This document shows, piece by piece, positions 1-64,000 of a DNA stretch of 64,000 nt (position 1 is its first letter; each line of letters begins with the position of its first letter). Made by a program: the position numbers and the translations under genes. The stretch lies in contig CAILEP010000035.1 of NCBI GenBank assembly GCA_903833275.1, positions 41,602-105,601 on the forward strand. The letters are read 5' to 3'. The stretch comes from an uncultured Bdellovibrionales bacterium. Its GTDB lineage: Bacteria; Bdellovibrionota; Bdellovibrionia; Bdellovibrionales; UBA1609. The notes under the pieces were generated by a model. That model saw nothing but the letters and a program-made list of their open reading frames with translations, was not told where the DNA came from and searched no databases.

Positions 1-1
1 C

Positions 2-880
2 GGGCAGCCAGTTACCCTCAAAGTGCGCATTGATGGCAAGGGCAATGCTAAGGTCATTGATTTTCCGAAATTAGATTTGGGTTCGAACGTTCAAGTCTAT
101 GACCCAAAAATCAACATGAAATTTTTCGCCAATGGCCGTAGTTTTAAAGAGTTCGAAACTTTAATCGTTTCGCGAGCGCCGGGCGAATTGAAGATACCAG
201 CTATCAGCTTTTGGTTTTTCAATCCTGAAACTAAAAATTACGTCGAAGGGCGGACCACCGAGCTCACGGTACAGGTCGACCCCAGTGACGGAACAAACTC
301 GATCACGGCTCAAAAACTTGAAAGCCCGACAATCGCCAAAGCCGCAGAGCCGAAGGCGGCGACGCTGCCCGATCTTGTTTTCGCGTCAGAGCGCCCGGCG
401 TCGCTCTCAACCCAACAGCAGCTCGGGGCCTGGGCGGCTTTATTTCTTCTGACGATTTTGTCGCTTTGGGGTTACGGCTGGAAGCTTTTTCGTTCAAAAG
501 AAAAGCGTGAAGATCTTCGCCAGAAAATCGATCGCCGGCTGAAAGAAATAGAGTCATCACTCGACGCCGGTCGTTGGCGCGAAGTGGGCGTACATGCCAC
601 CGAGTTGATTTCGTTTATGCTAGGTGAAATAGCGGGCCTCGGCGGGGCCAGCTTTGAATTCGATAAGCTTATCGATAAAGCGCCGCCTAGTTTTAAGCGT
701 GAATTAGCCGGGCCGTTGAATGTGCTAATGCAAAAACTCGCGGTAGTGGCCTATGCACCTGATGCGGTGGTTGGCGCTCTTCGAGAAAAACCAAATCTAA
801 AGAAACTCTTGAGCGAAACCCGTCAACTGCTTGGTCGAGCGGCTGAATATGATTTCAGCGTTGCAAGCGAGAATAAGTAA
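2..880 (+). CDS. BatD-like (aerotolerance family) membrane protein, C-terminal part; the 5' end lies outside the window
   Basis: The frame is open from base 2 (GQPVTLKVRIDGKGN...), so the Met at 23 is internal. The layout is a beta-rich body, one TM helix (AWAALFLLTILSLWGYGW), then a helical tail. The family call is from memory of BatD sequences. Confidence 0.5.
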   Translation, partial: GQPVTLKVRIDGKGNAKVIDFPKLDLGSNVQVYDPKINMKFFANGRSFKEFETLIVSRAPGELKIPAISFWFFNPETKNYVEGRTTELTVQVDPSDGTNSITAQKLESPTIAKAAEPKAATLPDLVFASERPASLSTQQQLGAWAALFLLTILSLWGYGWKLFRSKEKREDLRQKIDRRLKEIESSLDAGRWREVGVHATELISFMLGEIAGLGGASFEFDKLIDKAPPSFKRELAGPLNVLMQKLAVVAYAPDAVVGALREKPNLKKLLSETRQLLGRAAEYDFSVASENK

Positions 881-3315
881 TGAAGAATTTTTTGACGGTT
901 TTTCGGGCCACAGGTTGTTTGATCGGCCTCCTCATTGCCATTGTGTGTTCGTCGCCAGCGGTATCTCAAGACCTTCATAAAGTGAATCTCGCGTTCAACG
1001 ATGCTGTGCCCGCCCCAAACAAAGCCGCGCAAGATTTGAGCGCCATTCGTAAGGCCGCTGACGACCAAAAATTCGATCAATGCGCAAGTCTCGCTAAAAA
1101 GGGCGAAGCCCAATTCGCAGAGTATGGCCCATGGCTGCGAGTGGCTGGCATTAGTTGCCAGAGGCGTTTTTTTGAAAAATCCAAAAAGGGCTACAAAGAT
1201 CTTTCGGCCCATATTGCGAATACCTGGCAAAACTCAATTTGGCTATTGCGCGGGCCCCATGTAACCGCTCTTAGACAAGAGTTGATCGATGGCACATTGG
1301 CATTGATTGACTCTGAGATTAAAGACAAACGTAAAAAAGCGTGGGCTAACATTAACAAGCTGACTTCAGTTAAGGATTGGCTTGATCATCACGAGTTGGC
1401 AGTGGTCTATCGCGCCGCGGGCGATTTGAGTTTTGTGGAGCAAAATTCGCGCGCCGCTCGCGACTACCTGGCGATGAGCTTGCGCGAGGAGCCCAATCGC
1501 AATGTTGAATTGCGTTTAAAATCGATTAAAGAGCCGGCAAAAGTTGCCTCAGCTGGCAAGGGCTCTGAGAAAGAAGATGTCGCCGAAAATGACGTGCCGT
1601 CGAACGAAAGCGCCACCGAACCCCCTAAGGCGACTGGCGGCGCAGTTGATAGTGTGACAACGACTAAATCAGAGACCGCGCCCGATTCGGCCGTAGAGCC
1701 CGCTACAGACGCTGGCGAAGTGAGCTCGACGGTCTTATCAACAGCTGAGAGCAGCGACGAAGAGAACGCCATCTTCAAACGGTTTCGCGAAGCGGTTAAG
1801 GCGCAAAATACGCTTGTGGCTTTGGATGAAGCCATGACTTTGTTAAAAAAATTCGCCGGCGGCACAAAAGCACAGCAATCATCAAAAGAAGTGCTCGCCC
1901 TGATTTTGAGTTTAGAGGTAAAGGCGGCGAACGAGTCGACGGCAGATAAGTTTATGTCGATTAAGAAAGATGCGATTAGTCGGATGAAGAACGCCGACGG
2001 CCAGCGGCTTTTTGACTGGGCGGCCACATTGGCGGCAAAAGGTTACTACAATGACGCCGTCGAGCTCTCTCAAAACAGTCTCGAGCAGGTCGGAGGCCAG
2101 CCCATTTCGACAAAAATACTTTTGCTCTGCGCCCAGTCGGCGACCCATGTCGCAGATTTGAAAAAAGCTCGCGAATTATTTCTCAAGCTTGCGCGTGAAC
2201 ATGCCGGCACCAAGGCCGCGAGCGAAGCGACCTTTCGTATGGGTATAATTGATATGCGCGAGCAAAAGTACTCAGAAGCCGCTGAACAATTTGAAAAGTA
2301 TTTGGGGTTGGAGAACAACTCTGACTACGAAGCGTCGTCGATGTACTGGCTTTGGCGTTCTCAACAAAAAACCAAATCAGGCAAGGCCAGCGATTCGGCT
2401 GAGAAATTGATTTCGAAATACCCGCTGAGTTATTTTGGTCTGCGAGCACGCTCTGAGCTCGCCGGCGGGTCGCTTATATTTGAAAGAGACTTTCGCAACA
2501 AAGTGCAAATTTCGCTTCAACTTACGCAAAGTGATTACGCTGGTTATGAGCGTTACAAGACACTTGCCCTGGCTGGTTGGAGTGAAGAGGGTAAGGCTGA
2601 GCTGGCCGCTCTCCCCATGCCGGATTCACCCGAAGCCAAATTAGTATTCGCCGAACTTTGGGCTCATGTACATGACTACGTAAAAGCCTCAGAGCTTTTG
2701 CTGGCCGCCTTTCAAAAAAACCCCGACTACGTGACGGTGGCGGCGATCAGAACAATTTACCCCACTGAATATGGCCCCGATATAAAGCGCGAGGCCGGTC
2801 GTTATGCCATCCCGAAAGAGTTGGTGCAGGCTTTAATCAAACAAGAAAGCTCATACCGTGCCGACGTTAAGAGCCCTGCCGGCGCCATTGGGCTCATGCA
2901 GCTCTTGCCTTCGACTGCGCGTGAAGTCGCACTCGATATGAAAATTAAAATGAGCGATGCCGCCGTCGATCTCACGCACCCGCAGGTGAATTTGAAAATT
3001 GGCACCAACTATTTGCACCGAAAACTTCGTTTATTTGATGGCCATGTGCCCTTAGCGCTAGCGGCTTACAATGCAGGCATTGGCAATATTCGAACGTGGT
3101 TGCGGTCGCGCCAAGACCTCAAAGACCTTGCTCATTCGCAGACGTCCCAACCTGAGACCGAGCTTTGGTTTGACGAGTTACCGTGGGCTGAAACGAGCGG
3201 CTATATCAAAGGTATTTTGCGCAATATGATGATCTATCGATTACTAGACCATGGGCAGTACGTTTTAACTGACCCGGTCTGGAAGTTTACTGAAAAATCG
3301 GACTCCTCGACCTAA
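880..3315 (+). CDS. slt: soluble lytic murein transglycosylase (Slt70-like, GH23)
   Basis: 811-aa ORF with a signal peptide. The C-terminal SLT domain shows the motifs 'LIKQESSYR', 'GAIGLMQLLPSTA' and 'LALAAYNAGIGN'. The ATG overlaps the upstream stop (TAATG). Confidence 0.85.
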   Translation: MKNFLTVFRATGCLIGLLIAIVCSSPAVSQDLHKVNLAFNDAVPAPNKAAQDLSAIRKAADDQKFDQCASLAKKGEAQFAEYGPWLRVAGISCQRRFFEKSKKGYKDLSAHIANTWQNSIWLLRGPHVTALRQELIDGTLALIDSEIKDKRKKAWANINKLTSVKDWLDHHELAVVYRAAGDLSFVEQNSRAARDYLAMSLREEPNRNVELRLKSIKEPAKVASAGKGSEKEDVAENDVPSNESATEPPKATGGAVDSVTTTKSETAPDSAVEPATDAGEVSSTVLSTAESSDEENAIFKRFREAVKAQNTLVALDEAMTLLKKFAGGTKAQQSSKEVLALILSLEVKAANESTADKFMSIKKDAISRMKNADGQRLFDWAATLAAKGYYNDAVELSQNSLEQVGGQPISTKILLLCAQSATHVADLKKARELFLKLAREHAGTKAASEATFRMGIIDMREQKYSEAAEQFEKYLGLENNSDYEASSMYWLWRSQQKTKSGKASDSAEKLISKYPLSYFGLRARSELAGGSLIFERDFRNKVQISLQLTQSDYAGYERYKTLALAGWSEEGKAELAALPMPDSPEAKLVFAELWAHVHDYVKASELLLAAFQKNPDYVTVAAIRTIYPTEYGPDIKREAGRYAIPKELVQALIKQESSYRADVKSPAGAIGLMQLLPSTAREVALDMKIKMSDAAVDLTHPQVNLKIGTNYLHRKLRLFDGHVPLALAAYNAGIGNIRTWLRSRQDLKDLAHSQTSQPETELWFDELPWAETSGYIKGILRNMMIYRLLDHGQYVLTDPVWKFTEKSDSST

Positions 3316-3357
3316 ATAGGGTTGAGCCAGCCAGACTTGTTGGATAAACTTTTAGAT

Positions 3358-4881
3358 ATGACAAACGCTTATCAACGCAGTGGTTCAAAGATTCTTAGCG
3401 CGGCTTCGGCCTTAATTATAGTCGGCCTTCAAGTGGGGTCACTGTGGCTTTCTGGTTGCGCGACGACTTCGTCGAAAGACCCCGTGGCGCCGTTGTCAGA
3501 CGTACCAAAGATCATACCCGAACAGGGTTATACGCCGAATACGCATTATGGCCCTATCGCGCTTGACGATAACCCGCGGGTTGATCAGTGGATTAAGTAC
3601 TTCACTGGCCGTGGTCGTAAATACATGCATATCTATCTTGAACGCTCAGCTCGTTACATGCCGTTAATGAAAGCGACATTTCGCGAACGCGGTATGCCTG
3701 ACGAACTGGCCTACGTCGCCATGATTGAGTCGGGCTTTAGTTCTTCGGCTTTTTCAAATGCCAGCGCTGTCGGCTATTGGCAGTTTATTCGTGAAACTGG
3801 TAAGCGCTATAATTTGCGCATAGACCCCTATGTTGACGAGCGTCGCGACCCGATTCTTTCGACCCAAGCCGCCGCGACTTACCTTGATTCATTATTCAGT
3901 CTTTTCGGGGATTGGCATTTGGCACTTGCGGCCTACAATTCGGGCGAGCAGCGTGTACTCAATGCTGTTATGAAAAAGCGCACCCGTAATTTTTGGGAGC
4001 TCGCAGCTTTGCGTAAAGCTCTGCCCAAAGAAACTGTTAACTATGTGCCAAAGTTTATCGCGGCAGTGAGAATCGCTGAACACCCTGAGAAATACGGCTT
4101 TACTGACATTGATTTTCAACCGGCCTTTACTTTTGATTCTGTAGTGGTTGAGAAGCCTATCAGTCTTGAGACGCTTTCAGCTGAGCTCAAAGTTGATTAC
4201 GACGATATGAAGCTTATGAACCCGCGCTATAAGAGTGATTTTGTGCCGGTTTATAACGATCGCGTGAATGCGGTTCGTGTCCCGGTCGGCATGAAAGAGC
4301 AGACTGTATCGGCGATTACCCGATCATTTAGCGAAGCCCCAAAGCATTTTGTCTCGTCATTTGAGTATTATAAAATTCGTCGCGGAGAAACTCTTTCTCA
4401 TATCGCCAAGCGCTTTCACACTTCGGTGGCCAAGCTTCGCGATCTAAATGATTTCTCGCGCCGCACGACCATACGCGCCGGCAAAAAAATAAAGGTTCCA
4501 GAAAAATTTGATAAGGCAATGGCCAAGGGTGAGATGACCAAAGCCAAAGTCCATGAGCCAGCAAGCGAAGACGTTTCGTCGGTGAGCGAAAAGACAGCCC
4601 TCATTGCGAGCCGCGAGGTCGCAACTGAAACGCCGGTAAAATCTTCAGAAAAAAAGAGCCGTTCACACGGCAGCAAGAGTGCTCATGCCAAAAAGTCTTC
4701 CGCTGCCAGCGCGATTGCAAAGGCTGATGGCGATAAGAAAGTGCATGTGGTTCGCCGAGGCGAGAATCTTTCGACGATTGCACGCAAATACAAGGTCACC
4801 ATTTCGCAAATTGCCCACGCCAACTCGTTGACTAAAAGGTCGAAAATTTTCGCTGGCACTGAGCTTATAATCCCAGATTAG
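3358..4881 (+). CDS. mltD: membrane-bound lytic murein transglycosylase D-like lipoprotein with two C-terminal LysM domains
   Basis: Lipobox 'WLSGC', and SLT motifs 'MIESGFSSSA', 'AVGYWQF' and 'LALAAYNSGEQRV'. Two LysM repeats are present (YKIRRGETLSHIAKRF..., HVVRRGENLSTIARKY...). The start is set at the ATG at 3358; a TTG at 3322 is also possible. Confidence 0.8.
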   Translation: MTNAYQRSGSKILSAASALIIVGLQVGSLWLSGCATTSSKDPVAPLSDVPKIIPEQGYTPNTHYGPIALDDNPRVDQWIKYFTGRGRKYMHIYLERSARYMPLMKATFRERGMPDELAYVAMIESGFSSSAFSNASAVGYWQFIRETGKRYNLRIDPYVDERRDPILSTQAAATYLDSLFSLFGDWHLALAAYNSGEQRVLNAVMKKRTRNFWELAALRKALPKETVNYVPKFIAAVRIAEHPEKYGFTDIDFQPAFTFDSVVVEKPISLETLSAELKVDYDDMKLMNPRYKSDFVPVYNDRVNAVRVPVGMKEQTVSAITRSFSEAPKHFVSSFEYYKIRRGETLSHIAKRFHTSVAKLRDLNDFSRRTTIRAGKKIKVPEKFDKAMAKGEMTKAKVHEPASEDVSSVSEKTALIASREVATETPVKSSEKKSRSHGSKSAHAKKSSAASAIAKADGDKKVHVVRRGENLSTIARKYKVTISQIAHANSLTKRSKIFAGTELIIPD

Positions 4882-4909
4882 TTGGCAATAAATTTATAAC
4901 GCTAACAGG

Positions 4910-5287
4910 CTATTTTTTAAGAGCGGCTCTAGCCGCTCGGTAGGCCATATCAAAAAATGGCCGCGAGTCTTGATCGGCCGTGGCGAGAGTTTCTTTGTAG
5001 GCGTTTTCGATTGTTTCAAGAGAAGTACCAGGCGGCAGGCCAAAGACCTCATAAACATCAAAATTATGCCCATTGAATTGAAAAATTATATTGAGATTGC
5101 GCTCTTGTCGCCGAGTGTGCTCAGGGGCATTTTTGAATTCCACCAGATCCAGCTTGTTTTGACTTTGAGATTCACGTAATTTGAGCCGGCTGGTTGGGTT
5201 CTTCTTTGGGCGCCACATCAGATAGGCCACGACAAGCACCACGACAGAGCCATAGAGATAAACATAGTTGCTGGTGCTTGGGTCCAT
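4910..5287 (-). CDS. small membrane-anchored protein with a J-domain-like C-terminus lacking the HPD motif
   Basis: 125-aa ORF with an N-terminal TM helix (YVYLYGSVVVLVVAYLMW). The C-terminus 'FDVYEVFGLPPGTSLETIENAYKETLA' resembles J-domain helices I-II, but no HPD follows. Confidence 0.45.
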   Translation of the reverse strand: MDPSTSNYVYLYGSVVVLVVAYLMWRPKKNPTSRLKLRESQSQNKLDLVEFKNAPEHTRRQERNLNIIFQFNGHNFDVYEVFGLPPGTSLETIENAYKETLATADQDSRPFFDMAYRAARAALKK

Positions 5288-5316
5288 GAGTCAATTTTTT
5301 CGTGTAGGTGTTATGC

Positions 5317-6156
5317 ATGTCAACGAACGCATCTAATAATTCGCCAACTAGGCCGTCACCGAACCCTTTTGAGCGCCAAGCACCCATACCCGGAGTTAAA
5401 CACGTCCTGCTCGTTGGCTCAGGTAAGGGCGGGGTCGGCAAATCAACCATAGCTGCGAACTTGGCAGTGGCTCTAAAGAGCGAAGGCTTAAAGGTCGGCC
5501 TGCTCGATGCAGATGTTTATGGGCCCTCGTTACCAAGAATGTTTGGCGCCCTCAACCAACGTCTAGCCATAAGTGATGCCGGCAAGCTTCAGCCACTGGT
5601 TCGTCATGGTCTTTGTTTGATGAGCATTGGCTTTGTGGTCGACGAGAACAAGGCGTTGGTTTGGCGTGGCCCGATGCTTTTTAAAGCGATTGAACAATTT
5701 CTTCGCGATGTCGTTTGGGGTGAGCTTGATGTGCTGGTTGTCGATCTACCACCGGGCACTGGCGACGTGGTGTTAACGTTAGCACAGAAAGTACCAGTCT
5801 CCGGGGCTGTGGTCGTTTGCACTCCGCAAAATATTGCTTTGGTCGATGCTATGAAAGCTGTCGATATGTTCGACCAAGTTAAAGTGCCCGTGCTTGGAGT
5901 GGTCGAAAACATGGCCTATCTTGAGCAGCCAAGTGTTGGCGGGGCGGACCCCGTTCGTATTCAGTTGTTCCCGAAGGGTAATCTTGATGGGTATATCGAA
6001 ACCAAAGGTTTGAGTAAGCTCGGTCAGGTTGCCTTCGAGCCGAGAATCGGTTTGAGTTCTGAGGCGGGGCTGCCCATATTGGTCAGCGAGCCCGAGAGCC
6101 CAATGGCCGAAAATTTTCGCCAGATGGCGCGAAAACTGATTTTACTTCTTAAATAA
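5317..6156 (+). CDS. apbC: Mrp/ApbC-type Fe-S cluster carrier ATPase (ParA/MinD superfamily)
   Basis: Deviant Walker A 'GSGKGGVGKST', 'VVDLPPGTGD' and 'VVCTPQNIALVDA'. The ATG at 5317 is preceded by AGGTG. Confidence 0.85.
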   Translation: MSTNASNNSPTRPSPNPFERQAPIPGVKHVLLVGSGKGGVGKSTIAANLAVALKSEGLKVGLLDADVYGPSLPRMFGALNQRLAISDAGKLQPLVRHGLCLMSIGFVVDENKALVWRGPMLFKAIEQFLRDVVWGELDVLVVDLPPGTGDVVLTLAQKVPVSGAVVVCTPQNIALVDAMKAVDMFDQVKVPVLGVVENMAYLEQPSVGGADPVRIQLFPKGNLDGYIETKGLSKLGQVAFEPRIGLSSEAGLPILVSEPESPMAENFRQMARKLILLLK

Positions 6157-7344
6157 TCCGTCTAGCGGCTTAAAGCGTTGGCCGCGGCGAATTTCATCGA
6201 GCGAATAGAAAACCCCGCGCCATGAGATGCCGTTTTGTCTATGGCAAATGAACGCCGAGCGTAGGCTTATTAACGGAAACAAAACAAAAGTGATCGGCAG
6301 CCACAAAACCATCAGTGGAGAAATTCGGGCCCAGCGACCGAAGGCATAGGCCGTATATAAAAAATAGCTTAAGGCCCCAGTCACAAAAAAAATTTGTGCG
6401 AAAGGGCTGGGTGCGAGCGGTGGTATGAAAATAGAGCTGAGTAAAAGCGCCCAGGTGAGAAAAATAAACGTTAAAAGATTCGGCATTGAGTATTGAAACA
6501 TCGCGAAGCCATTTTTCTCAAGCCCGCGAATAAAGCCGCGCAAGTTCGGATACCATTCAATTTCAATTTCGCTCATGCCGTCACAGAGACCAAGTCTGCC
6601 ACCGGCCTTTTTAATAAGAAAAGCCAAGCCTGAGTCATCGACGACTTCCATCTTTAGCCCTTCAAAGCCCTCTGACGAATCAAAAGTCGAACGCCGAACC
6701 AGATTGAATGCCCCGATGCCCAAAGCGTCGGGCAGGTTTGGGTCGCTCAAGCGTTTTTGGTCAAGGACCACGGCCCCTTGGTGTAAGAACTGATTGACAA
6801 AGATTTTGAGCCAAAAAGAGTTCATGATAAATCGCGGGCTGATGGTTAAAAAATCGAGCCCTTTTTTTTCGACGTAACTCAGAGCCCTCTTCAGCGCTTC
6901 GGGCCGAAAATGAACATCGGCATCGGTAAAAAGCAGCCACTCGCCGGTTGCGGCCTTTACGCCTTCATTGAGTGCGTGAACTTTGCCAAGCCAGCCTGGC
7001 GGCAAGGTTTTGATTTCGACAACTTTAATGCGTGGTTCGCTAAGGGCCAGTTTTTTAATTAAGGCGTTTGTGTTGTCGGTCGATCGATCGTCGATCAAAA
7101 CAATTTCAAGAGCGGGGTAATCGATTTTCAACAGCGAACTCGCGGCTTGAAAAATTGTCTCGCCCTCGTTACAGGCCGGTATGATCAAACTGACTTTTGG
7201 CCAAAGAGCCGTTCTGTTTTCATCGAACCAAACGTCTTTTAGATATTCAAGATTGTCATAAAAGCGAATGAGTCGCGCGGTGAGCGAAAAATACCAAACA
7301 CCGAGAAGGGCCGTCGAAACATCTAAGAAGGTGTGAAGCCACAT
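6142..7344 (-). CDS. family 2 glycosyltransferase, membrane-bound
   Basis: 'IIPACNEGETI', 'IDDRSTDNT' and 'FTDADV' (DxD) motifs, with several C-terminal TM helices. The start is set at the Met at 7344, which avoids a 41-nt overlap with the upstream gene. Confidence 0.75.
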   Translation of the reverse strand: MWLHTFLDVSTALLGVWYFSLTARLIRFYDNLEYLKDVWFDENRTALWPKVSLIIPACNEGETIFQAASSLLKIDYPALEIVLIDDRSTDNTNALIKKLALSEPRIKVVEIKTLPPGWLGKVHALNEGVKAATGEWLLFTDADVHFRPEALKRALSYVEKKGLDFLTISPRFIMNSFWLKIFVNQFLHQGAVVLDQKRLSDPNLPDALGIGAFNLVRRSTFDSSEGFEGLKMEVVDDSGLAFLIKKAGGRLGLCDGMSEIEIEWYPNLRGFIRGLEKNGFAMFQYSMPNLLTFIFLTWALLLSSIFIPPLAPSPFAQIFFVTGALSYFLYTAYAFGRWARISPLMVLWLPITFVLFPLISLRSAFICHRQNGISWRGVFYSLDEIRRGQRFKPLDGLFKK

Positions 7345-7351
7345 TCGTAAA

Positions 7352-8521
7352 TCAGTTCTGTTGGCGCGCAGCAGATTCGCGAACCATCTCAAGAATTTTA
7401 GCTAAGGCCACGTTTAGGTCGTTCTCTTTGGTGAAGCGGCCAATCCCGAAGCGAATAGTGGCGCGGGCGCGAGCCGTAGGCAGCCCAATGGCGGCCAAAA
7501 CATGCGACGGGGCGCCTTGCGAGCAAGCCGAGCCCGCGCTCACGGCTAGACCCGAAAGACTGAAGGCAAAAGCATCGGCCGAAAGTTCAGAAAATGAAAA
7601 ACTGATATTCGATACCAGGCGTTCGCGACGATGGCCATTGAGGTGCGCCGTCGGGATCGCATTGAGAACGCGATCGATAAATTGATCACGCAACAATCTC
7701 AATCTTTCAGTCTCGCTCGTCATCTCTCGTTGGCAAATGTCACAAGCCACACCCAGGCCGACAACACCGGGCACATTCAGTGTTCCGGGCCGAACGCCGT
7801 GTTCTTGGCCGCCGCCGAACTGCAGGGGTAGAAGTTCGATATTTTGCCGAACATAAAGAAAGCCAACGCCCTTTGGGGCATACAATTTGTGGCCAGAAAC
7901 CGAGAGCAAATCAATATTCAAGGCATTGACATCAATTGGCACGCGACCGGCCGCTTGAGCGGCATCAACGTGAAAGATTACATCGTCAGGCAATATTGCG
8001 CCAATCTCGCCAATTGGGTTGATCGAACCAATTTCATTTTGACCAAACATCACCGAAACAAGCCGTGTTGTGGGTCTAAGAGCTTTGCGAACTTGGTCGG
8101 CACTCACTCGGCCGTCGGCGTCAACCGGCAAATAGGTAACTTCAGCGCCCTCTTTTTCAGCCTGATGGGCCACATCCAGAACCGCTTTATGCTCGACCGC
8201 CGTTGTAATCAGATGGGGGCGGTTATTTTTTGCTTCTGTGCTCTTATTTTGCGAAAGCGCCAGGCGCATAACGCCAAATAGGGCCAAGTTATTGGCTTCG
8301 GTGGCGCCACTGGTAAAAACGATTGTTCGTGCCTCGGCACCAAGTAACTGAGCGCACGCAACCCGCGCCTTTTCTACGGCCTGAGAGGCTTGCCAGCCAT
8401 AAGCATGCTCGGTTGACGAAGGGTTGCCAAAATCTTCGCGCAAATAGGGGAGCATAGACTCCAGAACCGAGGGGTCCACTGGGGTCGTCGCGTTATAGTC
8501 TAAATAAATTGGCCGTTCCAT
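7352..8521 (-). CDS. cysteine desulfurase (NifS/IscS class V aminotransferase)
   Basis: 'IYLDYNATTP' N-terminus, PLP-lysine motif 'SVSGHKLYAPKGVG', and active-site Cys loop 'SAGSACS'. Confidence 0.9.
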   Translation of the reverse strand: MERPIYLDYNATTPVDPSVLESMLPYLREDFGNPSSTEHAYGWQASQAVEKARVACAQLLGAEARTIVFTSGATEANNLALFGVMRLALSQNKSTEAKNNRPHLITTAVEHKAVLDVAHQAEKEGAEVTYLPVDADGRVSADQVRKALRPTTRLVSVMFGQNEIGSINPIGEIGAILPDDVIFHVDAAQAAGRVPIDVNALNIDLLSVSGHKLYAPKGVGFLYVRQNIELLPLQFGGGQEHGVRPGTLNVPGVVGLGVACDICQREMTSETERLRLLRDQFIDRVLNAIPTAHLNGHRRERLVSNISFSFSELSADAFAFSLSGLAVSAGSACSQGAPSHVLAAIGLPTARARATIRFGIGRFTKENDLNVALAKILEMVRESAARQQN

Positions 8522-8598
8522 GTTGATCACTTTGTAAATCGGAAGCTAAATAAAGTCTAGCTCCAACAGTCGGCCATAAAAAGTGAGGACGCGCCATA

Positions 8599-9807
8599 AT
8601 GCTCGATGAAAATTTACGGTCGTTTGACCTTTATAATCCTAGCGATGAACATAAAATGTTGCGCGCCTCGGTGCGCGAATTTGTTGTGGCTGAGATTGAA
8701 CCTCAGGCCCTAGAGTTCGACCGAAAAGAGCAGTTTAATTTGCCACTTTTTCGAAAACTCGGTCAGCTTGGCTTGCTCGGCATAAGTGCCCCTGAAGCTT
8801 TCGGCGGCTCGAATATGGACGCTCTCGCCTGTGTGATTGTGCACGAAGAAATAAGTTGGTCTGACCCCGGGTTTGCACTCGCTTATCTCGCCCATGCAAT
8901 GCTTTGTGTAAATAACTTCGCCCGCAACGCCAGTGACGATCTTAAAACGCGTCTTCTGCCGAAACTCTGTTCGGGGGAGTGGGTAGGGGCCATGGCCATG
9001 TCAGAGCCCCACGTCGGCACCGATGTGCTTGGCATGAAGAGCACGGCGAAGCTCGTGGGTGACCATTACGTTATTAATGGCCGCAAAATGTGGATCACCA
9101 ACGGCACCCTCGATGAAAATAAAACTCCAGCCGACGTTTGTATGGTTTATGCCAAGACCGGCGAGAAAAAAGGCCGACCACTTATTTCAACATTTATGGT
9201 TGAGAAATCTCACCCGGGTTATTCTGTCGGGCAAAAGATCAAAGACAAAAATGGCATGCGGGCTTCGAATACGGCTGAAATCGTTTTCAATGATTGCAAA
9301 GTGCCGCGCGCCAATCTGGTCGGCGCCGAAGGCGATTCAATGCTTCATATGATGAAAAATCTTGAAATTGAACGGGTAACATTAGCAGCAATGAGTTTGG
9401 GGATTGCCAAACGTTCGATGCAAGTTATGAATAAATACGCGCGCGATCGCGAGGCCTTTGGGCAACCACTAGCCGCATTCGGGCAGATTCAAAAATACAT
9501 CGGCGAGAGCTACGCCGAATATCAGGCCGCCCGAGCTTACGTTTACGACACCGCTCGCAAAATGGATCTCGATAAGGGTGGTCAGCGTCTCGATACCGAT
9601 GGTGTAAAAATTGTTGCATCAACAATGGCAAAAAATGTCGCCGATCGAGCGATTCAGGTTTTAGGCGGCTACGGCTATGTTGGCGAATACGTGGTCGAAC
9701 GCCTCTGGCGAGACGCTAAATTGCTTGAAATTGGCGGTGGCACGCTTGAAGCGCACCAAAAAAATATTACTAATGATTTAGGTAAAAACCCCGGCGTTCT
9801 CTTTTAG
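8599..9807 (+). CDS. acyl-CoA dehydrogenase (isovaleryl-CoA dehydrogenase-like)
   Basis: 402 aa with typical ACAD motifs 'AMSEPHVGTD', 'KMWITNG' and 'GGYGYVGEYVVERLWRDAKLLEIGGGT'. Confidence 0.9.
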   Translation: MLDENLRSFDLYNPSDEHKMLRASVREFVVAEIEPQALEFDRKEQFNLPLFRKLGQLGLLGISAPEAFGGSNMDALACVIVHEEISWSDPGFALAYLAHAMLCVNNFARNASDDLKTRLLPKLCSGEWVGAMAMSEPHVGTDVLGMKSTAKLVGDHYVINGRKMWITNGTLDENKTPADVCMVYAKTGEKKGRPLISTFMVEKSHPGYSVGQKIKDKNGMRASNTAEIVFNDCKVPRANLVGAEGDSMLHMMKNLEIERVTLAAMSLGIAKRSMQVMNKYARDREAFGQPLAAFGQIQKYIGESYAEYQAARAYVYDTARKMDLDKGGQRLDTDGVKIVASTMAKNVADRAIQVLGGYGYVGEYVVERLWRDAKLLEIGGGTLEAHQKNITNDLGKNPGVLF

Positions 9808-9875
9808 TAGCCGCGCGGGTTTACATTCTAAACTAACTTTGATACTCTGCGCGTCAAATTTAAAAAGGCGTGTAG

Positions 9876-10844
9876 ATGATTTTTGAGGGCAGCGAAAAGA
9901 AATTTGAATTAACGGTCCGTGACGACGTTAATCTGCTTGATTGGCCCGAAAGCCACTATGCTGGGTTGGTTCGCGCCGCCAATACTCAAATTTTATCGAA
10001 AATTGAGAATCGCCACACCAAAGCGTATTTATTATCCGAATCGAGCCTCTTTGTTTGGCGCAATCGCCTAACGATGATCACTTGCGGTACAACCACCTTA
10101 GTTGATGCTGCGCTACGAGCCTTTGATTTTTTAAAGCCTGAGCAAGTCGAAGCTTTTTTCTACCAACGTAAGAACGAATACTTTCCGCAGCTTCAGAGCA
10201 CTGATTTTATCAATGATACCAAAAAGCTCAATGCTCGCATCAAAGGCAAAGGTTTTCGCTTAGGGCGGCCCGATGAGCACCATCTCTTTTTGTTTCATTC
10301 GGATCAGTTCTATAATGCTCAACATGATGATAAAACTCTCGAAGTTTTAATGTATGGTTTGCAGGGTAAAGCGCGCTCGGTTTTCAACACGACAGGTCTT
10401 GATACTAAGACCATTCGACTCGAGACCGGGGTTGATCAGATTGTGCCTGGCTTTCAGGTTGATGATTTTGCATTTTCACCCATCGGTTATTCTCTGAACG
10501 CCATACAAGATGATCGCTTCTACACCATCCATGTAACCCCGCAAGATGAGAGCCCCTATGTTAGCTTCGAAACCAATCTGACAGAACAGAACAGCTCACC
10601 TGAACTTATTCAGAAAACCCTTCAGTCGGTGCTGGCAGTTTTTCAGCCGCAATCTTTTGATATTATCTATTTCGACCCGCAGACCCCCGATCGGCGATCA
10701 TCGGCGGCGCTTTCGCCGGCCGTATCAGATTATGATTTGCGATCTGAAATACTTGAGAGCTTGAGTTGCGGTTATGACATCCAATACAGCCATCATTCGC
10801 AAGGCAACGTGAAGCGCACTCGGGCTCATAAATTTAAAATTTAA
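9876..10844 (+). CDS. S-adenosylmethionine decarboxylase proenzyme, eukaryote-type (class 2)
   Basis: Aligns by eye along its length with human AMD1. Matches include [40 protein letters not shown] (self-cleavage site, predicted Ser at 10041-10043), ITCGTT/KTCGTT, FFYQRKN/FFYSRKN, TLEVLM/TLEILM and [40 protein letters not shown]. Confidence 0.9.
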   Translation: [322 protein letters not shown]

Positions 10845-10857
10845 TTCGAGGTAACCA

Positions 10858-11805
10858 ATGGCTCCAAAAACGACTAAAGACACCGAGGTCCTTATCAAGA
10901 GCTCTAAAGAGGCGGTCGAGCGTAATGACGCAAATAATTTTTCGGTGCATTTTGATATTACTGAGGTTCTTTACTCGAAGAAAAGCCCATTTCAAAAAGT
11001 TGAAGTGGTGCAAACCAAAGGTCATGGGCGCATGTTGCTCAATGATGATCTCGTGATGATCACCGAGCGCGATGAGTTTGTGTATCATGACATGATTACG
11101 CATGTGCCGCTTTTTGTGCACCCCAACCCGAAGCGAGTTTTGGTCATTGGCGGCGGCGACGGCGGCACGGCGCGAGAGGTTCTGCGCCATAAGTCAGTTG
11201 AAAAGTGTGACATGGTCGAAATCGATGGTTTGGTTGTTGAAGCTTGCCGGCAGTTTATTCCGCAAACGGCTGTCGGCATGCAAGAGTCACCCCGCTTCGA
11301 ACTTTTTATCGAAGATGGCGTAAAGTTTGTGCACGAAACTAAAAATAAATACGATGTTATTATTGTCGATTCGACAGACCCAATTGGCCCCGCGACGCCG
11401 TTGTTTGGTATCGATTTTTACCGTGATGTTTATAAGTGCCTCGCCCCAAATGGTATTGTGGTGAGCCAGGGCGAATCGCCCTTTTATAATGCCGACACAC
11501 AGGTCGCGATGTCGAAAATATTGGGCCAATTGTTTCCGATCGTTAGATACTACAATTTTACCAATCTGACTTACCCCGGCGGGTTTTGGTCATTCAGTTT
11601 TGCCTCGAAAACTCTTCACCCTGTACGCGATTTTGAATATCTGCGGGTGGGGCAGTCAGGCCTAAAATTCAATTACTACAACGCCGAGTTGCACTCGGCG
11701 GCATTTCAATTGCCGTCATTTCAACTTCAAAATATCGCTCAGTATTTGAAAGACGGAGTGGTGACGGCCGCATTCAGTGCAATCGGAAAAAATGGCCGAC
11801 AATAG
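10858..11805 (+). CDS. speE: spermidine synthase
   Basis: 'VLVIGGGDGGTAREVLRH', 'DVIIVDSTDPIGPA' and 'QGESPF'. It lies 13 nt downstream of the AdoMetDC gene. Confidence 0.9.
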   Translation: MAPKTTKDTEVLIKSSKEAVERNDANNFSVHFDITEVLYSKKSPFQKVEVVQTKGHGRMLLNDDLVMITERDEFVYHDMITHVPLFVHPNPKRVLVIGGGDGGTAREVLRHKSVEKCDMVEIDGLVVEACRQFIPQTAVGMQESPRFELFIEDGVKFVHETKNKYDVIIVDSTDPIGPATPLFGIDFYRDVYKCLAPNGIVVSQGESPFYNADTQVAMSKILGQLFPIVRYYNFTNLTYPGGFWSFSFASKTLHPVRDFEYLRVGQSGLKFNYYNAELHSAAFQLPSFQLQNIAQYLKDGVVTAAFSAIGKNGRQ

Positions 11806-12613
11806 ATTCGCTGACGCTTTACCTTTTGAAACCCAAGATCTCGGGACGGGTGATTTTCACCTGGCCGGGCGAAATGTTTCGGCCGCTGAAGTGGTCGAGC
11901 GCCTGGCTCCGCACCTGACAGACGCCCGTATGGCACGCATCTCTCAAGTCGTTGGCGAGCGCACCTACTCTGTGGCCGCGGTCGTAGAGCACCTTTACGA
12001 CATTGGCAATATCTCAGCCGTTATGAGGTCGACCGAAAGCTTTGGCTTTTTGCCCTTTCATATTATCGAGCGACCAGGGGCTCGCTACAAAATGTCAGAT
12101 CGCATCTCACGGGGTACGGAGAAGTGGCTTGATATCCGTAAATATAGAGTTGAGTCTCGAGTTCATCAGACTGTCGCCAATGCGCCAGCCAACGAGTTGA
12201 CCAATCTCCTGACCACCGGCCCCGGCAATCCGATTGCGGCTAACCCAACGGCCGATTGTTTCGATTCACTTCACTCAATGGGTTACAAAATCTATGCCAC
12301 CGATCTTGATGCCACGACAACTATCGACGAAATCGATTTGTCGCAAAAAATCGCCATTGTAATGGGTAATGAGCACGAGGGCATTTCGCCTTACGCTCGC
12401 GAGCATGCCGATGGAAGGGTCATGCTACCCATGTACGGTTTCGCGCAAAGTTTTAATATCTCGGTGGCGGCGGCCCTGACGTTTTCGCAAGTTCACCGGT
12501 CGCGACGCCTGCAGCTTGGCCGAAGTGGTGACCTTACGCCCACTCAAAAACTGAACCTCACCGCCCAGTACTTTTTGCGCACTCTACAAAACGCTGAAGT
12601 TTATTTTAAATAG
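11792..12613 (+). CDS. SpoU/TrmH-family RNA 2'-O-methyltransferase
   Basis: SPOUT motifs 'NISAVMRSTESFG', 'IAIVMGNEHEGIS' and 'IPMYGFAQSFNISVAAAL'. The start is uncertain (ATG at 11777 or 11792). Confidence 0.75.
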   Translation: MADNRFADALPFETQDLGTGDFHLAGRNVSAAEVVERLAPHLTDARMARISQVVGERTYSVAAVVEHLYDIGNISAVMRSTESFGFLPFHIIERPGARYKMSDRISRGTEKWLDIRKYRVESRVHQTVANAPANELTNLLTTGPGNPIAANPTADCFDSLHSMGYKIYATDLDATTTIDEIDLSQKIAIVMGNEHEGISPYAREHADGRVMLPMYGFAQSFNISVAAALTFSQVHRSRRLQLGRSGDLTPTQKLNLTAQYFLRTLQNAEVYFK

Positions 12614-12637
12614 CTCGTTAAAGCGGCACGGCACTCG

Positions 12638-13234
12638 TTAGAGTTGTTTTGAATTTTCAGCTTGTGAAAGTTCAGCCTCAAGAGCTTGGCGCTCTTGTTC
12701 GAGGTGAATTTTTTCGCCTGAAAGAGCAGCTCGGCGCATCTGATCTGTAGATTTATCTATAGATTTATCTGCAGATTGATCTTTTAACATTTGATCTATG
12801 GTTTCGATTTTTCTCACGATTTCTTTTTGATTTTTCTGAAGCGCGGTAAATTTCTGACCATTGTTGTAGCCGCGCACAAATTCATCTCGCAAAAATAGCG
12901 GGCAGGTGGTCGATGAGCTTTGTTGGTTTCGTCGACCTTGCTCGAAGGCAACCGGGTAGGTGCAAAACTGCGCAATACCGCTGTCAAAGCCATTCTGATA
13001 AAGCGCCTCACTCAGCGATTGGTCAGTGTCTTCACACAAAACTTTCACCGCGCGCTGGCTATTATCGGCGAGTCCGCGCGAACCGTCGCGTCGGCCCATT
13101 TCGTACCAATCGAGCTCCTGACAAGCTTCTTTGGTGTGTGGGGCATGCGCACAGCCCGGCAGAAAACCAACCGAGATAAGGCTGAGCCCAAGAGCGGCGA
13201 TTAGCTTCGAAGTTGAAGTTAGGGTCATTCGCAT
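12638..13234 (-). CDS. DUF2799-like lipoprotein
   Basis: Signal peptide plus lipobox 'FLPGC', Cys-containing repeats, and a coiled-coil C-terminus. The start is chosen at the Met preceded by GAGG; other in-frame Mets sit at 13228, 13249 and 13255. Confidence 0.55.
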   Translation of the reverse strand: MRMTLTSTSKLIAALGLSLISVGFLPGCAHAPHTKEACQELDWYEMGRRDGSRGLADNSQRAVKVLCEDTDQSLSEALYQNGFDSGIAQFCTYPVAFEQGRRNQQSSSTTCPLFLRDEFVRGYNNGQKFTALQKNQKEIVRKIETIDQMLKDQSADKSIDKSTDQMRRAALSGEKIHLEQERQALEAELSQAENSKQL

Positions 13235-13462
13235 ACTAGAGAACCTCATTGTCATCGAATTTGAGACACGTCGAAATGGGGTACGGGTTAACAATATAGC
13301 GCGAAATATATAGGCGATTGGGTAAATCGCACAAGACTTGATCAATTTCTAGACGACGCTACGCGCCATGACGGGTTGGCTCGCTCGACGTATTGCTGCT
13401 CTCAATAAAAATCAACTAGGTACTCGGCTATTAATCCAGTTAGAAAATCAGGTAAAATCGAG

Positions 13463-13906
13463 ATGAAAAAACAGACAAAGTCACAGTTAAAGTTACAGTC
13501 AAATTCGCAGCCAAAGAACAAAAAGTCGGCTCTACTTTATGGCGAAACGGCGATTTTAGAAAGCCGCCTTGAGCGCTTTGCCAATCGCACTCTAGTTCGA
13601 AAGTATTTAATTGAATTTACCTGCCCTGAGTTTACCTGTGTCTGCCCTCGCTCGGGCTTTCCGGATTTCGCGACGATCTACATCAAATACGTGCCAGATC
13701 AGTGGTGCGTCGAATTGAAGTCGCTCAAGCTTTACATCAACTCGTTTCGCGATAAAAAGATTTTTCACGAAGACGTCACCAACTCGATTCTCGACGATAT
13801 GATTAAGCTGTTAAATCCGCATGAAATCGAGGTCAAAGGCGACTTCACCGTGCGTGGTAATATTCATACGGTGGTAACGTCTCGCCATGAGAAAAAAAAG
13901 AGCTAG
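13463..13906 (+). CDS. queF: NADPH-dependent 7-cyano-7-deazaguanine (preQ0) reductase, unimodular type
   Basis: 'FTCPEFTCVCPRSGFPDFATIYIKYVP' (catalytic Cys) and the QueF motif 'ELKSLKLYINSFRD'. Confidence 0.9.
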   Translation: MKKQTKSQLKLQSNSQPKNKKSALLYGETAILESRLERFANRTLVRKYLIEFTCPEFTCVCPRSGFPDFATIYIKYVPDQWCVELKSLKLYINSFRDKKIFHEDVTNSILDDMIKLLNPHEIEVKGDFTVRGNIHTVVTSRHEKKKS

Positions 13907-13940
13907 GGTTTCGCCTGACGCGAGAGTCCTAGCTCTTTAG
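13899..13940 (+). terminator. hairpin overlapping the queF stop codon, candidate terminator
   Basis: 9-bp arms agagctagg (13899-13907) and cctagctct (13928-13936), with an inner tcgc/gcga stem, followed by 'ttt'. The U-tract is short. Confidence 0.4.
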
Positions 13941-14202
13941 TGTTGCAAGGCCCAGGGTCTTTCATCGACCTGGTTTACATGAACCTAATACACGATTCAT
14001 GCCAGGCAAAAACGGCTCTTGTCAGGGCGCCCGACAATTGGCCTTATTTGGCCGCTTATCGAACGTGACAATCTACCGCGAACTGCCCAGTCTTTTGACG
14101 TTGACTGCAAATTAGCCAAAGGGCAAAACATTCTTCATCTAGTTCTTTAAAGCAGGTGAAGTGACAATATTTTTACGCAGGATGTTGTCTCAAATCTGAA
14201 AC

Positions 14203-14279
14203 GCGCTCGTAGCTCAGCTGGATAGAGTACCTGGCTTCGAACCAGGGTGTCGGAGGTTCGAATCCTTCCGAGCGCACCA
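14203..14279 (+). tRNA. tRNA-Arg (anticodon TCG), CCA encoded
   Basis: Cloverleaf read by eye. Acceptor stem gcgctcg/cgagcgc, D-arm 'tagctcagctggatagagta', anticodon stem cctgg/ccagg with loop cTTCGaa, T-arm ggagg-ttcgaat-ccttc, discriminator A plus CCA. It is very similar to E. coli tRNA-Arg. Confidence 0.95.
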
Positions 14280-14352
14280 TTTTAGATACGGTACGAACCA
14301 TGGACCCTTGGGTTTCGGAGTTCGTACCGCATCCAAAGTGGCCCAGGTTGCA

Positions 14353-14565
14353 TTCTGGCTTGGCGCCAAAGATCTCAATGTAAACGCCATTTTCACGCAC
14401 AACGATCCGCCGAATTCGACTTCGAAGAATTTCGGCCTGCGCTGCAACCGATAGAGCCTCGAAAGCTCCATCTCTGAAATCTTTGATAAAAGTCATGACA
14501 TTCGAAATATCTAAGCATCTCTTATTGTTATACAATTTTAGTTTGCGATCTGCAAAAAGCACCAT
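14353..14565 (-). pseudogene. possible C-terminal remnant of a large serine recombinase
   Basis: '...LSVAAQAEILRSRIRRIVVRENGVYIEIFG' resembles the extreme C-terminus of large serine recombinases. The enclosing ORF runs antisense through the tRNA, so it is not an intact gene. Confidence 0.3.
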
Positions 14566-14746
14566 TTTTCGGCTCTTTTTTCGCGACGACCCGAACGCGG
14601 AATCTCATCCATAAAAAGATCGTAAAAGGTTTTAAAATGAGCGCGTTGAACGAAGCAAAAGTTAAACGCTAATGATCGACTCAGGGATTGGTTTTTAAAG
14701 ATTTGCGGAAATCCGAGTTGACGGAAGAAGCCAGCAACTGGCGTGA

Positions 14747-17700
14747 TTACTGCGTGCAGTGATAATTGAATTGTTGGCTCGCGGTTGGCGATGCGGAGAA
14801 GTTCATAACCAATGCTGTTGTACTGGCAGAGACATACCACTGGATCGAGCCAGGAAAGCCCGCTGCGGGCGTAATGACGCAGTAAGGAGCCGTGGTATAG
14901 GCTGAGGCAAAAGTAATGGTACAGGCTGTTGGACTTCCGGTGCCTAGGGTTACAACTCCACGGGTATCATTACCCGTAATTGCGGGTGATGTTCCGCAAG
15001 TTCCAACGGTCGCCGCTGTTCCAGAATTCGTAATATGGCCATGAACATCAAGCAGTGCTCCGGGCGCCGTAGTGCCGATGCCGACGTTACCGGTGTCAAA
15101 TGTTGTAGAGGTTCCGTTACGACCTACTGTCATCCAACTTGTACCGGAATTTTTAAAGATGACACTACCGCCGACGCTATTGACGATGGCATTGAATCCA
15201 TCGCCGACACCAAAAGAGGCGCCTCGCGAATTGGTGGTATCGGTAAACAGCGCTATGGGCGAAGCCGAGGACTGAACGTCCAGCCTTTGAGCCGGGCTCG
15301 TCGTGCCTACACCAACATTGCCATTCGTGAAATTAACGCTGCCGGTGCCGAGCGATGCGATGTTGAGAGAAATATTGGTGTCGGTGCCGCCCGCGACTCC
15401 AAGGGTCGGAGCTGAGCCATTTGATGCATTAGTAATATTAAGGCTATTTGTTGACGTATTTGCAGTTGTGTTGCCGCTTGAAAAGCTTAGAAATTTATTG
15501 CCGTAATTGATGTCAGTCATTGTGACAGAAGAAGGGAACCGCCACGAACCTGAATAGAGCCCAAGGACTGTTGAACCGCCGGCGACAAAAGAGAAACCGC
15601 CGTCACCATTGGCTTTAAAACCTGAATTTGTATAGTTCGTAAATGAATACGAAGGCGCAGCGGCACTTCCATTCGGCATGAATATCTGACCACTGCCAAT
15701 CGTGAGTGCGGCAGATGGGCTTGTCGTGCCGATTCCAACGTTGCCGGCTCCATTCAAAGTCATGACTTGCTTCGTTCCAACCGTGGCTGCTCCATCTACT
15801 CCGTAATTCCATAAGTAAAAATCAATCGCATTGTCGCCCGCGACCCCACTACTGTGCCTGGTCTTAATCGAATGTTGATATGACGTACTGTTGTTGTATG
15901 CGAACACGATCTGGTTGTTTCCAAAATAACTTGCTGAATTGCCCGCACGGAGACCGATGGCTGTGTTACTTCCAGTTCCGCCACCTGATTGATTTACGTC
16001 TAACAAATAGCTTGGCGCCGTAGTGCCGATGCCGACGTTGCCGCCTGTGAATGTCGCCGCATAGCCAGCTCCGGATTGCGCGACCGCTAAAGCCGTGTTC
16101 GCACTATTTGTATTTATCGTCTCTTGAACCGTCGTGATTCCGTTTCCGCCGGTTTGAGTGACGCCACCGCTTAGCGTCCATCCGCTGCCGTAAGTTTTCG
16201 TTAAAGTGCCGTCACCCAAGTAGATGGTTCCGGACTGACCAGCCCCTGTGATGCCGTTGTTAATCTTAACAAAACCGGTTTCGACATCGAGACCATAAGC
16301 TGGCGCCGTCGTTCCGATTCCAACGTTGCCGGCCGAGGAGATAGTCATTCGATTCGTGCCGTTTGTTGTTGTAGAGTTTGCAGCGGTATAAAAATTAATA
16401 TCAGTGGCTGCATTGAAGTAACCAGAACCTCCTCCAATTAAAACAGAACTTGTAGATGAGGTATTTGCTCCCAAGATTATGGCCTGGGGACTTTGAGCCG
16501 AGTTGTAATGTGGCATGCCAATTCTTGCGGCCTTATTTGTAGCGTCGGTTCGTGTTTTTAGAACATTATCCGCTCCAATAATTAGTCCTATGGTTCCATC
16601 GGAGATATCTAGTGAAGCACCGGGGCTTATCGTCCCAATCCCGACGCGCCCACTTGAATCAACTCGGAGGCGTTCAGAACCCCCTGTAGAAAGGGCTATT
16701 GCGCTTGCAGCAGGTTGCCATAATCCAGACGCTGTATCTGCCGAGAACGTATGAGATGGGAGGGCAGCGGTGCCTTGAGAGGCCGCAATCACGCCGCCCG
16801 AATAAATGTTTCCGGCAATTCCAACGCCTCCGCTGACCGTTAAAGCGCCCGTCGTGGTCGATGTAGATGCCGTCGAATTAGTGACCGCTCCGGTGCCGGC
16901 ACTCGTAAAGCCGCCGGTTAAGGTCGAAAGGCCCGTTACCCCTAAAGTCGTACCTACGGTGGCCGCGTTCGTGACCGCGAGGCCCGTACCTGTACCCGTG
17001 ATCGAGACATCACCTGAGAACGTGTCGTTTCCGGCGATCGTCTGGCCACCGGCGGTCGTTGCAAGCGTGAGCCGTGAGGCCGACGAATTCGTGTAATAGA
17101 GACTTGTGCCGTCGTATTCGACAGCGCCTGCTTCAGGTGTTGAAAGTAAGGTGCCTGAGTTAAATTTCAAAGGCGATGTTCCAGCGGTTGCAGTGCCGGC
17201 TTTTAACGTCAAGATTGCACTCGGTGAAGTTGTTCCGATTGCCGTTTGACCGCTTGAATTGATCCGCATTCTTTCGGTGCCACCAGTTGACCAAGCAATA
17301 GAGCTCGCTGCTGGCTGCCAAAGCCCTGAAGCCGTATCCGCCGAAAATGTATGCGATGGCAGGGCCGCCGTACCTTGCGACGATGCAACGACGCCGCCGA
17401 GATAAATATTTCCGCCAACGCCAATGCCGCCACCGACAGTCAATGCACCGGTTGTCGTCGATGTTGAAGCCGTGTTGCTGGTGATCGCACCAGCCGCCGC
17501 ACTTGTGAATCCGCCGGTTAAGGTCGTAAGACCCGTTACACCTAAAGTTGTTCCAACCGTTGCGGCGTTTGTTACTACGAGGCCCGTTCCGCTTCCGGAC
17601 ATCGTGACGTCTTGAGAAAACGATTGCGAGCCTGCACCGTTGGTAGATGCGATTGTTCGACGAGTCGCGGTCCAGTCCGTGTAGTAAAGACTTGTTCCGT

Positions 17701-20695
17701 CGTATTCGATCGCGCCCGAAAGCGGTGTCGTGAGATTCACGCCCGAAGTTAACTGCAAAGGTGCAAGCGTTGCGGTGCCGGCTTTAATGTTTAAAAGTGC
17801 GGTCGGAGAAGTGCTTCCGATTCCAACTCGGCCAGAGGTATCGACGGTCACTTGAGTCGTGCCGCCGGTTACAAGGCTTAAATTATTTGCGTCAGCAGTA
17901 CCAATCGATGCCGCAGCTCCAAAGCTGTTGCCGCCAGTTTTAAAATATCTCGAGTCGTATCCGCCCGAAGGAAGATCTGCTGCAGCCAGCGCACGGAATG
18001 TTGGCGTCGCATTTCCGCCGCTCGAGGGACCTGCAAAAACAGTATTTGCGACTTGGGTCGCGAAGGCAGAACCCGTGATGGAAATACTTGAGCACGTCCA
18101 TGATCCGCTCGGTGAAATAAACGTCAGAGTTTGGTTACTCGCGCAGATGGCCGGCATTTGCGAAGCATTGATCATGTTGCCGAGCTGAGTGGAAAGACCA
18201 GATACATCGGAGATCGCAATCGCGGTATTCACCCAGTTCGTGCCGTTGTATTTTAAATACTGTGACGATGCGAGTGATGAAATGCTGTAGGCGACACCAT
18301 TGAGTCCGGTGTTCGTGATAACCCCTGCGTTCGTCATGGTCACGTCGCCACTTGGTGTGACGGCCGTTGCGACACTTGATCCGTTACCGACCCAGATACT
18401 GCCAGAGGCAAGAGTTGAAGTTTGCTTATTATTAAATGTCATAAAGTCAGCTTGAGCCAGGTATCCATCTTGAGTCGCACTCGATTTTGAAATCGAGATC
18501 GCGGGTGTCGCTCCAGCCGAAGACGAAAGTGGTGCTGTTGCGGTGACACTTGTAACCGAACCAGTCGCGGGAACGATCCACGACATATTTCCGCTCGTAT
18601 CACTTGATAAAACGTAACCGGATGTGCCCGGAAGAGCAGGTGGAAGTTTTAAAGCGTAAGACGTTGTAATTGTGGCTGGCGCCTGAAGAGTTGCTGTCTT
18701 CGGCGTGCCTTCACTGTCATTAAGAACAACGCTTGAAAGAGTCGCGTTTGTCGCGGCGAAATTTCCCGATCCATCACGCTTCATCAAAGTCGAAACCGTG
18801 TTGGTGCTAACCGCGCCGTTCGCGAGTAGCTCTGCCGCGTGAACGTTAGCGGCCGTCGAACCACCAACGCTTGCAACAACGGTTGCCCCTTGAGTGCCGG
18901 TGACGTTACCGGCAAGTGAGCCCGTGAAATTTGTTGCGGTGGTTGCGGTTGTCGCAGTCGTTGCACTTCCAGCCGTCAGAGCGCTTTGTGCCGTACAGGT
19001 CCAACCGGTCGTCGTGTTCCAAGTGAGAAGCTGGCCTGATGCGCAGGCAAGGGGTGCCAGCGTAGATCCGTCGTTGGAATCCGTCGCGACGAGTTGGCTG
19101 ACACCTGGGTTCGTAAATAATTTGGCGGTCGTGATGGCGCCGTTGTTAATTTTGGCCGTCGTCACCGCATTCGCGTTGATCGTTGGATTAGGATATGTGC
19201 CGCCAAGATCGCCGCCCGCAGAACCACCAGGCGTCACACCTGTGATCGTAACGTTTCCGGCGTTCGTCAGCTGACCTTGAGCATTAACCGTAAAACTGGG
19301 GACTTGGGTCGCTGAACCGTAGCTTCCTGCGGTGACCGCAGTGTTTGCAAGGTTCACCGTGACCGAGCCCGAGGTGCCACCACCGCTTAAGCCGGTCCCT
19401 GCCGTAATGCCGGTCAATGTACCGACTTGCGGAGAGTTCCACGAAAGATTTCCCGAAGCATCCGTCGTTAGAACTTGCCCGGCGCTGCCAAGAGTTGGTG
19501 GAAGTGTGAGCGAGTAACTATTAGCTAAGTTCGAAACCGTTTGAAGTGTGACTTCATGAGAACCTGAATCATAAATTTGAACGTTTCGGCCGGTGATGTT
19601 TGTGCCCGAGATCGTTGAAGCCACAACCGAGTTTGTGGTCGTAATCAAACCCGATGTGTTAATCGCGGTCGTTCCACCAATTGTTCCCGAATTGATTGCA
19701 CCGCCGAGGACATGACCTGCTGTTTGGATCGTCGGCAGATCAGTTTCAACTAATGAGCTCGATCCGGTGACTCGTCCGTATTGGTCAACGGTCACTTTCG
19801 GATACGTGCCGGCTGTCACTCCACTTGGCGAAAGCGAGATCGTTCCCGATGTCGTGATCGGACCGCCCGTAAGACCTGCTCCGGTCGCAACTGAAGTCAC
19901 CGATCCGCCCGAAGTCCCGATGGTTTGGGTTGAAGTGCCGGTGCTAAACTCAATGCTGTTTGAGCCGGAGTCATACCAAATCTGCCCTGCCGACGGCGAA
20001 GTCGGCGCCGAAGAAAGAACGGGCAAACTCGCTCCGCCCGAAGAAGCGTGCATGTACTGGGTGGATAATCCACCAATCAAATTTTGAAGCTCGGTGAAAT
20101 TCGCGGGACTCAGTGCCGTCGCCGGCTGGGCGTTGCCGCTGCTATCTTCAACTCTGACAAGCGATGACAGTGGAGCACCGCCAACAGCCGATGAGTCCGT
20201 GGCGTAGGCCGAATGGGTCAACGTTGTGACCGGCATTTGATCCCAGGTTGCCATCGCACTGTCTTTAAAATAAATCAAGACCTTGCGTTCATCCGAAGCG
20301 CCCGGCGTATATGTTACGGTCCCCGAACCTGATGCACAGTTCGTGGATGCGACCGGAAACGAGCTTCGGTTTGCAAGGGTTTGCGCAAACGTCCATGTGT
20401 TCGTGTCGTTTCTGGTTCCAGTTCCGTCGTTAAGGGAAACTGAAAAAAGACCCTGCGAATTCGCCAGGTTTTTGGTCTGGGTCTCATCGTAAAGAATGCA
20501 CTGGTGATCTGGACTCAAAACCTGAACACGGAACTGCATCGCCGTTGATTTAAACGGCGTTCCGTTTGCGTCCGCGATGCGGCCTTGGAGCGTGAGAGAC
20601 TGCGCAAGAGAACTTTCAGAATAGAAAAAGGCCACGACAACCGTCGCGAGACACAAAGCAAGTTTGTTGATACGGAAAGACCTCGTTTTTTTCAT
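14747..20695 (-). CDS. giant secreted repeat fibre/adhesin (phage-tail-fibre-like; resembles Bdellovibrio mosaic adhesive trimer fibres)
   Basis: 1982 aa from the Met at 20695, with signal peptide [33 protein letters not shown]. The composition is Gly/Thr/Ser/Ala-rich. The N-terminal half has phage-tail-fibre repeats ('[21 protein letters not shown]'). The C-terminal half has 8 copies of 'G-N-V-G-I-G-T-T-(S/A)-P'. The tip is Cys-containing. Confidence 0.8.
16622..17833 (-). repeat. diverged tandem duplication (~582 and ~600 nt units) inside the fibre gene
   Basis: Two ~195-aa units each run from a GxxxIG(T/S)(T/I)SP motif through '...[13 protein letters not shown]...[15 protein letters not shown](T/S)TLTGGFTSA...[24 protein letters not shown]...'. 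The motif copies lie at 17804-17833, 17222-17251 and 16622-16651. Confidence 0.85.
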
Positions 20696-20860
20696 AGACC
20701 TTAAAGAACTCATCGGCGAAATCGCCGATAGTCTTTGCAGGGCTTTAGGCAATAAAAATGATCTCTACTCACATTGAGATTAAGGTCCGAATCTCGTTAT
20801 GGACCAGGAGATTGCGATGCAGGTAAATCATTTTGATCTACAAGACCCAAGATAAAGGTC

Positions 20861-23137
20861 TTAGTAATCAAATAAAAGTCGCATTTCGACGGTCGAGAAA
20901 ATCGCGCTGTGCTCGCCGTGTTCGGTGACCTGGGGATCAGAATAATTAAAGTGCAGATCGTTATACTGACCGAGCCAGTGGAGTCCAAGCCAAGCGTGCT
21001 CGGAAATATTTTTTTCTATTCCGATCGAGCCGTCGAAAATAAACGGTGAGGTCACCGTAAAGGTAGCGCCCGAGGATGTGGGTGAAGCCGATAGCGGATA
21101 CTGAAAATGCATTAAGATACTGGCTCGCGTCCACGGGTTGAGGTAACGCACGTAACTTCCGCCGAGGCTTAAATTGATGAGGTCGACATTTCGTAACGTC
21201 GGCAGATTTCCAGAGTTTTCAAAAAGAGCGAGCGGGATCTGGTGTAACTGAAGGCCCCACAGCCAACGAAATTCAGAAATATAAGGAAGATTTGTGTTGG
21301 GCGCGGGCGTAAATAGCAAGTTCGACCGGCTGGATCCTTCGAGCGTCATGATTTGCCACTGCGCATGCGTCGTCGAAAGTCCGACCGACGAGTTATCAAA
21401 GCTTAAATCCGTTGAGCGCAACGAAACACCTACGTCCACTTTGTCTGTTACTTCAAAGTTCGCACCAAAGTTCCAACTTTCAGTTGGAAGGCTGTGATAG
21501 CTGGTTTGAACGTCAAAAAGATTTTCTTGATAAGCGAAGTAAGTGGCTCCGACTCCGGCAAAAAGCTTAAGGCCAATCGGCGGCCGTTTTGGAGGGGCGC
21601 TGGCGGTTGCTTGAGGTAAGGGAGCCGTAACCGGCGGATCGATCCTAGGGACCGGCGGCAGCTCTCGTGGCGCGGGTGGTTGGGGAATAACCAGGGGAAC
21701 TGGAGGCAGTTCTAAAGCCCGCACTTGAACAGATTCAGAAGGTGGTACATTCGAAACCGGCTTAAGGATCGATTCAATGACTTTAAGTTGGGCCGGTGGA
21801 GTCACCGAAACTGGAGGTGGTGGCGCAACAGTTGTCGTCGTTGGTGCCAGTGTGGTTGTGGTTGATGGAATGAGGGACGTGGGTGGAGCGGGCACTAGAG
21901 TCGTCGGAGTTTCCGGCGGCACCTGAGCAGGCTCGCGCGGCGCTAAAACCGGCGCATCAACGATGACGTTGATAATACCTGTCTGGGAAATCAGATCAGG
22001 GCGATTTTTCGCCTTTGAGGTCACACGCCAGTACAGTGTTCCCTCTTGAAGTCGGTTCAGCGCAAATTCAGTTTTTTCGACTTCAATCGCGTCCTTGATG
22101 TCGTGAAAGTCAGAACTGACAGACGTTTCAATCCGAAAGAAATCACTTCCAACAAGGTCCTTCCAAAGAAGAGTCGCTGACTGATCGAAGCGACCCTTGT
22201 CGTCCCGCTTGACATGAAATTCCATTTTTTCTTTTTCGAGCTGCGGTGGTGTCAGTGGATTTAAAGAAAAACTAGAGACAGGGCTTTGATCAGAACCCGG
22301 CTCCTCGCCGACGATACGCCAGAAATAAGTGGCCGATGGCTTTAGCAGCGTCGTGGCGTTTTCGCCTTCGACGGTGATCGTTTGAAGGTCGGCTTTAAAT
22401 TCAGGATCCTGGGAAACCTCAAGCCGCATCGACTTTGTTAAAGACGGAGACCAGGCAAATTCGACCGGCTTTCCGTCATCCCATAACGTCGCAGCCGGTT
22501 CAGGGCTCAGAAGCGTCACGGCGTGAGTCGTCATTTGAGTTTGTCCGCCAGCTGAAATTTTTAACTCTTCGTTCGCTTTAACGACCTGTGGCTCAGTGGA
22601 CTTCGATGCATTTGTGACGTTCGCTTCACCATGTAAAACAACGAGATTCAGATCGTCACCGGAAGCGCCCAGCCGAATCGTCGCTCCGTCAGAGGTGACA
22701 TTAGTTTCCCTGCCCTTGTACTTCACAAGCAGAGTAACGCCTTTTCTAATGTTAGTTAAAAATCCTCCCGCGCTTAAATTCACGGCCGACTTTTTGTTTT
22801 CGTCAGAAATTAAAATCGGGCTATTGGGTTCAACCGTAAAATTCTCAAGGTTTTTAAGTTTAACCTTCGCTGCAGATTTTTCTCCAGTGAATACGCGATC
22901 ATTTGAAAAAACATTGGCGTCTCTAGAAACGGGGCTCCAAGACACGTCTGTGTCGCCTTTAATCCGGATATCTGCGCCGACGGGTTTAACAGAGCCGAGA
23001 CTTTCGCGTGCGTTGGTAATATCAGACCTGTCGTTGCGATTGAAGAAAAGGTATCCACCGGAACCGAGCATTCCGATCAAACAAAAAAACATTAAGATGA
23101 ATTCTGGTCTTCGTCGCCAGCCCGTGGAGCGAGACAT
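20861..23137 (-). CDS. FecR-domain protein with two Ig-like repeats, a ~115-aa Pro/Thr-rich linker and a C-terminal outer-membrane beta-barrel-like domain
   Basis: 758 aa with an N-terminal hydrophobic anchor (FILMFFCLIGMLGSGGYLFF). A FecR-like segment follows (VFSNDRVFTGEKSAAKVKL...), then repeats ending YFWRI and LYWRV, then a PPxP-rich stretch. The last ~260 aa have alternating hydrophobic strands and end in the OMP beta-signal 'VEMRLLFDY'. Confidence 0.7.
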   Translation of the reverse strand: MSRSTGWRRRPEFILMFFCLIGMLGSGGYLFFNRNDRSDITNARESLGSVKPVGADIRIKGDTDVSWSPVSRDANVFSNDRVFTGEKSAAKVKLKNLENFTVEPNSPILISDENKKSAVNLSAGGFLTNIRKGVTLLVKYKGRETNVTSDGATIRLGASGDDLNLVVLHGEANVTNASKSTEPQVVKANEELKISAGGQTQMTTHAVTLLSPEPAATLWDDGKPVEFAWSPSLTKSMRLEVSQDPEFKADLQTITVEGENATTLLKPSATYFWRIVGEEPGSDQSPVSSFSLNPLTPPQLEKEKMEFHVKRDDKGRFDQSATLLWKDLVGSDFFRIETSVSSDFHDIKDAIEVEKTEFALNRLQEGTLYWRVTSKAKNRPDLISQTGIINVIVDAPVLAPREPAQVPPETPTTLVPAPPTSLIPSTTTTLAPTTTTVAPPPPVSVTPPAQLKVIESILKPVSNVPPSESVQVRALELPPVPLVIPQPPAPRELPPVPRIDPPVTAPLPQATASAPPKRPPIGLKLFAGVGATYFAYQENLFDVQTSYHSLPTESWNFGANFEVTDKVDVGVSLRSTDLSFDNSSVGLSTTHAQWQIMTLEGSSRSNLLFTPAPNTNLPYISEFRWLWGLQLHQIPLALFENSGNLPTLRNVDLINLSLGGSYVRYLNPWTRASILMHFQYPLSASPTSSGATFTVTSPFIFDGSIGIEKNISEHAWLGLHWLGQYNDLHFNYSDPQVTEHGEHSAIFSTVEMRLLFDY

Positions 23138-23260
23138 TTAGATATAGATCGGCTTAAAATGAGATAACCTAGATGAGCTTTGGACGATTTATGGGAGATT
23201 TCGACCTAGGTCTCGTGACGATTGTCGATCATGACCTACGTCAACGATTCGAGGGGCTGA

Positions 23261-23542
23261 TTATTGCGTCTGGCCGATGACGTTGAGCTGGTATCGGTTG
23301 CCCGAGATGGTCGTGCCTTGGAGGTCTTTTAGATTCGCACCAAGCGACACGCTCGCCGTGCCGCCGAGCTGAGTCGACTTTTGCAAAAACCCGCCGTTTG
23401 CCACGCCGAGGCCAGGGGCATAGGTCGCCACCGTATCCGGATTGTTCGCACGATTTCCTAGAAACGTAACGGTGTTTGTCTTGTTGCACGCTAAAAGCGA
23501 CAGCTGGGCCAATATGAAAACGCTATATTTAAGCCACTTCAT
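23261..23542 (-). CDS. small lipoprotein
   Basis: 93 aa with signal peptide plus lipobox 'LSLLAC'. It sits on the same strand as, and upstream of, the FecR/barrel gene. Confidence 0.6.
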   Translation of the reverse strand: MKWLKYSVFILAQLSLLACNKTNTVTFLGNRANNPDTVATYAPGLGVANGGFLQKSTQLGGTASVSLGANLKDLQGTTISGNRYQLNVIGQTQ

Positions 23543-23574
23543 GATACCGGTTATCGGCGTTTTGATCGAATTTC

Positions 23575-23985
23575 TTAAGCACGACTTTTAGCCGGAGCTC
23601 TTGGTTTTTTTGGCGTCTTCTCTGCCGTGGTATCGCGAATAGACTTATTTGGTTTATGTCTTTGGGATGCGCCGTAAGGGATAAAGGAAAATGCCCCGGC
23701 GAGAACGCCTTCGAGTTCGACGGCATTTAGATTTTGGCTTTGAAGCTGCATAAGCATTCCGGCAAGTTCACCGGCCTTCATTTCAATTCGGACTAAATCG
23801 GCGATGACGGCCGATGTCGGTTTTTGGGCTTTATGCACGATATAAAGTGCCAAGGTGCTTGTTAGAAGATGGTTGAGAGCCGACGAGAGTTGGCTGGGCG
23901 TCAGTGGCCGAACCGTGATGGGCTTCGCCTTCGTCTGGTGGACCGCCTTTCTAATTTTTGATTTCAAGGTCCCCTCCTTCACCAT
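23575..23985 (-). CDS. hypothetical basic protein
   Basis: 136-aa ORF with Lys/Arg-rich termini and no recognisable motif. It is the first gene of the minus-strand cluster and diverges from the XRE gene. Confidence 0.4.
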   Translation of the reverse strand: MVKEGTLKSKIRKAVHQTKAKPITVRPLTPSQLSSALNHLLTSTLALYIVHKAQKPTSAVIADLVRIEMKAGELAGMLMQLQSQNLNAVELEGVLAGAFSFIPYGASQRHKPNKSIRDTTAEKTPKKPRAPAKSRA

Positions 23986-24101
23986 TAAGCAAAAAACAAT
24001 CAGTAACCCGTAGTTCCAGCATCGTGTTTAAGTCCCCACTTCGCAAGCAAAATTAATACCCGAAGCTCTGGCTACGTTGATGCTTCAGATTCGGGGTAAG
24101 C

Positions 24102-24314
24102 TTGGTTAAGATACGGAAAATATTTTCAAAAAACCTGACGCGCTTAAGAAAACGAAAAGGATTTACCCAGGAAGACCTTGCCGAAAAACTCGGGATCTCC
24201 GTGCGCTATATCCAACAACTCGAAGGCATCAGGTGTCCCGATGTAAAGATTGAAACGATCGCGGTCCTTGCCAAGGCCCTTCATGCATTGCCCGGAGAAT
24301 TTTTTGAACCCTAA
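24102..24314 (+). CDS. XRE-family helix-turn-helix transcriptional regulator
   Basis: 70 aa; 'LRKRKGFTQEDLAEKLGISVRYIQQLEG' is a classic HTH_3 pattern. The start is TTG. Confidence 0.75.
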   Translation: MVKIRKIFSKNLTRLRKRKGFTQEDLAEKLGISVRYIQQLEGIRCPDVKIETIAVLAKALHALPGEFFEP

Positions 24315-24362
24315 GCCGTTCGTGGAATGTATAAAAAACGATGGCGCGAGAAGAGTCATTGA

Positions 24363-25511
24363 GTGATAAAAAGTCCAGACGAAATTGAGCACGGGCTCGA
24401 GACGACAATTAGGCGTGCGATTGATGACAATCGGATCGTTGGAACCGTCGTCATCGTTGCTCTGAACGGACAGGTGCTTTATCGAAAGGCTTCGGGCTTT
24501 CTTGACCGTGAGGCTCGTCGACCGATGCGAGAAGATACGATATTTCGATATGCCTCGCTAACGAAGCCGATCGTATCGGCTGCGGCACTTTCTCTGATCG
24601 ATTCTGGAAAAATGAATCTCAACGACGAGGTCACGCGCTGGATTCCCGCTTTCAATCCTCATCTTGCGAACGGACAAGCACCGACGATCCGGATTCGACA
24701 TCTTTTAACTCATACTTCGGGCTTAAATTACGGATTTTTCGAACCAGACGGACAAGGACCCTATCATGCACATGGAGTGTCTGACGGACTTGATCATCCT
24801 CATATCAGTTTACAAGAAAATTTAAAGCGCCTTGGGAACTGTCCGCTGCTTTTTGCGCCAGGAACCGAATGGAGATATTCGCTCGCGACAGATGTGCTAG
24901 GCGAAGTCGTGAGCCTTGCCGGCGGAGCAGATCTACAGGCGGTCGTTAGAAATCTTATAACTGGGCCGCTCAAAATGAACGAGACGGAGTTTTGGGCTAT
25001 CGATCCCGATCGTCTTGCGGCTCCCTATGCGGATGGAAACCCTAAGCCATTGAGAATGGCGGTTGAACATCGTCTTCCCTTTCGCGGGGGCATTGCGTCC
25101 TTTTCGCCGGCACGTGCGCTCGACAAAACCGCGTACCCTTCTGCGGGAGCCGGAATGGTCGGTACTGCCGATGATTTTCTGAAGTTTCTGGAGTCCCTTC
25201 GTCAAGGTGGCGCGCCCATTCTTAAGCCAGAGACGGCGCAGGCCATGACCTCGAACCAAGTTGGCGAGATACCAGTCGCGGCACGCGGGCAGGGCTGGGG
25301 CTTTGGTTTTGGATGTGCGGTTGTGACCGATCCGAAAACTGCAAAGACGCCGGCGCAGAATGGAAGTTTTGAATGGGGCGGCGTCTATGGAAACTCTTGG
25401 TGGGTCGATCCGAAGGCGGGTCTCACCGTGGTTGCTCTGACCAATACAGCTTTTGAAGGAATGGACGGAGCTTTCCCAAAGGAAATTAAAGCTGCCGTTT
25501 ACGGATTATAA
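24363..25511 (+). CDS. serine hydrolase, beta-lactamase/transpeptidase-like (class C/esterase type)
   Basis: S-x-x-K motif 'ASLTKPIV', 'LLTHTSGL', a Tyr motif 'WRYSLATDVLG', and 'FEWGGVYGNSWWVDP'. The start is GTG. Confidence 0.85.
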   Translation: MIKSPDEIEHGLETTIRRAIDDNRIVGTVVIVALNGQVLYRKASGFLDREARRPMREDTIFRYASLTKPIVSAAALSLIDSGKMNLNDEVTRWIPAFNPHLANGQAPTIRIRHLLTHTSGLNYGFFEPDGQGPYHAHGVSDGLDHPHISLQENLKRLGNCPLLFAPGTEWRYSLATDVLGEVVSLAGGADLQAVVRNLITGPLKMNETEFWAIDPDRLAAPYADGNPKPLRMAVEHRLPFRGGIASFSPARALDKTAYPSAGAGMVGTADDFLKFLESLRQGGAPILKPETAQAMTSNQVGEIPVAARGQGWGFGFGCAVVTDPKTAKTPAQNGSFEWGGVYGNSWWVDPKAGLTVVALTNTAFEGMDGAFPKEIKAAVYGL

Positions 25512-25622
25512 CGCCGGCAAGGCATGCGACGTTAGTCTCGTTCAGTCGTGCTAAGTCGCTTAAAATCGTTTAGACGACGGATCTGTGCTTAAATCGCTTA
25601 TAAGCTACAATCCGCTAATTTT

Positions 25623-25647
25623 AATATTCATATACATTGTGAATATT
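25623..25647. promoter_or_regulatory. palindrome upstream of abiEi, candidate autoregulatory operator
   Basis: aatattca-N9-tgaatatt lies 24 nt upstream of the ATG at 25671. Imperfect direct repeats 'gtgctaagtcgcttaaaa' and 'gtgcttaaatcgcttata' lie further upstream (25548-25602). Confidence 0.4.
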
Positions 25648-25670
25648 GGATATGTTTGTTAAAATTGGTC

Positions 25671-26255
25671 ATGAGCAATGCCCTGCAGAATCTTCTTAAA
25701 ACGACGGAGACCTTTACCGCAGCCGAAGGCCGCGCTTGCGGTGTTGCCCCGAGTCTACTTGCTTATTACGTGAAGACAGGCCTCCTCGAGCGAGTTTCAC
25801 GCGGCGTTTATCGGAATCTTAAAAAAGACCCTTCTACTCCTATGGAGTGGGCGAATCTGGTGGCGACTGTCGATAGTGTTCCGACCGGAGTTGTATGTCT
25901 TATTTCGGCTCTTGTTATTTATGAAATGACTGAGGAATTTCCAGAGGAACATTGGATTGCTGTACCCCGAGGTCAGTGGCGACCGAAAAGAAAAAATACG
26001 CGAGTCATTTGGCTCACGAATATGAAGCTTGGCCTTACAAAAATAAAAATCGGTAAAAAATCGATCCCAATATTCAATCGCGAGAGAACCGTCGTCGATG
26101 CATTTCGCCTTCTGCCGATTGAAACTGCGATCAAAGCACTAAAAATTTATCTGACGTCGACGGAGTCTCACAACCCGGATCTTCGACGACTTAATGCATA
26201 CGCGAACAAACTTCGCTTCGATATTTCTCCCTACGTCATGGCCCTCACAACATGA
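25671..26255 (+). CDS. AbiEi-family type IV toxin-antitoxin antitoxin (wHTH)
   Basis: 'TFTAAEGRACGVAPSLLAYYVKTGLLERVSRGVYRN' matches the AbiEi_4 N-terminal pattern. Its stop overlaps the next ORF's start (ATGA). Confidence 0.75.
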   Translation: MSNALQNLLKTTETFTAAEGRACGVAPSLLAYYVKTGLLERVSRGVYRNLKKDPSTPMEWANLVATVDSVPTGVVCLISALVIYEMTEEFPEEHWIAVPRGQWRPKRKNTRVIWLTNMKLGLTKIKIGKKSIPIFNRERTVVDAFRLLPIETAIKALKIYLTSTESHNPDLRRLNAYANKLRFDISPYVMALTT

Positions 26256-27112
26256 ATCAATCTATTGAGCGTTCGATTAAAGACAGAGTTAAAAGAATTG
26301 CGCTCGATCAAGGCCGCGAATTCGGCGCAGTTTGGCTCGAAGTTGTTCTTGAGCGCTGGCTCGCACGCATTCATAAATCAAACTACAAAGAGCATTTTAT
26401 TTTTAAGGGCGGAATGTGTCTTCGCGAGTATTTGCCCATTGGTCGCGAGACTCAAGATCTCGATTTCTTACTGAAGGGACTCCCGGCAACTCGAGATGCT
26501 CTCGTGAAGACTTTCGATGAAATCAGTCAGATTGATCTTGAAGACGGCTTTAGCTTCAAAGCCATCAGCGTAAGCGACCTTGCGCATCCACATATGAAAT
26601 ATCCGGGCTTCGCCATCACCATGCGCGCCGAGCTCTCTCAGACCAGAACGCCTCTCAGGATCGACATTGGCATCGGTGACATTGTAAAGCCTCAAAATCT
26701 GACGATTCATCTATCGGAAAACAAGGGCGGTCCGCTCTTTGAAAAAGAAATCGATCTGTGGGCCTATTCGCCCGAGGCGATTTTCGCGGAGAAATTTGAA
26801 ACGGCCGTCAAACGAGATTCTTTGAACAGTCGAATGAAGGACTATCACGACCTTTAATTGCTGGTCGCAGCCGGAATTCTCGATCATGAAAAAACCAGAG
26901 AAGCGATTCGAGCTACATTCAAGCATCGAGGCACAAAGTTGTCGTCCAGTCTTGAGTTTCCCGCCAACGCGATCGAGAAAATGAATACACTTTGGATGAA
27001 TCATCTAAAAAAACTAAAGGCCTCGAAACTGAAACCTGCTTTGCCACCGCACTTTTCTGACGTCCTGGCGGAAATCAACAGATGGACTGAGGCGCTGTCG
27101 CTGAAAGGTTGA
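26252..27112 (+). pseudogene. AbiEii-family nucleotidyltransferase toxin interrupted by an in-frame TAA at 26855-26857
   Basis: 'FIFKGGMCLREYLPIGRETQDLDFLLKG' is the NTase core. ORFs 26252-26857 and 26858-27112 share one frame, and together (~286 codons) they match the usual AbiEii length. The junction reads ...MKDYHDL*LLVAAGILDH. Confidence 0.7.
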
Positions 27113-27170
27113 TCGGCGAAGAGTTGTCAGCTCGACCAGGCGCATACCAGTTTAGATAAGCGCGGGCTAT

Positions 27171-27545
27171 GTGGCGACCTTTGTGCATAGATGTGTTGGC
27201 GGTATCGGCACGACGGCTCCGGCCTATAAAGTCGATGTCGTCGGCGACGTGGTCGTGACAAACACTTCGAATTTTTACGTGCGAGACAACGGTGGAACAC
27301 CTCGAAGTATTGCCTCAATCGACGCCTTCAATTCCATGTCGCTTGGATCTGGAACGACGAGCCCTTTAAGAATTGGCGATAACGCCTCTGGCGTAGAAAT
27401 TGGTGGCGTGCCCGGAAATCCTGCCAGCAAGCTCAGCGTTTACGGCAATCAATCCATCGGTGCCGGCTATGCGACGGTAGCGGCGCCGACGAACGGACTT
27501 CTGGTTCAAGGTAATGTTGGAGTTGGCACAACTGCCTGTAGTTAG
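27171..27545 (+). pseudogene. orphan single module of a fibre protein
   Basis: It begins inside the motif ('[18 protein letters not shown]') and ends inside the next motif ('[11 protein letters not shown]'). It has no signal peptide and no N- or C-terminal fibre parts. It is homologous to the motif regions of the 14747-20695 gene. Confidence 0.55.
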
Positions 27546-27653
27546 AACTTCCGATTTCATACTGAAATATCCTAATTTTTCAGATCTGTCGGAAGAATAA
27601 CAAACGAGCCCGCTTCCAAAATCCTAGATCACCGTGATGAAAATTCAGTGGCA

Positions 27654-27848
27654 TCATCGGCTCTCAGGCAGAGGCTTGTCGGAAGGCGCCGTTCGGTGAA
27701 GTTTATGGTTCATTTCGACAAGTGACGGTAGTCCTTGCGAGGCCTTCTCAAGGGCCGCTTTTCGAACGGTTCCATAAAAGTTAGCGGCGGCGCGAGTGCC
27801 GCCCCAAATTCCTACGACGACAAGTACGGCGCTGATAATTTCCTTCAT
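27654..27848 (-). CDS. small membrane protein
   Basis: 64 aa with an N-terminal TM helix. AGGAGGA lies 5 nt upstream of the ATG, which sits 9 nt after the upstream stop. Confidence 0.45.
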   Translation of the reverse strand: MKEIISAVLVVVGIWGGTRAAANFYGTVRKAALEKASQGLPSLVEMNHKLHRTAPSDKPLPESR

Positions 27849-27857
27849 CTGATCCTC

Positions 27858-28334
27858 CTAAAGTTTGTCTTTCCAACGTTTAAAGATATTGAACACGGTT
27901 TTGCTGTCCCACTTCGTTCGGCCGGCTCGGTTTTTCAGACCGCGCCTTGAGAGCTCGCGTGCGACTTCGCTCTTATTTTGTCCTTGTCTTTTGATGAGCT
28001 CGACAACAAGTTTGCAGATGCGTTGCTCGGCCTTGTTAAGCACAAGCTTTCCGTCCTTCACCGCGTGACCATAAGGAATCGATGGGTTGCGGTAATTGTC
28101 GGGGTTACTGGATCGCCCCTTGCCGGTGCCTCCGTGGACGCTCTGGGAACGAAGATGTGAAGTCACAGTGCTACGGGAAACGCCGAACTGCGCGGCAATT
28201 TGCGCCTTCGATTTGCCCTCAAGCTGGTGCAAATCGCGGATTTTAGCTGAATTTAGAAGTTGCGTACAGAGGCAGATTTCAATAAAGTCGCATAGATAAG
28301 GTGTGTTCGTACCGTATTCGGGTTGGCGCACCAA
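27858..28334 (-). CDS. HTH plus 'Recombinase'-domain protein lacking the resolvase catalytic domain (truncated serine-recombinase derivative)
   Basis: HTH 'SKAQIAAQFGVSRSTVTSHL', then 'PYGHAVKDGKLVLNKAEQRICKLVVELIKRQGQNKSEVARELSRRGLKNRAGRTKWDSKTVFNIF', which matches the PF07508-type recombinase domain. There is no catalytic-Ser N-terminal domain, zinc ribbon or coiled coil. The start is TTG/GTG. Confidence 0.6.
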   Translation of the reverse strand: MVRQPEYGTNTPYLCDFIEICLCTQLLNSAKIRDLHQLEGKSKAQIAAQFGVSRSTVTSHLRSQSVHGGTGKGRSSNPDNYRNPSIPYGHAVKDGKLVLNKAEQRICKLVVELIKRQGQNKSEVARELSRRGLKNRAGRTKWDSKTVFNIFKRWKDKL

Positions 28335-28457
28335 AAACTTTCTAATCGCCTTTCATACTTCGTTGCCCCGCCCTCGCTTCGCTGCGACGTGCGATTACGC
28401 ACGCCTCACTTCGCTCGTTCGGTAACGCCTCGTCTGAAAGGCAATTAGAAAGTTTTT
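28333..28457. repeat. 125-bp element bounded by 23-bp terminal inverted repeats (22/23 match)
   Basis: Left arm aaaaactttctaatcgcctttca (28333-28355) and right arm tgaaaggcaattagaaagttttt (28435-28457). A central hairpin cgtgcg-atta-cgcacg lies at 28388-28403, and internal 'ctcgcttcgct' and 'ctcacttcgct' form direct repeats. Confidence 0.8.
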
Positions 28458-28629
28458 AGATTGTGGGGCGCTCAGCTTGCAGGGCTAGTTGCCTATGGCA
28501 TTCGTGGGCCAAAAGTCATGGGTCAAGTTGTCGGAGAAAATGTCAGGCAAGAGGCCAGACAAATACAAGCGGGTGGCGAACTAGGTGGGGTAGAGCACCT
28601 TGAAGGTCATCTCATATTGATCCAAAATG

Positions 28630-28658
28630 TTGACATCAGAGTAAATATGCCGTAAATT
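28630..28658 (+). promoter_or_regulatory. sigma70-type promoter; predicted leaderless transcript for the ATPase gene
   Basis: TTGACA (28630-28635), a 17-nt spacer, then TAAATT (28653-28658). The ATG at 28666 is 7 nt after the -10 box, and there is no Shine-Dalgarno sequence. Confidence 0.5.
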
Positions 28659-28665
28659 TACCCAC

Positions 28666-29817
28666 ATGATAGACAGATTGATAAAGCCCCAATTATTGAA
28701 AGCAGCTAAAAGTGCTCTCTTAATAGGGCCAAGGCAAACGGGTAAATCAACTTTGCTTGGGCAACTTAAGCCTGATTTGACAATTAATTTAGCCGATGAA
28801 AATGAGTTTTTAAGATATTCGGTTGAGGCCAATTTGCTGTCGGAGCAAATTCAATCTAACGCTTACAAGCTTGTTTTAATCGATGAAATTCAGCGTATTC
28901 CAAGTTTAATGAATACGATCCAATTTCTATTAGATGATGCGAAGGTGAGAAAAAAACCTTTACGGTTTTTGCTGTCGGGCTCTAGTGCTAGAAAATTAAA
29001 GCGTGGCCATGCCAATCTGCTACCAGGTCGAGTTTTTTCTTACCAGTTATCCGGTGTCTGTGCGGCTGAGGTTTCGTATAGTCTTGATATAAATCGCTGC
29101 ATGAAATTTGGCTTTCTGCCAGAGCCTTTTTTAGAGAAATCTGAGTTTGATGCGCAAAAACTTCTAGAGAGTTATGGTGCCACCTATTTAAAAGAAGAGA
29201 TTCGGTCTGAAGCGCTATCGAGAAATCTTCAAGGGTTCGCTCGCTTTTTGATGGCAACCGCGAGTGTGGCAGGGCAGGTTGTCGATATGTCTAAAATGGC
29301 TTCTAAATCAAAAGTTTCGAGAAGCAGTGCAGCCCGTTTTTTTGAAATACTTGAAGACACCTTGATTGCTCAACGAATTGCCACCTATGAGGGCGCCGAG
29401 GGTGCCGATATTATAAAACACCCCAAGCTCTATTATTTTGATGTTGGTGTACTCAATGGTCTTCTGAATAACTTTGAGTGCTCAGGTGATCGAAAAGGTT
29501 TGTTATTTGAGCATGTGGTTTATAATCAACTTAGAAATTCGTTTATGGCGCGTGATTTTTCAGTTCAAATTGAATACTTCAGAACCAGACATGGCCTTGA
29601 AATTGATTTTATTGTTAAGGTTAAAAATAAGACTTGGGCTATCGAAGTTAAATCTGGTCATGTCACGGATTCTGATTTGCGGGCCTTAAAAGAATTTAAG
29701 CAATACAAGTCATCGGTTGATCATTTCGCTGTCGTCAGCATTAATGAAAAGAAGCGAATGAAAAATGGCATATTAATTTGTGATTTGCCGACGCTTTTGA
29801 ACGAAATGGGGCTTTAG
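28666..29817 (+). CDS. AAA_14 / DUF4143-family ATPase
   Basis: Walker A 'GPRQTGKSTLL' and Walker B 'LVLIDEIQ', with a C-terminal DUF4143-like region ('YFDVGVLN', 'EIDFIV...WAIEVKSG'). It is visibly AT-richer than its neighbours. Confidence 0.85.
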   Translation: MIDRLIKPQLLKAAKSALLIGPRQTGKSTLLGQLKPDLTINLADENEFLRYSVEANLLSEQIQSNAYKLVLIDEIQRIPSLMNTIQFLLDDAKVRKKPLRFLLSGSSARKLKRGHANLLPGRVFSYQLSGVCAAEVSYSLDINRCMKFGFLPEPFLEKSEFDAQKLLESYGATYLKEEIRSEALSRNLQGFARFLMATASVAGQVVDMSKMASKSKVSRSSAARFFEILEDTLIAQRIATYEGAEGADIIKHPKLYYFDVGVLNGLLNNFECSGDRKGLLFEHVVYNQLRNSFMARDFSVQIEYFRTRHGLEIDFIVKVKNKTWAIEVKSGHVTDSDLRALKEFKQYKSSVDHFAVVSINEKKRMKNGILICDLPTLLNEMGL

Positions 29818-30011
29818 GTCGGCCGCGCCGACCGTGAAAAAACAATTTGCCCCTCTTCGGTCAAAGTGAGTTTTTTCGAGGTAGATCGAATGATTAGTTT
29901 TTTGCCTAAGAAATCTTCAAGGGTCGCGACCTGTAGACTTACGGCAGATTGGGCGATTCTCAGTTCTTCTGCTGCTTTTGTGAAGCTCTTAAGCTTTCCA
30001 ACCGTCCAGAA
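29817..30011 (-). pseudogene. LysR-family regulator fragment (HTH domain only)
   Basis: 'SFTKAAEELRIAQSAVSLQVATLEDFLGKKLIIRSTSKKLTLTEEGQIVF' is the LysR N-terminal wHTH. The first ~8 codons and the whole effector-binding domain are missing. Confidence 0.6.
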
Positions 30012-30018
30012 AACGTTG

Positions 30019-30120
30019 TCTCCGATGGCCATCGCCAGTATAGAGTACGCAATTGCAAACCTGGGTACGAGCCTCATCGTAGTTCTTGGGCACACAAACT
30101 GTGGCGCCGTAAAGGCGGTA
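30019..30120 (+). pseudogene. beta-class carbonic anhydrase internal fragment
   Basis: 'SIEYAIANLGTSLIVVLGHTNCGAVKAV' matches the conserved beta-CA segment around the His/Cys zinc ligands. The upstream CxDxR motif and the C-terminus are absent. Confidence 0.5.
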
Positions 30121-30158
30121 TCGCGGGCAAAAACACGCCCACATTTGTCTATTAGGCA

Positions 30159-30206
30159 TTGGTTCAAATATTGGTTCAAATATTGGTTTAAACATTGGCC
30201 TAAATA
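30159..30206. repeat. 12-bp tandem repeat, 4 copies
   Basis: ttggttcaaata, ttggttcaaata, ttggtttaaaca, ttggcctaaata, then a partial 'tttgg'. It lies 21 nt from the MFS stop codon. Confidence 0.9.
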
Positions 30207-30226
30207 TTTGGCTGGCGATCGTGTCC

Positions 30227-31477
30227 TCACTCCTCATAAAAATTCAGATCATCACCAAAGGTCTCGCGCATTCGATAGGCCGAGTAGAAGGCCATGACGA
30301 TGCAAATCGCGCCGACGAGAGAGGCGCTTTGAATGAGTGTGAAGCCAAAGCGGGGCGATGCGAGCATTTTAAAGGCAAGGGTCAGTGGCACGACCGCCCC
30401 CCGCACGAAATTGGGCACGGTGGTGGTGACTGTTGCGCGTAGGTTTGTGCCAAACTGCTCTGCGGCTGATGTTACGAAAATGGCCCAGTAGCCAGACGCA
30501 AAACCCATGAAAACACAAAGGCCGTAAAAAGCTGTAGAAGTAAAATTATGCCAAGAGCAATAGACGCCGACGCCTACAACAGTGAGGCCTAAAAAAATAA
30601 GCACAACTTTGCGTCTTGAGGCCCACCACTGACTTAAAAGCCCCGAGGCGATGTCGCCAAATGTGAGGCCAACGTAGCAAAATAGAATCGAGTGCCCGGC
30701 CGATACAGAGCCGGTGACACCCAATTCGCGCGTCAGTTCGGGCGCGAAAGTGACTAAGATGCCGATCACGTACCAAATCGGCACGCCGATAAAAATGGCG
30801 TAAAGATAACGCTTAACGCGATCCATGTTTTTAAAAAGCAAACTGATGTCACCACGACGCAAGTGGGTTTGCTTTTGGGCGTGCGCAAAGAGCACAGATT
30901 CGAGAGTGCCGATTCGTAACAAAAGAAGGCCAATGCCGAGGCTGCCGCCGACAAGGTATGAGGTCTTCCAGGTAAAAAGATCGCCAATTGCGCCAGCAAA
31001 TATCGCCCCGCAAATTCCGACTGTCGCCACAATGGTTGTGCCATAGCCGCGCATTTGTCGCGGTAGAATTTCGCTAACCAAAGTAATGGCAGCGCCTAAT
31101 TCGCCGGCGAGCCCGACCCCGGCCAAAAAGCGCAGCGCCGCATATTGAGGCACTGTGGTGACAAAGGCATTTAATATATTGGCGATCGAATAAAGAAATA
31201 TCGAGCCAAACAAAACCGACAGACGGCCTTTTTTATCACCGACGATGCCCCAGACGACCCCTCCAACGAGCATCCCGACCATTTGCATGTTCAGTAGTAA
31301 GACACCGACATCAAGAATTGTGTTTTCTGGCACGCCAATTGATCTTAAGCTGCCGACGCGCACAATACTGAAGAGCACGACGTCATAAATATCTACGAAA
31401 TAGCCCAGCGCTGAAACGATCACAGTTGCATTTAAGAGAAGGCGCCAATTGTGGGGTTTTGTTGTCGAGTTGGTCAT
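30227..31477 (-). CDS. MFS transporter
   Basis: About 12 TM helices, with MFS loop motifs 'GDKKGRL' and 'RFLAGVGLAGE'. The start is set at the Met at 31477. Confidence 0.85.
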   Translation of the reverse strand: MTNSTTKPHNWRLLLNATVIVSALGYFVDIYDVVLFSIVRVGSLRSIGVPENTILDVGVLLLNMQMVGMLVGGVVWGIVGDKKGRLSVLFGSIFLYSIANILNAFVTTVPQYAALRFLAGVGLAGELGAAITLVSEILPRQMRGYGTTIVATVGICGAIFAGAIGDLFTWKTSYLVGGSLGIGLLLLRIGTLESVLFAHAQKQTHLRRGDISLLFKNMDRVKRYLYAIFIGVPIWYVIGILVTFAPELTRELGVTGSVSAGHSILFCYVGLTFGDIASGLLSQWWASRRKVVLIFLGLTVVGVGVYCSWHNFTSTAFYGLCVFMGFASGYWAIFVTSAAEQFGTNLRATVTTTVPNFVRGAVVPLTLAFKMLASPRFGFTLIQSASLVGAICIVMAFYSAYRMRETFGDDLNFYEE

Positions 31478-31634
31478 CGGCCAAGTAGAGCACACGCCTG
31501 TCGCGCTGAGCAATTAATAGTGTGTGCTGGGCCAAATAATTTTTTGGGCCACCTATAAATAGTTTTGGCAATCGTGACGACAAGAAACTATCAGCCCGGC
31601 GATTTCAGTCAGGCTCGAAATAAAAGGAGACTCA

Positions 31635-32033
31635 ATGAAAAGTAAGTCGATTAAGCACGGGCCCAACCGTTTCAAAATGTATCTAAAGGCCGCGGGCAAA
31701 GGCTATGAAGTTGGATTTTTGAGCGGCTCAAAATCACTCTTTGTGGGTAACTTTGTAAATGCTGCCGAAGCCCAAACTTGGTTTGTTATGATGGGCAAAG
31801 AATTTTCGCGATTTTCAAAGAAATTCTGGGCGAAACCACTAAAAGCCAACGCGTTCTATTATAAATTTATCACTAACAACCTCTACAAGCACTACTACGA
31901 TTATCTCGACAAGTGCTTTGGTAAATACACTCGTAGTTATCATAAAGAATTTAATCGTGATGTGAAGGTCTACAATCGGCTTAAGAAAGACTGGCCCCAC
32001 AAAGACATCCATTACAGCCGTAAAGTCGCTTAA
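31635..32033 (+). CDS. hypothetical basic, aromatic-rich protein
   Basis: 132 aa, preceded by AAGGAG and followed by a clean terminator. Rich in Lys/Tyr/Phe. I did not recognise a confident family. Confidence 0.55.
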   Translation: MKSKSIKHGPNRFKMYLKAAGKGYEVGFLSGSKSLFVGNFVNAAEAQTWFVMMGKEFSRFSKKFWAKPLKANAFYYKFITNNLYKHYYDYLDKCFGKYTRSYHKEFNRDVKVYNRLKKDWPHKDIHYSRKVA

Positions 32034-32077
32034 TAGACAAAGCTTAACTGGCTTCTTGGCCTAGTTGGTAATCTAAG

Positions 32078-32111
32078 ATCGGCGTCTTTAGCAAGGCGCC
32101 GATTGTTTTTT
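32078..32111 (+). terminator. rho-independent terminator
   Basis: Stem atcggcgtc (32078-32086) / ggcgccgat (32095-32103) with one G-U pair, an 8-nt loop, then tgtttttt. Confidence 0.8.
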
Positions 32112-32138
32112 AGCAGATTCGTCTTCATAATCTAACTT

Positions 32139-32960
32139 ATGCGATTTCTATTTTGGTTTACTCTCGCCCTTCTTTCGATTGCCGCTTACTTTTTCTTCTT
32201 TGGGGCTGATCAGGGGATACAGCTGGCCTCAGGTTATTTTATCGAGCTCGCCTTGAGTGTCGATAATCTTGTTATTATTTATATGGTGTTCAGTTCGTTG
32301 AAAGTGAAGCCTGAAGACCAGCAGCGTGTGCTCTTTTGGGGCATCTTGATTGCGGCGGTAGCTCGCATTGCGTTTATAGTGGGTGGGCTCGAGTTACTGA
32401 GTCATTTTCATTTCGTTATTTACATCTTTGCCGGTATTTTGCAGTTGAGCGCATTTCAGGTTCTTTGGGATTGGCTTAAGGGTGACCGCGCTGAGCTTGA
32501 GCAACGCGAGGGGCGCATCCTTGGCTTTCTAAAGAGGCATTTGCGTTACGATTCGACCTACAAAGGGCATGCGTTTTTTATCAGTCGAGATGGCAAGCTT
32601 TGGGTGACCACTGGATTTATCGCCTTAATTCTTGTTGAGATTAGCGACCTAATCTTTGCCGTCGATTCGGTGCCAGCTGTTCTCGCGGTCACGCGCGACC
32701 CAGTGATTGCGGTGCTTTCAAACATCTTGGCGATTTTCGGTTTGCGCTCACTTTACTCGTTAATAGCAAAAAAGCTTGAATCGTGGCGTTTTCTTAAGCC
32801 GAGTTTAGTTTTCGTGCTGAGCTTCGTGGCGCTCAAGATGGCCGCGGCAGACTCCTTCGAGATCTCGGCGCTCACATCACTCTTCGTCGTCTTGGCCACA
32901 CTCTCAGTGGGGGCGTTGGCGAGTTGGCTTTGGCCCCACAAGAAGCCTCACCGGCAATAG
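32139..32960 (+). CDS. TerC-family integral membrane protein
   Basis: 'YFIELALSVDNLVIIYMVF' and a second 'ISDLIFAVDSVPAVLAVT' half-repeat typical of TerC/Alx. Confidence 0.85.
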   Translation: MRFLFWFTLALLSIAAYFFFFGADQGIQLASGYFIELALSVDNLVIIYMVFSSLKVKPEDQQRVLFWGILIAAVARIAFIVGGLELLSHFHFVIYIFAGILQLSAFQVLWDWLKGDRAELEQREGRILGFLKRHLRYDSTYKGHAFFISRDGKLWVTTGFIALILVEISDLIFAVDSVPAVLAVTRDPVIAVLSNILAIFGLRSLYSLIAKKLESWRFLKPSLVFVLSFVALKMAAADSFEISALTSLFVVLATLSVGALASWLWPHKKPHRQ

Positions 32961-33024
32961 GTGCGGTTAGGCCCGCATCAAGTTCAAGTTCTTCGTAAAA
33001 ATATTTCAAAAAACGCCGTCAGTA

Positions 33025-33053
33025 TTGACACTTAACGTGCCGCATTCTAAAAA
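33025..33053 (+). promoter_or_regulatory. sigma70-type promoter candidate for the giant AAA+/protease gene
   Basis: TTGACA (33025-33030), a 17-nt spacer, then TAAAAA (33048-33053). The ORF-track TTG 'start' is this -35 box. The real ATG at 33091 is preceded by AAAGGGG. Confidence 0.45.
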
Positions 33054-33090
33054 TCGGGCTCTCGTTAATATCTTAGAAAAGGGGCCTTGG

Positions 33091-36000
33091 ATGAGCGGGC
33101 GACGACTTCTCTTTATGGCGGTGCTTTACCCAACGTTGTTGTGGGCGGCAGTGCCTGCGACTGTTCAGGAGCTTAACGAACACTCTTACAGCGAAGTCAT
33201 TTCAGAGCTCGCCAAATCTGGCGCCGAAACAAAAGAAATTCTATCGCTCATGGCCGAGTTAAACGGCACTGGCACAAGTGTCGAAGAGGCAGCAAAAAAG
33301 CTAGCTCTACAGGCCGACGAGAATATTCTATTTTCGATCTTAGTGCGAATTGAGCACGAGTTTGTTTCGAAGAACATTCAGGGTAGTTTGGCCGAAAATT
33401 TGATCGAAATCGTCGGTAAAGTTGCGAGCCAGAAATATGAAGACATTTTGCGAAGTTTTCGCGAGCAATTGAACGACAAGGCGCTCAATTTTGGTCAGCA
33501 TCGAAAAATATTGCGCCGAACAATAGAAGCGGCACTAGCGCAGGTGAGAACTCGCACTGAAATTGGTCAACTGACTCAGGTTGAAATTGCGCCAAGCGAG
33601 GTGTCAACATTGCCGTTTGGTATGAAATCCTTCAAAGAATATTTGACCAAAGCCGCAAGCGAACAGGCGAAGCAAGGTAGCAGCGCAGGCCGAAACGCGA
33701 AGAATGGTCAGCCGAGCACTCCTGAAGGTTTTGTGCTAATGGCCACGTCGCAAATATTGACCGATGAAATTCGGCGCGAGCGAGCCGCGGGCACCGCTAA
33801 AGCCTTTATTGGTCGTGAAGAAGAGAAAGAGCAAGCGCGTAACGTGATGTTGCGGTCTAAAAATAAAATGCCAGTTTTGGTTGGGCCTTCTGGCGTTGGT
33901 AAATCGACAGTGGCGCTTATGTTGGCTGAAGATTTTTACGATGGTAAAATACCTGATTCGGAGGTTTTTAGAGAGCAATTTAAAAACGCTGAAGTGATCG
34001 AAACTTCTCCGGCCCGAATTTCTCAAATGGCTTTGTCCAATGAGCCCACGGCCCAAGCCGCCGCGCTCGAAATGTTTTTCGATGATGTTCGTCGTGTTGA
34101 AGAAAACTATCGCGAACGCACCGGCAAAGTGAAGCCGATCATCGTTTTAATTGATAACGTTCAGTCTTTTGATCCGCCCCAGATGGCGGCACTTATGCAG
34201 ACTCTCGAAAACAACAAAACCCCTATTCGAGTTATTGGTACGGCCCTGAGCGAAGCTCTCGACCTTAAAACCAAAATGACGGCCGGCATGGCTAAGGTTT
34301 TTGAAAAGATCGCGATCAGAGAGTTTTCAGTTGAAGAGGCGCGTGCTCGAATCGTTGAAACGTGGGCGCCAGAGTTTAAGAAAAAATTTAACGTGACCTT
34401 TGATAATGGCGCCCTTGACGCTGTTTTTCGGGTATCGAAGTACTTGAAGCCGAACAGTGCTCTGCCCGAAGGGCCGATTCGCGCTCTCGAAGACTATTCT
34501 ATCTATATACATGCTAAAAATCCGAAACAAGAAATCGTGGTCACCGGTCGAATGATCTATGATTATGCCCAAAAAATTACTGGCTTGCCGGTCAACCCTC
34601 TCGATGCAGCTGGTTTCTCCGAATATATTGATGGCGTTAGGGCCAAGTTAAATGAGCGTGTTGTTAATCAAGAGCCCATGGTGAAAGTTGCGGTCGACGC
34701 TCTCGAGCGAGCTTTAAGCGGTGACCCGCGTAAGCCAGTCTCAGTTCTTTTTGCGGGCCCAACAGGGGTCGGTAAGACTCTGGTCGGGCAATCTCTTGCT
34801 GAATTCGCGTTCAATGATAAAAATCGTTTCTTTGAAATCGACGGTACCGCTCTTCAAGACGGTAAATATTCGTTGGGTTCAATCTTTGGTGTGCCAACGG
34901 GCATTCAAGGCGCGGATGTTTCATCTGGTGAACTCATGGAGTGGATGGATGACCCGGCCCGCGGCAAATTCGGCGGCATTATCCTGATCAACGAAGCTGA
35001 TAAAATGCACCTGGATGGCTGGAAGCGCCTGATGGAGTTTCTAGATCGAGGCGCACTCTCTGGTGGCGACGGCAAACTTCGCTACGGCAATCGACATATC
35101 GTGATCTTCACATCGAACAAGGGCACGAAGAAAGTGTTTCCGGATTCGTTTGTCGGTTGGTCAGATGCTGAAATTGAAACTCGCGCTAAAAACACCTCAA
35201 CGCAGTTTCTTAAAAACATGCTGCTAGAGCGTGATCTCGAGCCGTCGAAAAACGAAGTTATTTTGACGCCCGAAATTGTCGGTCGAATTGATTTGGCGGC
35301 ATTGGCCTTGCCGGTTACCAAGACCACGGCACCAAGAATTACTGAAATTGAAACTCGTGAGTTCTTAAAGAATTTCAAAGCGACCTACGACGTTGACGTT
35401 GAGGTGAGCAAAGAGCTCAATGCGCAACTTGGGTTGACGGGCGTAAACTTTTTGTCAGGCGCGCGTAATATTCGAAATCAGGTGTCAGAGTATTTAACTC
35501 CCGCATTAAATGCAGCCCGAAAAAAATGGGCTTTAGCAGGTGGCCACACCTTGAAGTTGTCTCTTGAGGCCGCGCAGCCAGGGCAAGCGCCACAAATTGA
35601 AATCGAATTTAACGGCGAGAAGATCACGAGCCCGGCGCCTCAGTTAGCCCATGAAAACCCGCTCGAAGACCCCACCGTGCGCGACATGCTCGCTCATCTC
35701 TCTGAAAAAATGCACAGCCACATGCCCGAACAGCCTGAGGCGGTGGATATTATCGTAAGCGCTGTTCATGGTAAGTACGGTGATGTAAATCGCAAACGCC
35801 CGATTTCAATTTTGTTAGTGGGCCGCACAGGTCTTGGTAAGACCGAAATCGGCAAAGCCTTGGGTTTTGCCGTCTATGGCGATACCGAGAGATATTCGGC
35901 AATACCAATGAGCGATGTTGTTGATGAGCAGAGCTGGAACGAAGTGTTCATCCCGCAATTTGAGCGCGCACTAATGAACAACCCACAAGGTGGCGTTATT

Positions 36001-37314
36001 ATACCTGACGAGTTTTCAAACGTCGGTGGCGGCAACGTTCAGAAGAAAAAGGCTTTGCTGCTTAAATTTTTACATTTGCTCGAAGAAGGCACCTGGGTTT
36101 CGCCAGTCGACCCAACGCGAGTCTACGATTTGCGAAAGTACATCGTATTGTTTACCGGTAATGATCTTGAGACTCTTACTCAGGGTGTAACCAGTGACGA
36201 AGAGAATTTGAATATCTGGAAGGACAATCACTCGCGTGCGAAAGTTGAAACTCACTTAAAAGCCAATGGCGTGCCTGAGTCGTTTCTCAGCCGCCAAGAC
36301 GCGGTTTTGATGATCAAGCCTCTTACTGGTGAAGGCAAAGGTCGAGTCACTGATCGAATATTGATTGAGATCAGCAATCGGTTAATGAAACAACATAAAG
36401 GCGTCAAGTTTAAGTGGGGTGAGAAATTCACCTCGCAGATGGGTCATAGCTTTTTTACCCACGCTCGTGGGGCACGCAGTGTGCGCTCGGTTCTTGAAAA
36501 CACCGTGGCCGCCATGGTGACCGAAGTTTTGACGAAGTTTGGCTACGATCAGAAAAATCTCGACGGCTCTGAAATTCACTTTTCTATCACCGATAACGCC
36601 ATCACAAAGCCCTATATCAAGGGTCACGAATTGCCTCAGCGTGAGGTGATTTTAACGGCAGAGCTCTATAAGGGCGGCGAGCGCCGAGAGTCGCTAAGTG
36701 TAAATGCCACAGAATCGGCAGAGCCCATACAGCTCTTAACCGAGGCTGAAGCCGATTTAGCGAGTTATCACGAATTGGGGCATGCGCTGTTGAACGACGA
36801 GAGCCTAACGGGCCTCAGGCTTGTTCGAATCAGCATTCGAGGTCGATTGATCAATGGCGAATCTGTTATTGGTTACAATAGATATGACACTGTTCGCGGG
36901 GCTTCTCCGAGCCTTACTAGGCGCAGCGTTTTGGCGCGCTTAAAAATGCTCTGGGGTGGTCGCTTGGCCCAAGAGAAAGCTAATTTCGACCCCGATTCGG
37001 GTTGGGAAACTGACCTCGCGAACATGCGACAGATCGCCACCGATTATTTCAAAAAATACGGTTTGAAAGATGGTCTTGAGGCGATGAACCTCGATAGCGA
37101 TGGGCGCCCTCAGCCAAGTCGCGAGCAAACTGTTGAAATGCAAACTGAGATGAAAGCCCTTTTTGATGAATCACGAAAAATGGCAGAGCAAGAGCTTGAA
37201 GTCGTTTGGCCAAAGCTTCTTGAGGCTCACGCGTTGTTAAAAGAGCGCGGTGATATCGAAGGTTCAGAGTTACATGCGAAACCTGCAAAGACCTGTGCCG
37301 ACGAATTAAAGTAG
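33091..37314 (+). CDS. signal-peptide-bearing protein with three Clp-like AAA+ modules and a C-terminal FtsH/M41-like metalloprotease domain
   Basis: Signal peptide MSGRRLLFMAVLYPTLLWAAVPA. Walker A boxes lie at 33883 (GPSGVGKS), 34756 (GPTGVGKT) and 35821 (GRTGLGKT). Clp signatures are 'FIGREEEKEQ', 'VVNQEPMVKVAVDAL' and sensor-1 'IFTSN'/'LFTGN'. M41 signatures are 'SYHELGHALL' (HExxH at 36769-36783), 'ISIRGR', 'WGGRLAQE' and 'DLANMRQIATDYFKKYGL'. Confidence 0.8.
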   Translation: MSGRRLLFMAVLYPTLLWAAVPATVQELNEHSYSEVISELAKSGAETKEILSLMAELNGTGTSVEEAAKKLALQADENILFSILVRIEHEFVSKNIQGSLAENLIEIVGKVASQKYEDILRSFREQLNDKALNFGQHRKILRRTIEAALAQVRTRTEIGQLTQVEIAPSEVSTLPFGMKSFKEYLTKAASEQAKQGSSAGRNAKNGQPSTPEGFVLMATSQILTDEIRRERAAGTAKAFIGREEEKEQARNVMLRSKNKMPVLVGPSGVGKSTVALMLAEDFYDGKIPDSEVFREQFKNAEVIETSPARISQMALSNEPTAQAAALEMFFDDVRRVEENYRERTGKVKPIIVLIDNVQSFDPPQMAALMQTLENNKTPIRVIGTALSEALDLKTKMTAGMAKVFEKIAIREFSVEEARARIVETWAPEFKKKFNVTFDNGALDAVFRVSKYLKPNSALPEGPIRALEDYSIYIHAKNPKQEIVVTGRMIYDYAQKITGLPVNPLDAAGFSEYIDGVRAKLNERVVNQEPMVKVAVDALERALSGDPRKPVSVLFAGPTGVGKTLVGQSLAEFAFNDKNRFFEIDGTALQDGKYSLGSIFGVPTGIQGADVSSGELMEWMDDPARGKFGGIILINEADKMHLDGWKRLMEFLDRGALSGGDGKLRYGNRHIVIFTSNKGTKKVFPDSFVGWSDAEIETRAKNTSTQFLKNMLLERDLEPSKNEVILTPEIVGRIDLAALALPVTKTTAPRITEIETREFLKNFKATYDVDVEVSKELNAQLGLTGVNFLSGARNIRNQVSEYLTPALNAARKKWALAGGHTLKLSLEAAQPGQAPQIEIEFNGEKITSPAPQLAHENPLEDPTVRDMLAHLSEKMHSHMPEQPEAVDIIVSAVHGKYGDVNRKRPISILLVGRTGLGKTEIGKALGFAVYGDTERYSAIPMSDVVDEQSWNEVFIPQFERALMNNPQGGVIIPDEFSNVGGGNVQKKKALLLKFLHLLEEGTWVSPVDPTRVYDLRKYIVLFTGNDLETLTQGVTSDEENLNIWKDNHSRAKVETHLKANGVPESFLSRQDAVLMIKPLTGEGKGRVTDRILIEISNRLMKQHKGVKFKWGEKFTSQMGHSFFTHARGARSVRSVLENTVAAMVTEVLTKFGYDQKNLDGSEIHFSITDNAITKPYIKGHELPQREVILTAELYKGGERRESLSVNATESAEPIQLLTEAEADLASYHELGHALLNDESLTGLRLVRISIRGRLINGESVIGYNRYDTVRGASPSLTRRSVLARLKMLWGGRLAQEKANFDPDSGWETDLANMRQIATDYFKKYGLKDGLEAMNLDSDGRPQPSREQTVEMQTEMKALFDESRKMAEQELEVVWPKLLEAHALLKERGDIEGSELHAKPAKTCADELK

Positions 37315-37322
37315 TCAGGCAG

Positions 37323-38081
37323 ATGCAATACGCGCGCACACGCAATCGTTTCGACCCTCTCTCTGAGAAACCGTTTCGCCTTTCTCGATCAAAGCTTGAA
37401 CTGTTCATGAATTGTCAGCGCTGTTTCTACCTCGATCGCCGCTTAGGGATCGGGGCGCCGCCGAGCTTTCCGTTTAACTTAAATAATGCCGTTGATGCGC
37501 TTTTAAAAAAAGAATTCGATGAATATCGCGAACGGGGCATCCCGCACCCCTTGATGACTAAGAACAAGATCGCAGCCGTGCCGTTTCGTCATGAGAAGAT
37601 GGATCACTGGCGAGACGCTCTTCGTGGCGGGGTTTCATTTCACCACGCCGAAAGCAATTTTACCTTATCGGGCGGTATCGACGACCTTTGGCTCAATGGT
37701 GCGGGAGAGTTGATTATTGTTGATTACAAAGCCACCTCGAAGGCTGAGCGCGTATCGCTCGATGCCGATTGGCAAATTAGCTATAAGCGCCAATTAGAAG
37801 TTTATGCTTGGCTCTTTAGCCAAAATGATTTCAAGGTAGCCGAGGTGGGCTATTTCGTTTACTGCAATGCGCTCGCAACTGGGGCGCGCTTTGATCAGCG
37901 TCTTGATTTTGATATTTCGTTTTTGCCCTATAAAATTTCGGATGGTTGGGTCGGGCCGGCATTAAATCGCGCACGCGAATGTTTGCTGCAAAGCGAATTG
38001 CCGATTTATGGCGAAAACTGCGTTTACTGCGGCTACAATGAGGCCATTGGGCGTCTTAACAATCAGCTCAGTCTTTTTTAG
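37323..38081 (+). CDS. PD-(D/E)XK nuclease, RecB/Cas4-like
   Basis: 'GGIDDLW...LIIVDYKATSK' (D...DxK) and 'YKRQLEVYAWL' (QxxxY), with Cys pairs 'CQRC' near the N-terminus and 'CVYC' near the C-terminus. It starts 8 nt after the upstream stop. Confidence 0.75.
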   Translation: MQYARTRNRFDPLSEKPFRLSRSKLELFMNCQRCFYLDRRLGIGAPPSFPFNLNNAVDALLKKEFDEYRERGIPHPLMTKNKIAAVPFRHEKMDHWRDALRGGVSFHHAESNFTLSGGIDDLWLNGAGELIIVDYKATSKAERVSLDADWQISYKRQLEVYAWLFSQNDFKVAEVGYFVYCNALATGARFDQRLDFDISFLPYKISDGWVGPALNRARECLLQSELPIYGENCVYCGYNEAIGRLNNQLSLF

Positions 38082-38171
38082 TTAAAATTTAACTACAAAA
38101 AATCCACCTAGACCGGCGTATTTCAATGCATAAGGATCGGATGTAAGTTGCTCGTGATTGAAGGGTGATTT

Positions 38172-38690
38172 ATGAGCCACGCAGCAGAGAGGGGGGTGTG
38201 TATGACATTAGTTGGCGCTATATTTACGGGATTAATGTTTTTATTTTTCGTCGCGCCTTGGATATCAATTCTATTGAGCCCATTTTTGGGGCTTGCCGCG
38301 GCAGGTTCAATGGCCGGAGGCCGTTCGCTGCGCGCCACGCAAAGAACTTTGGCGAGATTTCGATTTTATGCCAGCACTCGAGAAATATTGTCTCGTTATT
38401 TTTACGCCCTGCCACACGCAATTGCCGTCTGTTCCTGTGCGCGTGAGGTGGATGGTCGTAAAATTCTTTCGGTGCAATTCAAAGCACCAGGGGTTAGCTG
38501 GAGTCACCTAGTAAGTGGTACCACGTTTGAGGCCGTATCAGCGCGTTTGCAAAGCAAACTAAAGCGTGAGGCGGGCAGTATGCCGAAATGTGGCGAAATG
38601 AATTGCTGCAATCTAGGTCATTGCCCGCGTCGAAAGTGCAAACAGGCAGACAAAGAGTTTTTTAGAATCACGACGCCGGTCATGGTTTAG
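38172..38690 (+). CDS. hypothetical membrane protein with a Cys-rich C-terminus
   Basis: 172 aa with two TM helices and the tail 'CGEMNCCNLGHCPRRKC'. Several ORFs on both strands overlap it, so its coding status is uncertain. Confidence 0.4.
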   Translation: MSHAAERGVCMTLVGAIFTGLMFLFFVAPWISILLSPFLGLAAAGSMAGGRSLRATQRTLARFRFYASTREILSRYFYALPHAIAVCSCAREVDGRKILSVQFKAPGVSWSHLVSGTTFEAVSARLQSKLKREAGSMPKCGEMNCCNLGHCPRRKCKQADKEFFRITTPVMV

Positions 38691-38758
38691 TTCGCGGCGG
38701 ATGTTGCTGCTCCCAAAAGATTGACATTGCCAGCGGGCGGCCTATTTTTATAGGCAAT

Positions 38759-39280
38759 ATGAGTAAGCCAAAGTCGTCTTCGATTTTTAAGATTGAAGAG
38801 GCCTTCTTAGGCCTCGGTGTCTGCATTAGAGACTCGGAGCTTCGTGTTCTTTATCAAAATGAAGAATGTATCAGTCGTTGTGGCTCGAGGGCTGCCTCAA
38901 TTTGCAGAGGCAACCTTGTGGGCCCACAGGCGGACGAAAAGACGGTTCATAGAGTGTTGATGTCAAACGAGCTTGCCTCAAATAACGAGTTGATCGAATG
39001 CGTGATCGTTAAAAATGAAAAGCATATAATTGCAATTCAAGTCCATGCCAACCAGCAGGTGGTGTCGTTGTTACAACAACTCGAGCGTTCTGAGTTAACC
39101 CCTGCCGAGTTGGCAGTGGTTAAATTGAAGCTTTGTGGGCGCAGCCACGTTGAAATATCTAAACAGTTGTTCATCAGCCGTGCGACAGTTAAAACGCATC
39201 TCAATAATATTTACGCGAAAATACCGGCTGGCTTAAAAGAAGAAATTTTGCACGTTCGAAACGAAGTGGCTAGTCCGTAA
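38759..39280 (+). CDS. LuxR/GerE-family transcriptional regulator with a Cys-containing N-terminal domain
   Basis: C-terminal HTH 'LTPAELAVVKLKLCGRSHVEISKQLFISRATVKTHLNNIYAKI'. The N-terminal ~100 aa carry 4 Cys (CIRD...CISRC...ICRG). Confidence 0.75.
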   Translation: MSKPKSSSIFKIEEAFLGLGVCIRDSELRVLYQNEECISRCGSRAASICRGNLVGPQADEKTVHRVLMSNELASNNELIECVIVKNEKHIIAIQVHANQQVVSLLQQLERSELTPAELAVVKLKLCGRSHVEISKQLFISRATVKTHLNNIYAKIPAGLKEEILHVRNEVASP

Positions 39281-40415
39281 TCCAATTTGAAGCGTACTCT
39301 TTGCCGCACCTTGGGTCGCGAAAAATGACTCGCTTAGGGTTTTTACTATTCTCGTAGTAAACCAAATTTCGCATTTCAAAATACGAGGACACCTGCCATG
39401 TGCCAATAAGCCGGGTTTGATCAAGGCTGTTTCGTTCTTCAAGAAAAATTTGAGAGGCCAGTTTGCGATCGCCTTGGCCGGGGGTTGATAGAAAGGTTTC
39501 GCTCACTTGGGTCGGAAGGTCGAGCGATATCGCCTGTTGCCCAACGGAAGCATCAAACCTCTCAGGCGTTTGAGTAAAATCTTTTTCAGAGTGCCAACGA
39601 TTCTGTTCGTAAACCGGCGATCTTTTCGCCAATACGGCCATCGACTTCGCAATTTCGTCACAATGGTCATTCGAACTTTGAATTAGATCTTTCAGGTAGT
39701 CGTGATCATTTCGATAATCACTGAATGCCTGGCGCGGCAAAATCTCGACCGTCAGATTTTTCAGGTCAGGTTCGCCCGTTGCGCTATCGAAGCGCAATCG
39801 TGAGGGGTGAATAATAATATCAGAAGTTAGAAATCGCGGGTTTTCGCCAATTTGCACAACTTCGCAGCGCCCGGTCTTTTCAAATTCTACCTGCCACTGA
39901 TAGCCTTCGCCTTCCATTATAAGGCTCAGCCTTGGTTCGGGTCGTTCGCCTTTGCAAATAAGCTGAGTTTCAAACTTCTGTTTGGGTGGCGAAACCTGTT
40001 TGGCGAGACTGCTTTTGACAAGTTCGGTCAGCATTTTCGAATAGTTTTTCGAAAGAGCCATATAATAATAAGGGTTGGGTTTCGGGGCAGGGTATTGCCG
40101 GTTCGTTTTGGTATTGAGCACAACGGTGTTGGTGTTGAGGGCCAGAGGGTCCTCGCTCGACGACTCGTGGGTGACAATAGTGACATAGAATTCAAAGGGC
40201 AGTAAGCCCGGCCATTTTTCAGCCGTACAAAGTACAATCTGGCTGTCTTCAGCTGCAATTTTGGCACGAACGGGCATTGCGGTCTCGGGGCACGGTTTGC
40301 TAATAGGAGACTCGGTCAGCGTGCGAATTTGTGAATCAGCTAACGAGTGACTACAAAGGCAAGCGAACGTACAAAAAAGCCCCACTAAATTTTGAAAATT
40401 CAATTTTAAGGTCAT
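39270..40415 (-). CDS. secreted hypothetical protein
   Basis: 381 aa with a signal peptide (LVGLFCTFACLCSHSLA) and no recognised motif. Its 3' end overlaps the convergent LuxR gene by 11 nt. Confidence 0.6.
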   Translation of the reverse strand: MTLKLNFQNLVGLFCTFACLCSHSLADSQIRTLTESPISKPCPETAMPVRAKIAAEDSQIVLCTAEKWPGLLPFEFYVTIVTHESSSEDPLALNTNTVVLNTKTNRQYPAPKPNPYYYMALSKNYSKMLTELVKSSLAKQVSPPKQKFETQLICKGERPEPRLSLIMEGEGYQWQVEFEKTGRCEVVQIGENPRFLTSDIIIHPSRLRFDSATGEPDLKNLTVEILPRQAFSDYRNDHDYLKDLIQSSNDHCDEIAKSMAVLAKRSPVYEQNRWHSEKDFTQTPERFDASVGQQAISLDLPTQVSETFLSTPGQGDRKLASQIFLEERNSLDQTRLIGTWQVSSYFEMRNLVYYENSKNPKRVIFRDPRCGKEYASNWITD

Positions 40416-40529
40416 AGAAAAAGGTTATGGCGCTGCGGGCGCGAATGCAATTTATTTCGAATACAGTTATGACATTTGGGTTGCGATGTGAGCTGTACGA
40501 TTCAATTTTTATGTGATGAGATTTAACTT

Positions 40530-41711
40530 ATGAATTCGACAATATTTCGTTTGGGTCTAGTTTCATTTTTTGCCGACATTTCGAGCGAGATGCTTTACCC
40601 AGTAACCCCACTGTTTCTGACAGTTGTTTTGGGTTCTAGCATGCTGCAGGTTGGGGTTATCGAAGGGGCAGCTGAGGGCATTGCAAGTCTTTTGAAGACC
40701 TATTTTGGCGCGTGGTCAGATAGAACGCAAAAGCGCTTACCCTTTGTTTTCACGGGTTATCTATTGTCGGCACTTTCAAAGCCACTTATTGGATTGTCGT
40801 CGTCTTGGTTTGGGGTCTTGGGAGCGAGAGCAGTTGACCGCGTCGGCAAAGGCGTACGGACAGCCCCGCGAGATGCCCTGCTGGGCGAATCGGTGGTTGC
40901 AGAAGAGCGCGGGCGAGCCTTCGGGTTTCATCGCGGCATGGATTCGGCTGGGGCCGCTATTGGGCCACTGCTCGCGCTTTTTGTGACCAGCGAAAACATG
41001 CGGCAGTATTACTATTGGGCCGTCGTGCCAGGCCTAATCGCAGCCGCCCTTGTTCTGACGGTGAGGCCATTAGGGACTCCGCAGGTGACACCAAAGAAAC
41101 CCCCAGCGCCAAAAGTGGCCTTTTCAGTTTTCTGGCGAGCCCAGACTTCAAATTTTAAAAAATTCGCCTTTGCTCTTGGTATTTTTGCGTTCACCAATTC
41201 GAGCGATGCATTTTTGCTTTTAAAAGTGAAGGCGAGCGGTTATTCGTTTTTTGCGACAATCATGTTTTATTGCCTCTACAATTTAATTTATTCGATATTT
41301 AGCCCTATTTTCGGTCGTTTTTCAGATCGATCGCGGCACGGCTTTATTTACGGTCGGCAAAGAATGTTTTCTATCGGGCTGCTGATTTTTGTTTTGGTTT
41401 ATATTGGTTTTTCGATCGCCCATTTGTCCTTGTGGGCATTTGGATTGCTGTTTTTATGTTATGGTCTCTACATGGCGGCCACGGACGGTATCAGTAAGGC
41501 CTTAGCACTCGATTTTATGACCACAGAGATGCACGCAACCGGCCTCGGCCTCATCGGCACGATCACTGGCATTGCTACGATATTTGCGAGTGTTTCAGCC
41601 GGTTTCTTGTGGGATCATCTCGGGCCATCGTTCGCATTTCTTTATGGCGCCTCGGGTGCGATTGTCACTATCGTGCTGATTTTAGGGTTGAAAACAAAGA
41701 TTCCACATTGA
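40530..41711 (+). CDS. MFS transporter
   Basis: 393 aa with about 12 TM helices and the MFS loop 'GAWSDRTQKRLPF'/'RAVDRVGKGVRTAPRDAL'. Confidence 0.8.
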   Translation: MNSTIFRLGLVSFFADISSEMLYPVTPLFLTVVLGSSMLQVGVIEGAAEGIASLLKTYFGAWSDRTQKRLPFVFTGYLLSALSKPLIGLSSSWFGVLGARAVDRVGKGVRTAPRDALLGESVVAEERGRAFGFHRGMDSAGAAIGPLLALFVTSENMRQYYYWAVVPGLIAAALVLTVRPLGTPQVTPKKPPAPKVAFSVFWRAQTSNFKKFAFALGIFAFTNSSDAFLLLKVKASGYSFFATIMFYCLYNLIYSIFSPIFGRFSDRSRHGFIYGRQRMFSIGLLIFVLVYIGFSIAHLSLWAFGLLFLCYGLYMAATDGISKALALDFMTTEMHATGLGLIGTITGIATIFASVSAGFLWDHLGPSFAFLYGASGAIVTIVLILGLKTKIPH

Positions 41712-41742
41712 CATAGGTCGTGGCGTGTAAAACCATGATGGT

Positions 41743-42924
41743 ATGGCCTCAAATTCTGCATCGACAAAGAGTACGCACAATAAAGGACACCCGAAGCTTG
41801 GTATAAATCTGACGGGCGGCGGCTCTCGCGGCAGTTATCAGGCAGGCGCTTTACTGGCTCTCACTGAAATTATGCGCGACGAAAAAATGTTGGGCGAGCA
41901 GAGCCCCTTTGAGAATCTGTGTGGCGTTAGCGCGGGTGCGATCAATGCTTCATTTCTTGCCGCTGGTTCTAGTACGATATACGACACCGCTCGAAAACTT
42001 GTAGACCTCTGGGCTCGCATTCGGCCAAATCAGGTCTATAAAACGGATGCTTTATCAATGGGTCATAACGGTTTTCGTTGGATTCGGGATCTCACCTTTG
42101 GGCCGATTTTCGGTAAACGATTGGCACGATCGTTGCTCGACACGGCACCGCTTTGGAAGTTAATTGAAGAGGGCGTCAACACTGGCGATATCGCGATGCA
42201 CATTGCCTCAGGTCACCTAAAAGGTTTGGCCTGTTCAGCCTACAGTTACGGACAAAACAAAACCGTGACCTTTTTGCAGACCAAGGCGCCAGTTTCTTGG
42301 CAGAAAAGCCGCCGAATTTCGCAGGCCACGACGATTCGAGCCGAGCATATTGTGGCCTCGTGTGCGATACCAATTTTGTTTCCGTCGACTGAGATCCACA
42401 GTGAATCGTTTGCTGACGGAAGTTTTCGTAATACTTCACCAGTGAGCCCTGTTATTCATATGGGGAGTAAAAAAATTCTCGCCATTGGCGTGCAGGGGCC
42501 CAATGAGGTCGAGGGTCGAGAGCCAACGCGTAACCCTGGCGTGGCCAAGATGGCCGGTTCGATTTTGAATGCGCTATTTTTCGATACATTTGATATCGAT
42601 CTCGAGCGAGTTCGCCATATGAATGAGATTGTAACCGCGTTAAAGAAAGATGTTGAGACAGATCGATCTGATTACACTTATCTCGATTTGAAAGTGATCA
42701 GGCCTTCGCGCGATATTTCAGCGGTTGCAGGGCAAAAGGCCCAAGCCGGGTTGCCGGGGACGGTTGAATTTATGTTGGCCGGGTTGGGCACAGTCGAAGA
42801 GACCGCAGAGCTGGCGAGCTATATTCTATTTGAGCCGAATTTCACTCAGGCTTTGATTGAAATTGGTTATCAGGATGTAAAAAGTCAGAAAGACGAACTG
42901 GTCGCTTGGCTACGTCAACCCTAG
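41743..42924 (+). CDS. patatin-like phospholipase
   Basis: Oxyanion 'LTGGGSRGSYQAG', nucleophile elbow 'GVSAGAINA' (GxSxG), and catalytic Asp 'FADGSFRN'. Confidence 0.85.
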   Translation: MASNSASTKSTHNKGHPKLGINLTGGGSRGSYQAGALLALTEIMRDEKMLGEQSPFENLCGVSAGAINASFLAAGSSTIYDTARKLVDLWARIRPNQVYKTDALSMGHNGFRWIRDLTFGPIFGKRLARSLLDTAPLWKLIEEGVNTGDIAMHIASGHLKGLACSAYSYGQNKTVTFLQTKAPVSWQKSRRISQATTIRAEHIVASCAIPILFPSTEIHSESFADGSFRNTSPVSPVIHMGSKKILAIGVQGPNEVEGREPTRNPGVAKMAGSILNALFFDTFDIDLERVRHMNEIVTALKKDVETDRSDYTYLDLKVIRPSRDISAVAGQKAQAGLPGTVEFMLAGLGTVEETAELASYILFEPNFTQALIEIGYQDVKSQKDELVAWLRQP

Positions 42925-42937
42925 AGAGGTTCTAACT

Positions 42938-43702
42938 TTGGGCGAACAAATAAAAAAAATTGATCTCGAGAACGTGCATGCAGAAACTTCGAGCCGACGA
43001 GGGGCTAGTGGCTTGCTCGAATCGGCCTTGCGAAGATTTCGAAATTTGGCTTTCATTTTTCTACTGATTCCGGTTATAGCCATTTGCACTTCGGCCATTG
43101 GTTTGTCGCTTGTGCCCGCAATTTTTCTGGTCAAATATATTCATCGCTTTACCATCGCTTGGCCGGCATTCGGGCATTATTTTGCAGACGGCACCGCCAT
43201 TGCTGTCGGCTTTCTCGTCTATGGGCTGACGCTTATTATCGTAGTGCCGACCTTTAATTTTCTTTTGCCATTTCGAGTAAAGCCCTTTCGAGGCAATTGG
43301 TACTCGCTGCCATCGATACCCTGGTACGTGCACAACGCATTGACTTACGTTGTGCGCTACACCTTTCTCGAATTTGCCACGCCGTCGCCAGCCAATCTTC
43401 TCTTCTATCGTTTGATGGGGATGAAGATTGGCAAAGGTGTCGTCATCAATTCGACCAATATTTCGGACCCTTCGATGATTGTGCTCGGGGACTTCGTCAC
43501 CATCGGTGGTTCAGCTCATTTAATGGCGCATTATGGGCAGAAAGGGTATTTGATTATCGCGCCGGTGGTTATAGGCAAGGGGACCACGGTCGGGCTCAAG
43601 GCCACGATTATGGGTGGGGTCACTGTCGGTGAAAATTGCAACATTAAGCCACACACGGCGGTTTTGCCGAAAACCGAAATCCCTGACGGGACAACTGTTT
43701 AA
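42938..43702 (+). CDS. membrane-anchored hexapeptide-repeat (left-handed beta-helix) protein, acyltransferase-like
   Basis: N-terminal TM helices. The C-terminus has [LIV]-G-x4 hexapeptide periodicity ('IGKGVVINSTNISDPSMIVLGDFVTIGGSAHL...VIGKGTTVGLKATIMGGVTVGENCNI'). The start is TTG. Confidence 0.6.
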   Translation: MGEQIKKIDLENVHAETSSRRGASGLLESALRRFRNLAFIFLLIPVIAICTSAIGLSLVPAIFLVKYIHRFTIAWPAFGHYFADGTAIAVGFLVYGLTLIIVVPTFNFLLPFRVKPFRGNWYSLPSIPWYVHNALTYVVRYTFLEFATPSPANLLFYRLMGMKIGKGVVINSTNISDPSMIVLGDFVTIGGSAHLMAHYGQKGYLIIAPVVIGKGTTVGLKATIMGGVTVGENCNIKPHTAVLPKTEIPDGTTV

Positions 43703-43704
43703 AT

Positions 43705-44697
43705 TTAGCGGGGTTGTCGGGCGCGAAATGCGTCGCGGTGAATTCGTTTTGATCTATGCCCCATGCGAAAATGATGGGCGCAATTTTTAGAGCAGGTCTT
43801 AAATTGCTCTTCTTTTTCAATACAATGGTTGCAAACAATAGCGGCGATACCACACTGGGGGCAGTCGATTTTTTCTTTTGCGGGCTGACCGCAATGGGGG
43901 CAAAGCTTAAAGTTTTGTGACGGCGCCAAGTCTTGATCTACAGCCACTCGATAATCAAAAACAAAACATTCGCCTTCAAAATTGCGGCGCGGAGATTCTT
44001 TAAGGTAATTAAGAATGCCGCCCTCAAGCTGATAAACGTTGTGATAACCTTGTTCTTGCATTTCAAGAATGGCCTTTTCACAACGAATTCCGCCAGTACA
44101 GTAAATTAATACTTTCTGATCTTTCGTTATGGGTTGCTTTTTAACCCAAACCGGAAACTCAGTGAACTCACGAGTTTTGGGGTCGACGGCGCCCTTAAAG
44201 TGGCCAATTTCGTATTCGTAAGAATTACGGGTGTCGATCACCACGACGTCTTCGTTATCAATAGCGTGATCCCACTCAGCGGGGCTTAAATGATGATTTT
44301 TGCCCGATTCGCTCGTTGGCTGACCGGTGGGATGAGCCAAGTGCGGAGCTAGATCGGGGCGCAGTAGGGTGACTATTTCGGGGCGAATCTTTACCGAAAG
44401 TTCATGAAACGGGTGTCTGTCGGCAAAGCTATCTTTAAAGAAAATATCATTCGCAGAAAGTGTAAAAAAATTGGCGATGGCGGTCTTAAATGCGGCAGCG
44501 TTTTCTCGCGGTAACGAAAATGTGCAATTGATGCCTTCGGTGCCGACAATAAATAGCCCACGCAAGCCGAGCGAGTCGGTCTGTGGGGTTAGCCAGGCCT
44601 TAAGATCTTCAAGTTGCGTCAGTGACAGGGGCATAAAGCGATAAAATGTGACAACCTGAATTGGGCGAATCGACCCATTCAATTCTTGTTTAGACAT
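43705..44697 (-). CDS. trhO: rhodanese-domain protein of the UPF0176/TrhO family (tRNA U34 hydroxylase)
   Basis: Rhodanese active-site loop 'YCTGGIRCEKA' and a C-terminal Cys cluster 'CPHCGQP...CPQCG...CNHC...CSKNC'. Confidence 0.8.
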   Translation of the reverse strand: MSKQELNGSIRPIQVVTFYRFMPLSLTQLEDLKAWLTPQTDSLGLRGLFIVGTEGINCTFSLPRENAAAFKTAIANFFTLSANDIFFKDSFADRHPFHELSVKIRPEIVTLLRPDLAPHLAHPTGQPTSESGKNHHLSPAEWDHAIDNEDVVVIDTRNSYEYEIGHFKGAVDPKTREFTEFPVWVKKQPITKDQKVLIYCTGGIRCEKAILEMQEQGYHNVYQLEGGILNYLKESPRRNFEGECFVFDYRVAVDQDLAPSQNFKLCPHCGQPAKEKIDCPQCGIAAIVCNHCIEKEEQFKTCSKNCAHHFRMGHRSKRIHRDAFRARQPR

Positions 44698-44715
44698 GGC
44701 GGCAATTTAAGGTTT

Positions 44716-45693
44716 CTAGCCGGTTTTGGCAAATTCTTTGTTTACGATCAATTGAAGCGCGCGAAAGGCTTCGCGATTATGGGGTTGGCCCATGGTCACT
44801 TCGATCGTTGTAATGGCTTCGCGAGGGGTGCGGGGGTTGGTGTTATTAGGCCCCGGCAGGGTCAGTTCGCAAAAATCACTAGCCAATGCAACCACTTTGG
44901 CGAGCGGATGTATTTTTAAATTGCGAAGTTTGCGGGGGTAGCCTTGGCCGATGGCGTTCTCATGGTGCTCGTAGGCCACAGCAATCACATCGTCGGGCAC
45001 AATGCCGAGACCGAGTAGCATTTGCATACCTTTGAAGGGGTGAGTTTCATAAAGTTGAATCTCATCAAAGGTCATTTTAGCCTTGGGCTTACTGACCAAT
45101 TCGGCCGGCAGGCTTTTGAGGCCAATATTGTGCAAGAGGGCGCCAAGAGCAAGCTTCTCAACTGTCTGCTGGTTCTCCCACTTCAATACTTGCGCGATCA
45201 TGACGCTAATACAGCTAACGGCAAGTGAATGTTGAAGCACTTGATCGTTGCAGTCTTTGAGGCTGGCAAATAGATCGCTGAGGTCACGGTGTGACTCTGA
45301 CAGCGCGACTGTCGCCTCAACGATTTGTTTTGAATGAGTATAGGAGTCAAAACTCAAACCCATATGCTCGAGCTCAGTAAAGACGCTACCAGCGGCCTGC
45401 GAAAGAATGGTGGTTTTCTGATGTACGTTTAAGTTGGAGGCGGTCACAACTACGCCGGCAATACTAAGATTGTTGGCGATCAATTTCGAATACTCTTCTC
45501 GTTTGACCCAACGATATTCGACTGTTTTATTCTCGTAAGTTTTAAATTGATCTTTGTTCGGTTTCTGACCGGCGTTTGACACCAATACAAATTTACTGTC
45601 GCTCAGGCGAACATAGAGGTTGACCGGAACCACTGTGCCACCAATAAAATCGGTTATCGGCACAGGGATCATTTGTGGGTGTTTGACTTCCAT
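44716..45693 (-). CDS. HD-GYP-domain protein with a variant HD motif (His-Asn)
   Basis: 'HHENAIGQGYPRKL' is the GYP signature. The HD position reads 'LLHNIGL' (His-Asn codons at 45127-45132) where the usual motif is LLHDIGK. The start is set at the ATG at 45693. Confidence 0.75.
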   Translation of the reverse strand: MEVKHPQMIPVPITDFIGGTVVPVNLYVRLSDSKFVLVSNAGQKPNKDQFKTYENKTVEYRWVKREEYSKLIANNLSIAGVVVTASNLNVHQKTTILSQAAGSVFTELEHMGLSFDSYTHSKQIVEATVALSESHRDLSDLFASLKDCNDQVLQHSLAVSCISVMIAQVLKWENQQTVEKLALGALLHNIGLKSLPAELVSKPKAKMTFDEIQLYETHPFKGMQMLLGLGIVPDDVIAVAYEHHENAIGQGYPRKLRNLKIHPLAKVVALASDFCELTLPGPNNTNPRTPREAITTIEVTMGQPHNREAFRALQLIVNKEFAKTG

Positions 45694-45934
45694 AGTTATA
45701 TAATCGGCAATTCCGTAGTGATTTCTAAAGGACGGCAGGGTATAAAAGAAAAAATTAGCGACCAAGCTAGACCACTAAGCTCGGCTACTAATCTAGCCAA
45801 TGGTGCCGTTGCGCAGGCCCGTGCTGCGGTGGTTGATTCGAACGGATTATGATAAAAGCAGCGCCCAAGACGTTGGTCGAGTCTTTAGGCGAGCAAAAGA
45901 TCGAGTTTTCAAACGAGCAGAAGAGAGACAGGCA

Positions 45935-46828
45935 ATGACGGCAAGTGAGAATTCAGCGGGAGTAACAAAAGATACTGTGTCGCCACTATTAGTTCAAAAC
46001 CTTTCGAAGAACTATGGGGCCATCGAAGCCGTTCGTAATGCCAGTTTCAATCTTAATAAGGGTGAAGTTTTCGGATTGCTCGGCCCAAACGGCGCCGGTA
46101 AGACTTCGATAATTTCGTGCATCGTGACCCTTGAAAAGCCGACCTCAGGCTCGATTTTCGTTGGCGGCTTTGACGTTCAAAAAAATCCGCGCGAGGCTAA
46201 GCGCAACGTCGGTTTTGTTCCACAAGAAATTATCAATCACGGCTATTTTAATGTTGAAGAAATATTGTCATTTCAGTCGGGCTATTTTGGTTTACTACAC
46301 AATCGTGAACGCACCGATTACATTCTTCATGAGCTTCGCCTTTATGAACATCGGCATAAAAAAGTAAAACAACTGTCGGGGGGCATGAAGCGCCGACTTT
46401 TGATCGCCAAAGCGCTCGTGCATTCACCCCAACTTTTGTTATTGGATGAGCCGACTGCAGGCGTCGACATCGAATTGCGCGAACAATTATGGCAATTCGT
46501 AAAAAAATTAAAAGCCGAAGGTGTCACGGTGCTTTTAACCACGCACTACCTAGAAGAGGCCGAACAGCTTTGCGATCGCGTCGGTTTGATCGATAAGGGT
46601 GAAATCAAAATGGTTGAGAGCACTCAGTTCTTGATCGACAAATTTACCGGGCGATCGGTGCGAGTCAAATTTCGAAATGTCGTTGCCCCAAGAGATTTCG
46701 AGCTGCGCACTGGCGAAACCGTGGGCGACCTGATCAACAAAGAAAAACTAGATGTGAATCAAATTGAAGATATTAATATTTCAGAAGGCACTCTCGAAGA
46801 TGCCTTTCGTCGGGTGATTTACCAATGA
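45935..46828 (+). CDS. ABC transporter ATP-binding protein (ABC-2 type)
   Basis: Walker A 'GPNGAGKTS', signature 'LSGGMKRRL' and Walker B 'LLLLDEPTAGVD'. The start is set at the ATG at 45935 rather than the ORF-track start at 45800. Confidence 0.85.
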   Translation: MTASENSAGVTKDTVSPLLVQNLSKNYGAIEAVRNASFNLNKGEVFGLLGPNGAGKTSIISCIVTLEKPTSGSIFVGGFDVQKNPREAKRNVGFVPQEIINHGYFNVEEILSFQSGYFGLLHNRERTDYILHELRLYEHRHKKVKQLSGGMKRRLLIAKALVHSPQLLLLDEPTAGVDIELREQLWQFVKKLKAEGVTVLLTTHYLEEAEQLCDRVGLIDKGEIKMVESTQFLIDKFTGRSVRVKFRNVVAPRDFELRTGETVGDLINKEKLDVNQIEDINISEGTLEDAFRRVIYQ

Positions 46829-47664
46829 GTTCGAATGTTCAAAGCGAAAAATTTCGAGGCTCAAATGTGAAAGGTCAGGCCGATCTTTTTCTCGGCCCGT
46901 TTTACAGTTTGCTTCGCAAAGAGGTCATGAGATTTCTAAAAGTGAGCATGCAGACCATTCTGACGCCAATGGTGAGTTCATTATTGTATCTACTTATTTT
47001 TGGGGTCAGTCTCGGCGCCTATATTCAAATGAAGGGTGGGATTTCGTACCTCGAGTTTTTAATCCCCGGATTGGTGATGATGGGTTGTCTTAATAATGCA
47101 TTTCAAAACTCATCGAGTTCGATCATTATCGCTAAGTTTAGCGGCGATCTTGAGGACCTCAAGGTCGCCCCGATTAGTTACACCCAGATTATTTTGGCGG
47201 TGGCCTTGGGGGGTCTTGTGCGCGGCGTGGTGGTCGGTACGATCACCTACGTTGTTGGCGCTATTTTCTGTTACTTTAAGGCTGACACCGTCATCGCCAT
47301 CCATCACCCTCTTTGGCTTTTGGTTTTTATTGTTCTGGGTGGGCTTTCGTTTTCGCTGCTGGGGCTTGCCGCCGCATTTTGGGCCAAAAGTTTCGACCAA
47401 ATGGCCGCGGTCAATAGCTTCATTCTTTTGCCATTGATGTATTTAGGCGGAGTCTTTTTTTCGATCGATAATCTGCACCCCTTTTGGCAGTCGATTGCTC
47501 GTGCCAATCCGCTCATTTATTTTATAAACGGAGTGCGCTATGGCATTCTGGGTGTTTCTGATGTAACTCCAGAGCATGCTTGCGTTGTGGCGCTCGTCAC
47601 CTTGGTACTAATGTATTGGTTGGCATTTCGAACTTTGGCCCGGGCTTCTTTTTTACGATGGTAG
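46825..47664 (+). CDS. ABC-2 type transporter permease
   Basis: 279 aa with 6 TM helices. It overlaps the ATPase stop by 4 nt (ATGA). Confidence 0.8.
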   Translation: MSSNVQSEKFRGSNVKGQADLFLGPFYSLLRKEVMRFLKVSMQTILTPMVSSLLYLLIFGVSLGAYIQMKGGISYLEFLIPGLVMMGCLNNAFQNSSSSIIIAKFSGDLEDLKVAPISYTQIILAVALGGLVRGVVVGTITYVVGAIFCYFKADTVIAIHHPLWLLVFIVLGGLSFSLLGLAAAFWAKSFDQMAAVNSFILLPLMYLGGVFFSIDNLHPFWQSIARANPLIYFINGVRYGILGVSDVTPEHACVVALVTLVLMYWLAFRTLARASFLRW

Positions 47665-47670
47665 TGTAAA

Positions 47671-49044
47671 ATGTTTGATAATCTTTCAGATAAATTATTG
47701 TCGACGATTAAAAAAGTACGTGGTCAGAGTCGTATTACCGAGGCCAATGTCGACGAAGCTATTCGCGAGATTCGCTTGGCGCTTCTCGAGGCCGACGTTA
47801 ATTTTAAAGTTGTTAAACTTTTTCTCGATCGCGTCAGGGTCAAAGCTCTCGGTCAAGAAGTTCTCACGAGCGTATCGCCCGGGCAGCAATTTACCAAGAT
47901 CGTTCATGATGAACTTTTGCAGGTTTTGGGCGGCAGTGACCCGGTCGAAATTAATCTCAAAGGGTCGCCAGCAGTTTTAATGATTGTCGGCTTAAATGGC
48001 GCGGGCAAAACAACGACCGCGGCGAAACTCGGCCTGCACATTCGGCAAAAAATTAAACGTAAACCGGGCTTAGTTTCAGTCGACATTTATCGCCCAGCGG
48101 CTCGCGAACAGCTTGAGATTTTGGCGAAACAAAATGATTTGCCAATTTGCACCGTGCCGATCTCTGAGCCACAGAAGATGGTCGAAGAGGCGCTCAAATG
48201 GGCCAAAGATAATTTTGTTGAAGTGTTGATTGTCGATACAGCCGGCCGAATGCAAATCGATGAGACTCTTATGGCTGAGCTGACCAAGCTTAAAGATTTT
48301 TTGAAACCCCAAGAAGTGGTGCTGGTGGCCGACTCTCAATTGGGTCAGCAATCGGTGAATGTCGCCGAGGGTTTCAATAAAGCAGTGGGGCTGACCGGTT
48401 TGATTTTGACTAAAATCGATGGCGATGCGCGTGGCGGGGCGGCTTTAAGCATTCGCGAAACGCTCGGCATCCCGATTAAATTTCTTGGCACCGGCGAAAA
48501 AGTGTCGGCTCTTGAGATCTTTCACCCAGATCGCTTGGCTTCGCGGTTGCTCGATATGGGCGATGTCTTGACCCTTGTTGAGAAGGCTCAAGAGGTGATG
48601 GATGAGAAAGAAGTGCGCGATTCTGTTAAAAAAATGGCGCGCTCACAATTCACCGTAGATGATTTTCTTAAGCAGCTGAAAATGCTTAAAAAGATGGGCG
48701 GTATGGAGAGTATTCTTTCAATGCTGCCGGGTATGGGCCAATTGACCAAACAAATGAAGCAAATGGCCCCTCCTGATCAAGAAATGAAAAAAATTGAGGC
48801 CATTATTCAATCGATGACTCAAGGTGAACGAACCAATCACAAGGTTCTAAACGGCTCGCGGCGCCTTCGAATAGCTAAGGGCAGCGGCACCCAAGTTAGC
48901 GACGTAAATAAATTTATCAACCAATTCGAACAGTCGCAAAAGATGATGTCGCAGATGATGAAGATGGGCATGGGCAGGGGCGGGGCCGGCGGTAACCCAT
49001 TTGGTGGGGCCCCTGGCGGTAAGGGTGCCGGTCGATTTCGATAG
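47671..49044 (+). CDS. ffh: signal recognition particle protein Ffh
   Basis: 'GLNGAGKTTTAAKL', 'DTAGR' and 'TKIDGDARGGAALS', a Met-rich M domain, and a Gly-rich tail. Confidence 0.95.
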   Translation: MFDNLSDKLLSTIKKVRGQSRITEANVDEAIREIRLALLEADVNFKVVKLFLDRVRVKALGQEVLTSVSPGQQFTKIVHDELLQVLGGSDPVEINLKGSPAVLMIVGLNGAGKTTTAAKLGLHIRQKIKRKPGLVSVDIYRPAAREQLEILAKQNDLPICTVPISEPQKMVEEALKWAKDNFVEVLIVDTAGRMQIDETLMAELTKLKDFLKPQEVVLVADSQLGQQSVNVAEGFNKAVGLTGLILTKIDGDARGGAALSIRETLGIPIKFLGTGEKVSALEIFHPDRLASRLLDMGDVLTLVEKAQEVMDEKEVRDSVKKMARSQFTVDDFLKQLKMLKKMGGMESILSMLPGMGQLTKQMKQMAPPDQEMKKIEAIIQSMTQGERTNHKVLNGSRRLRIAKGSGTQVSDVNKFINQFEQSQKMMSQMMKMGMGRGGAGGNPFGGAPGGKGAGRFR

Positions 49045-49094
49045 TAACTAAAAGCCTAAGCACATTAATGAGTCAGGCCTGCACACTCTTGGCC

Positions 49095-49730
49095 TCAGTC
49101 TCTGCTGGGTACTAGATATCCGCGAGTTTTAATTTGACCTAACTTGATATCGCCAAGGTTGTTGAAATTGTTATCGCCCATAAAGATAATCCACGATTCA
49201 AATCGCACATGTCTAAAATCACCCTTATCAAGCACGGCCCGAAAAGCTTTGTCAGAGTTCAAGTCGGGCTCCGAAAAAGCATGCGGTATAATCGAATTGT
49301 AATTATCTTGCGGATGGGTGTGGCGTTTTCGAACGGTCGCGATTAGGTTTTTACGTTCTGAATTCTGCATCAAGAGCAGCCAGGCTGCCGCGCTCAACCC
49401 CTGAACCTGTTGAACCGCCCCTTTAATTATTTTTTGATCGATGACATTGCCGTCCTTATCGAGCAGTTCGACGATGCCCATTTCGATTGGATTATTAATG
49501 CTGCGAGAATATGAGCTCCATAAGAGGGCATGATCGGTGTGGTCAGCGGGGCGGCGAAGAGTTTTTGCTGAAAATGGAATATACGAACGAGCAAACGGCA
49601 GTAAAAAAGACGGGGCTTCATAGACGCCAAACGTTTCTGTTTTTAATAAATCTGAACAATCAACTTTAGAGTTTTCAGCCAAGACCAGCTGGCTTGCCAA
49701 TAATACAGTTAGAAAAATCCAAATCTTCAT
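49095..49730 (-). CDS. secreted hypothetical protein
   Basis: 211 aa with signal peptide MKIWIFLTVLLASQLVLA. It lies 20 nt downstream of the metalloprotease-like gene on the same strand. Confidence 0.55.
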   Translation of the reverse strand: MKIWIFLTVLLASQLVLAENSKVDCSDLLKTETFGVYEAPSFLLPFARSYIPFSAKTLRRPADHTDHALLWSSYSRSINNPIEMGIVELLDKDGNVIDQKIIKGAVQQVQGLSAAAWLLLMQNSERKNLIATVRKRHTHPQDNYNSIIPHAFSEPDLNSDKAFRAVLDKGDFRHVRFESWIIFMGDNNFNNLGDIKLGQIKTRGYLVPSRD

Positions 49731-49750
49731 TGTCTTGGCCTCAGCGAAAA

Positions 49751-51118
49751 TTAATTAGTCTTATGGTATATTGAAAACTTCTCGTGTTTCTGTGCGTAGT
49801 CGATAACTTGTGCGTCTACTTTCGAGAAATGGATTTTAAAATGTTGGGTAATGGGGTCAGATAATTCGATCGGGATAAGGCCACTGGTGACACCGTAATC
49901 ACTTTTTAGAATCTGATCAATCTGGCGTCGAGCAATACATTGTTCGGTGTTTTGTTGGTTAAATGGCAAAAAGGCTAAGGGCACACACGCCTCAGCTGTC
50001 GCTTGTATTTCGGCCGTCGAAGTGAGCACATTGGTCTCAGCGTATTTGCTTTTAAACTCGTTGAGAATGGTCGGATTGTGGCAAAGGGTTGAAGCAAACT
50101 CTTCGCCGCCAAAGACATAAAAGCGAATGAAGTCATATTTTTCGGGGTGGATTACTTTGAGTTTCGTTGGCTCGAGCATGTAATAAGTGACGGCCTCGGC
50201 AAAATCTTCTGCCGCATTGGTTTGCGCGTATTCGGACACAAAGCGAACCGTCGAATTGTTTCTTTTGGCGGCGCGCTCTGCCACCCAACCGCTTAATTTG
50301 AGCCAAGATGGTGAGGTATCAAGACGTTGAGAGTCAGTGAAAAGCACACTTGAACTCATTTTTGCCGGCACCTGGCTGAATGATAGATTGTGGGCGATTT
50401 CGTGCACGACCGTATAAACTCTAACTTGCGGCGAAGAGTCTGACCAAAGATCAAAGAACGACATCGTCGCGTTCGCGAGGATATTCGGGTCGTGCGGATT
50501 GTCCAGGTTCGAGATTAAGCCCCGTCGAATTTTAATGGTTTGTTTGTTCTCCGAAATCGGCAGAAGCCGATCGGGGTAAAGATGGGCGGCGTTAATGATC
50601 GAATCGAGCTGGCTGACTCCAAACGTTTCGGCATTTCGAAAAACGAGTTTTGAAGTATTAAGATTAAATCGCGCTTGAAGGTAGATCATTCGGCGGCCGA
50701 TTTCGGCACCAAAAAGGGCATCGGCGGCGCAGATCACTTTTCTGCAGGTTGAGCTTTGGCGCACCCGTTTGGTCAGGCCTGAGAGGTCGCTGTTATCTGG
50801 CGAAGACCCAGTGGGCGCGTAGGGCTCGTCAGATTTTACAACTAGTTCGCGAAAAGCCCAAATTAATGTGGGCGACTCGTTTTTAAGCCTAAAGCCGGCG
50901 ACTTCGGCATCAGCCTGGCTATCGCCAGAGGCGTCGCGAGCTTCTAAACTGGCAAAGAATTGGGCCATACGAGAAGAGGGGGTTCTGGTGGTTGCGCAAG
51001 CCGTAGTGCTCGGCGGGTAGACTTGAGCCATGGCCGTGCTCACGGCCAATATGGCCAGAAACTGTACAGTTAGCCGTAAAGAGAGACTTGTAAGGTGAGA
51101 TATTCGTTCCTGTTGCAT
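49751..51118 (-). CDS. secreted zinc metalloprotease-like protein (HExxH plus downstream 'EDFAE', lethal-factor/M34-like signature)
   Basis: Signal peptide (LTVQFLAILAVSTAMA), then 'VVHEIAHNL' and 'AAEDFAEAVTYYM'. The start may be at 51118 or 51148. Confidence 0.65.
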   Translation of the reverse strand: MQQERISHLTSLSLRLTVQFLAILAVSTAMAQVYPPSTTACATTRTPSSRMAQFFASLEARDASGDSQADAEVAGFRLKNESPTLIWAFRELVVKSDEPYAPTGSSPDNSDLSGLTKRVRQSSTCRKVICAADALFGAEIGRRMIYLQARFNLNTSKLVFRNAETFGVSQLDSIINAAHLYPDRLLPISENKQTIKIRRGLISNLDNPHDPNILANATMSFFDLWSDSSPQVRVYTVVHEIAHNLSFSQVPAKMSSSVLFTDSQRLDTSPSWLKLSGWVAERAAKRNNSTVRFVSEYAQTNAAEDFAEAVTYYMLEPTKLKVIHPEKYDFIRFYVFGGEEFASTLCHNPTILNEFKSKYAETNVLTSTAEIQATAEACVPLAFLPFNQQNTEQCIARRQIDQILKSDYGVTSGLIPIELSDPITQHFKIHFSKVDAQVIDYAQKHEKFSIYHKTN

Positions 51119-51252
51119 GGTGCAGATAGAGAGCAAAAAGGGGGCCATCGGGCCACTTAAAGCACCTAAACCGAAAGGAATTCAATATTCTTTGTTGCCG
51201 AGACGCCATTGAGTGAGGTAGATCTGGAAGCCGTTTTTAAGGAGTATCGCAA

Positions 51253-51513
51253 ATGGTAGTAATTCGTTTAGCTCGCTTTGGCACCAAACACGTCCCTAAA
51301 TATCGCATCACAGTTGCAGATCAAAAATATGCAGCGACTGGTCGATTTCTTGAAGTAGTGGGGCTGTATAATCCGAAGCCTTTGGGTAAAGATAAAGAAA
51401 TTGCCCTTGATATGGCAAAAGTCCAAGCCTGGATGAAGCAAGGCGCGCAACCCACTGAGCGTGTGCGTAGTCTTATTCGTAAGTTTGAAAAAACTAACGA
51501 AAAATCTAAGTAA
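51253..51513 (+). CDS. rpsP: 30S ribosomal protein S16
   Basis: 'MVVIRLARFGTKHVPKYRITVADQ', preceded by AAGGAG. Confidence 0.95.
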   Translation: MVVIRLARFGTKHVPKYRITVADQKYAATGRFLEVVGLYNPKPLGKDKEIALDMAKVQAWMKQGAQPTERVRSLIRKFEKTNEKSK

Positions 51514-51550
51514 GCATTTCTAGGTTTCAAATACAGCAAGGGAGTCTCAC

Positions 51551-51796
51551 ATGGATAGCACCAGCCTAAAAGAACTCGTTGAGTTCATGGCCAAGTCACT
51601 CGTTGATAACCCAGATCAAGTTGAAGTTAATGAAATCGTTGGCGAGCAAACCACCGTTGTTGAGTTGAGAGTATCGAAAGAAGATCTCGGCAAGGTCATT
51701 GGTAAACAGGGCCGTACCGCTCGCTCAATGCGAACTATTTTGAACGCCGCCAGCACCAAGCTGCAAAAGCGCAGCGTTCTTGAAATCGTCGAGTAA
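51551..51796 (+). CDS. KH-domain RNA-binding protein (UPF0109/YlqC-like)
   Basis: '[16 protein letters not shown]' GXXG loop, in the conserved position between rpsP and rimM. Confidence 0.85.
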
Positions 51797-51861
51797 GAAA
51801 ACAAGAATAAAGAAAACCAGAATCTTGCGTCGCGTCTAGAATTCGGGCATATTCTGCCCGA

Positions 51862-52410
51862 ATGACACAAAATCCATCGGGCTCAGAGCCTGCTAAATAT
51901 TTGAATGTTGGATGGCTTAAAGATGCCCATGGCCTCAAGGGTGAAGTGTTTGTTCGCCTTGCGGCAGCAAAGGCTGATTGGCTTCAACGCCTTGATATCT
52001 TGCGGCTGCTCTCAAAATTTGATGGGCAGTTGAGCGAATTCGAAGTTTTGGCCAAATCAGTTCATAAGGACGGCCTTATTTTGAAATTAAAGGGTGTCGA
52101 ATCTCGAGAGGCTGCTGAGGCCTTGAAGGGCAGCGTTGTTGAAATCCCCGCTGATTATTTAAATTCTAAATCAGGTGAAGGCATTTATTTGCACGAAATT
52201 CTGGGGTTTGAAGTGATCGATGGGCAGCTCGGGTCGCTCGGCCCCATTTTGAAATTCAGCAGCAATGGCGCCCAAGATCTATTGGTTGTAAAACCAGGGC
52301 GAACTGAACAATTAATACCGTTTGTTAAAGCCTTTATCGAAGAAATTAACTGGAGCGAAAAGAAGATTCGCATGCAGTTGCCCGAGGGTCTCATTGAGCT
52401 TTCAGTCTAA
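51862..52410 (+). CDS. rimM: 16S rRNA processing protein RimM
   Basis: 'VGWLKDAHGLKGEV' N-terminus and a PRC-barrel C-terminus, with rpsP-rimM-trmD synteny. Confidence 0.9.
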   Translation: MTQNPSGSEPAKYLNVGWLKDAHGLKGEVFVRLAAAKADWLQRLDILRLLSKFDGQLSEFEVLAKSVHKDGLILKLKGVESREAAEALKGSVVEIPADYLNSKSGEGIYLHEILGFEVIDGQLGSLGPILKFSSNGAQDLLVVKPGRTEQLIPFVKAFIEEINWSEKKIRMQLPEGLIELSV

Positions 52411-53221
52411 GTTACAATTTAACGTTATCACGCTCTTTCCGCAGATGGTTGAGGATGCACTCAAGCAGGGTGTCGTCGGTCAAGCGGTCACGCGCGGCGA
52501 GGTTATTGTTAACACCATCAACCCGCGTGATTTTGCCACCGACGGGCACAAAACGGTCGATGATCGCCCTTTCGGCGGCGGCGACGGGATGGTGATGCTC
52601 GTTGACCCCCTGGTCGCTTCGTTAGAATCCATTCGCGCCAAGGGCCAAAGTGTTGGCCACCGAGTTTACCTTTCGGCTCAAGGTCGATTGTGGCGCGATG
52701 ATCTGGCTCGCGATTGGGCCAGTCGCCATCAAGTGATTACATTAATTTGCGGTCGTTACGGCGGCGTAGATCAGCGATTTCTCAATGCCCACGTCGACGA
52801 AGAGATTTCAGTTGGTGATTATATTTTGAGCGGCGGCGAGCTCGCGGCCCTTGTCGTGGTCGATTCGTTGGCCCGAATGCAACCGGGTGTTTTGGGAAAC
52901 GTTCAGTCAAAAGATCAAGAAAGTTTCTCAGACGGCTTGCTCGAGGCCCCTTTATTTACTCGACCGCAAGAGCTTAGTGGTGCCCGTGTGCCGGCCAGTT
53001 TATTGAGTGGCAATCACGCCAAGATAAGTGAGTTTCGCCGTGCCATATCGCTGACGGTGACGCTTGAAAAGCGCCCTGATCTATTGACTAAAGCACACGA
53101 AATTGAGCTCGGTAAGGCGATGCGCCTTCTTGGTTCTTTGCCAGTTGAAGAGCTCAAGGCCTGTGGCTTGGGCGAGCAGTTGATTCGAAATATTTCTCAA
53201 TCCGCATATACATTGCGCTAA
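52394..53221 (+). CDS. trmD: tRNA (guanine37-N1)-methyltransferase
   Basis: 'FNVITLFPQM', 'VDDRPFGGGDGMVM' and 'LICGRYGGVDQR'. The likely TTG start at 52394 overlaps the rimM end by 17 nt. The ORF-track start at 52322 is probably too far upstream. Confidence 0.9.
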   Translation: MSFQSKLQFNVITLFPQMVEDALKQGVVGQAVTRGEVIVNTINPRDFATDGHKTVDDRPFGGGDGMVMLVDPLVASLESIRAKGQSVGHRVYLSAQGRLWRDDLARDWASRHQVITLICGRYGGVDQRFLNAHVDEEISVGDYILSGGELAALVVVDSLARMQPGVLGNVQSKDQESFSDGLLEAPLFTRPQELSGARVPASLLSGNHAKISEFRRAISLTVTLEKRPDLLTKAHEIELGKAMRLLGSLPVEELKACGLGEQLIRNISQSAYTLR

Positions 53222-53227
53222 TTTAAT

Positions 53228-53848
53228 GTGAAAACACCGCCCATGAATGATTCAAAGATAACTGAAAAAACAGAGGCCGCAATCGACGCCCCGTCATTGA
53301 CGGTGGGGCTTGTGCATTGGCCCTGTTTTAACCAAAACGGTGAAGTGGTCTGTACCAATGTTACCAATTTCGACATCCATGATATCGCACGTAGTTCACG
53401 CACCTTCGGGGTTGAGCAATATTTCATAATCAATCGTGTGCAAGAACAGCTGATGTTTGTTCATCGGGTGCTTGATCATTGGCGCGTGGGTGAGGGCAGT
53501 GACCATAACCCCATGAGAAAAACTGCGATTAATATGGTTAAAACGGCTCAAACCGTAGAAGAGTCGCTTAAAGAGTTTAAAGTAAAGCCCATTTTGGTGG
53601 CCACCAGTGCTCAAAACCGCGAGGACTACCCCCAGATAGGCTTTAAAGCTCTGCGTGAGCTTATGTGGCATGACCGCTCAAGGCCGGTTTATTTGCTATT
53701 TGGCACTGGCTGGGGTCTTACAAACGACGTGTTAAAGCTCTGCGACTATGTGCTTGACCCCATTAAGGGGTCATCGGCCGATGATTATAGGCATTTGCCA
53801 GTTCGATCAGCAGTTGCCATCTGTCTTGACCGTCTGCTGGGGCAGTGA
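53228..53848 (+). CDS. SPOUT-like RNA methyltransferase (Methyltrn_RNA_4-type)
   Basis: '[14 protein letters not shown]' and '[16 protein letters not shown]'. I recall this family lying between trmD and rplS in several lineages. The start may be the GTG at 53228 or the ATG at 53243. Confidence 0.55.
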
Positions 53849-53879
53849 TAGTTTGGCGAGCTCAAAAGAGGTAGAAAAA

Positions 53880-54347
53880 ATGGACCTAATTAGACGTATT
53901 ACGCTTAAACGCGCTGAAGATAAAAAATGGATCAAGAAACACGAAGACTTTCGCGTTGGTGACACCGTGAATGTGAACGTGACAATTAAAGAAGGCGAAA
54001 AAGAACGCGTTCAGGTTTACAAAGGCGTTGTCATAAAAATTCAAGGTGAAGGCCTCGGCAAATCTTTTACTGTTCGAAAAATTTCGAGCGGCATCGGCGT
54101 TGAAAGAACGTTTCCGTTCTCAAGCCCGAACATTGATAAAGTTGAAGTTGTAAGTCGTGGTCGCGTTCGTCGCGGTCGACTTTATTTCTTGCGAAATCTT
54201 TCTGGTCGCGCTGCACGTCTTGAGTCAGACCTTGTCATCAATGAAGGCGAAGCGAGACAGGTAGAAACGGCTGATGGCGCGGCTCCAGCTAAAGCAACTA
54301 AGGCTGAGAAAAAAGCCAAAGCTGCAGGCGCAAAAGCAAAAGCCTAG
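53880..54347 (+). CDS. rplS: 50S ribosomal protein L19 with a Lys/Ala-rich C-terminal extension
   Basis: '[29 protein letters not shown]...[14 protein letters not shown]', with AAAGAGG upstream. The ORF-track start at 53748 is upstream read-through. Confidence 0.95.
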
Positions 54348-54374
54348 TTATAATTTCAGAATAATTTTTGGACA

Positions 54375-54404
54375 AGAGCGTAGCAACAAGACTACGCTCT
54401 TTTT
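54375..54404 (+). terminator. rho-independent terminator after rplS, abutting the rnhB ATG
   Basis: Stem agagcgtag (54375-54383) / ctacgctct (54392-54400), an 8-nt loop, then tttt (54401-54404). Confidence 0.75.
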
Positions 54405-55043
54405 ATGTCAACCAAACGCAACTCCACGCCAAAATTTAGGCCACCGCAATTTGATAAAAATCAAATTTGCATCGGTGTCGACGAAGCCGGTCGCGGCTGT
54501 CTAGCGGGGCCTGTTTATGCCGGCGCCGTTATATTTAAATTCGACGAGACTTCCGAGGATATTCGAGATTCGAAACAAATATCCGAGATCCGCCGAGAAG
54601 AAATCTTTGAGTACATTTTAAGTCATCACCGCGTTGGCATTGGCGTTGCAACTGTTGATGAAATCACGAAGCTCAATATTTTGGGCGCGGCCTTATTGGC
54701 CATGAAGCGTGCAGTAGAGAGCCTCGAGGTATCGAAGGCAGAGCGGCTCAGTGGGCGCGTTTATGTTGATGGCAATCAGCAGATTCGTGGGCTCACGTGG
54801 CCGCAGACAACAATTATAGGGGGCGATCGGCACATGAAGGCGATTGCCGCGGCTTCAATTGTAGCAAAGGTTTCGCGTGACAGAGAAATTCGGCGATTGC
54901 ATGAAATCTACCCCGAGTATGGGCTTGCCGCCCACAAAGGGTACGGCACCGAAGCCCATAGAAGTGCCATCGCCAAGTTTGGCCCGCTCGAAATCCATCG
55001 GCCCACCTTTGCCGGGGTCAGAGAGTATATCGGCACCAGGTAA
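54405..55043 (+). CDS. rnhB: ribonuclease HII
   Basis: 'IGVDEAGRGCLAGPV' and 'DSKQIS'. Confidence 0.9.
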   Translation: MSTKRNSTPKFRPPQFDKNQICIGVDEAGRGCLAGPVYAGAVIFKFDETSEDIRDSKQISEIRREEIFEYILSHHRVGIGVATVDEITKLNILGAALLAMKRAVESLEVSKAERLSGRVYVDGNQQIRGLTWPQTTIIGGDRHMKAIAAASIVAKVSRDREIRRLHEIYPEYGLAAHKGYGTEAHRSAIAKFGPLEIHRPTFAGVREYIGTR

Positions 55044-55398
55044 TGCCCTTGACCCCGGTCGCCGAAATTGGGAGCGCGGGCGTCGCTGTGAAAACATCGT
55101 AAAAGAATATTTTCAACAAAAAGAGTTTTTGGTTCTCGCGGTCAATTTGCCGTTGGTTTTTGCCGAAATTGATTTGGTCATGCTCTCGCCAGAAAAAGAA
55201 GTTTGGCTGATCGAGGTGAAATCAGTTTTTGATAGTGATTTGATTTTCACTTCGCCAATCAAAGCTCAACAAAAGGCTCGACTGCGGCGGGCGCTCGAAA
55301 GATGGATGGGGGGCGTGACGATACCTGTAAGGCTGCACCTTGCCGCGGTGAATCACCTCGACCGAGTGTCGGTCTTTCACGATGTGCTCGGCCTTTAA
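55009..55398 (+). CDS. YraN-family (UPF0102) endonuclease-like protein
   Basis: 'GRRCENIVKEYFQQKEF...EIDLVM...WLIEVKS'. The start is uncertain. An in-frame TTG at 55009 gives the usual ~129 aa; other options are the GTG at 54964 and the ATGs at 54877-54919. Confidence 0.6.
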   Translation: MPGSESISAPGNALDPGRRNWERGRRCENIVKEYFQQKEFLVLAVNLPLVFAEIDLVMLSPEKEVWLIEVKSVFDSDLIFTSPIKAQQKARLRRALERWMGGVTIPVRLHLAAVNHLDRVSVFHDVLGL

Positions 55399-55449
55399 GA
55401 GTCGCGGTCTTGAGTTGCGAGACCGATGTGGTTGTGGAACAATATTCTT

Positions 55450-55857
55450 ATGCATCGAATTCTTAGAACTACACTGACTGTTTTGGCTCTTGTCGCTTCG
55501 GTGGCAACTGCGCCGCGTGCGTTGGCGAGCCCCGAGCGCGAATTTATCATGAGCTGCACTTATGGCGTGTTGGCCGGCACATTGGTCGGCGCCGCGACGC
55601 TCGCGTTTACCAAAAGCCCCGCTGATAATTTGCAAAATGTAGCTCGTGGTGCCTCGTTGGGTCTTTATGCCGGGATTGGTCTCGGTTTTTACACCGTTTA
55701 TATTTTGCCAAAGCAGCTTGAGAAAGAACAAGAGAAAATTCTCGAGGGTGAAACCGAAGATAAGCGTTCGGCGTTGCCGAGAGTGTTGTTGTTTCCGATC
55801 GCTGAGCAAAATAAAATCAGCGGTGGTTTCGCGCTATGGAATATCGCGAATTTCTAA
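55450..55857 (+). CDS. small membrane protein
   Basis: Signal peptide (LTVLALVASVATAPRALA) followed by two TM helices. Confidence 0.5.
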   Translation: MHRILRTTLTVLALVASVATAPRALASPEREFIMSCTYGVLAGTLVGAATLAFTKSPADNLQNVARGASLGLYAGIGLGFYTVYILPKQLEKEQEKILEGETEDKRSALPRVLLFPIAEQNKISGGFALWNIANF

Positions 55858-55894
55858 AAAATCTAAAAGTTAAAGTTTTAAATTGCTAAAAAAA

Positions 55895-58330
55895 TTAGCC
55901 GCCGAAATTGAAGTTTAAGCTCGCGCTAAACTTCACGTCTGATCCGAGTTGTCGGGTTTGGCCAAAGCGAAGCACGAGACAGTCGCCCGGAAACTTCATG
56001 TTGGCGTCGTACTCCCACGATTCGATAGATTGGCTGACCAGAGAGAAAACGCGCCGACCCACGAGTTCAATATATTTGGTTTTAAAGCCCAGGCCGACCC
56101 CGTAATCTTTGGTGTGCTGATTGGTTGGGCTATTTGTCGACTCGTCGATAAGCACGTTGTCGGCAAAAGTCAGTTCTAAGAAACTTTTGAGGTCGCTAAT
56201 AAATTTAGCCCGAAGAGTTTGATTCAATATGCCGGCATAGGGGTAGTAATCGGCCGTCAAGTGGGTTTCAAAATTGGCGATACGCACATCGAGCAGCCCG
56301 TTGACAGTCGACCAGGGGTGCGGATTGATTAGTTTGGCCTCATTAATGTCGTAACTCTGAGTGACTCGAAAAGTAATGAACTTGAAATAATCTGGTTCGA
56401 GAGTGCCCTCGGGTGTCGCGTGATAGTGTTTGCGGGTGATGTAATTGCTGAGTACAAAGGTGGCCAAATCTTTATCAAAGTAGCGATCGTCATAATCAAA
56501 CTGTAGGCCTGACGGGCTGGTGAAGTCTGTGTTTGAAGCGGCCTCGTGTTTTCGCCAAAAGGGCTGGTTTTGAAAGTCTCCGAAAAACTGATTGCTGGGT
56601 TTTTTCACCCACGGGATTTTCGAATAAATAACCTCGGGTTCGATTTCGTGTTTGTAACGGTTTGATTTGCCATCGTCGACACCATAGATTGCATTGTATT
56701 TTGTTTTAAACGAAATATCAGTTTCGACGAATCGGCGTTCGGCATGGTCAGAATAACCATCAACGGCAGAGGGTGGCTTAGCGTCAAATTTGTACTGCAT
56801 TTCTTGATAGCTTACAGCGGGCTCGATATCGAGAAAATTGCCGATGTGAAACGGGTAGCTGAGGCGCGGGGTAAAAATAAAACGTTGGCCGGTGCGAATT
56901 TGATCAATGGTCGGGTCAAAGTAACCGCGCAGATTGGCGATGGGGGTAATAATGCGACCTTGAGTTGGGTCGCTCGTGGCTTCGTCATACGAATAGTTAC
57001 GCCGTTCGAAATTGGTATAGTTAAAATCAACGCGAAAGAAAAAATTTGAAGAACCGATTCGATTTTCGATAAACGAGTAATTGATTTCGGGTAGGCGGTG
57101 AACCGAGTCGTCGTTTTTAATTAAGAAATCAGAATTTAAAAGCGTCGTGTAGTATGTCGATTCAGCGCTGATGTGGTGAGAGTCGAAGTTTTTGGTGAGC
57201 GAGAGGCTAGACTCCATGGCTGAATTACCAAGGCCAGGCACTTCTTCGTAAAAGTCTCGTGGGTATCGCGTGTCTGAAATATAATTGAGGCTCGAGCGCT
57301 GTACAAAATTGTTGGGCAATTCAAAAATATGTTCGTAGAGCAGGTAACCGCGATCAAGAGCTTGGGTCGGGCTACTTGATTGGCCGTCGGCGGTGAACGC
57401 TTGGTCGCGAATGGCGCCAGTGTGAAGAATGCCGCGGCTGCCTTCGCTCAGCAAATAGCGATATTCGATCTGTTCTTTGAGCCCCCGGCGAGCATAACTG
57501 CGGGTCGTAAAAGTGGCGTCTTGGCTGCGCGAAATGGCCCAGAAAAAGGGCAGGCCAAACTCCGAACCGCCGTTTGCAGAATAACTGAAATTCGGCACCA
57601 GAAGGCCTGACTGTCTTGTGCTTTTGAGGGGCACAAGAAGGCGCGGCAAAATAAGCACCGGAAAGTCGACTATATGAAGCACCGGATATTTAATGTAAGC
57701 GTAGCCGCCCATTTCGGCCTCGATTTCTGTGCCCGAAAAGCTCCAGGCCTCGGGGCAGGTGGCGCAAGCCGAAAAAGAGGCGTTGGTCGCCAAATATTTT
57801 TTATCCGAATTTTTCTTAATTGTGTCGCCGACAAATATAACGTTTCCGGATTCGACAGAGCCCTTGGTGATTTCACCGATTTGGGTTTTGTAGTTATAGA
57901 CAATTTTTTCGCCAGCGATAAAAGTTTCTGGCCCCTCGAGGGTGATGTGACCTTCGGCCGTGATTTGATTGGTGTTTAAATCGATGCGCGCTTTGTCGCA
58001 CTGCAGTTTTTCAGAACCAAATTTAATTTTAACATTGCCTTCGAGTGCCAACGAACGGGTGTCATAGTCTCGAGAAATACTGTCGGCAGAAACATCGAGG
58101 TCACTTTTATTGCTAAGTTCGGATTTGACGGTTTTCTTCAGAACTTCTGATTTCTTGGTTTTTTCAAAGCCCTTGCCGAGAGTATTTTTTAAATCAGCTT
58201 GGGCAAAGGCCAACGTGGGCCCCATGATAGATAGCCCGAAAGGCGAAAAGCCTAAAATAGGCAGGCCAAAAATGAATACCAAAAATACAAACGCGTATTG
58301 CGGTGCCTTCGGTGCCGAACCATGATGCAT
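55895..58330 (-). CDS. lptD: LPS-assembly outer membrane protein LptD
   Basis: OstA-like N-domain ('LEGNVKIKFGSEKLQCDKARIDLNTNQITAEGHITLEG') followed by a large beta-barrel. Confidence 0.8.
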   Translation of the reverse strand: MHHGSAPKAPQYAFVFLVFIFGLPILGFSPFGLSIMGPTLAFAQADLKNTLGKGFEKTKKSEVLKKTVKSELSNKSDLDVSADSISRDYDTRSLALEGNVKIKFGSEKLQCDKARIDLNTNQITAEGHITLEGPETFIAGEKIVYNYKTQIGEITKGSVESGNVIFVGDTIKKNSDKKYLATNASFSACATCPEAWSFSGTEIEAEMGGYAYIKYPVLHIVDFPVLILPRLLVPLKSTRQSGLLVPNFSYSANGGSEFGLPFFWAISRSQDATFTTRSYARRGLKEQIEYRYLLSEGSRGILHTGAIRDQAFTADGQSSSPTQALDRGYLLYEHIFELPNNFVQRSSLNYISDTRYPRDFYEEVPGLGNSAMESSLSLTKNFDSHHISAESTYYTTLLNSDFLIKNDDSVHRLPEINYSFIENRIGSSNFFFRVDFNYTNFERRNYSYDEATSDPTQGRIITPIANLRGYFDPTIDQIRTGQRFIFTPRLSYPFHIGNFLDIEPAVSYQEMQYKFDAKPPSAVDGYSDHAERRFVETDISFKTKYNAIYGVDDGKSNRYKHEIEPEVIYSKIPWVKKPSNQFFGDFQNQPFWRKHEAASNTDFTSPSGLQFDYDDRYFDKDLATFVLSNYITRKHYHATPEGTLEPDYFKFITFRVTQSYDINEAKLINPHPWSTVNGLLDVRIANFETHLTADYYPYAGILNQTLRAKFISDLKSFLELTFADNVLIDESTNSPTNQHTKDYGVGLGFKTKYIELVGRRVFSLVSQSIESWEYDANMKFPGDCLVLRFGQTRQLGSDVKFSASLNFNFGG

Positions 58331-58403
58331 GCCAATATCTTGGCTGAGAAGGTCTAGGTACTCAACAAAACATTTAAAATTAAATCTAAATGTTGCGGCC
58401 GGC

Positions 58404-61196
58404 TTATTTGGTTTTCATCACGTAAACGCCGTCCCAATTCTCGGGGGGTGGTTCAGCGATGAACTCTTGGCAACGCTCGATGTATAGCTGAGAGGGTGGG
58501 TCTTCGGCCTGACACGTTAGAGCCTTTTCAAAGAGCTCTATGGCTTTACTGAACTGCTTTTCGTGGTATTGCAGGTAGCCTTCAGAGAAGTACTTACTCA
58601 TATCCACGATATTGTCGGCCGGTTTGCCCTCAGAAATTAGCTCATAGATTTTGACTGGCTGCAGTTTGCCCTTAACGCGAACCCAGTCGACTTCTCGACA
58701 CACAAAATCATCTTTGATCTCTTTATAGGTGTTTTCGCTGATGATGATGCGGGTGCCGTACTCTTTGTTAATACCCTCGAGGCGTGAAGCCAGATTCACC
58801 GGGTCGCCCATCACGGTGTAACTTCGCACCGTTTGCGAGCCCATGTTGCCCACGCTGCACTCGCCGGTGTTAAGGCCGATACCGATATCAATAACCGGAA
58901 GGCCCTTTCTGACATAGTCGGCCTGCAATTCTTTGAGCTTCTCGAGACTCTGAAGGGCGCAGCGGCAGGCGTGCTTGGCGTGATCAGGGTAGTGAATCGG
59001 GGCGCCAAAGAAAGCCATAACGGCGTCGCCCATGTACTTATCGAGGGTGCCTTTGTTTTTGAATACCAGATCGGTCATCGGGGTCAGGTAACTGTTCAAA
59101 AGATCACTCAGCGCGCGCGGGTCTAATTTTTCAGAAATCGTGGTGAAGCCGCGAACGTCTGAGAAGAACACCGTGATGCGCTCTTTTCGGCCACCGAGCT
59201 CGAGATTTTTCGGGTCTTTCAAAATCTCTTCGACGATCGCCGGAGAAACGTATTTTGAGAAAGTGCCGCGCAACTCTTTTTTACTTCGTTCTTCGGTGAA
59301 GTACTTATAGGTTGTGAGGGTCATATAGGTCAGAAAGACCTGAGCCATGGGCAAGCCACTCGAAACAAGTATGCCTCGGCCGAAGAGAAAATGTTTATCG
59401 ATAAAGAGAATGGCTGCGCCGATTAGAAAGGCAAAGATAAGGCCGTACAGAGCGCCGAAGCGTGAAAGGGCAATACTGATAATGAAGCCAATGGCTAGCA
59501 TTACCAAAGGCATGAGCATGTCTTCTTTTTTATTTTGCTTGAAAAAATCTCGGCGCAGAAGATTGTCGATGACATTGGCGTGCGTCTCAACCCCCGGAAA
59601 GTTTTCGTCAAAAGGTGTGACTCGCAAATCGAAGACGCCGATGGCCGTGGCACCGAGCACTAGAATTTTATCTTTGAAAAAATCGCCTTTCAAAATCTCT
59701 TTTTTGTCGTCGCGACGGGCTTTCTCATTCCAGGTTGTGACGGTTACGGTTTTCTTATTTTCGCTGAGAAGATCGGCGATTGAGGCGTGCGGGACCATAT
59801 GCTGGCGGCCGGCGTAGTTAATCGTCATGGCGCCTTCGTAAGAAACGGGTACGTCGAAAAGCGCTTCGCCATCGTCGTTATCCATGGTGAACTTTTTTAT
59901 ACCCTTAACTTCAGCGAGTTTTTCATTGGGTTCAATTTTAAGATCTAAGTGCTGACCTGTGCCAACAAGGTAAGCCTGAAGAGCGATGGACGGCATATAT
60001 TGTGAGCCCGTGCGAGTGATGAGTTGCGATCGGCGAATGGTGCCATCTTTGTCAAGCATCGCGTTGAAATAGCCATGAGCTTGGCTTTGGGTCGAGATCA
60101 TCGGGATATTAATTGTCCAATTCGTGGTCTCCGGGACCTGGTTGAAGAGATTTCGGTTTTTGAAACTGCCAAGCCACTCTTCGAACGATTTCGCTGATAT
60201 CGACTTTACCACCTCCCGTATTTGTGGCCAATTTTCTGAAATTGCCATTGCGACGTCATCAGCCTTTCGGCCAGTAACTTTATCTTCTTTTAGATTAAGA
60301 AAATCACGCGCACAGAAAGTCAGTTTAGATTGAAGAATTTTTTGATCGAGTTGGTAGCGTTCGTTACTGTTTTGGGGTGGAGGCTCTGACTTTCTTATTT
60401 CAGCTTCCATATCAGCAAATTTTTGTTGGTAGAGTTGAACAAATTCTTCAGGCAGTATTTGTTCAGCAGAATCAACGGCGACGATCGGGGTGGCCTCGCT
60501 CTCGACCATTTTTGAAAAAGGGCTGTTTTTTAAGACGATATCGTGACAACTGGCTTGATAGCCATCGGCCTCATCGTCGGGCCCCTGAATATCGGTGTCA
60601 CTATAGAAATTGCCTAGCACGAAGTTTTTCTTATGTCGGGCGATAAACTGGCTAAATAATATGTCGCTGTCAGTTTCGGTTAGCTTGCGCTCAAATTGGC
60701 TTTTTATGACGGCAGGCAAGGGGGCGGCGCGATCTACATTTTCAACGAGGCGCACTTCGGGTCGATCGGTCGGCTCGCTCCAGACCACGTCGGCCGCGAT
60801 CACTTTTGCACCGAAGGTGTAGGCGTTTTCGAGAGCCCGAGCGAGAACCTCTCTCGGCCACGGCCATCGACCAACTATATCAAGTGACGCATCATCAACG
60901 GCGAGAACGGCGACGTCGGGGCTCACCGGGCGTGGGCCTCGAAACCATAGACGCCAATCGATTGTTTTCTGATCAATATCTGACACGATTTGAAAAAACT
61001 TGCCCGCACTTCGGATATCGATTCGCTTTTGATAATAGTTAAAGGTCAGGATCGCAAAAGACAAAGTGAGGTAGGCGCCAATAGTCATCGGATGCACCAA
61101 CAGAGCCATCACCTTTTTGAGTCGAGCAGTTAGTGGTATTTTACTTTTGGCTTTAGGTGTGGCATTTGGCGTCGGCGAAGCATTGGCATCAGACAT
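58404..61196 (-). CDS. CHASE2-sensor class III adenylate/guanylate cyclase with a C-terminal TPR-like tail
   Basis: N-terminal TM helix, a periplasmic CHASE2-type region and 3 further TM helices. The cyclase core shows 'ITVFFSDVRGFTTISE' and 'DKYMGDAVMAFFGAP'. Confidence 0.85.
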   Translation of the reverse strand: MSDANASPTPNATPKAKSKIPLTARLKKVMALLVHPMTIGAYLTLSFAILTFNYYQKRIDIRSAGKFFQIVSDIDQKTIDWRLWFRGPRPVSPDVAVLAVDDASLDIVGRWPWPREVLARALENAYTFGAKVIAADVVWSEPTDRPEVRLVENVDRAAPLPAVIKSQFERKLTETDSDILFSQFIARHKKNFVLGNFYSDTDIQGPDDEADGYQASCHDIVLKNSPFSKMVESEATPIVAVDSAEQILPEEFVQLYQQKFADMEAEIRKSEPPPQNSNERYQLDQKILQSKLTFCARDFLNLKEDKVTGRKADDVAMAISENWPQIREVVKSISAKSFEEWLGSFKNRNLFNQVPETTNWTINIPMISTQSQAHGYFNAMLDKDGTIRRSQLITRTGSQYMPSIALQAYLVGTGQHLDLKIEPNEKLAEVKGIKKFTMDNDDGEALFDVPVSYEGAMTINYAGRQHMVPHASIADLLSENKKTVTVTTWNEKARRDDKKEILKGDFFKDKILVLGATAIGVFDLRVTPFDENFPGVETHANVIDNLLRRDFFKQNKKEDMLMPLVMLAIGFIISIALSRFGALYGLIFAFLIGAAILFIDKHFLFGRGILVSSGLPMAQVFLTYMTLTTYKYFTEERSKKELRGTFSKYVSPAIVEEILKDPKNLELGGRKERITVFFSDVRGFTTISEKLDPRALSDLLNSYLTPMTDLVFKNKGTLDKYMGDAVMAFFGAPIHYPDHAKHACRCALQSLEKLKELQADYVRKGLPVIDIGIGLNTGECSVGNMGSQTVRSYTVMGDPVNLASRLEGINKEYGTRIIISENTYKEIKDDFVCREVDWVRVKGKLQPVKIYELISEGKPADNIVDMSKYFSEGYLQYHEKQFSKAIELFEKALTCQAEDPPSQLYIERCQEFIAEPPPENWDGVYVMKTK

Positions 61197-61345
61197 AAAA
61201 ACCTCTCTTATTACAAAAGGTTAAATAAGCTAGGAGGGGGTGACAATTGAGCTATTAATAAACTGGACTCAAAACGGCATGAAATTCAGGCTAGAATTGA
61301 TTTGTGGACGTCTTATGACGTTCGTCGATCACTAGGGGGCGTTAG

Positions 61346-61735
61346 GTGGATGCAAAAGTTGAAGACCGAGAAGGTATTTTTGTCGTTAGCCTAAGTGGCC
61401 AAATGGACTTCGAAAGTGCCGACAGCCTGAAAGCGCAGTGTCTGCGAAATCTGAACCAAAAGAGTGTGATTTTTAATTTGCGAGATTTAAGCTTTGTCGG
61501 TTCGAGCGGTATCACTCCATTTCTTGAGCTGTTGCAAGAGCTGTCGAGAAGCCTGGGCCCCAAGTTTAAAATTTGCTCGGTGGGTACCGAGTTTATGCGA
61601 CTTTTCGAAAGTGAATCTTCTGGTGGCATAGAGATTTATCGTGACGTAAATGATGCCCATCGCGCCTTTCAATCAAGCGAAGTGCAAGCTCTCACACGAA
61701 TTCGCCCGTTTGGGTTGAAGCTCGAAATTCAGTAA
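61346..61735 (+). CDS. STAS-domain protein (anti-sigma-factor antagonist-like)
   Basis: 'IFVVSLSGQMDFESADSLK' and 'LRDLSFVGSSGI'. GTG start with GGGGG 6 nt upstream. Confidence 0.7.
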   Translation: MDAKVEDREGIFVVSLSGQMDFESADSLKAQCLRNLNQKSVIFNLRDLSFVGSSGITPFLELLQELSRSLGPKFKICSVGTEFMRLFESESSGGIEIYRDVNDAHRAFQSSEVQALTRIRPFGLKLEIQ

Positions 61736-61749
61736 CCACAAAATTAAAG

Positions 61750-62451
61750 ATGCCGAAATTTAAGCTACTCGCGATTGTAACTTTGATTGTCGTGAGCGCG
61801 GCCTCGCTCTACTTCTTGGGGCCGTATCTCAATTTCGCCACAGTGAAGGAGTATCAGGGGCAGATATTGCAAGTTTACGAAGGGCACAAAATTGAAAGCA
61901 TCGTTGGCTACTTTTTGGTTTACGTCGCTCTCACGGCCCTCTCTGTGCCGATCGCCTCAGCCCTGAGTCTGATTGCAGGAGTGGTGATGGGGGTCGGTTA
62001 TGGGGCGGCTGTTGTGTCGTTTGCGGCCACGTTTGGTTCGCTGCTGGCCTTTTGGCTGGTGCGCTATCTCGTGCGGGGTGCATTTACTAAGAGGCATGAT
62101 GAGTGGCTTGAGGGGCGATTGGGTAAATATAAGGCGCAGGCCGAGGCTGTTAAAAAAGGCGTTCGCGAAGAAGGGCGCTTTTATCTTTTTGCGCTTCGAT
62201 TGAACCCAATTGTGCCATTTTTTATTGTTAATATGGCGATGGGCCTTACTGATATTTCAGCATTTGATTTTTTCTGGGTGAGTTGGGTGGGGATGCTGCC
62301 CGGCACATGGCTTTACGTAAATGCCGGGGCCAAGATTGGCGCGATCGGCGCAGCGAGTGATATTTTATCGTTGAAGACGATTGTTTCACTCGCGGCACTG
62401 GGGTTGTTTCCGCTTCTCATGAAGAAACTAGCTCGATTCGGTAATTTCTAA
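61750..62451 (+). CDS. TVP38/TMEM64 (DedA-related) membrane protein
   Basis: 233 aa with 5-6 TM helices; 'LRLNPIVPFFIVNMAMGLT' is typical of the family. Confidence 0.75.
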   Translation: MPKFKLLAIVTLIVVSAASLYFLGPYLNFATVKEYQGQILQVYEGHKIESIVGYFLVYVALTALSVPIASALSLIAGVVMGVGYGAAVVSFAATFGSLLAFWLVRYLVRGAFTKRHDEWLEGRLGKYKAQAEAVKKGVREEGRFYLFALRLNPIVPFFIVNMAMGLTDISAFDFFWVSWVGMLPGTWLYVNAGAKIGAIGAASDILSLKTIVSLAALGLFPLLMKKLARFGNF

Positions 62452-63624
62452 GTCTTCGAGTGGGTACGAAACACAAGCGAGCCACTCGCCTTTTTGTTTT
62501 TCGGCAGTGGTGAGCCCGGCGTCGGTCAGCATTTTCACTCGGCCGTGGCCAGAGCAGCGGCAAGTCCCGCAAACGCCTACGCGACAAGCCGACGAAATAT
62601 TTTCAACCTGCTCTTCGAGAAACTCGAGAATTGTTTTTTGACCACTGTACTTAAGACTTTTGCCCTTAAATACGATACTGGCTTCGCGATGGGGCACTTG
62701 TTGCGAGTCAAGTTCAAGGGGTGAAACAAATTTCTCGAGGTGAATTCTTTTGTCACTGACACCGGAAGCTATTAATTCGGCGATAAGCGCCTCGGTCATA
62801 ACCGTGGGCCCGCAAAAAAAGAAATGAGCATCAGGGGCAATTGTCGTCTTGGACTTTATATAGGCGAGCTTAAGAAAGCCCCGGTCGAAAGTGGCATCAT
62901 CGGCGTTTGATAAAATAGTGAAATATCTAAGCCACGAGCAATTGCTTGTGAGCGTCTTGAGTTCAGAATGATACGCGAGGTCTTTTTGGGTTCGGGCGCC
63001 GTAAAACAAACTTACATTTGTGGGCATCTTTGACTCGCGCGTGGCGCGGGCTTGGTGCTCGTGCACCATCGACATAAAAGGCGTTAGGCCGATGCCGCCG
63101 GCGATATAAATTCTTTGAGTTGAAATTGGTAAATTATCGACGAAATGACCGGCCGGAGGGTGGGCGTCGACAAGGTCGCCGACTTTTAAGCTGTGAAACC
63201 AAGATGAGCCGACTCCGTTCGGGATTTTTTTAATGGCCACTGAAATGCGCGAGAGTTCATTCGGTGAGCTTGAAATTGAATAGGAGCGAGCCTTGACCGG
63301 CTTGTTGGTATCGGGTGTGCCGATCTGAAAGCTGATAAATTGCCCACCCAAGAACGGCGAGAACGGGAGACCGTTTTGGCGCTGAAATGTGAAAGATCGA
63401 ATATCGGGGGTGAGTTCTTTAATTTCGACGATATTCAAAGCTTCTCGTCGCGCCCAAACATCGGCGCCAAGGGTTGGGTCATTTAAGCGATTGCCCTTAA
63501 GTCGAGAATCGAGGCGCGCGCTAAGAGCACGAAAAATAAAGAGCAGTGAGAAAAAGGCGAAGACCGCAGCGGTTAAATTGGCAAAGCCTTGTGAACTGAT
63601 GTTTGTTGAAAGTGCACTAAGCAT
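62428..63624 (-). CDS. ferredoxin-NAD(P) reductase-type flavoprotein with a C-terminal plant-type 2Fe-2S domain
   Basis: FAD motif 'RSYSISS', NAD motif 'GGIGLTPF', and 2Fe-2S 'CRVGVCGTCRC', with an N-terminal TM helix. Confidence 0.8.
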   Translation of the reverse strand: MLSALSTNISSQGFANLTAAVFAFFSLLFIFRALSARLDSRLKGNRLNDPTLGADVWARREALNIVEIKELTPDIRSFTFQRQNGLPFSPFLGGQFISFQIGTPDTNKPVKARSYSISSSPNELSRISVAIKKIPNGVGSSWFHSLKVGDLVDAHPPAGHFVDNLPISTQRIYIAGGIGLTPFMSMVHEHQARATRESKMPTNVSLFYGARTQKDLAYHSELKTLTSNCSWLRYFTILSNADDATFDRGFLKLAYIKSKTTIAPDAHFFFCGPTVMTEALIAELIASGVSDKRIHLEKFVSPLELDSQQVPHREASIVFKGKSLKYSGQKTILEFLEEQVENISSACRVGVCGTCRCSGHGRVKMLTDAGLTTAEKQKGEWLACVSYPLEDLEITESS

Positions 63625-64000
63625 GACGCGACTCGGGCGCGGCGCCAGGGCCAGTTGAATCAGAGTGATTCAGGATTTCTTGAAACGAAAGGGCCTGAAC
63701 GGGGCAAATATCAATGCAGCCGCCGCAACCGATGCAGGGTGAGTTTTGTAAGCCGAAGTGACCTTTGATGGGCACTTTGTCTTTGTGGGCGTAGCTCGCC
63801 ACGTCGATACCCATTGGGCATTGTGTGGTGCAAAGATTCAGCCCTTTGCAATCGTCGTTCGCGATAACTTGAAAGCGTGATTTAGCATACTTACCGTAAA
63901 GGCGCATGCCGGCGGCGAGTGGGCAGCCGTAGCGGCACCAAATGCGACTGCCAAGAAATGGGTAAGCGCCAATGCCGATCAGCGCGCCAAACATTAGGTC
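63617..64000 (-). CDS. 4Fe-4S cluster protein (NapH/MauN-like), 5' end outside the window
   Basis: 'CTTQCPMGIDV' and 'CIGCGGCIDICP'. The frame remains open to base 64000. It overlaps the downstream reductase gene by 8 nt. Confidence 0.6.
   Translation of the reverse strand, partial: DLMFGALIGIGAYPFLGSRIWCRYGCPLAAGMRLYGKYAKSRFQVIANDDCKGLNLCTTQCPMGIDVASYAHKDKVPIKGHFGLQNSPCIGCGGCIDICPVQALSFQEILNHSDSTGPGAAPESRHA

Follow-up and report, generated by a model that had tools for sequence, protein, structure and literature searches.

The window, that is, the whole 64,000-nucleotide stretch of uncultured Bdellovibrionales DNA analyzed in this study, encodes a 1407-aa protein in which a predicted signal peptide, a helical N-domain, two ClpA/B-like AAA modules (D1 and D2), a third module resembling ClpB D2 (D3), an FtsH-type M41 metalloprotease domain and a disordered tail follow one another (Table 1). 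D1 and D2 matched ClpB, ClpA and ClpC1 in NCBIfam and the PDB at E values of 1e-30 to 1e-51, and the fold of D3 was found to be ClpB NBD2-like (Foldseek E 1.6e-15). The M41 domain scored 41.7 bits with PF01434 (cut-off 29.9), and H1227, E1228, H1231 and D1308 are all present, the last aligning with the Asp of SGAANDIE in T. maritima FtsH. The N-domain had no significant fold match in the PDB (Foldseek, best E 0.34), and no Pfam match to Clp_N (PF02861) was found in the protein. Several AAA motifs deviate in this copy: D1 has Asn in place of the catalytic Glu in its Walker B, D2 lacks the Walker B Asp and carries a non-aromatic pore loop (GIQG), and D3 has lost its pore loop through an 11-residue deletion. 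The chain has a mass of 155 kDa, and a hexamer would be roughly 0.9 MDa.

Table 1. Positions in the window of the features at the locus of the 1407-aa protein.
Feature	Position	Strand	Details
Promoter-like site	33025..33054	+	TTGACA, 18 nt spacer, AAAAAT; 1 found vs. 0.1 expected (shuffles)
Ribosome-binding site	33078..33084	+	AAAGGGG, 6 nt 5′ of ATG 33091, read from sequence
Predicted signal peptide	33091..33159	+	Residues 1–23; n-region MSGRR, h-region LLFMAVLYPTLLW, cleavage candidates after A20 or A23
Helical-repeat N-domain, not Clp_N	33226..33570	+	Residues ~46–160; AF2 pLDDT 79–95
Low-confidence linker	33571..33774	+	Residues 161–228; pLDDT 40–56
AAA module D1, ClpA/B D1-like	33775..34530	+	Walker A GPSGVGKS 33883–33906; Walker B IVLIDN 34141–34158
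AAA module D2, AAA_2 + ClpB_D2-small	34540..35580	+	Walker A 34756–34779; Walker B IILINE 34978–34995
AAA module D3, second ClpB-NBD2-like	35668..36510	+	Walker A 35821–35844; Walker B VIIPDE 35995–36012
FtsH-type M41 metalloprotease domain	36727..37200	+	HELGH 36769–36783; Asp1308 within 37000–37017
Disordered C-terminal tail	37288..37311	+	KTCADELK; Cys1402, the protein's only cysteine (lone-cysteine tag)

The N-terminal segment and the gene start

Positions 33091–33170 read MSGRRLLFMAVLYPTLLWAAVPATVQ. The n-region is basic (charge +2), the hydrophobic core is uncharged and gives way to a c-region whose –1/–3 residues are small, and the acidic TVQELNEHSYSE comes next. Residues 1–23 are the sole membrane-type hydrophobic segment of the protein: in a Kyte–Doolittle scan of the 1407 aa with 19-residue windows, only the N-terminus reached 1.6 or more, the runner-up being a stretch within D2 at 1.41. 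Two candidate signal-peptidase-type sites were found, LWA20↓A and VPA23↓T, of which the former is preferred because of the Pro at –2 of the latter. The lipobox of SPase II (L-[AS]-[GA]-C) is absent, residues 1–1401 being devoid of cysteine. The earlier note had claimed for the first 23 residues the n/h/c layout of a cleavable Sec signal or an N-in anchor, and composition, the Kyte–Doolittle scan and conservation in relatives confirmed the layout. Residues 1–23 are most likely a Sec-type signal peptide, with cleavage predicted from the sequence behind Ala20 or Ala23.

MSGRRLLF contains a twin arginine, and this brings up export by the Tat pathway, which would let a folded protein cross already loaded with its nucleotide and zinc cofactors. 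While G-R-R-L-L-F of the window copy is loosely similar to the Tat motif, the RR pair is confined to this copy (MRGRSL in the nearest relative; MKILK, MTRKCPK and MMRKVFSR in others), the n-region has only 5 residues, and the hydrophobicity of the h-region equals that of a Sec signal. A conserved S/T-R-R-x-F-L-K motif, a long n-region and a weakly hydrophobic core, by which Tat signals are recognized, were all absent, and we consider this route very improbable.

The start at ATG 33091 is well supported. The upstream promoter-like site has a perfect –35 element (33025–33030) and a –10-like element ending at 33054, and an alternative in-frame TTG (33025) overlaps this site, which together with the ribosome-binding site places the start at the ATG. 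One public gene call for the same gene, P0002 (973 aa), begins far inside at a GTG, so gene callers disagree on the start, and the true start could be a downstream Met such as M54, with the hydrophobic stretch being an untranslated leader. However, the P0002 start would remove all of D1, the promoter-like site and ribosome-binding site match ATG 33091, and both the open frame and the position of the signal are kept in relatives down to 26% identity. An annotation artefact is therefore hardly credible.

The family, its tag and the orientation of the signal

Most carriers of the family to which the protein belongs are uncultured Bdellovibrionota; it comprises at least 150 clusters at 50% identity, of which 97 have full-length members, and its common layout is the domain order given above, ending in a flexible tail with one conserved cysteine. 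A full-text literature search found no description of this family or of the lone-cysteine tag described below, and AAA, Clp or FtsH families go unmentioned in a paper that compares Bdellovibrionota genomes; this large signal-bearing AAA–M41 family is so far undescribed.

The hydrophobic N-terminus, whose retention in homologues the earlier note had proposed to check, is kept. A simple signal-peptide rule was passed by 17 of the 18 homologues from Bdellovibrionota loci, the 18th having a weaker signal; this rule is permissive, flagging 39% of crude ORFs, so a stricter test (an uncharged 10-residue window with KD ≥ 2.0 within the first 45 residues) was used to compare the family with controls. 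Such a window was found in 79 of the 97 full-length cluster representatives, whereas of 117 canonical Clp ATPases only 3 had one. The signal can be aligned with that of the nearest relative, P0182 (51% identical), which reads MRGRSLIWLLLLYPTLVFATIPQ, while across the family the N-terminal alignment block contains no conserved residues, that is, the signal is conserved by position rather than by sequence.

Further, the protein carries a lone-cysteine tag, defined as the combination of a signal peptide with one Cys-x-x-hydrophobic-hydrophobic motif, placed at either free end of the mature chain; its only cysteine lies in KTCADELK, within a tail disordered in the AF2 model. A cysteine in the last 30 residues was found in 91 of 97 family representatives against 2.8% expected, and the tag cysteine column is invariant in the family alignment, the window copy having Glu in its tag where most members have Leu, Ile or Ala. 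About 35 predicted exported proteins of the source genome share the tag. There, C..LL within the last 22 residues occurred in 20 proteins, compared with 6.0 ± 2.0 for internal windows; 16 of these 20 C-terminally tagged proteins are signal-like (Fisher p = 2.5e-4), and about 15 further tags sit just behind signal peptides. The tagged set includes an ADP-ribosyltransferase, an Amidoligase_2, a PrkA-AAA protein, a SpoVR/DUF444 fusion and two more signal-bearing AAA+ proteins. Cysteine depletion itself (1 Cys in 1407 aa vs. a proteome rate of 1.0%) was dropped as evidence of export, because a single cysteine is also what the cytoplasmic ClpB of this genome contains, and it is the median among the canonical Clp controls.

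Gene neighbourhoods were also compared. In a same-genus genome, the orthologue lies within an operon of signal-plus-tag proteins that include a PRPP synthetase and a SLOG/LOG protein, and in another genome it adjoins an ABC1 kinase-like protein. In four relatives, the gene following or flanking the orthologue encodes a signal-bearing protein with the motif LFGG...DxD; this protein had no Pfam match and no homologue in the source genome. A PD-(D/E)XK/Cas4-like gene lies 9 nt downstream of the window gene, but a link between the two was rejected, since that gene adjoins no homologue elsewhere, as was a defence-system reading, for which PADLOC gave generic AAA matches only.

The orthologues of Rhodoblastus and Roseiarcus have no signal and retain the cysteine tail, which therefore cannot simply be a second export signal. 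In a FastTree phylogeny rooted at the midpoint, these alphaproteobacterial forms nest within the signal-bearing diversity, sister to P0143 with a local support of 100, leaving unsupported the idea that an ancestrally cytoplasmic machine acquired the signal. Neither Pfam nor a BLAST comparison with the Bdellovibrionota partners gave a match for the upstream protein of the alphaproteobacterial operon.

The charges flanking the segment point to one orientation. Of 81 members, 77 have an n-flank of net positive charge (median n-region, 7 residues) and 53 a negative downstream flank; the charge difference across the segment favours N-in/C-out in 73 members and the opposite in 2. An AxA-like site ends the hydrophobic run in 71 of the 81. 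The unusual topology that the earlier note had offered as a way out is disfavoured by these counts.

The topology in question would be an uncleaved N-out/C-in anchor that holds the machine on the cytoplasmic face of the inner membrane, where it could use cytoplasmic ATP as FtsH does. FtsH, which is membrane-anchored with its catalytic part in the cytoplasm, is the closest protease relative among the PDB matches; the uncharged h+c run of the family (median 20 residues, IQR 17–22) could span the membrane as a helix, and AF2 models residues 4–42 as a single helix, though at low confidence. However, the positive-inside rule opposes this orientation in all but a few members and agrees with it in only the 2 mentioned, the short basic n-regions and AxA-like sites are those of signal peptides, there is one segment vs. 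the FtsH pair, and both the tagged set and the operon neighbours consist of proteins with signal peptides. We therefore regard such an anchor as quite unlikely. Export of the protein as such is, in our judgement, very probable.

Nucleotide sites, protease decay and a possible site of action

The Walker A lysines K271, K562 and K917 are invariant in the family alignment, as are D973/E974, N676, N1024, R732, R1068, R792, R1129, H1227, H1231, D1308 and C1402. All three Walker A boxes are conserved, and between sequences of only 26–42% identity their lysines are retained together with the DE of the D3 Walker B, the Asn of both sensor-1 motifs, the Arg fingers and the Arg of sensor 2. Conservation of these motifs indicates that the nucleotide sites are maintained under selection and that the family still needs nucleotide.

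The threading and proteolytic parts have fared differently. The D1 pore-loop region is non-aromatic throughout the family, and the D3 pore loop is lost in the clade of the window copy. Protease residues, either of HExxH or the Asp, are lost in P0182, P0003 and P0194, the three nearest relatives, and the window copy is the only one of its four-member subclade with HExxH and Asp both intact, while the P-loops and the D3 DE persist in that subclade. With the D3 pore loop disappearing from the subclade, and protease residues from the sisters, the window member may remodel proteins in an ATP-dependent way instead of degrading them processively.

The earlier note had also considered that the AAA modules might not require hydrolysis. 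For the family as a whole this is countered by the conserved nucleotide motifs, and for this particular copy, with IDN in D1, INE in D2 and the want of any aromatic pore loop, it may hold in part. A corresponding alternative is that the protein is exported, stays in the periplasm or on the surface of its producer and turns over no ATP, the AAA modules serving as an assembly scaffold or holdase, with nucleotide perhaps loaded once and the M41 domain being at most an energy-independent peptidase. It would agree with the periplasm classically having no ATP, with the missing D1 catalytic Glu and D2 Walker B Asp, with the altered or deleted pore loops of D1, D2 and D3, and with the decayed active sites of the three sisters. 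But the three Walker A lysines, the D3 DE and the sensor-1, sensor-2 and Arg-finger residues would then hardly be kept at such low identity, nor the P-loops and the D3 DE be retained in the window subclade as its protease decays; furthermore, the other exported tagged proteins are ATP- or NAD-consuming enzymes, which cannot be scaffolds. A periplasmic scaffold is thus rather unlikely.

In the mechanism that we favour instead, the signal peptide would route the 155-kDa chain unfolded through SecYEG, folding would take place outside the cytoplasm, and the machine would work where the nucleotides of another cell are, either in the cytoplasm of an attacked cell or in a permeabilised prey cell. A predatory lifestyle is here assumed from taxonomy, the source being a metagenome-assembled genome of an uncultured Bdellovibrionales lineage. 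The kept nucleotide sites, together with the same signal-plus-tag format on ATP, NAD and PRPP enzymes of this genome and its relatives, suggest that the machine most likely works near foreign nucleotides. Of the options in the earlier note, delivery into a different cell would agree best with the proteins that accompany this one, the same signal and tag being present on enzymes that depend on NAD or ATP. The full statement, signal-peptide-driven export plus action on the nucleotides of another cell, is in our judgement evenly poised between right and wrong. Of the earlier proposal that an ATPase and protease lie outside the cytoplasm, the location is supported by the family-wide signal and the flanking-charge bias, while the word protease suits this copy less well, the site decaying in its subclade.

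We know of no route by which a 155-kDa protein or a ~0.9-MDa hexamer would pass the outer membrane into another cell. B. bacteriovorus reportedly has an ATP transport system, going by the title of a paper (Ruby and McCabe 1986, in the reference list of PMC13689555). A search of the source genome for the ATP/ADP translocase PF03219 gave no match, and the controls likewise gave none.

A wider reading would be that the lone-cysteine tag marks effectors entering an attacked bacterium, the AAA+ proteins of the family being either a threading motor or an injected unfoldase-protease. As a motor, by analogy a bacterial counterpart of PTEX/HSP101, the AAA+ protein could read the flexible tagged ends and thread effectors across a membrane; when injected, such unfoldase-proteases could dismantle the proteome of the victim using its own ATP. 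We consider this wider reading unlikely. In the textbook view, neither the periplasm nor the exterior contains ATP, and unfoldases and proteases that need energy therefore operate only in the cytoplasm, whereas the whole family combines a conserved export signal with retained ATP sites. If export is true, then either an ATP-containing space outside the own cytoplasm is created or exploited, or very large ATP-driven machines are delivered, and either outcome would be new for bacterial secretion and predator–prey biology. The signal plus lone-cysteine tag also gives a handle on uncatalogued exported enzymes of a normally cytoplasmic kind.

Likeness to known systems

With the class-1 Hsp100 proteins (ClpB, ClpA, ClpC and ClpV), the window protein shares the tandem D1 and D2 with D2-small, as well as a D3 that folds like ClpB NBD2. 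In contrast to them, it has neither a Clp_N domain nor the aromatic pore-loop tyrosines of D1/D2, while it adds a third AAA module, a fused protease, a signal peptide and a cysteine tail. Consistently, scores with the NCBIfam equivalogs were far below the cut-offs (TIGR03346, 174 vs. 1232; TIGR02639, 168 vs. 993).

FtsH shares the M41 domain with HExxH and a downstream Asp, an AAA ring directly upstream and an N-terminal hydrophobic segment. However, it has a single classical-clade AAA module rather than three Clp-type ones, two transmembrane helices around a periplasmic domain rather than one signal-like segment, and an orientation opposite to the C-out predicted for the window family; the FtsH equivalog TIGR01241 scored 51.1 bits against a cut-off of 600. 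Mitochondrial Yme1 (i-AAA), to which a sequence match (6az0) was found, is likewise an M41 AAA protease and faces the space outside the matrix-side membrane, but it has a single AAA module, is membrane-anchored, and works in an intermembrane space in which ATP is present.

For some phytoplasma FtsH/AAA+ copies, predictors put the catalytic part outside, touching the host cytoplasm (PMC6981957). These are ATP-dependent zinc proteases like the window protein, but they are ordinary single-AAA paralogues of wall-less intracellular bacteria with no cleavable signal, triple AAA stack or tag, and their outward topology is a prediction on which the programs disagree. Plasmodium HSP101 is a ClpB-like AAA+ protein that is exported via the secretory pathway into the parasitophorous vacuole beside the host, where, as part of the PTEX translocon, it passes effectors through a membrane (PMC6550532, PMC7355975), and its structures 6e10 and 6e11 were among the PDB sequence matches. 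HSP101 is eukaryotic, uses ER-type secretion, has two AAA modules and no protease, and is partnered by EXP2 and PTEX150, whereas the window family has no known partner pore; the two are thus alike in logic, not in membership.

Start site and signal peptide

Translation from ATG 33091 gives 1407 residues with the N-terminus MSGRRLLFMAVLYPTLLWAAVPATVQELNEH. The in-frame TTG upstream coincides with the TTGACA of a promoter-like TTGACA/AAAAAT pair, the only such site in the scanned 400-nt region (0.1 in shuffles), and is therefore regarded as part of a promoter, while AAAGGGG lies 6 nt 5′ of the ATG; a wrongly called start for this protein is extremely improbable. The product appears to begin with a Sec-type signal peptide, comprising a basic n-region, a 13-residue core and the small-residue sites LWA/A and VPA/T, followed by an acidic stretch. 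Kyte-Doolittle values of at least 1.6 in 19-residue windows were reached only at residues 6-25, the second-best window (1.41) falling within an AAA module. Thus hydropathy, n/h/c layout and start-site support bear out the export-type segment that the earlier note had placed at 33091-33170. P0002, the public call of the same gene (window 34393-37314, 973 aa), uses an internal GTG, with Val435 read as Met; with this start the signal is lost together with the N-domain and D1, and start-site miscalls thus conceal the export signal in databases.

Relatives at E below 1e-50 were found in 10 of 41 related genomes, and 19 of the 22 named loci with relatives were Bdellovibrionota/Oligoflexia MAG loci. 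Profile searching across 1.84 billion representatives returned at least 150 clusters, the weakest among the matches listed having an E of about 1e-70; public names, where given, went no further than 'AAA family ATPase', 'hypothetical protein' or 'ClpC'. The earlier note had also raised whether homologues retain the hydrophobic N-terminus, and they do: a strongly hydrophobic uncharged window within the first 45 residues was present in 79 of 97 full-length representatives vs. 3 of 117 ordinary Clp ATPases, and the signal of the nearest relative P0182 (51% identical), MRGRSLIWLLLLYPTLVFATIPQ, is alignable with that of the window copy. Several signal-less exceptions in this census were visibly short gene calls, such as P0123, which starts directly behind the signal present in its locus. 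Each Bdellovibrionota locus homologue opens with a basic stretch followed by a hydrophobic run and then an A-x-A-like site (e.g. VFA/NQ, SLA/QQ, LQA/SQ, TFA/QE, AMA/DQ) without sequence conservation, and the same-genome cytoplasmic ClpA-like and ClpB paralogues lack a hydrophobic segment. Judged from these sequences, the signal is a family trait.

Among the 81 signal-like N-termini, the n-flank had a net positive charge in 77, the stretch of 15 residues past the run a net negative one in 53, and an AxA-like site ended the run in 71. The charge difference across the run favoured N-in/C-out in 73 and the opposite in 2, which argues against an N-out membrane anchor with a cytoplasmic machine, an unlikely reading. 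Tat export is highly improbable, as the twin arginine is not conserved.

Domain build, nucleotide sites and protease

Searches against Pfam, NCBIfam and PDB assigned three AAA modules (D1-D3) and an M41 protease domain (see table). In an AlphaFold model of residues 860-1407 from 18 aligned homologues (mean pLDDT 85.5), the nearest fold to the AAA part was ClpB NBD2 (Foldseek E 1.6e-15). Asp1308 aligned to the Asp in the SGAANDIE motif of Thermotoga FtsH, which is the third zinc ligand in FtsH structures. Residues 46-160 were confidently modelled as a helical-repeat domain, for which a structural search gave nothing significant and a signature search found no Clp_N. Every curated equivalog score for ClpB, ClpA, ClpV and FtsH was far under its cut-off, indicating that the protein is made of Clp and FtsH parts and belongs to neither family. 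The PD-(D/E)XK / Cas4-like gene downstream was not found beside the examined homologues.

In sequences sharing just 26-42% identity, the following were invariant or near-invariant: the Walker A Lys of all three modules; the Walker B Asp (D1), Glu (D2) and Asp-Glu (D3); the sensor-1 Asn (D2 and D3); the Arg fingers and sensor-2 Arg; and, at the protease site, both zinc histidines and the Asp. This pattern indicates that the family still needs ATP. D3 is the fully canonical motor. Most members carry a G-[YH]-V-G-type pore loop in D3, adjoining the protease, and I-N-E as the D2 Walker B; the D1 pore-loop region lacks aromatic residues throughout the family.

The window copy is a derived member: in it and its sister P0182, the Walker B of D1 reads I-D-N and the D3 pore loop is removed by an 11-residue deletion. 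Its degenerate Walker B boxes and absent pore loops would suit a protein that is exported but works without ATP turnover; however, the catalytic residues are conserved family-wide, and this reading is rather improbable. Within its four-member clade only the window copy has intact HELGH plus Asp, the others showing HEVGR plus Asn (P0182), HHIGH (P0003) and YYVGR (P0194), while all three P-loops and the D3 Asp-Glu are kept in all four. With the nucleotide sites kept, and the protease site and D3 pore loop being lost, the clade still looks nucleotide-driven, but is probably not a processive protease. The subclade of P0182, P0003 and P0194 resembles a pseudo-protease in the making.

Coordinates of the features (G000, genome of the window; G004, same-genus genome; C, contig; L, locus)
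Feature	Location	Strand	Remarks
Longest frame over the signal	window 33025-37314	plus	
Perfect -35 hexamer TTGACA	window 33025-33030	plus	
-10-like AAAAAT	ends window 33054	plus	
D1, ClpA/B-type	residues about 229-480		
D2, ClpB-type, with small domain	residues about 484-830		
D3, third P-loop module	residues about 860-1140		
Peptidase_M41 with HELGH	residues 1213-1370		41.7 bits vs. cut-off 29.9
PD-(D/E)XK / Cas4-like gene	window 37323-38081	plus	no signal peptide; starts 9 nt past the AAA gene's stop
Post-signal tagged protein	window 49095-49730	minus	
Other post-signal tagged proteins	G000 C13:113437-117180, C22:193435-194298, C28:42472-43458, C30:61534-62406 and others		
ADP-ribosyltransferase (L029)	G000 C17:7068-8240		signal peptide, C-terminal tag; PF03496, 26.3 bits vs. 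23.4
Amidoligase_2 enzyme (L035, L034)	G000 C15:45511-49649		signal peptide, C-terminal tag
PrkA-type AAA/kinase protein beside SpoVR/DUF444 fusion (L070, L071)	G000 C22:218528-224133		signal peptides, post-signal tags
932-aa double-AAA protein (L030)	G000 C28:47467-50265		signal; C-terminal tag ...GESCTELLKGAK
1099-aa double-AAA protein, M41-like HEFGH domain (L031)	G000 C31:142387-145686		signal; C-terminal tag ...DSCASLLKGA
Operon of same-genus orthologue	L021 (G004:C37) 3294-19857		nine same-strand genes
Cultured carrier Rhodoblastus acidophilus DSM 137	L057 2956-11169		
Cultured carrier Roseiarcus fermentans DSM 24875	L058		

Cysteine tag and signal-less orthologues

The final eleven residues of the model are disordered (pLDDT about 32) and hold Cys1402, the sole cysteine of the protein, in the tail KTCADELK. 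Over the members compared, the C-termini follow a pattern of a lone Cys, two residues and two hydrophobic ones (CATLL, CRGLFQ, CADLLSGKL, CISLFQ, CNKIF, CSKLL), and a Cys lies within the last 30 residues in 91 of 97 representatives, where their own cysteine content would predict 2.8%. In relatives, the products of most neighbouring genes bear the same motif at the C-terminal end or directly behind the signal peptide. In G000, by counts that rest on crude longest-ORF gene calls, 20 proteins had C..LL in the last 22 residues vs. 6.0 ± 2.0 for internal windows, 16 of the 20 with signal-like N-termini (p = 2.5e-4), and about 15 further proteins had the motif a few residues behind the signal peptide (e.g. 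ENSKVDCSDLLKTE, ANSQCTNLLSG).

An S41 peptidase and a Met-zincin are also among the tagged proteins. The tagged ADP-ribosyltransferase and Amidoligase_2 bring chemistry dependent on NAD or ATP into an exported format, and the PrkA-type and SpoVR/DUF444 proteins are homologues of a normally cytoplasmic, stress-related module. The gene of the 1099-aa AAA protein lies directly 3′ of cytoplasmic clpB. In the operon of the same-genus orthologue, which encodes a PRPP synthetase, a SLOG/LOG protein and an EEP nuclease, all nine products have a signal peptide and most the cysteine tag; in another genome the orthologue adjoins an ABC1 kinase-like protein. Since the tagged set holds nucleotide-dependent enzymes, the ATP paradox concerns the whole exported set, not this gene alone.

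Orthologues without a signal peptide (MKQK...AFLGLD/E...) were found in Rhodoblastus acidophilus, Roseiarcus fermentans and one uncultured alphaproteobacterium, with a degenerate D1 P-loop and the tail ...DVCARLLV kept. The two cultured strains, which could provide a tractable entry to the family, share a conserved three-gene arrangement, in which the orthologue is accompanied by an RPE65-type oxygenase and a protein of approximately 960 aa with the ending ...YCDALGGV... As the signal-less forms nest inside signal-bearing sequences in a quick D3-M41 tree (FastTree, midpoint-rooted), sister to the homologue P0143 with local support 100, secondary loss after transfer would be the likelier history. 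Because they keep the Cys tail, this tail must be more than a signal for a second export step, and it may serve the machine itself for docking or recognition.

Proposed site of action and precedents

Export of the window protein as such is highly likely. In the full proposal, it would be exported via Sec, its signal probably cleaved at 20/21 or 23/24, and would act where the ATP of another cell is at hand, a predatory lifestyle being assumed for the source organism, an uncultured Bdellovibrionales member to go by what its same-genus relatives are called; we give the whole about an even chance. Among the references of PMC13689555 is a 1986 paper by Ruby and McCabe that, to go by its title, reports an ATP transport system for B. 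bacteriovorus; such a system would fit ATP around an attacking cell.

In logic, the nearest precedents are mitochondrial Yme1, the Plasmodium HSP101 of PTEX (PMC6550532, PMC7355975), and the phytoplasma FtsH copies that are predicted to be host-facing (PMC6981957).
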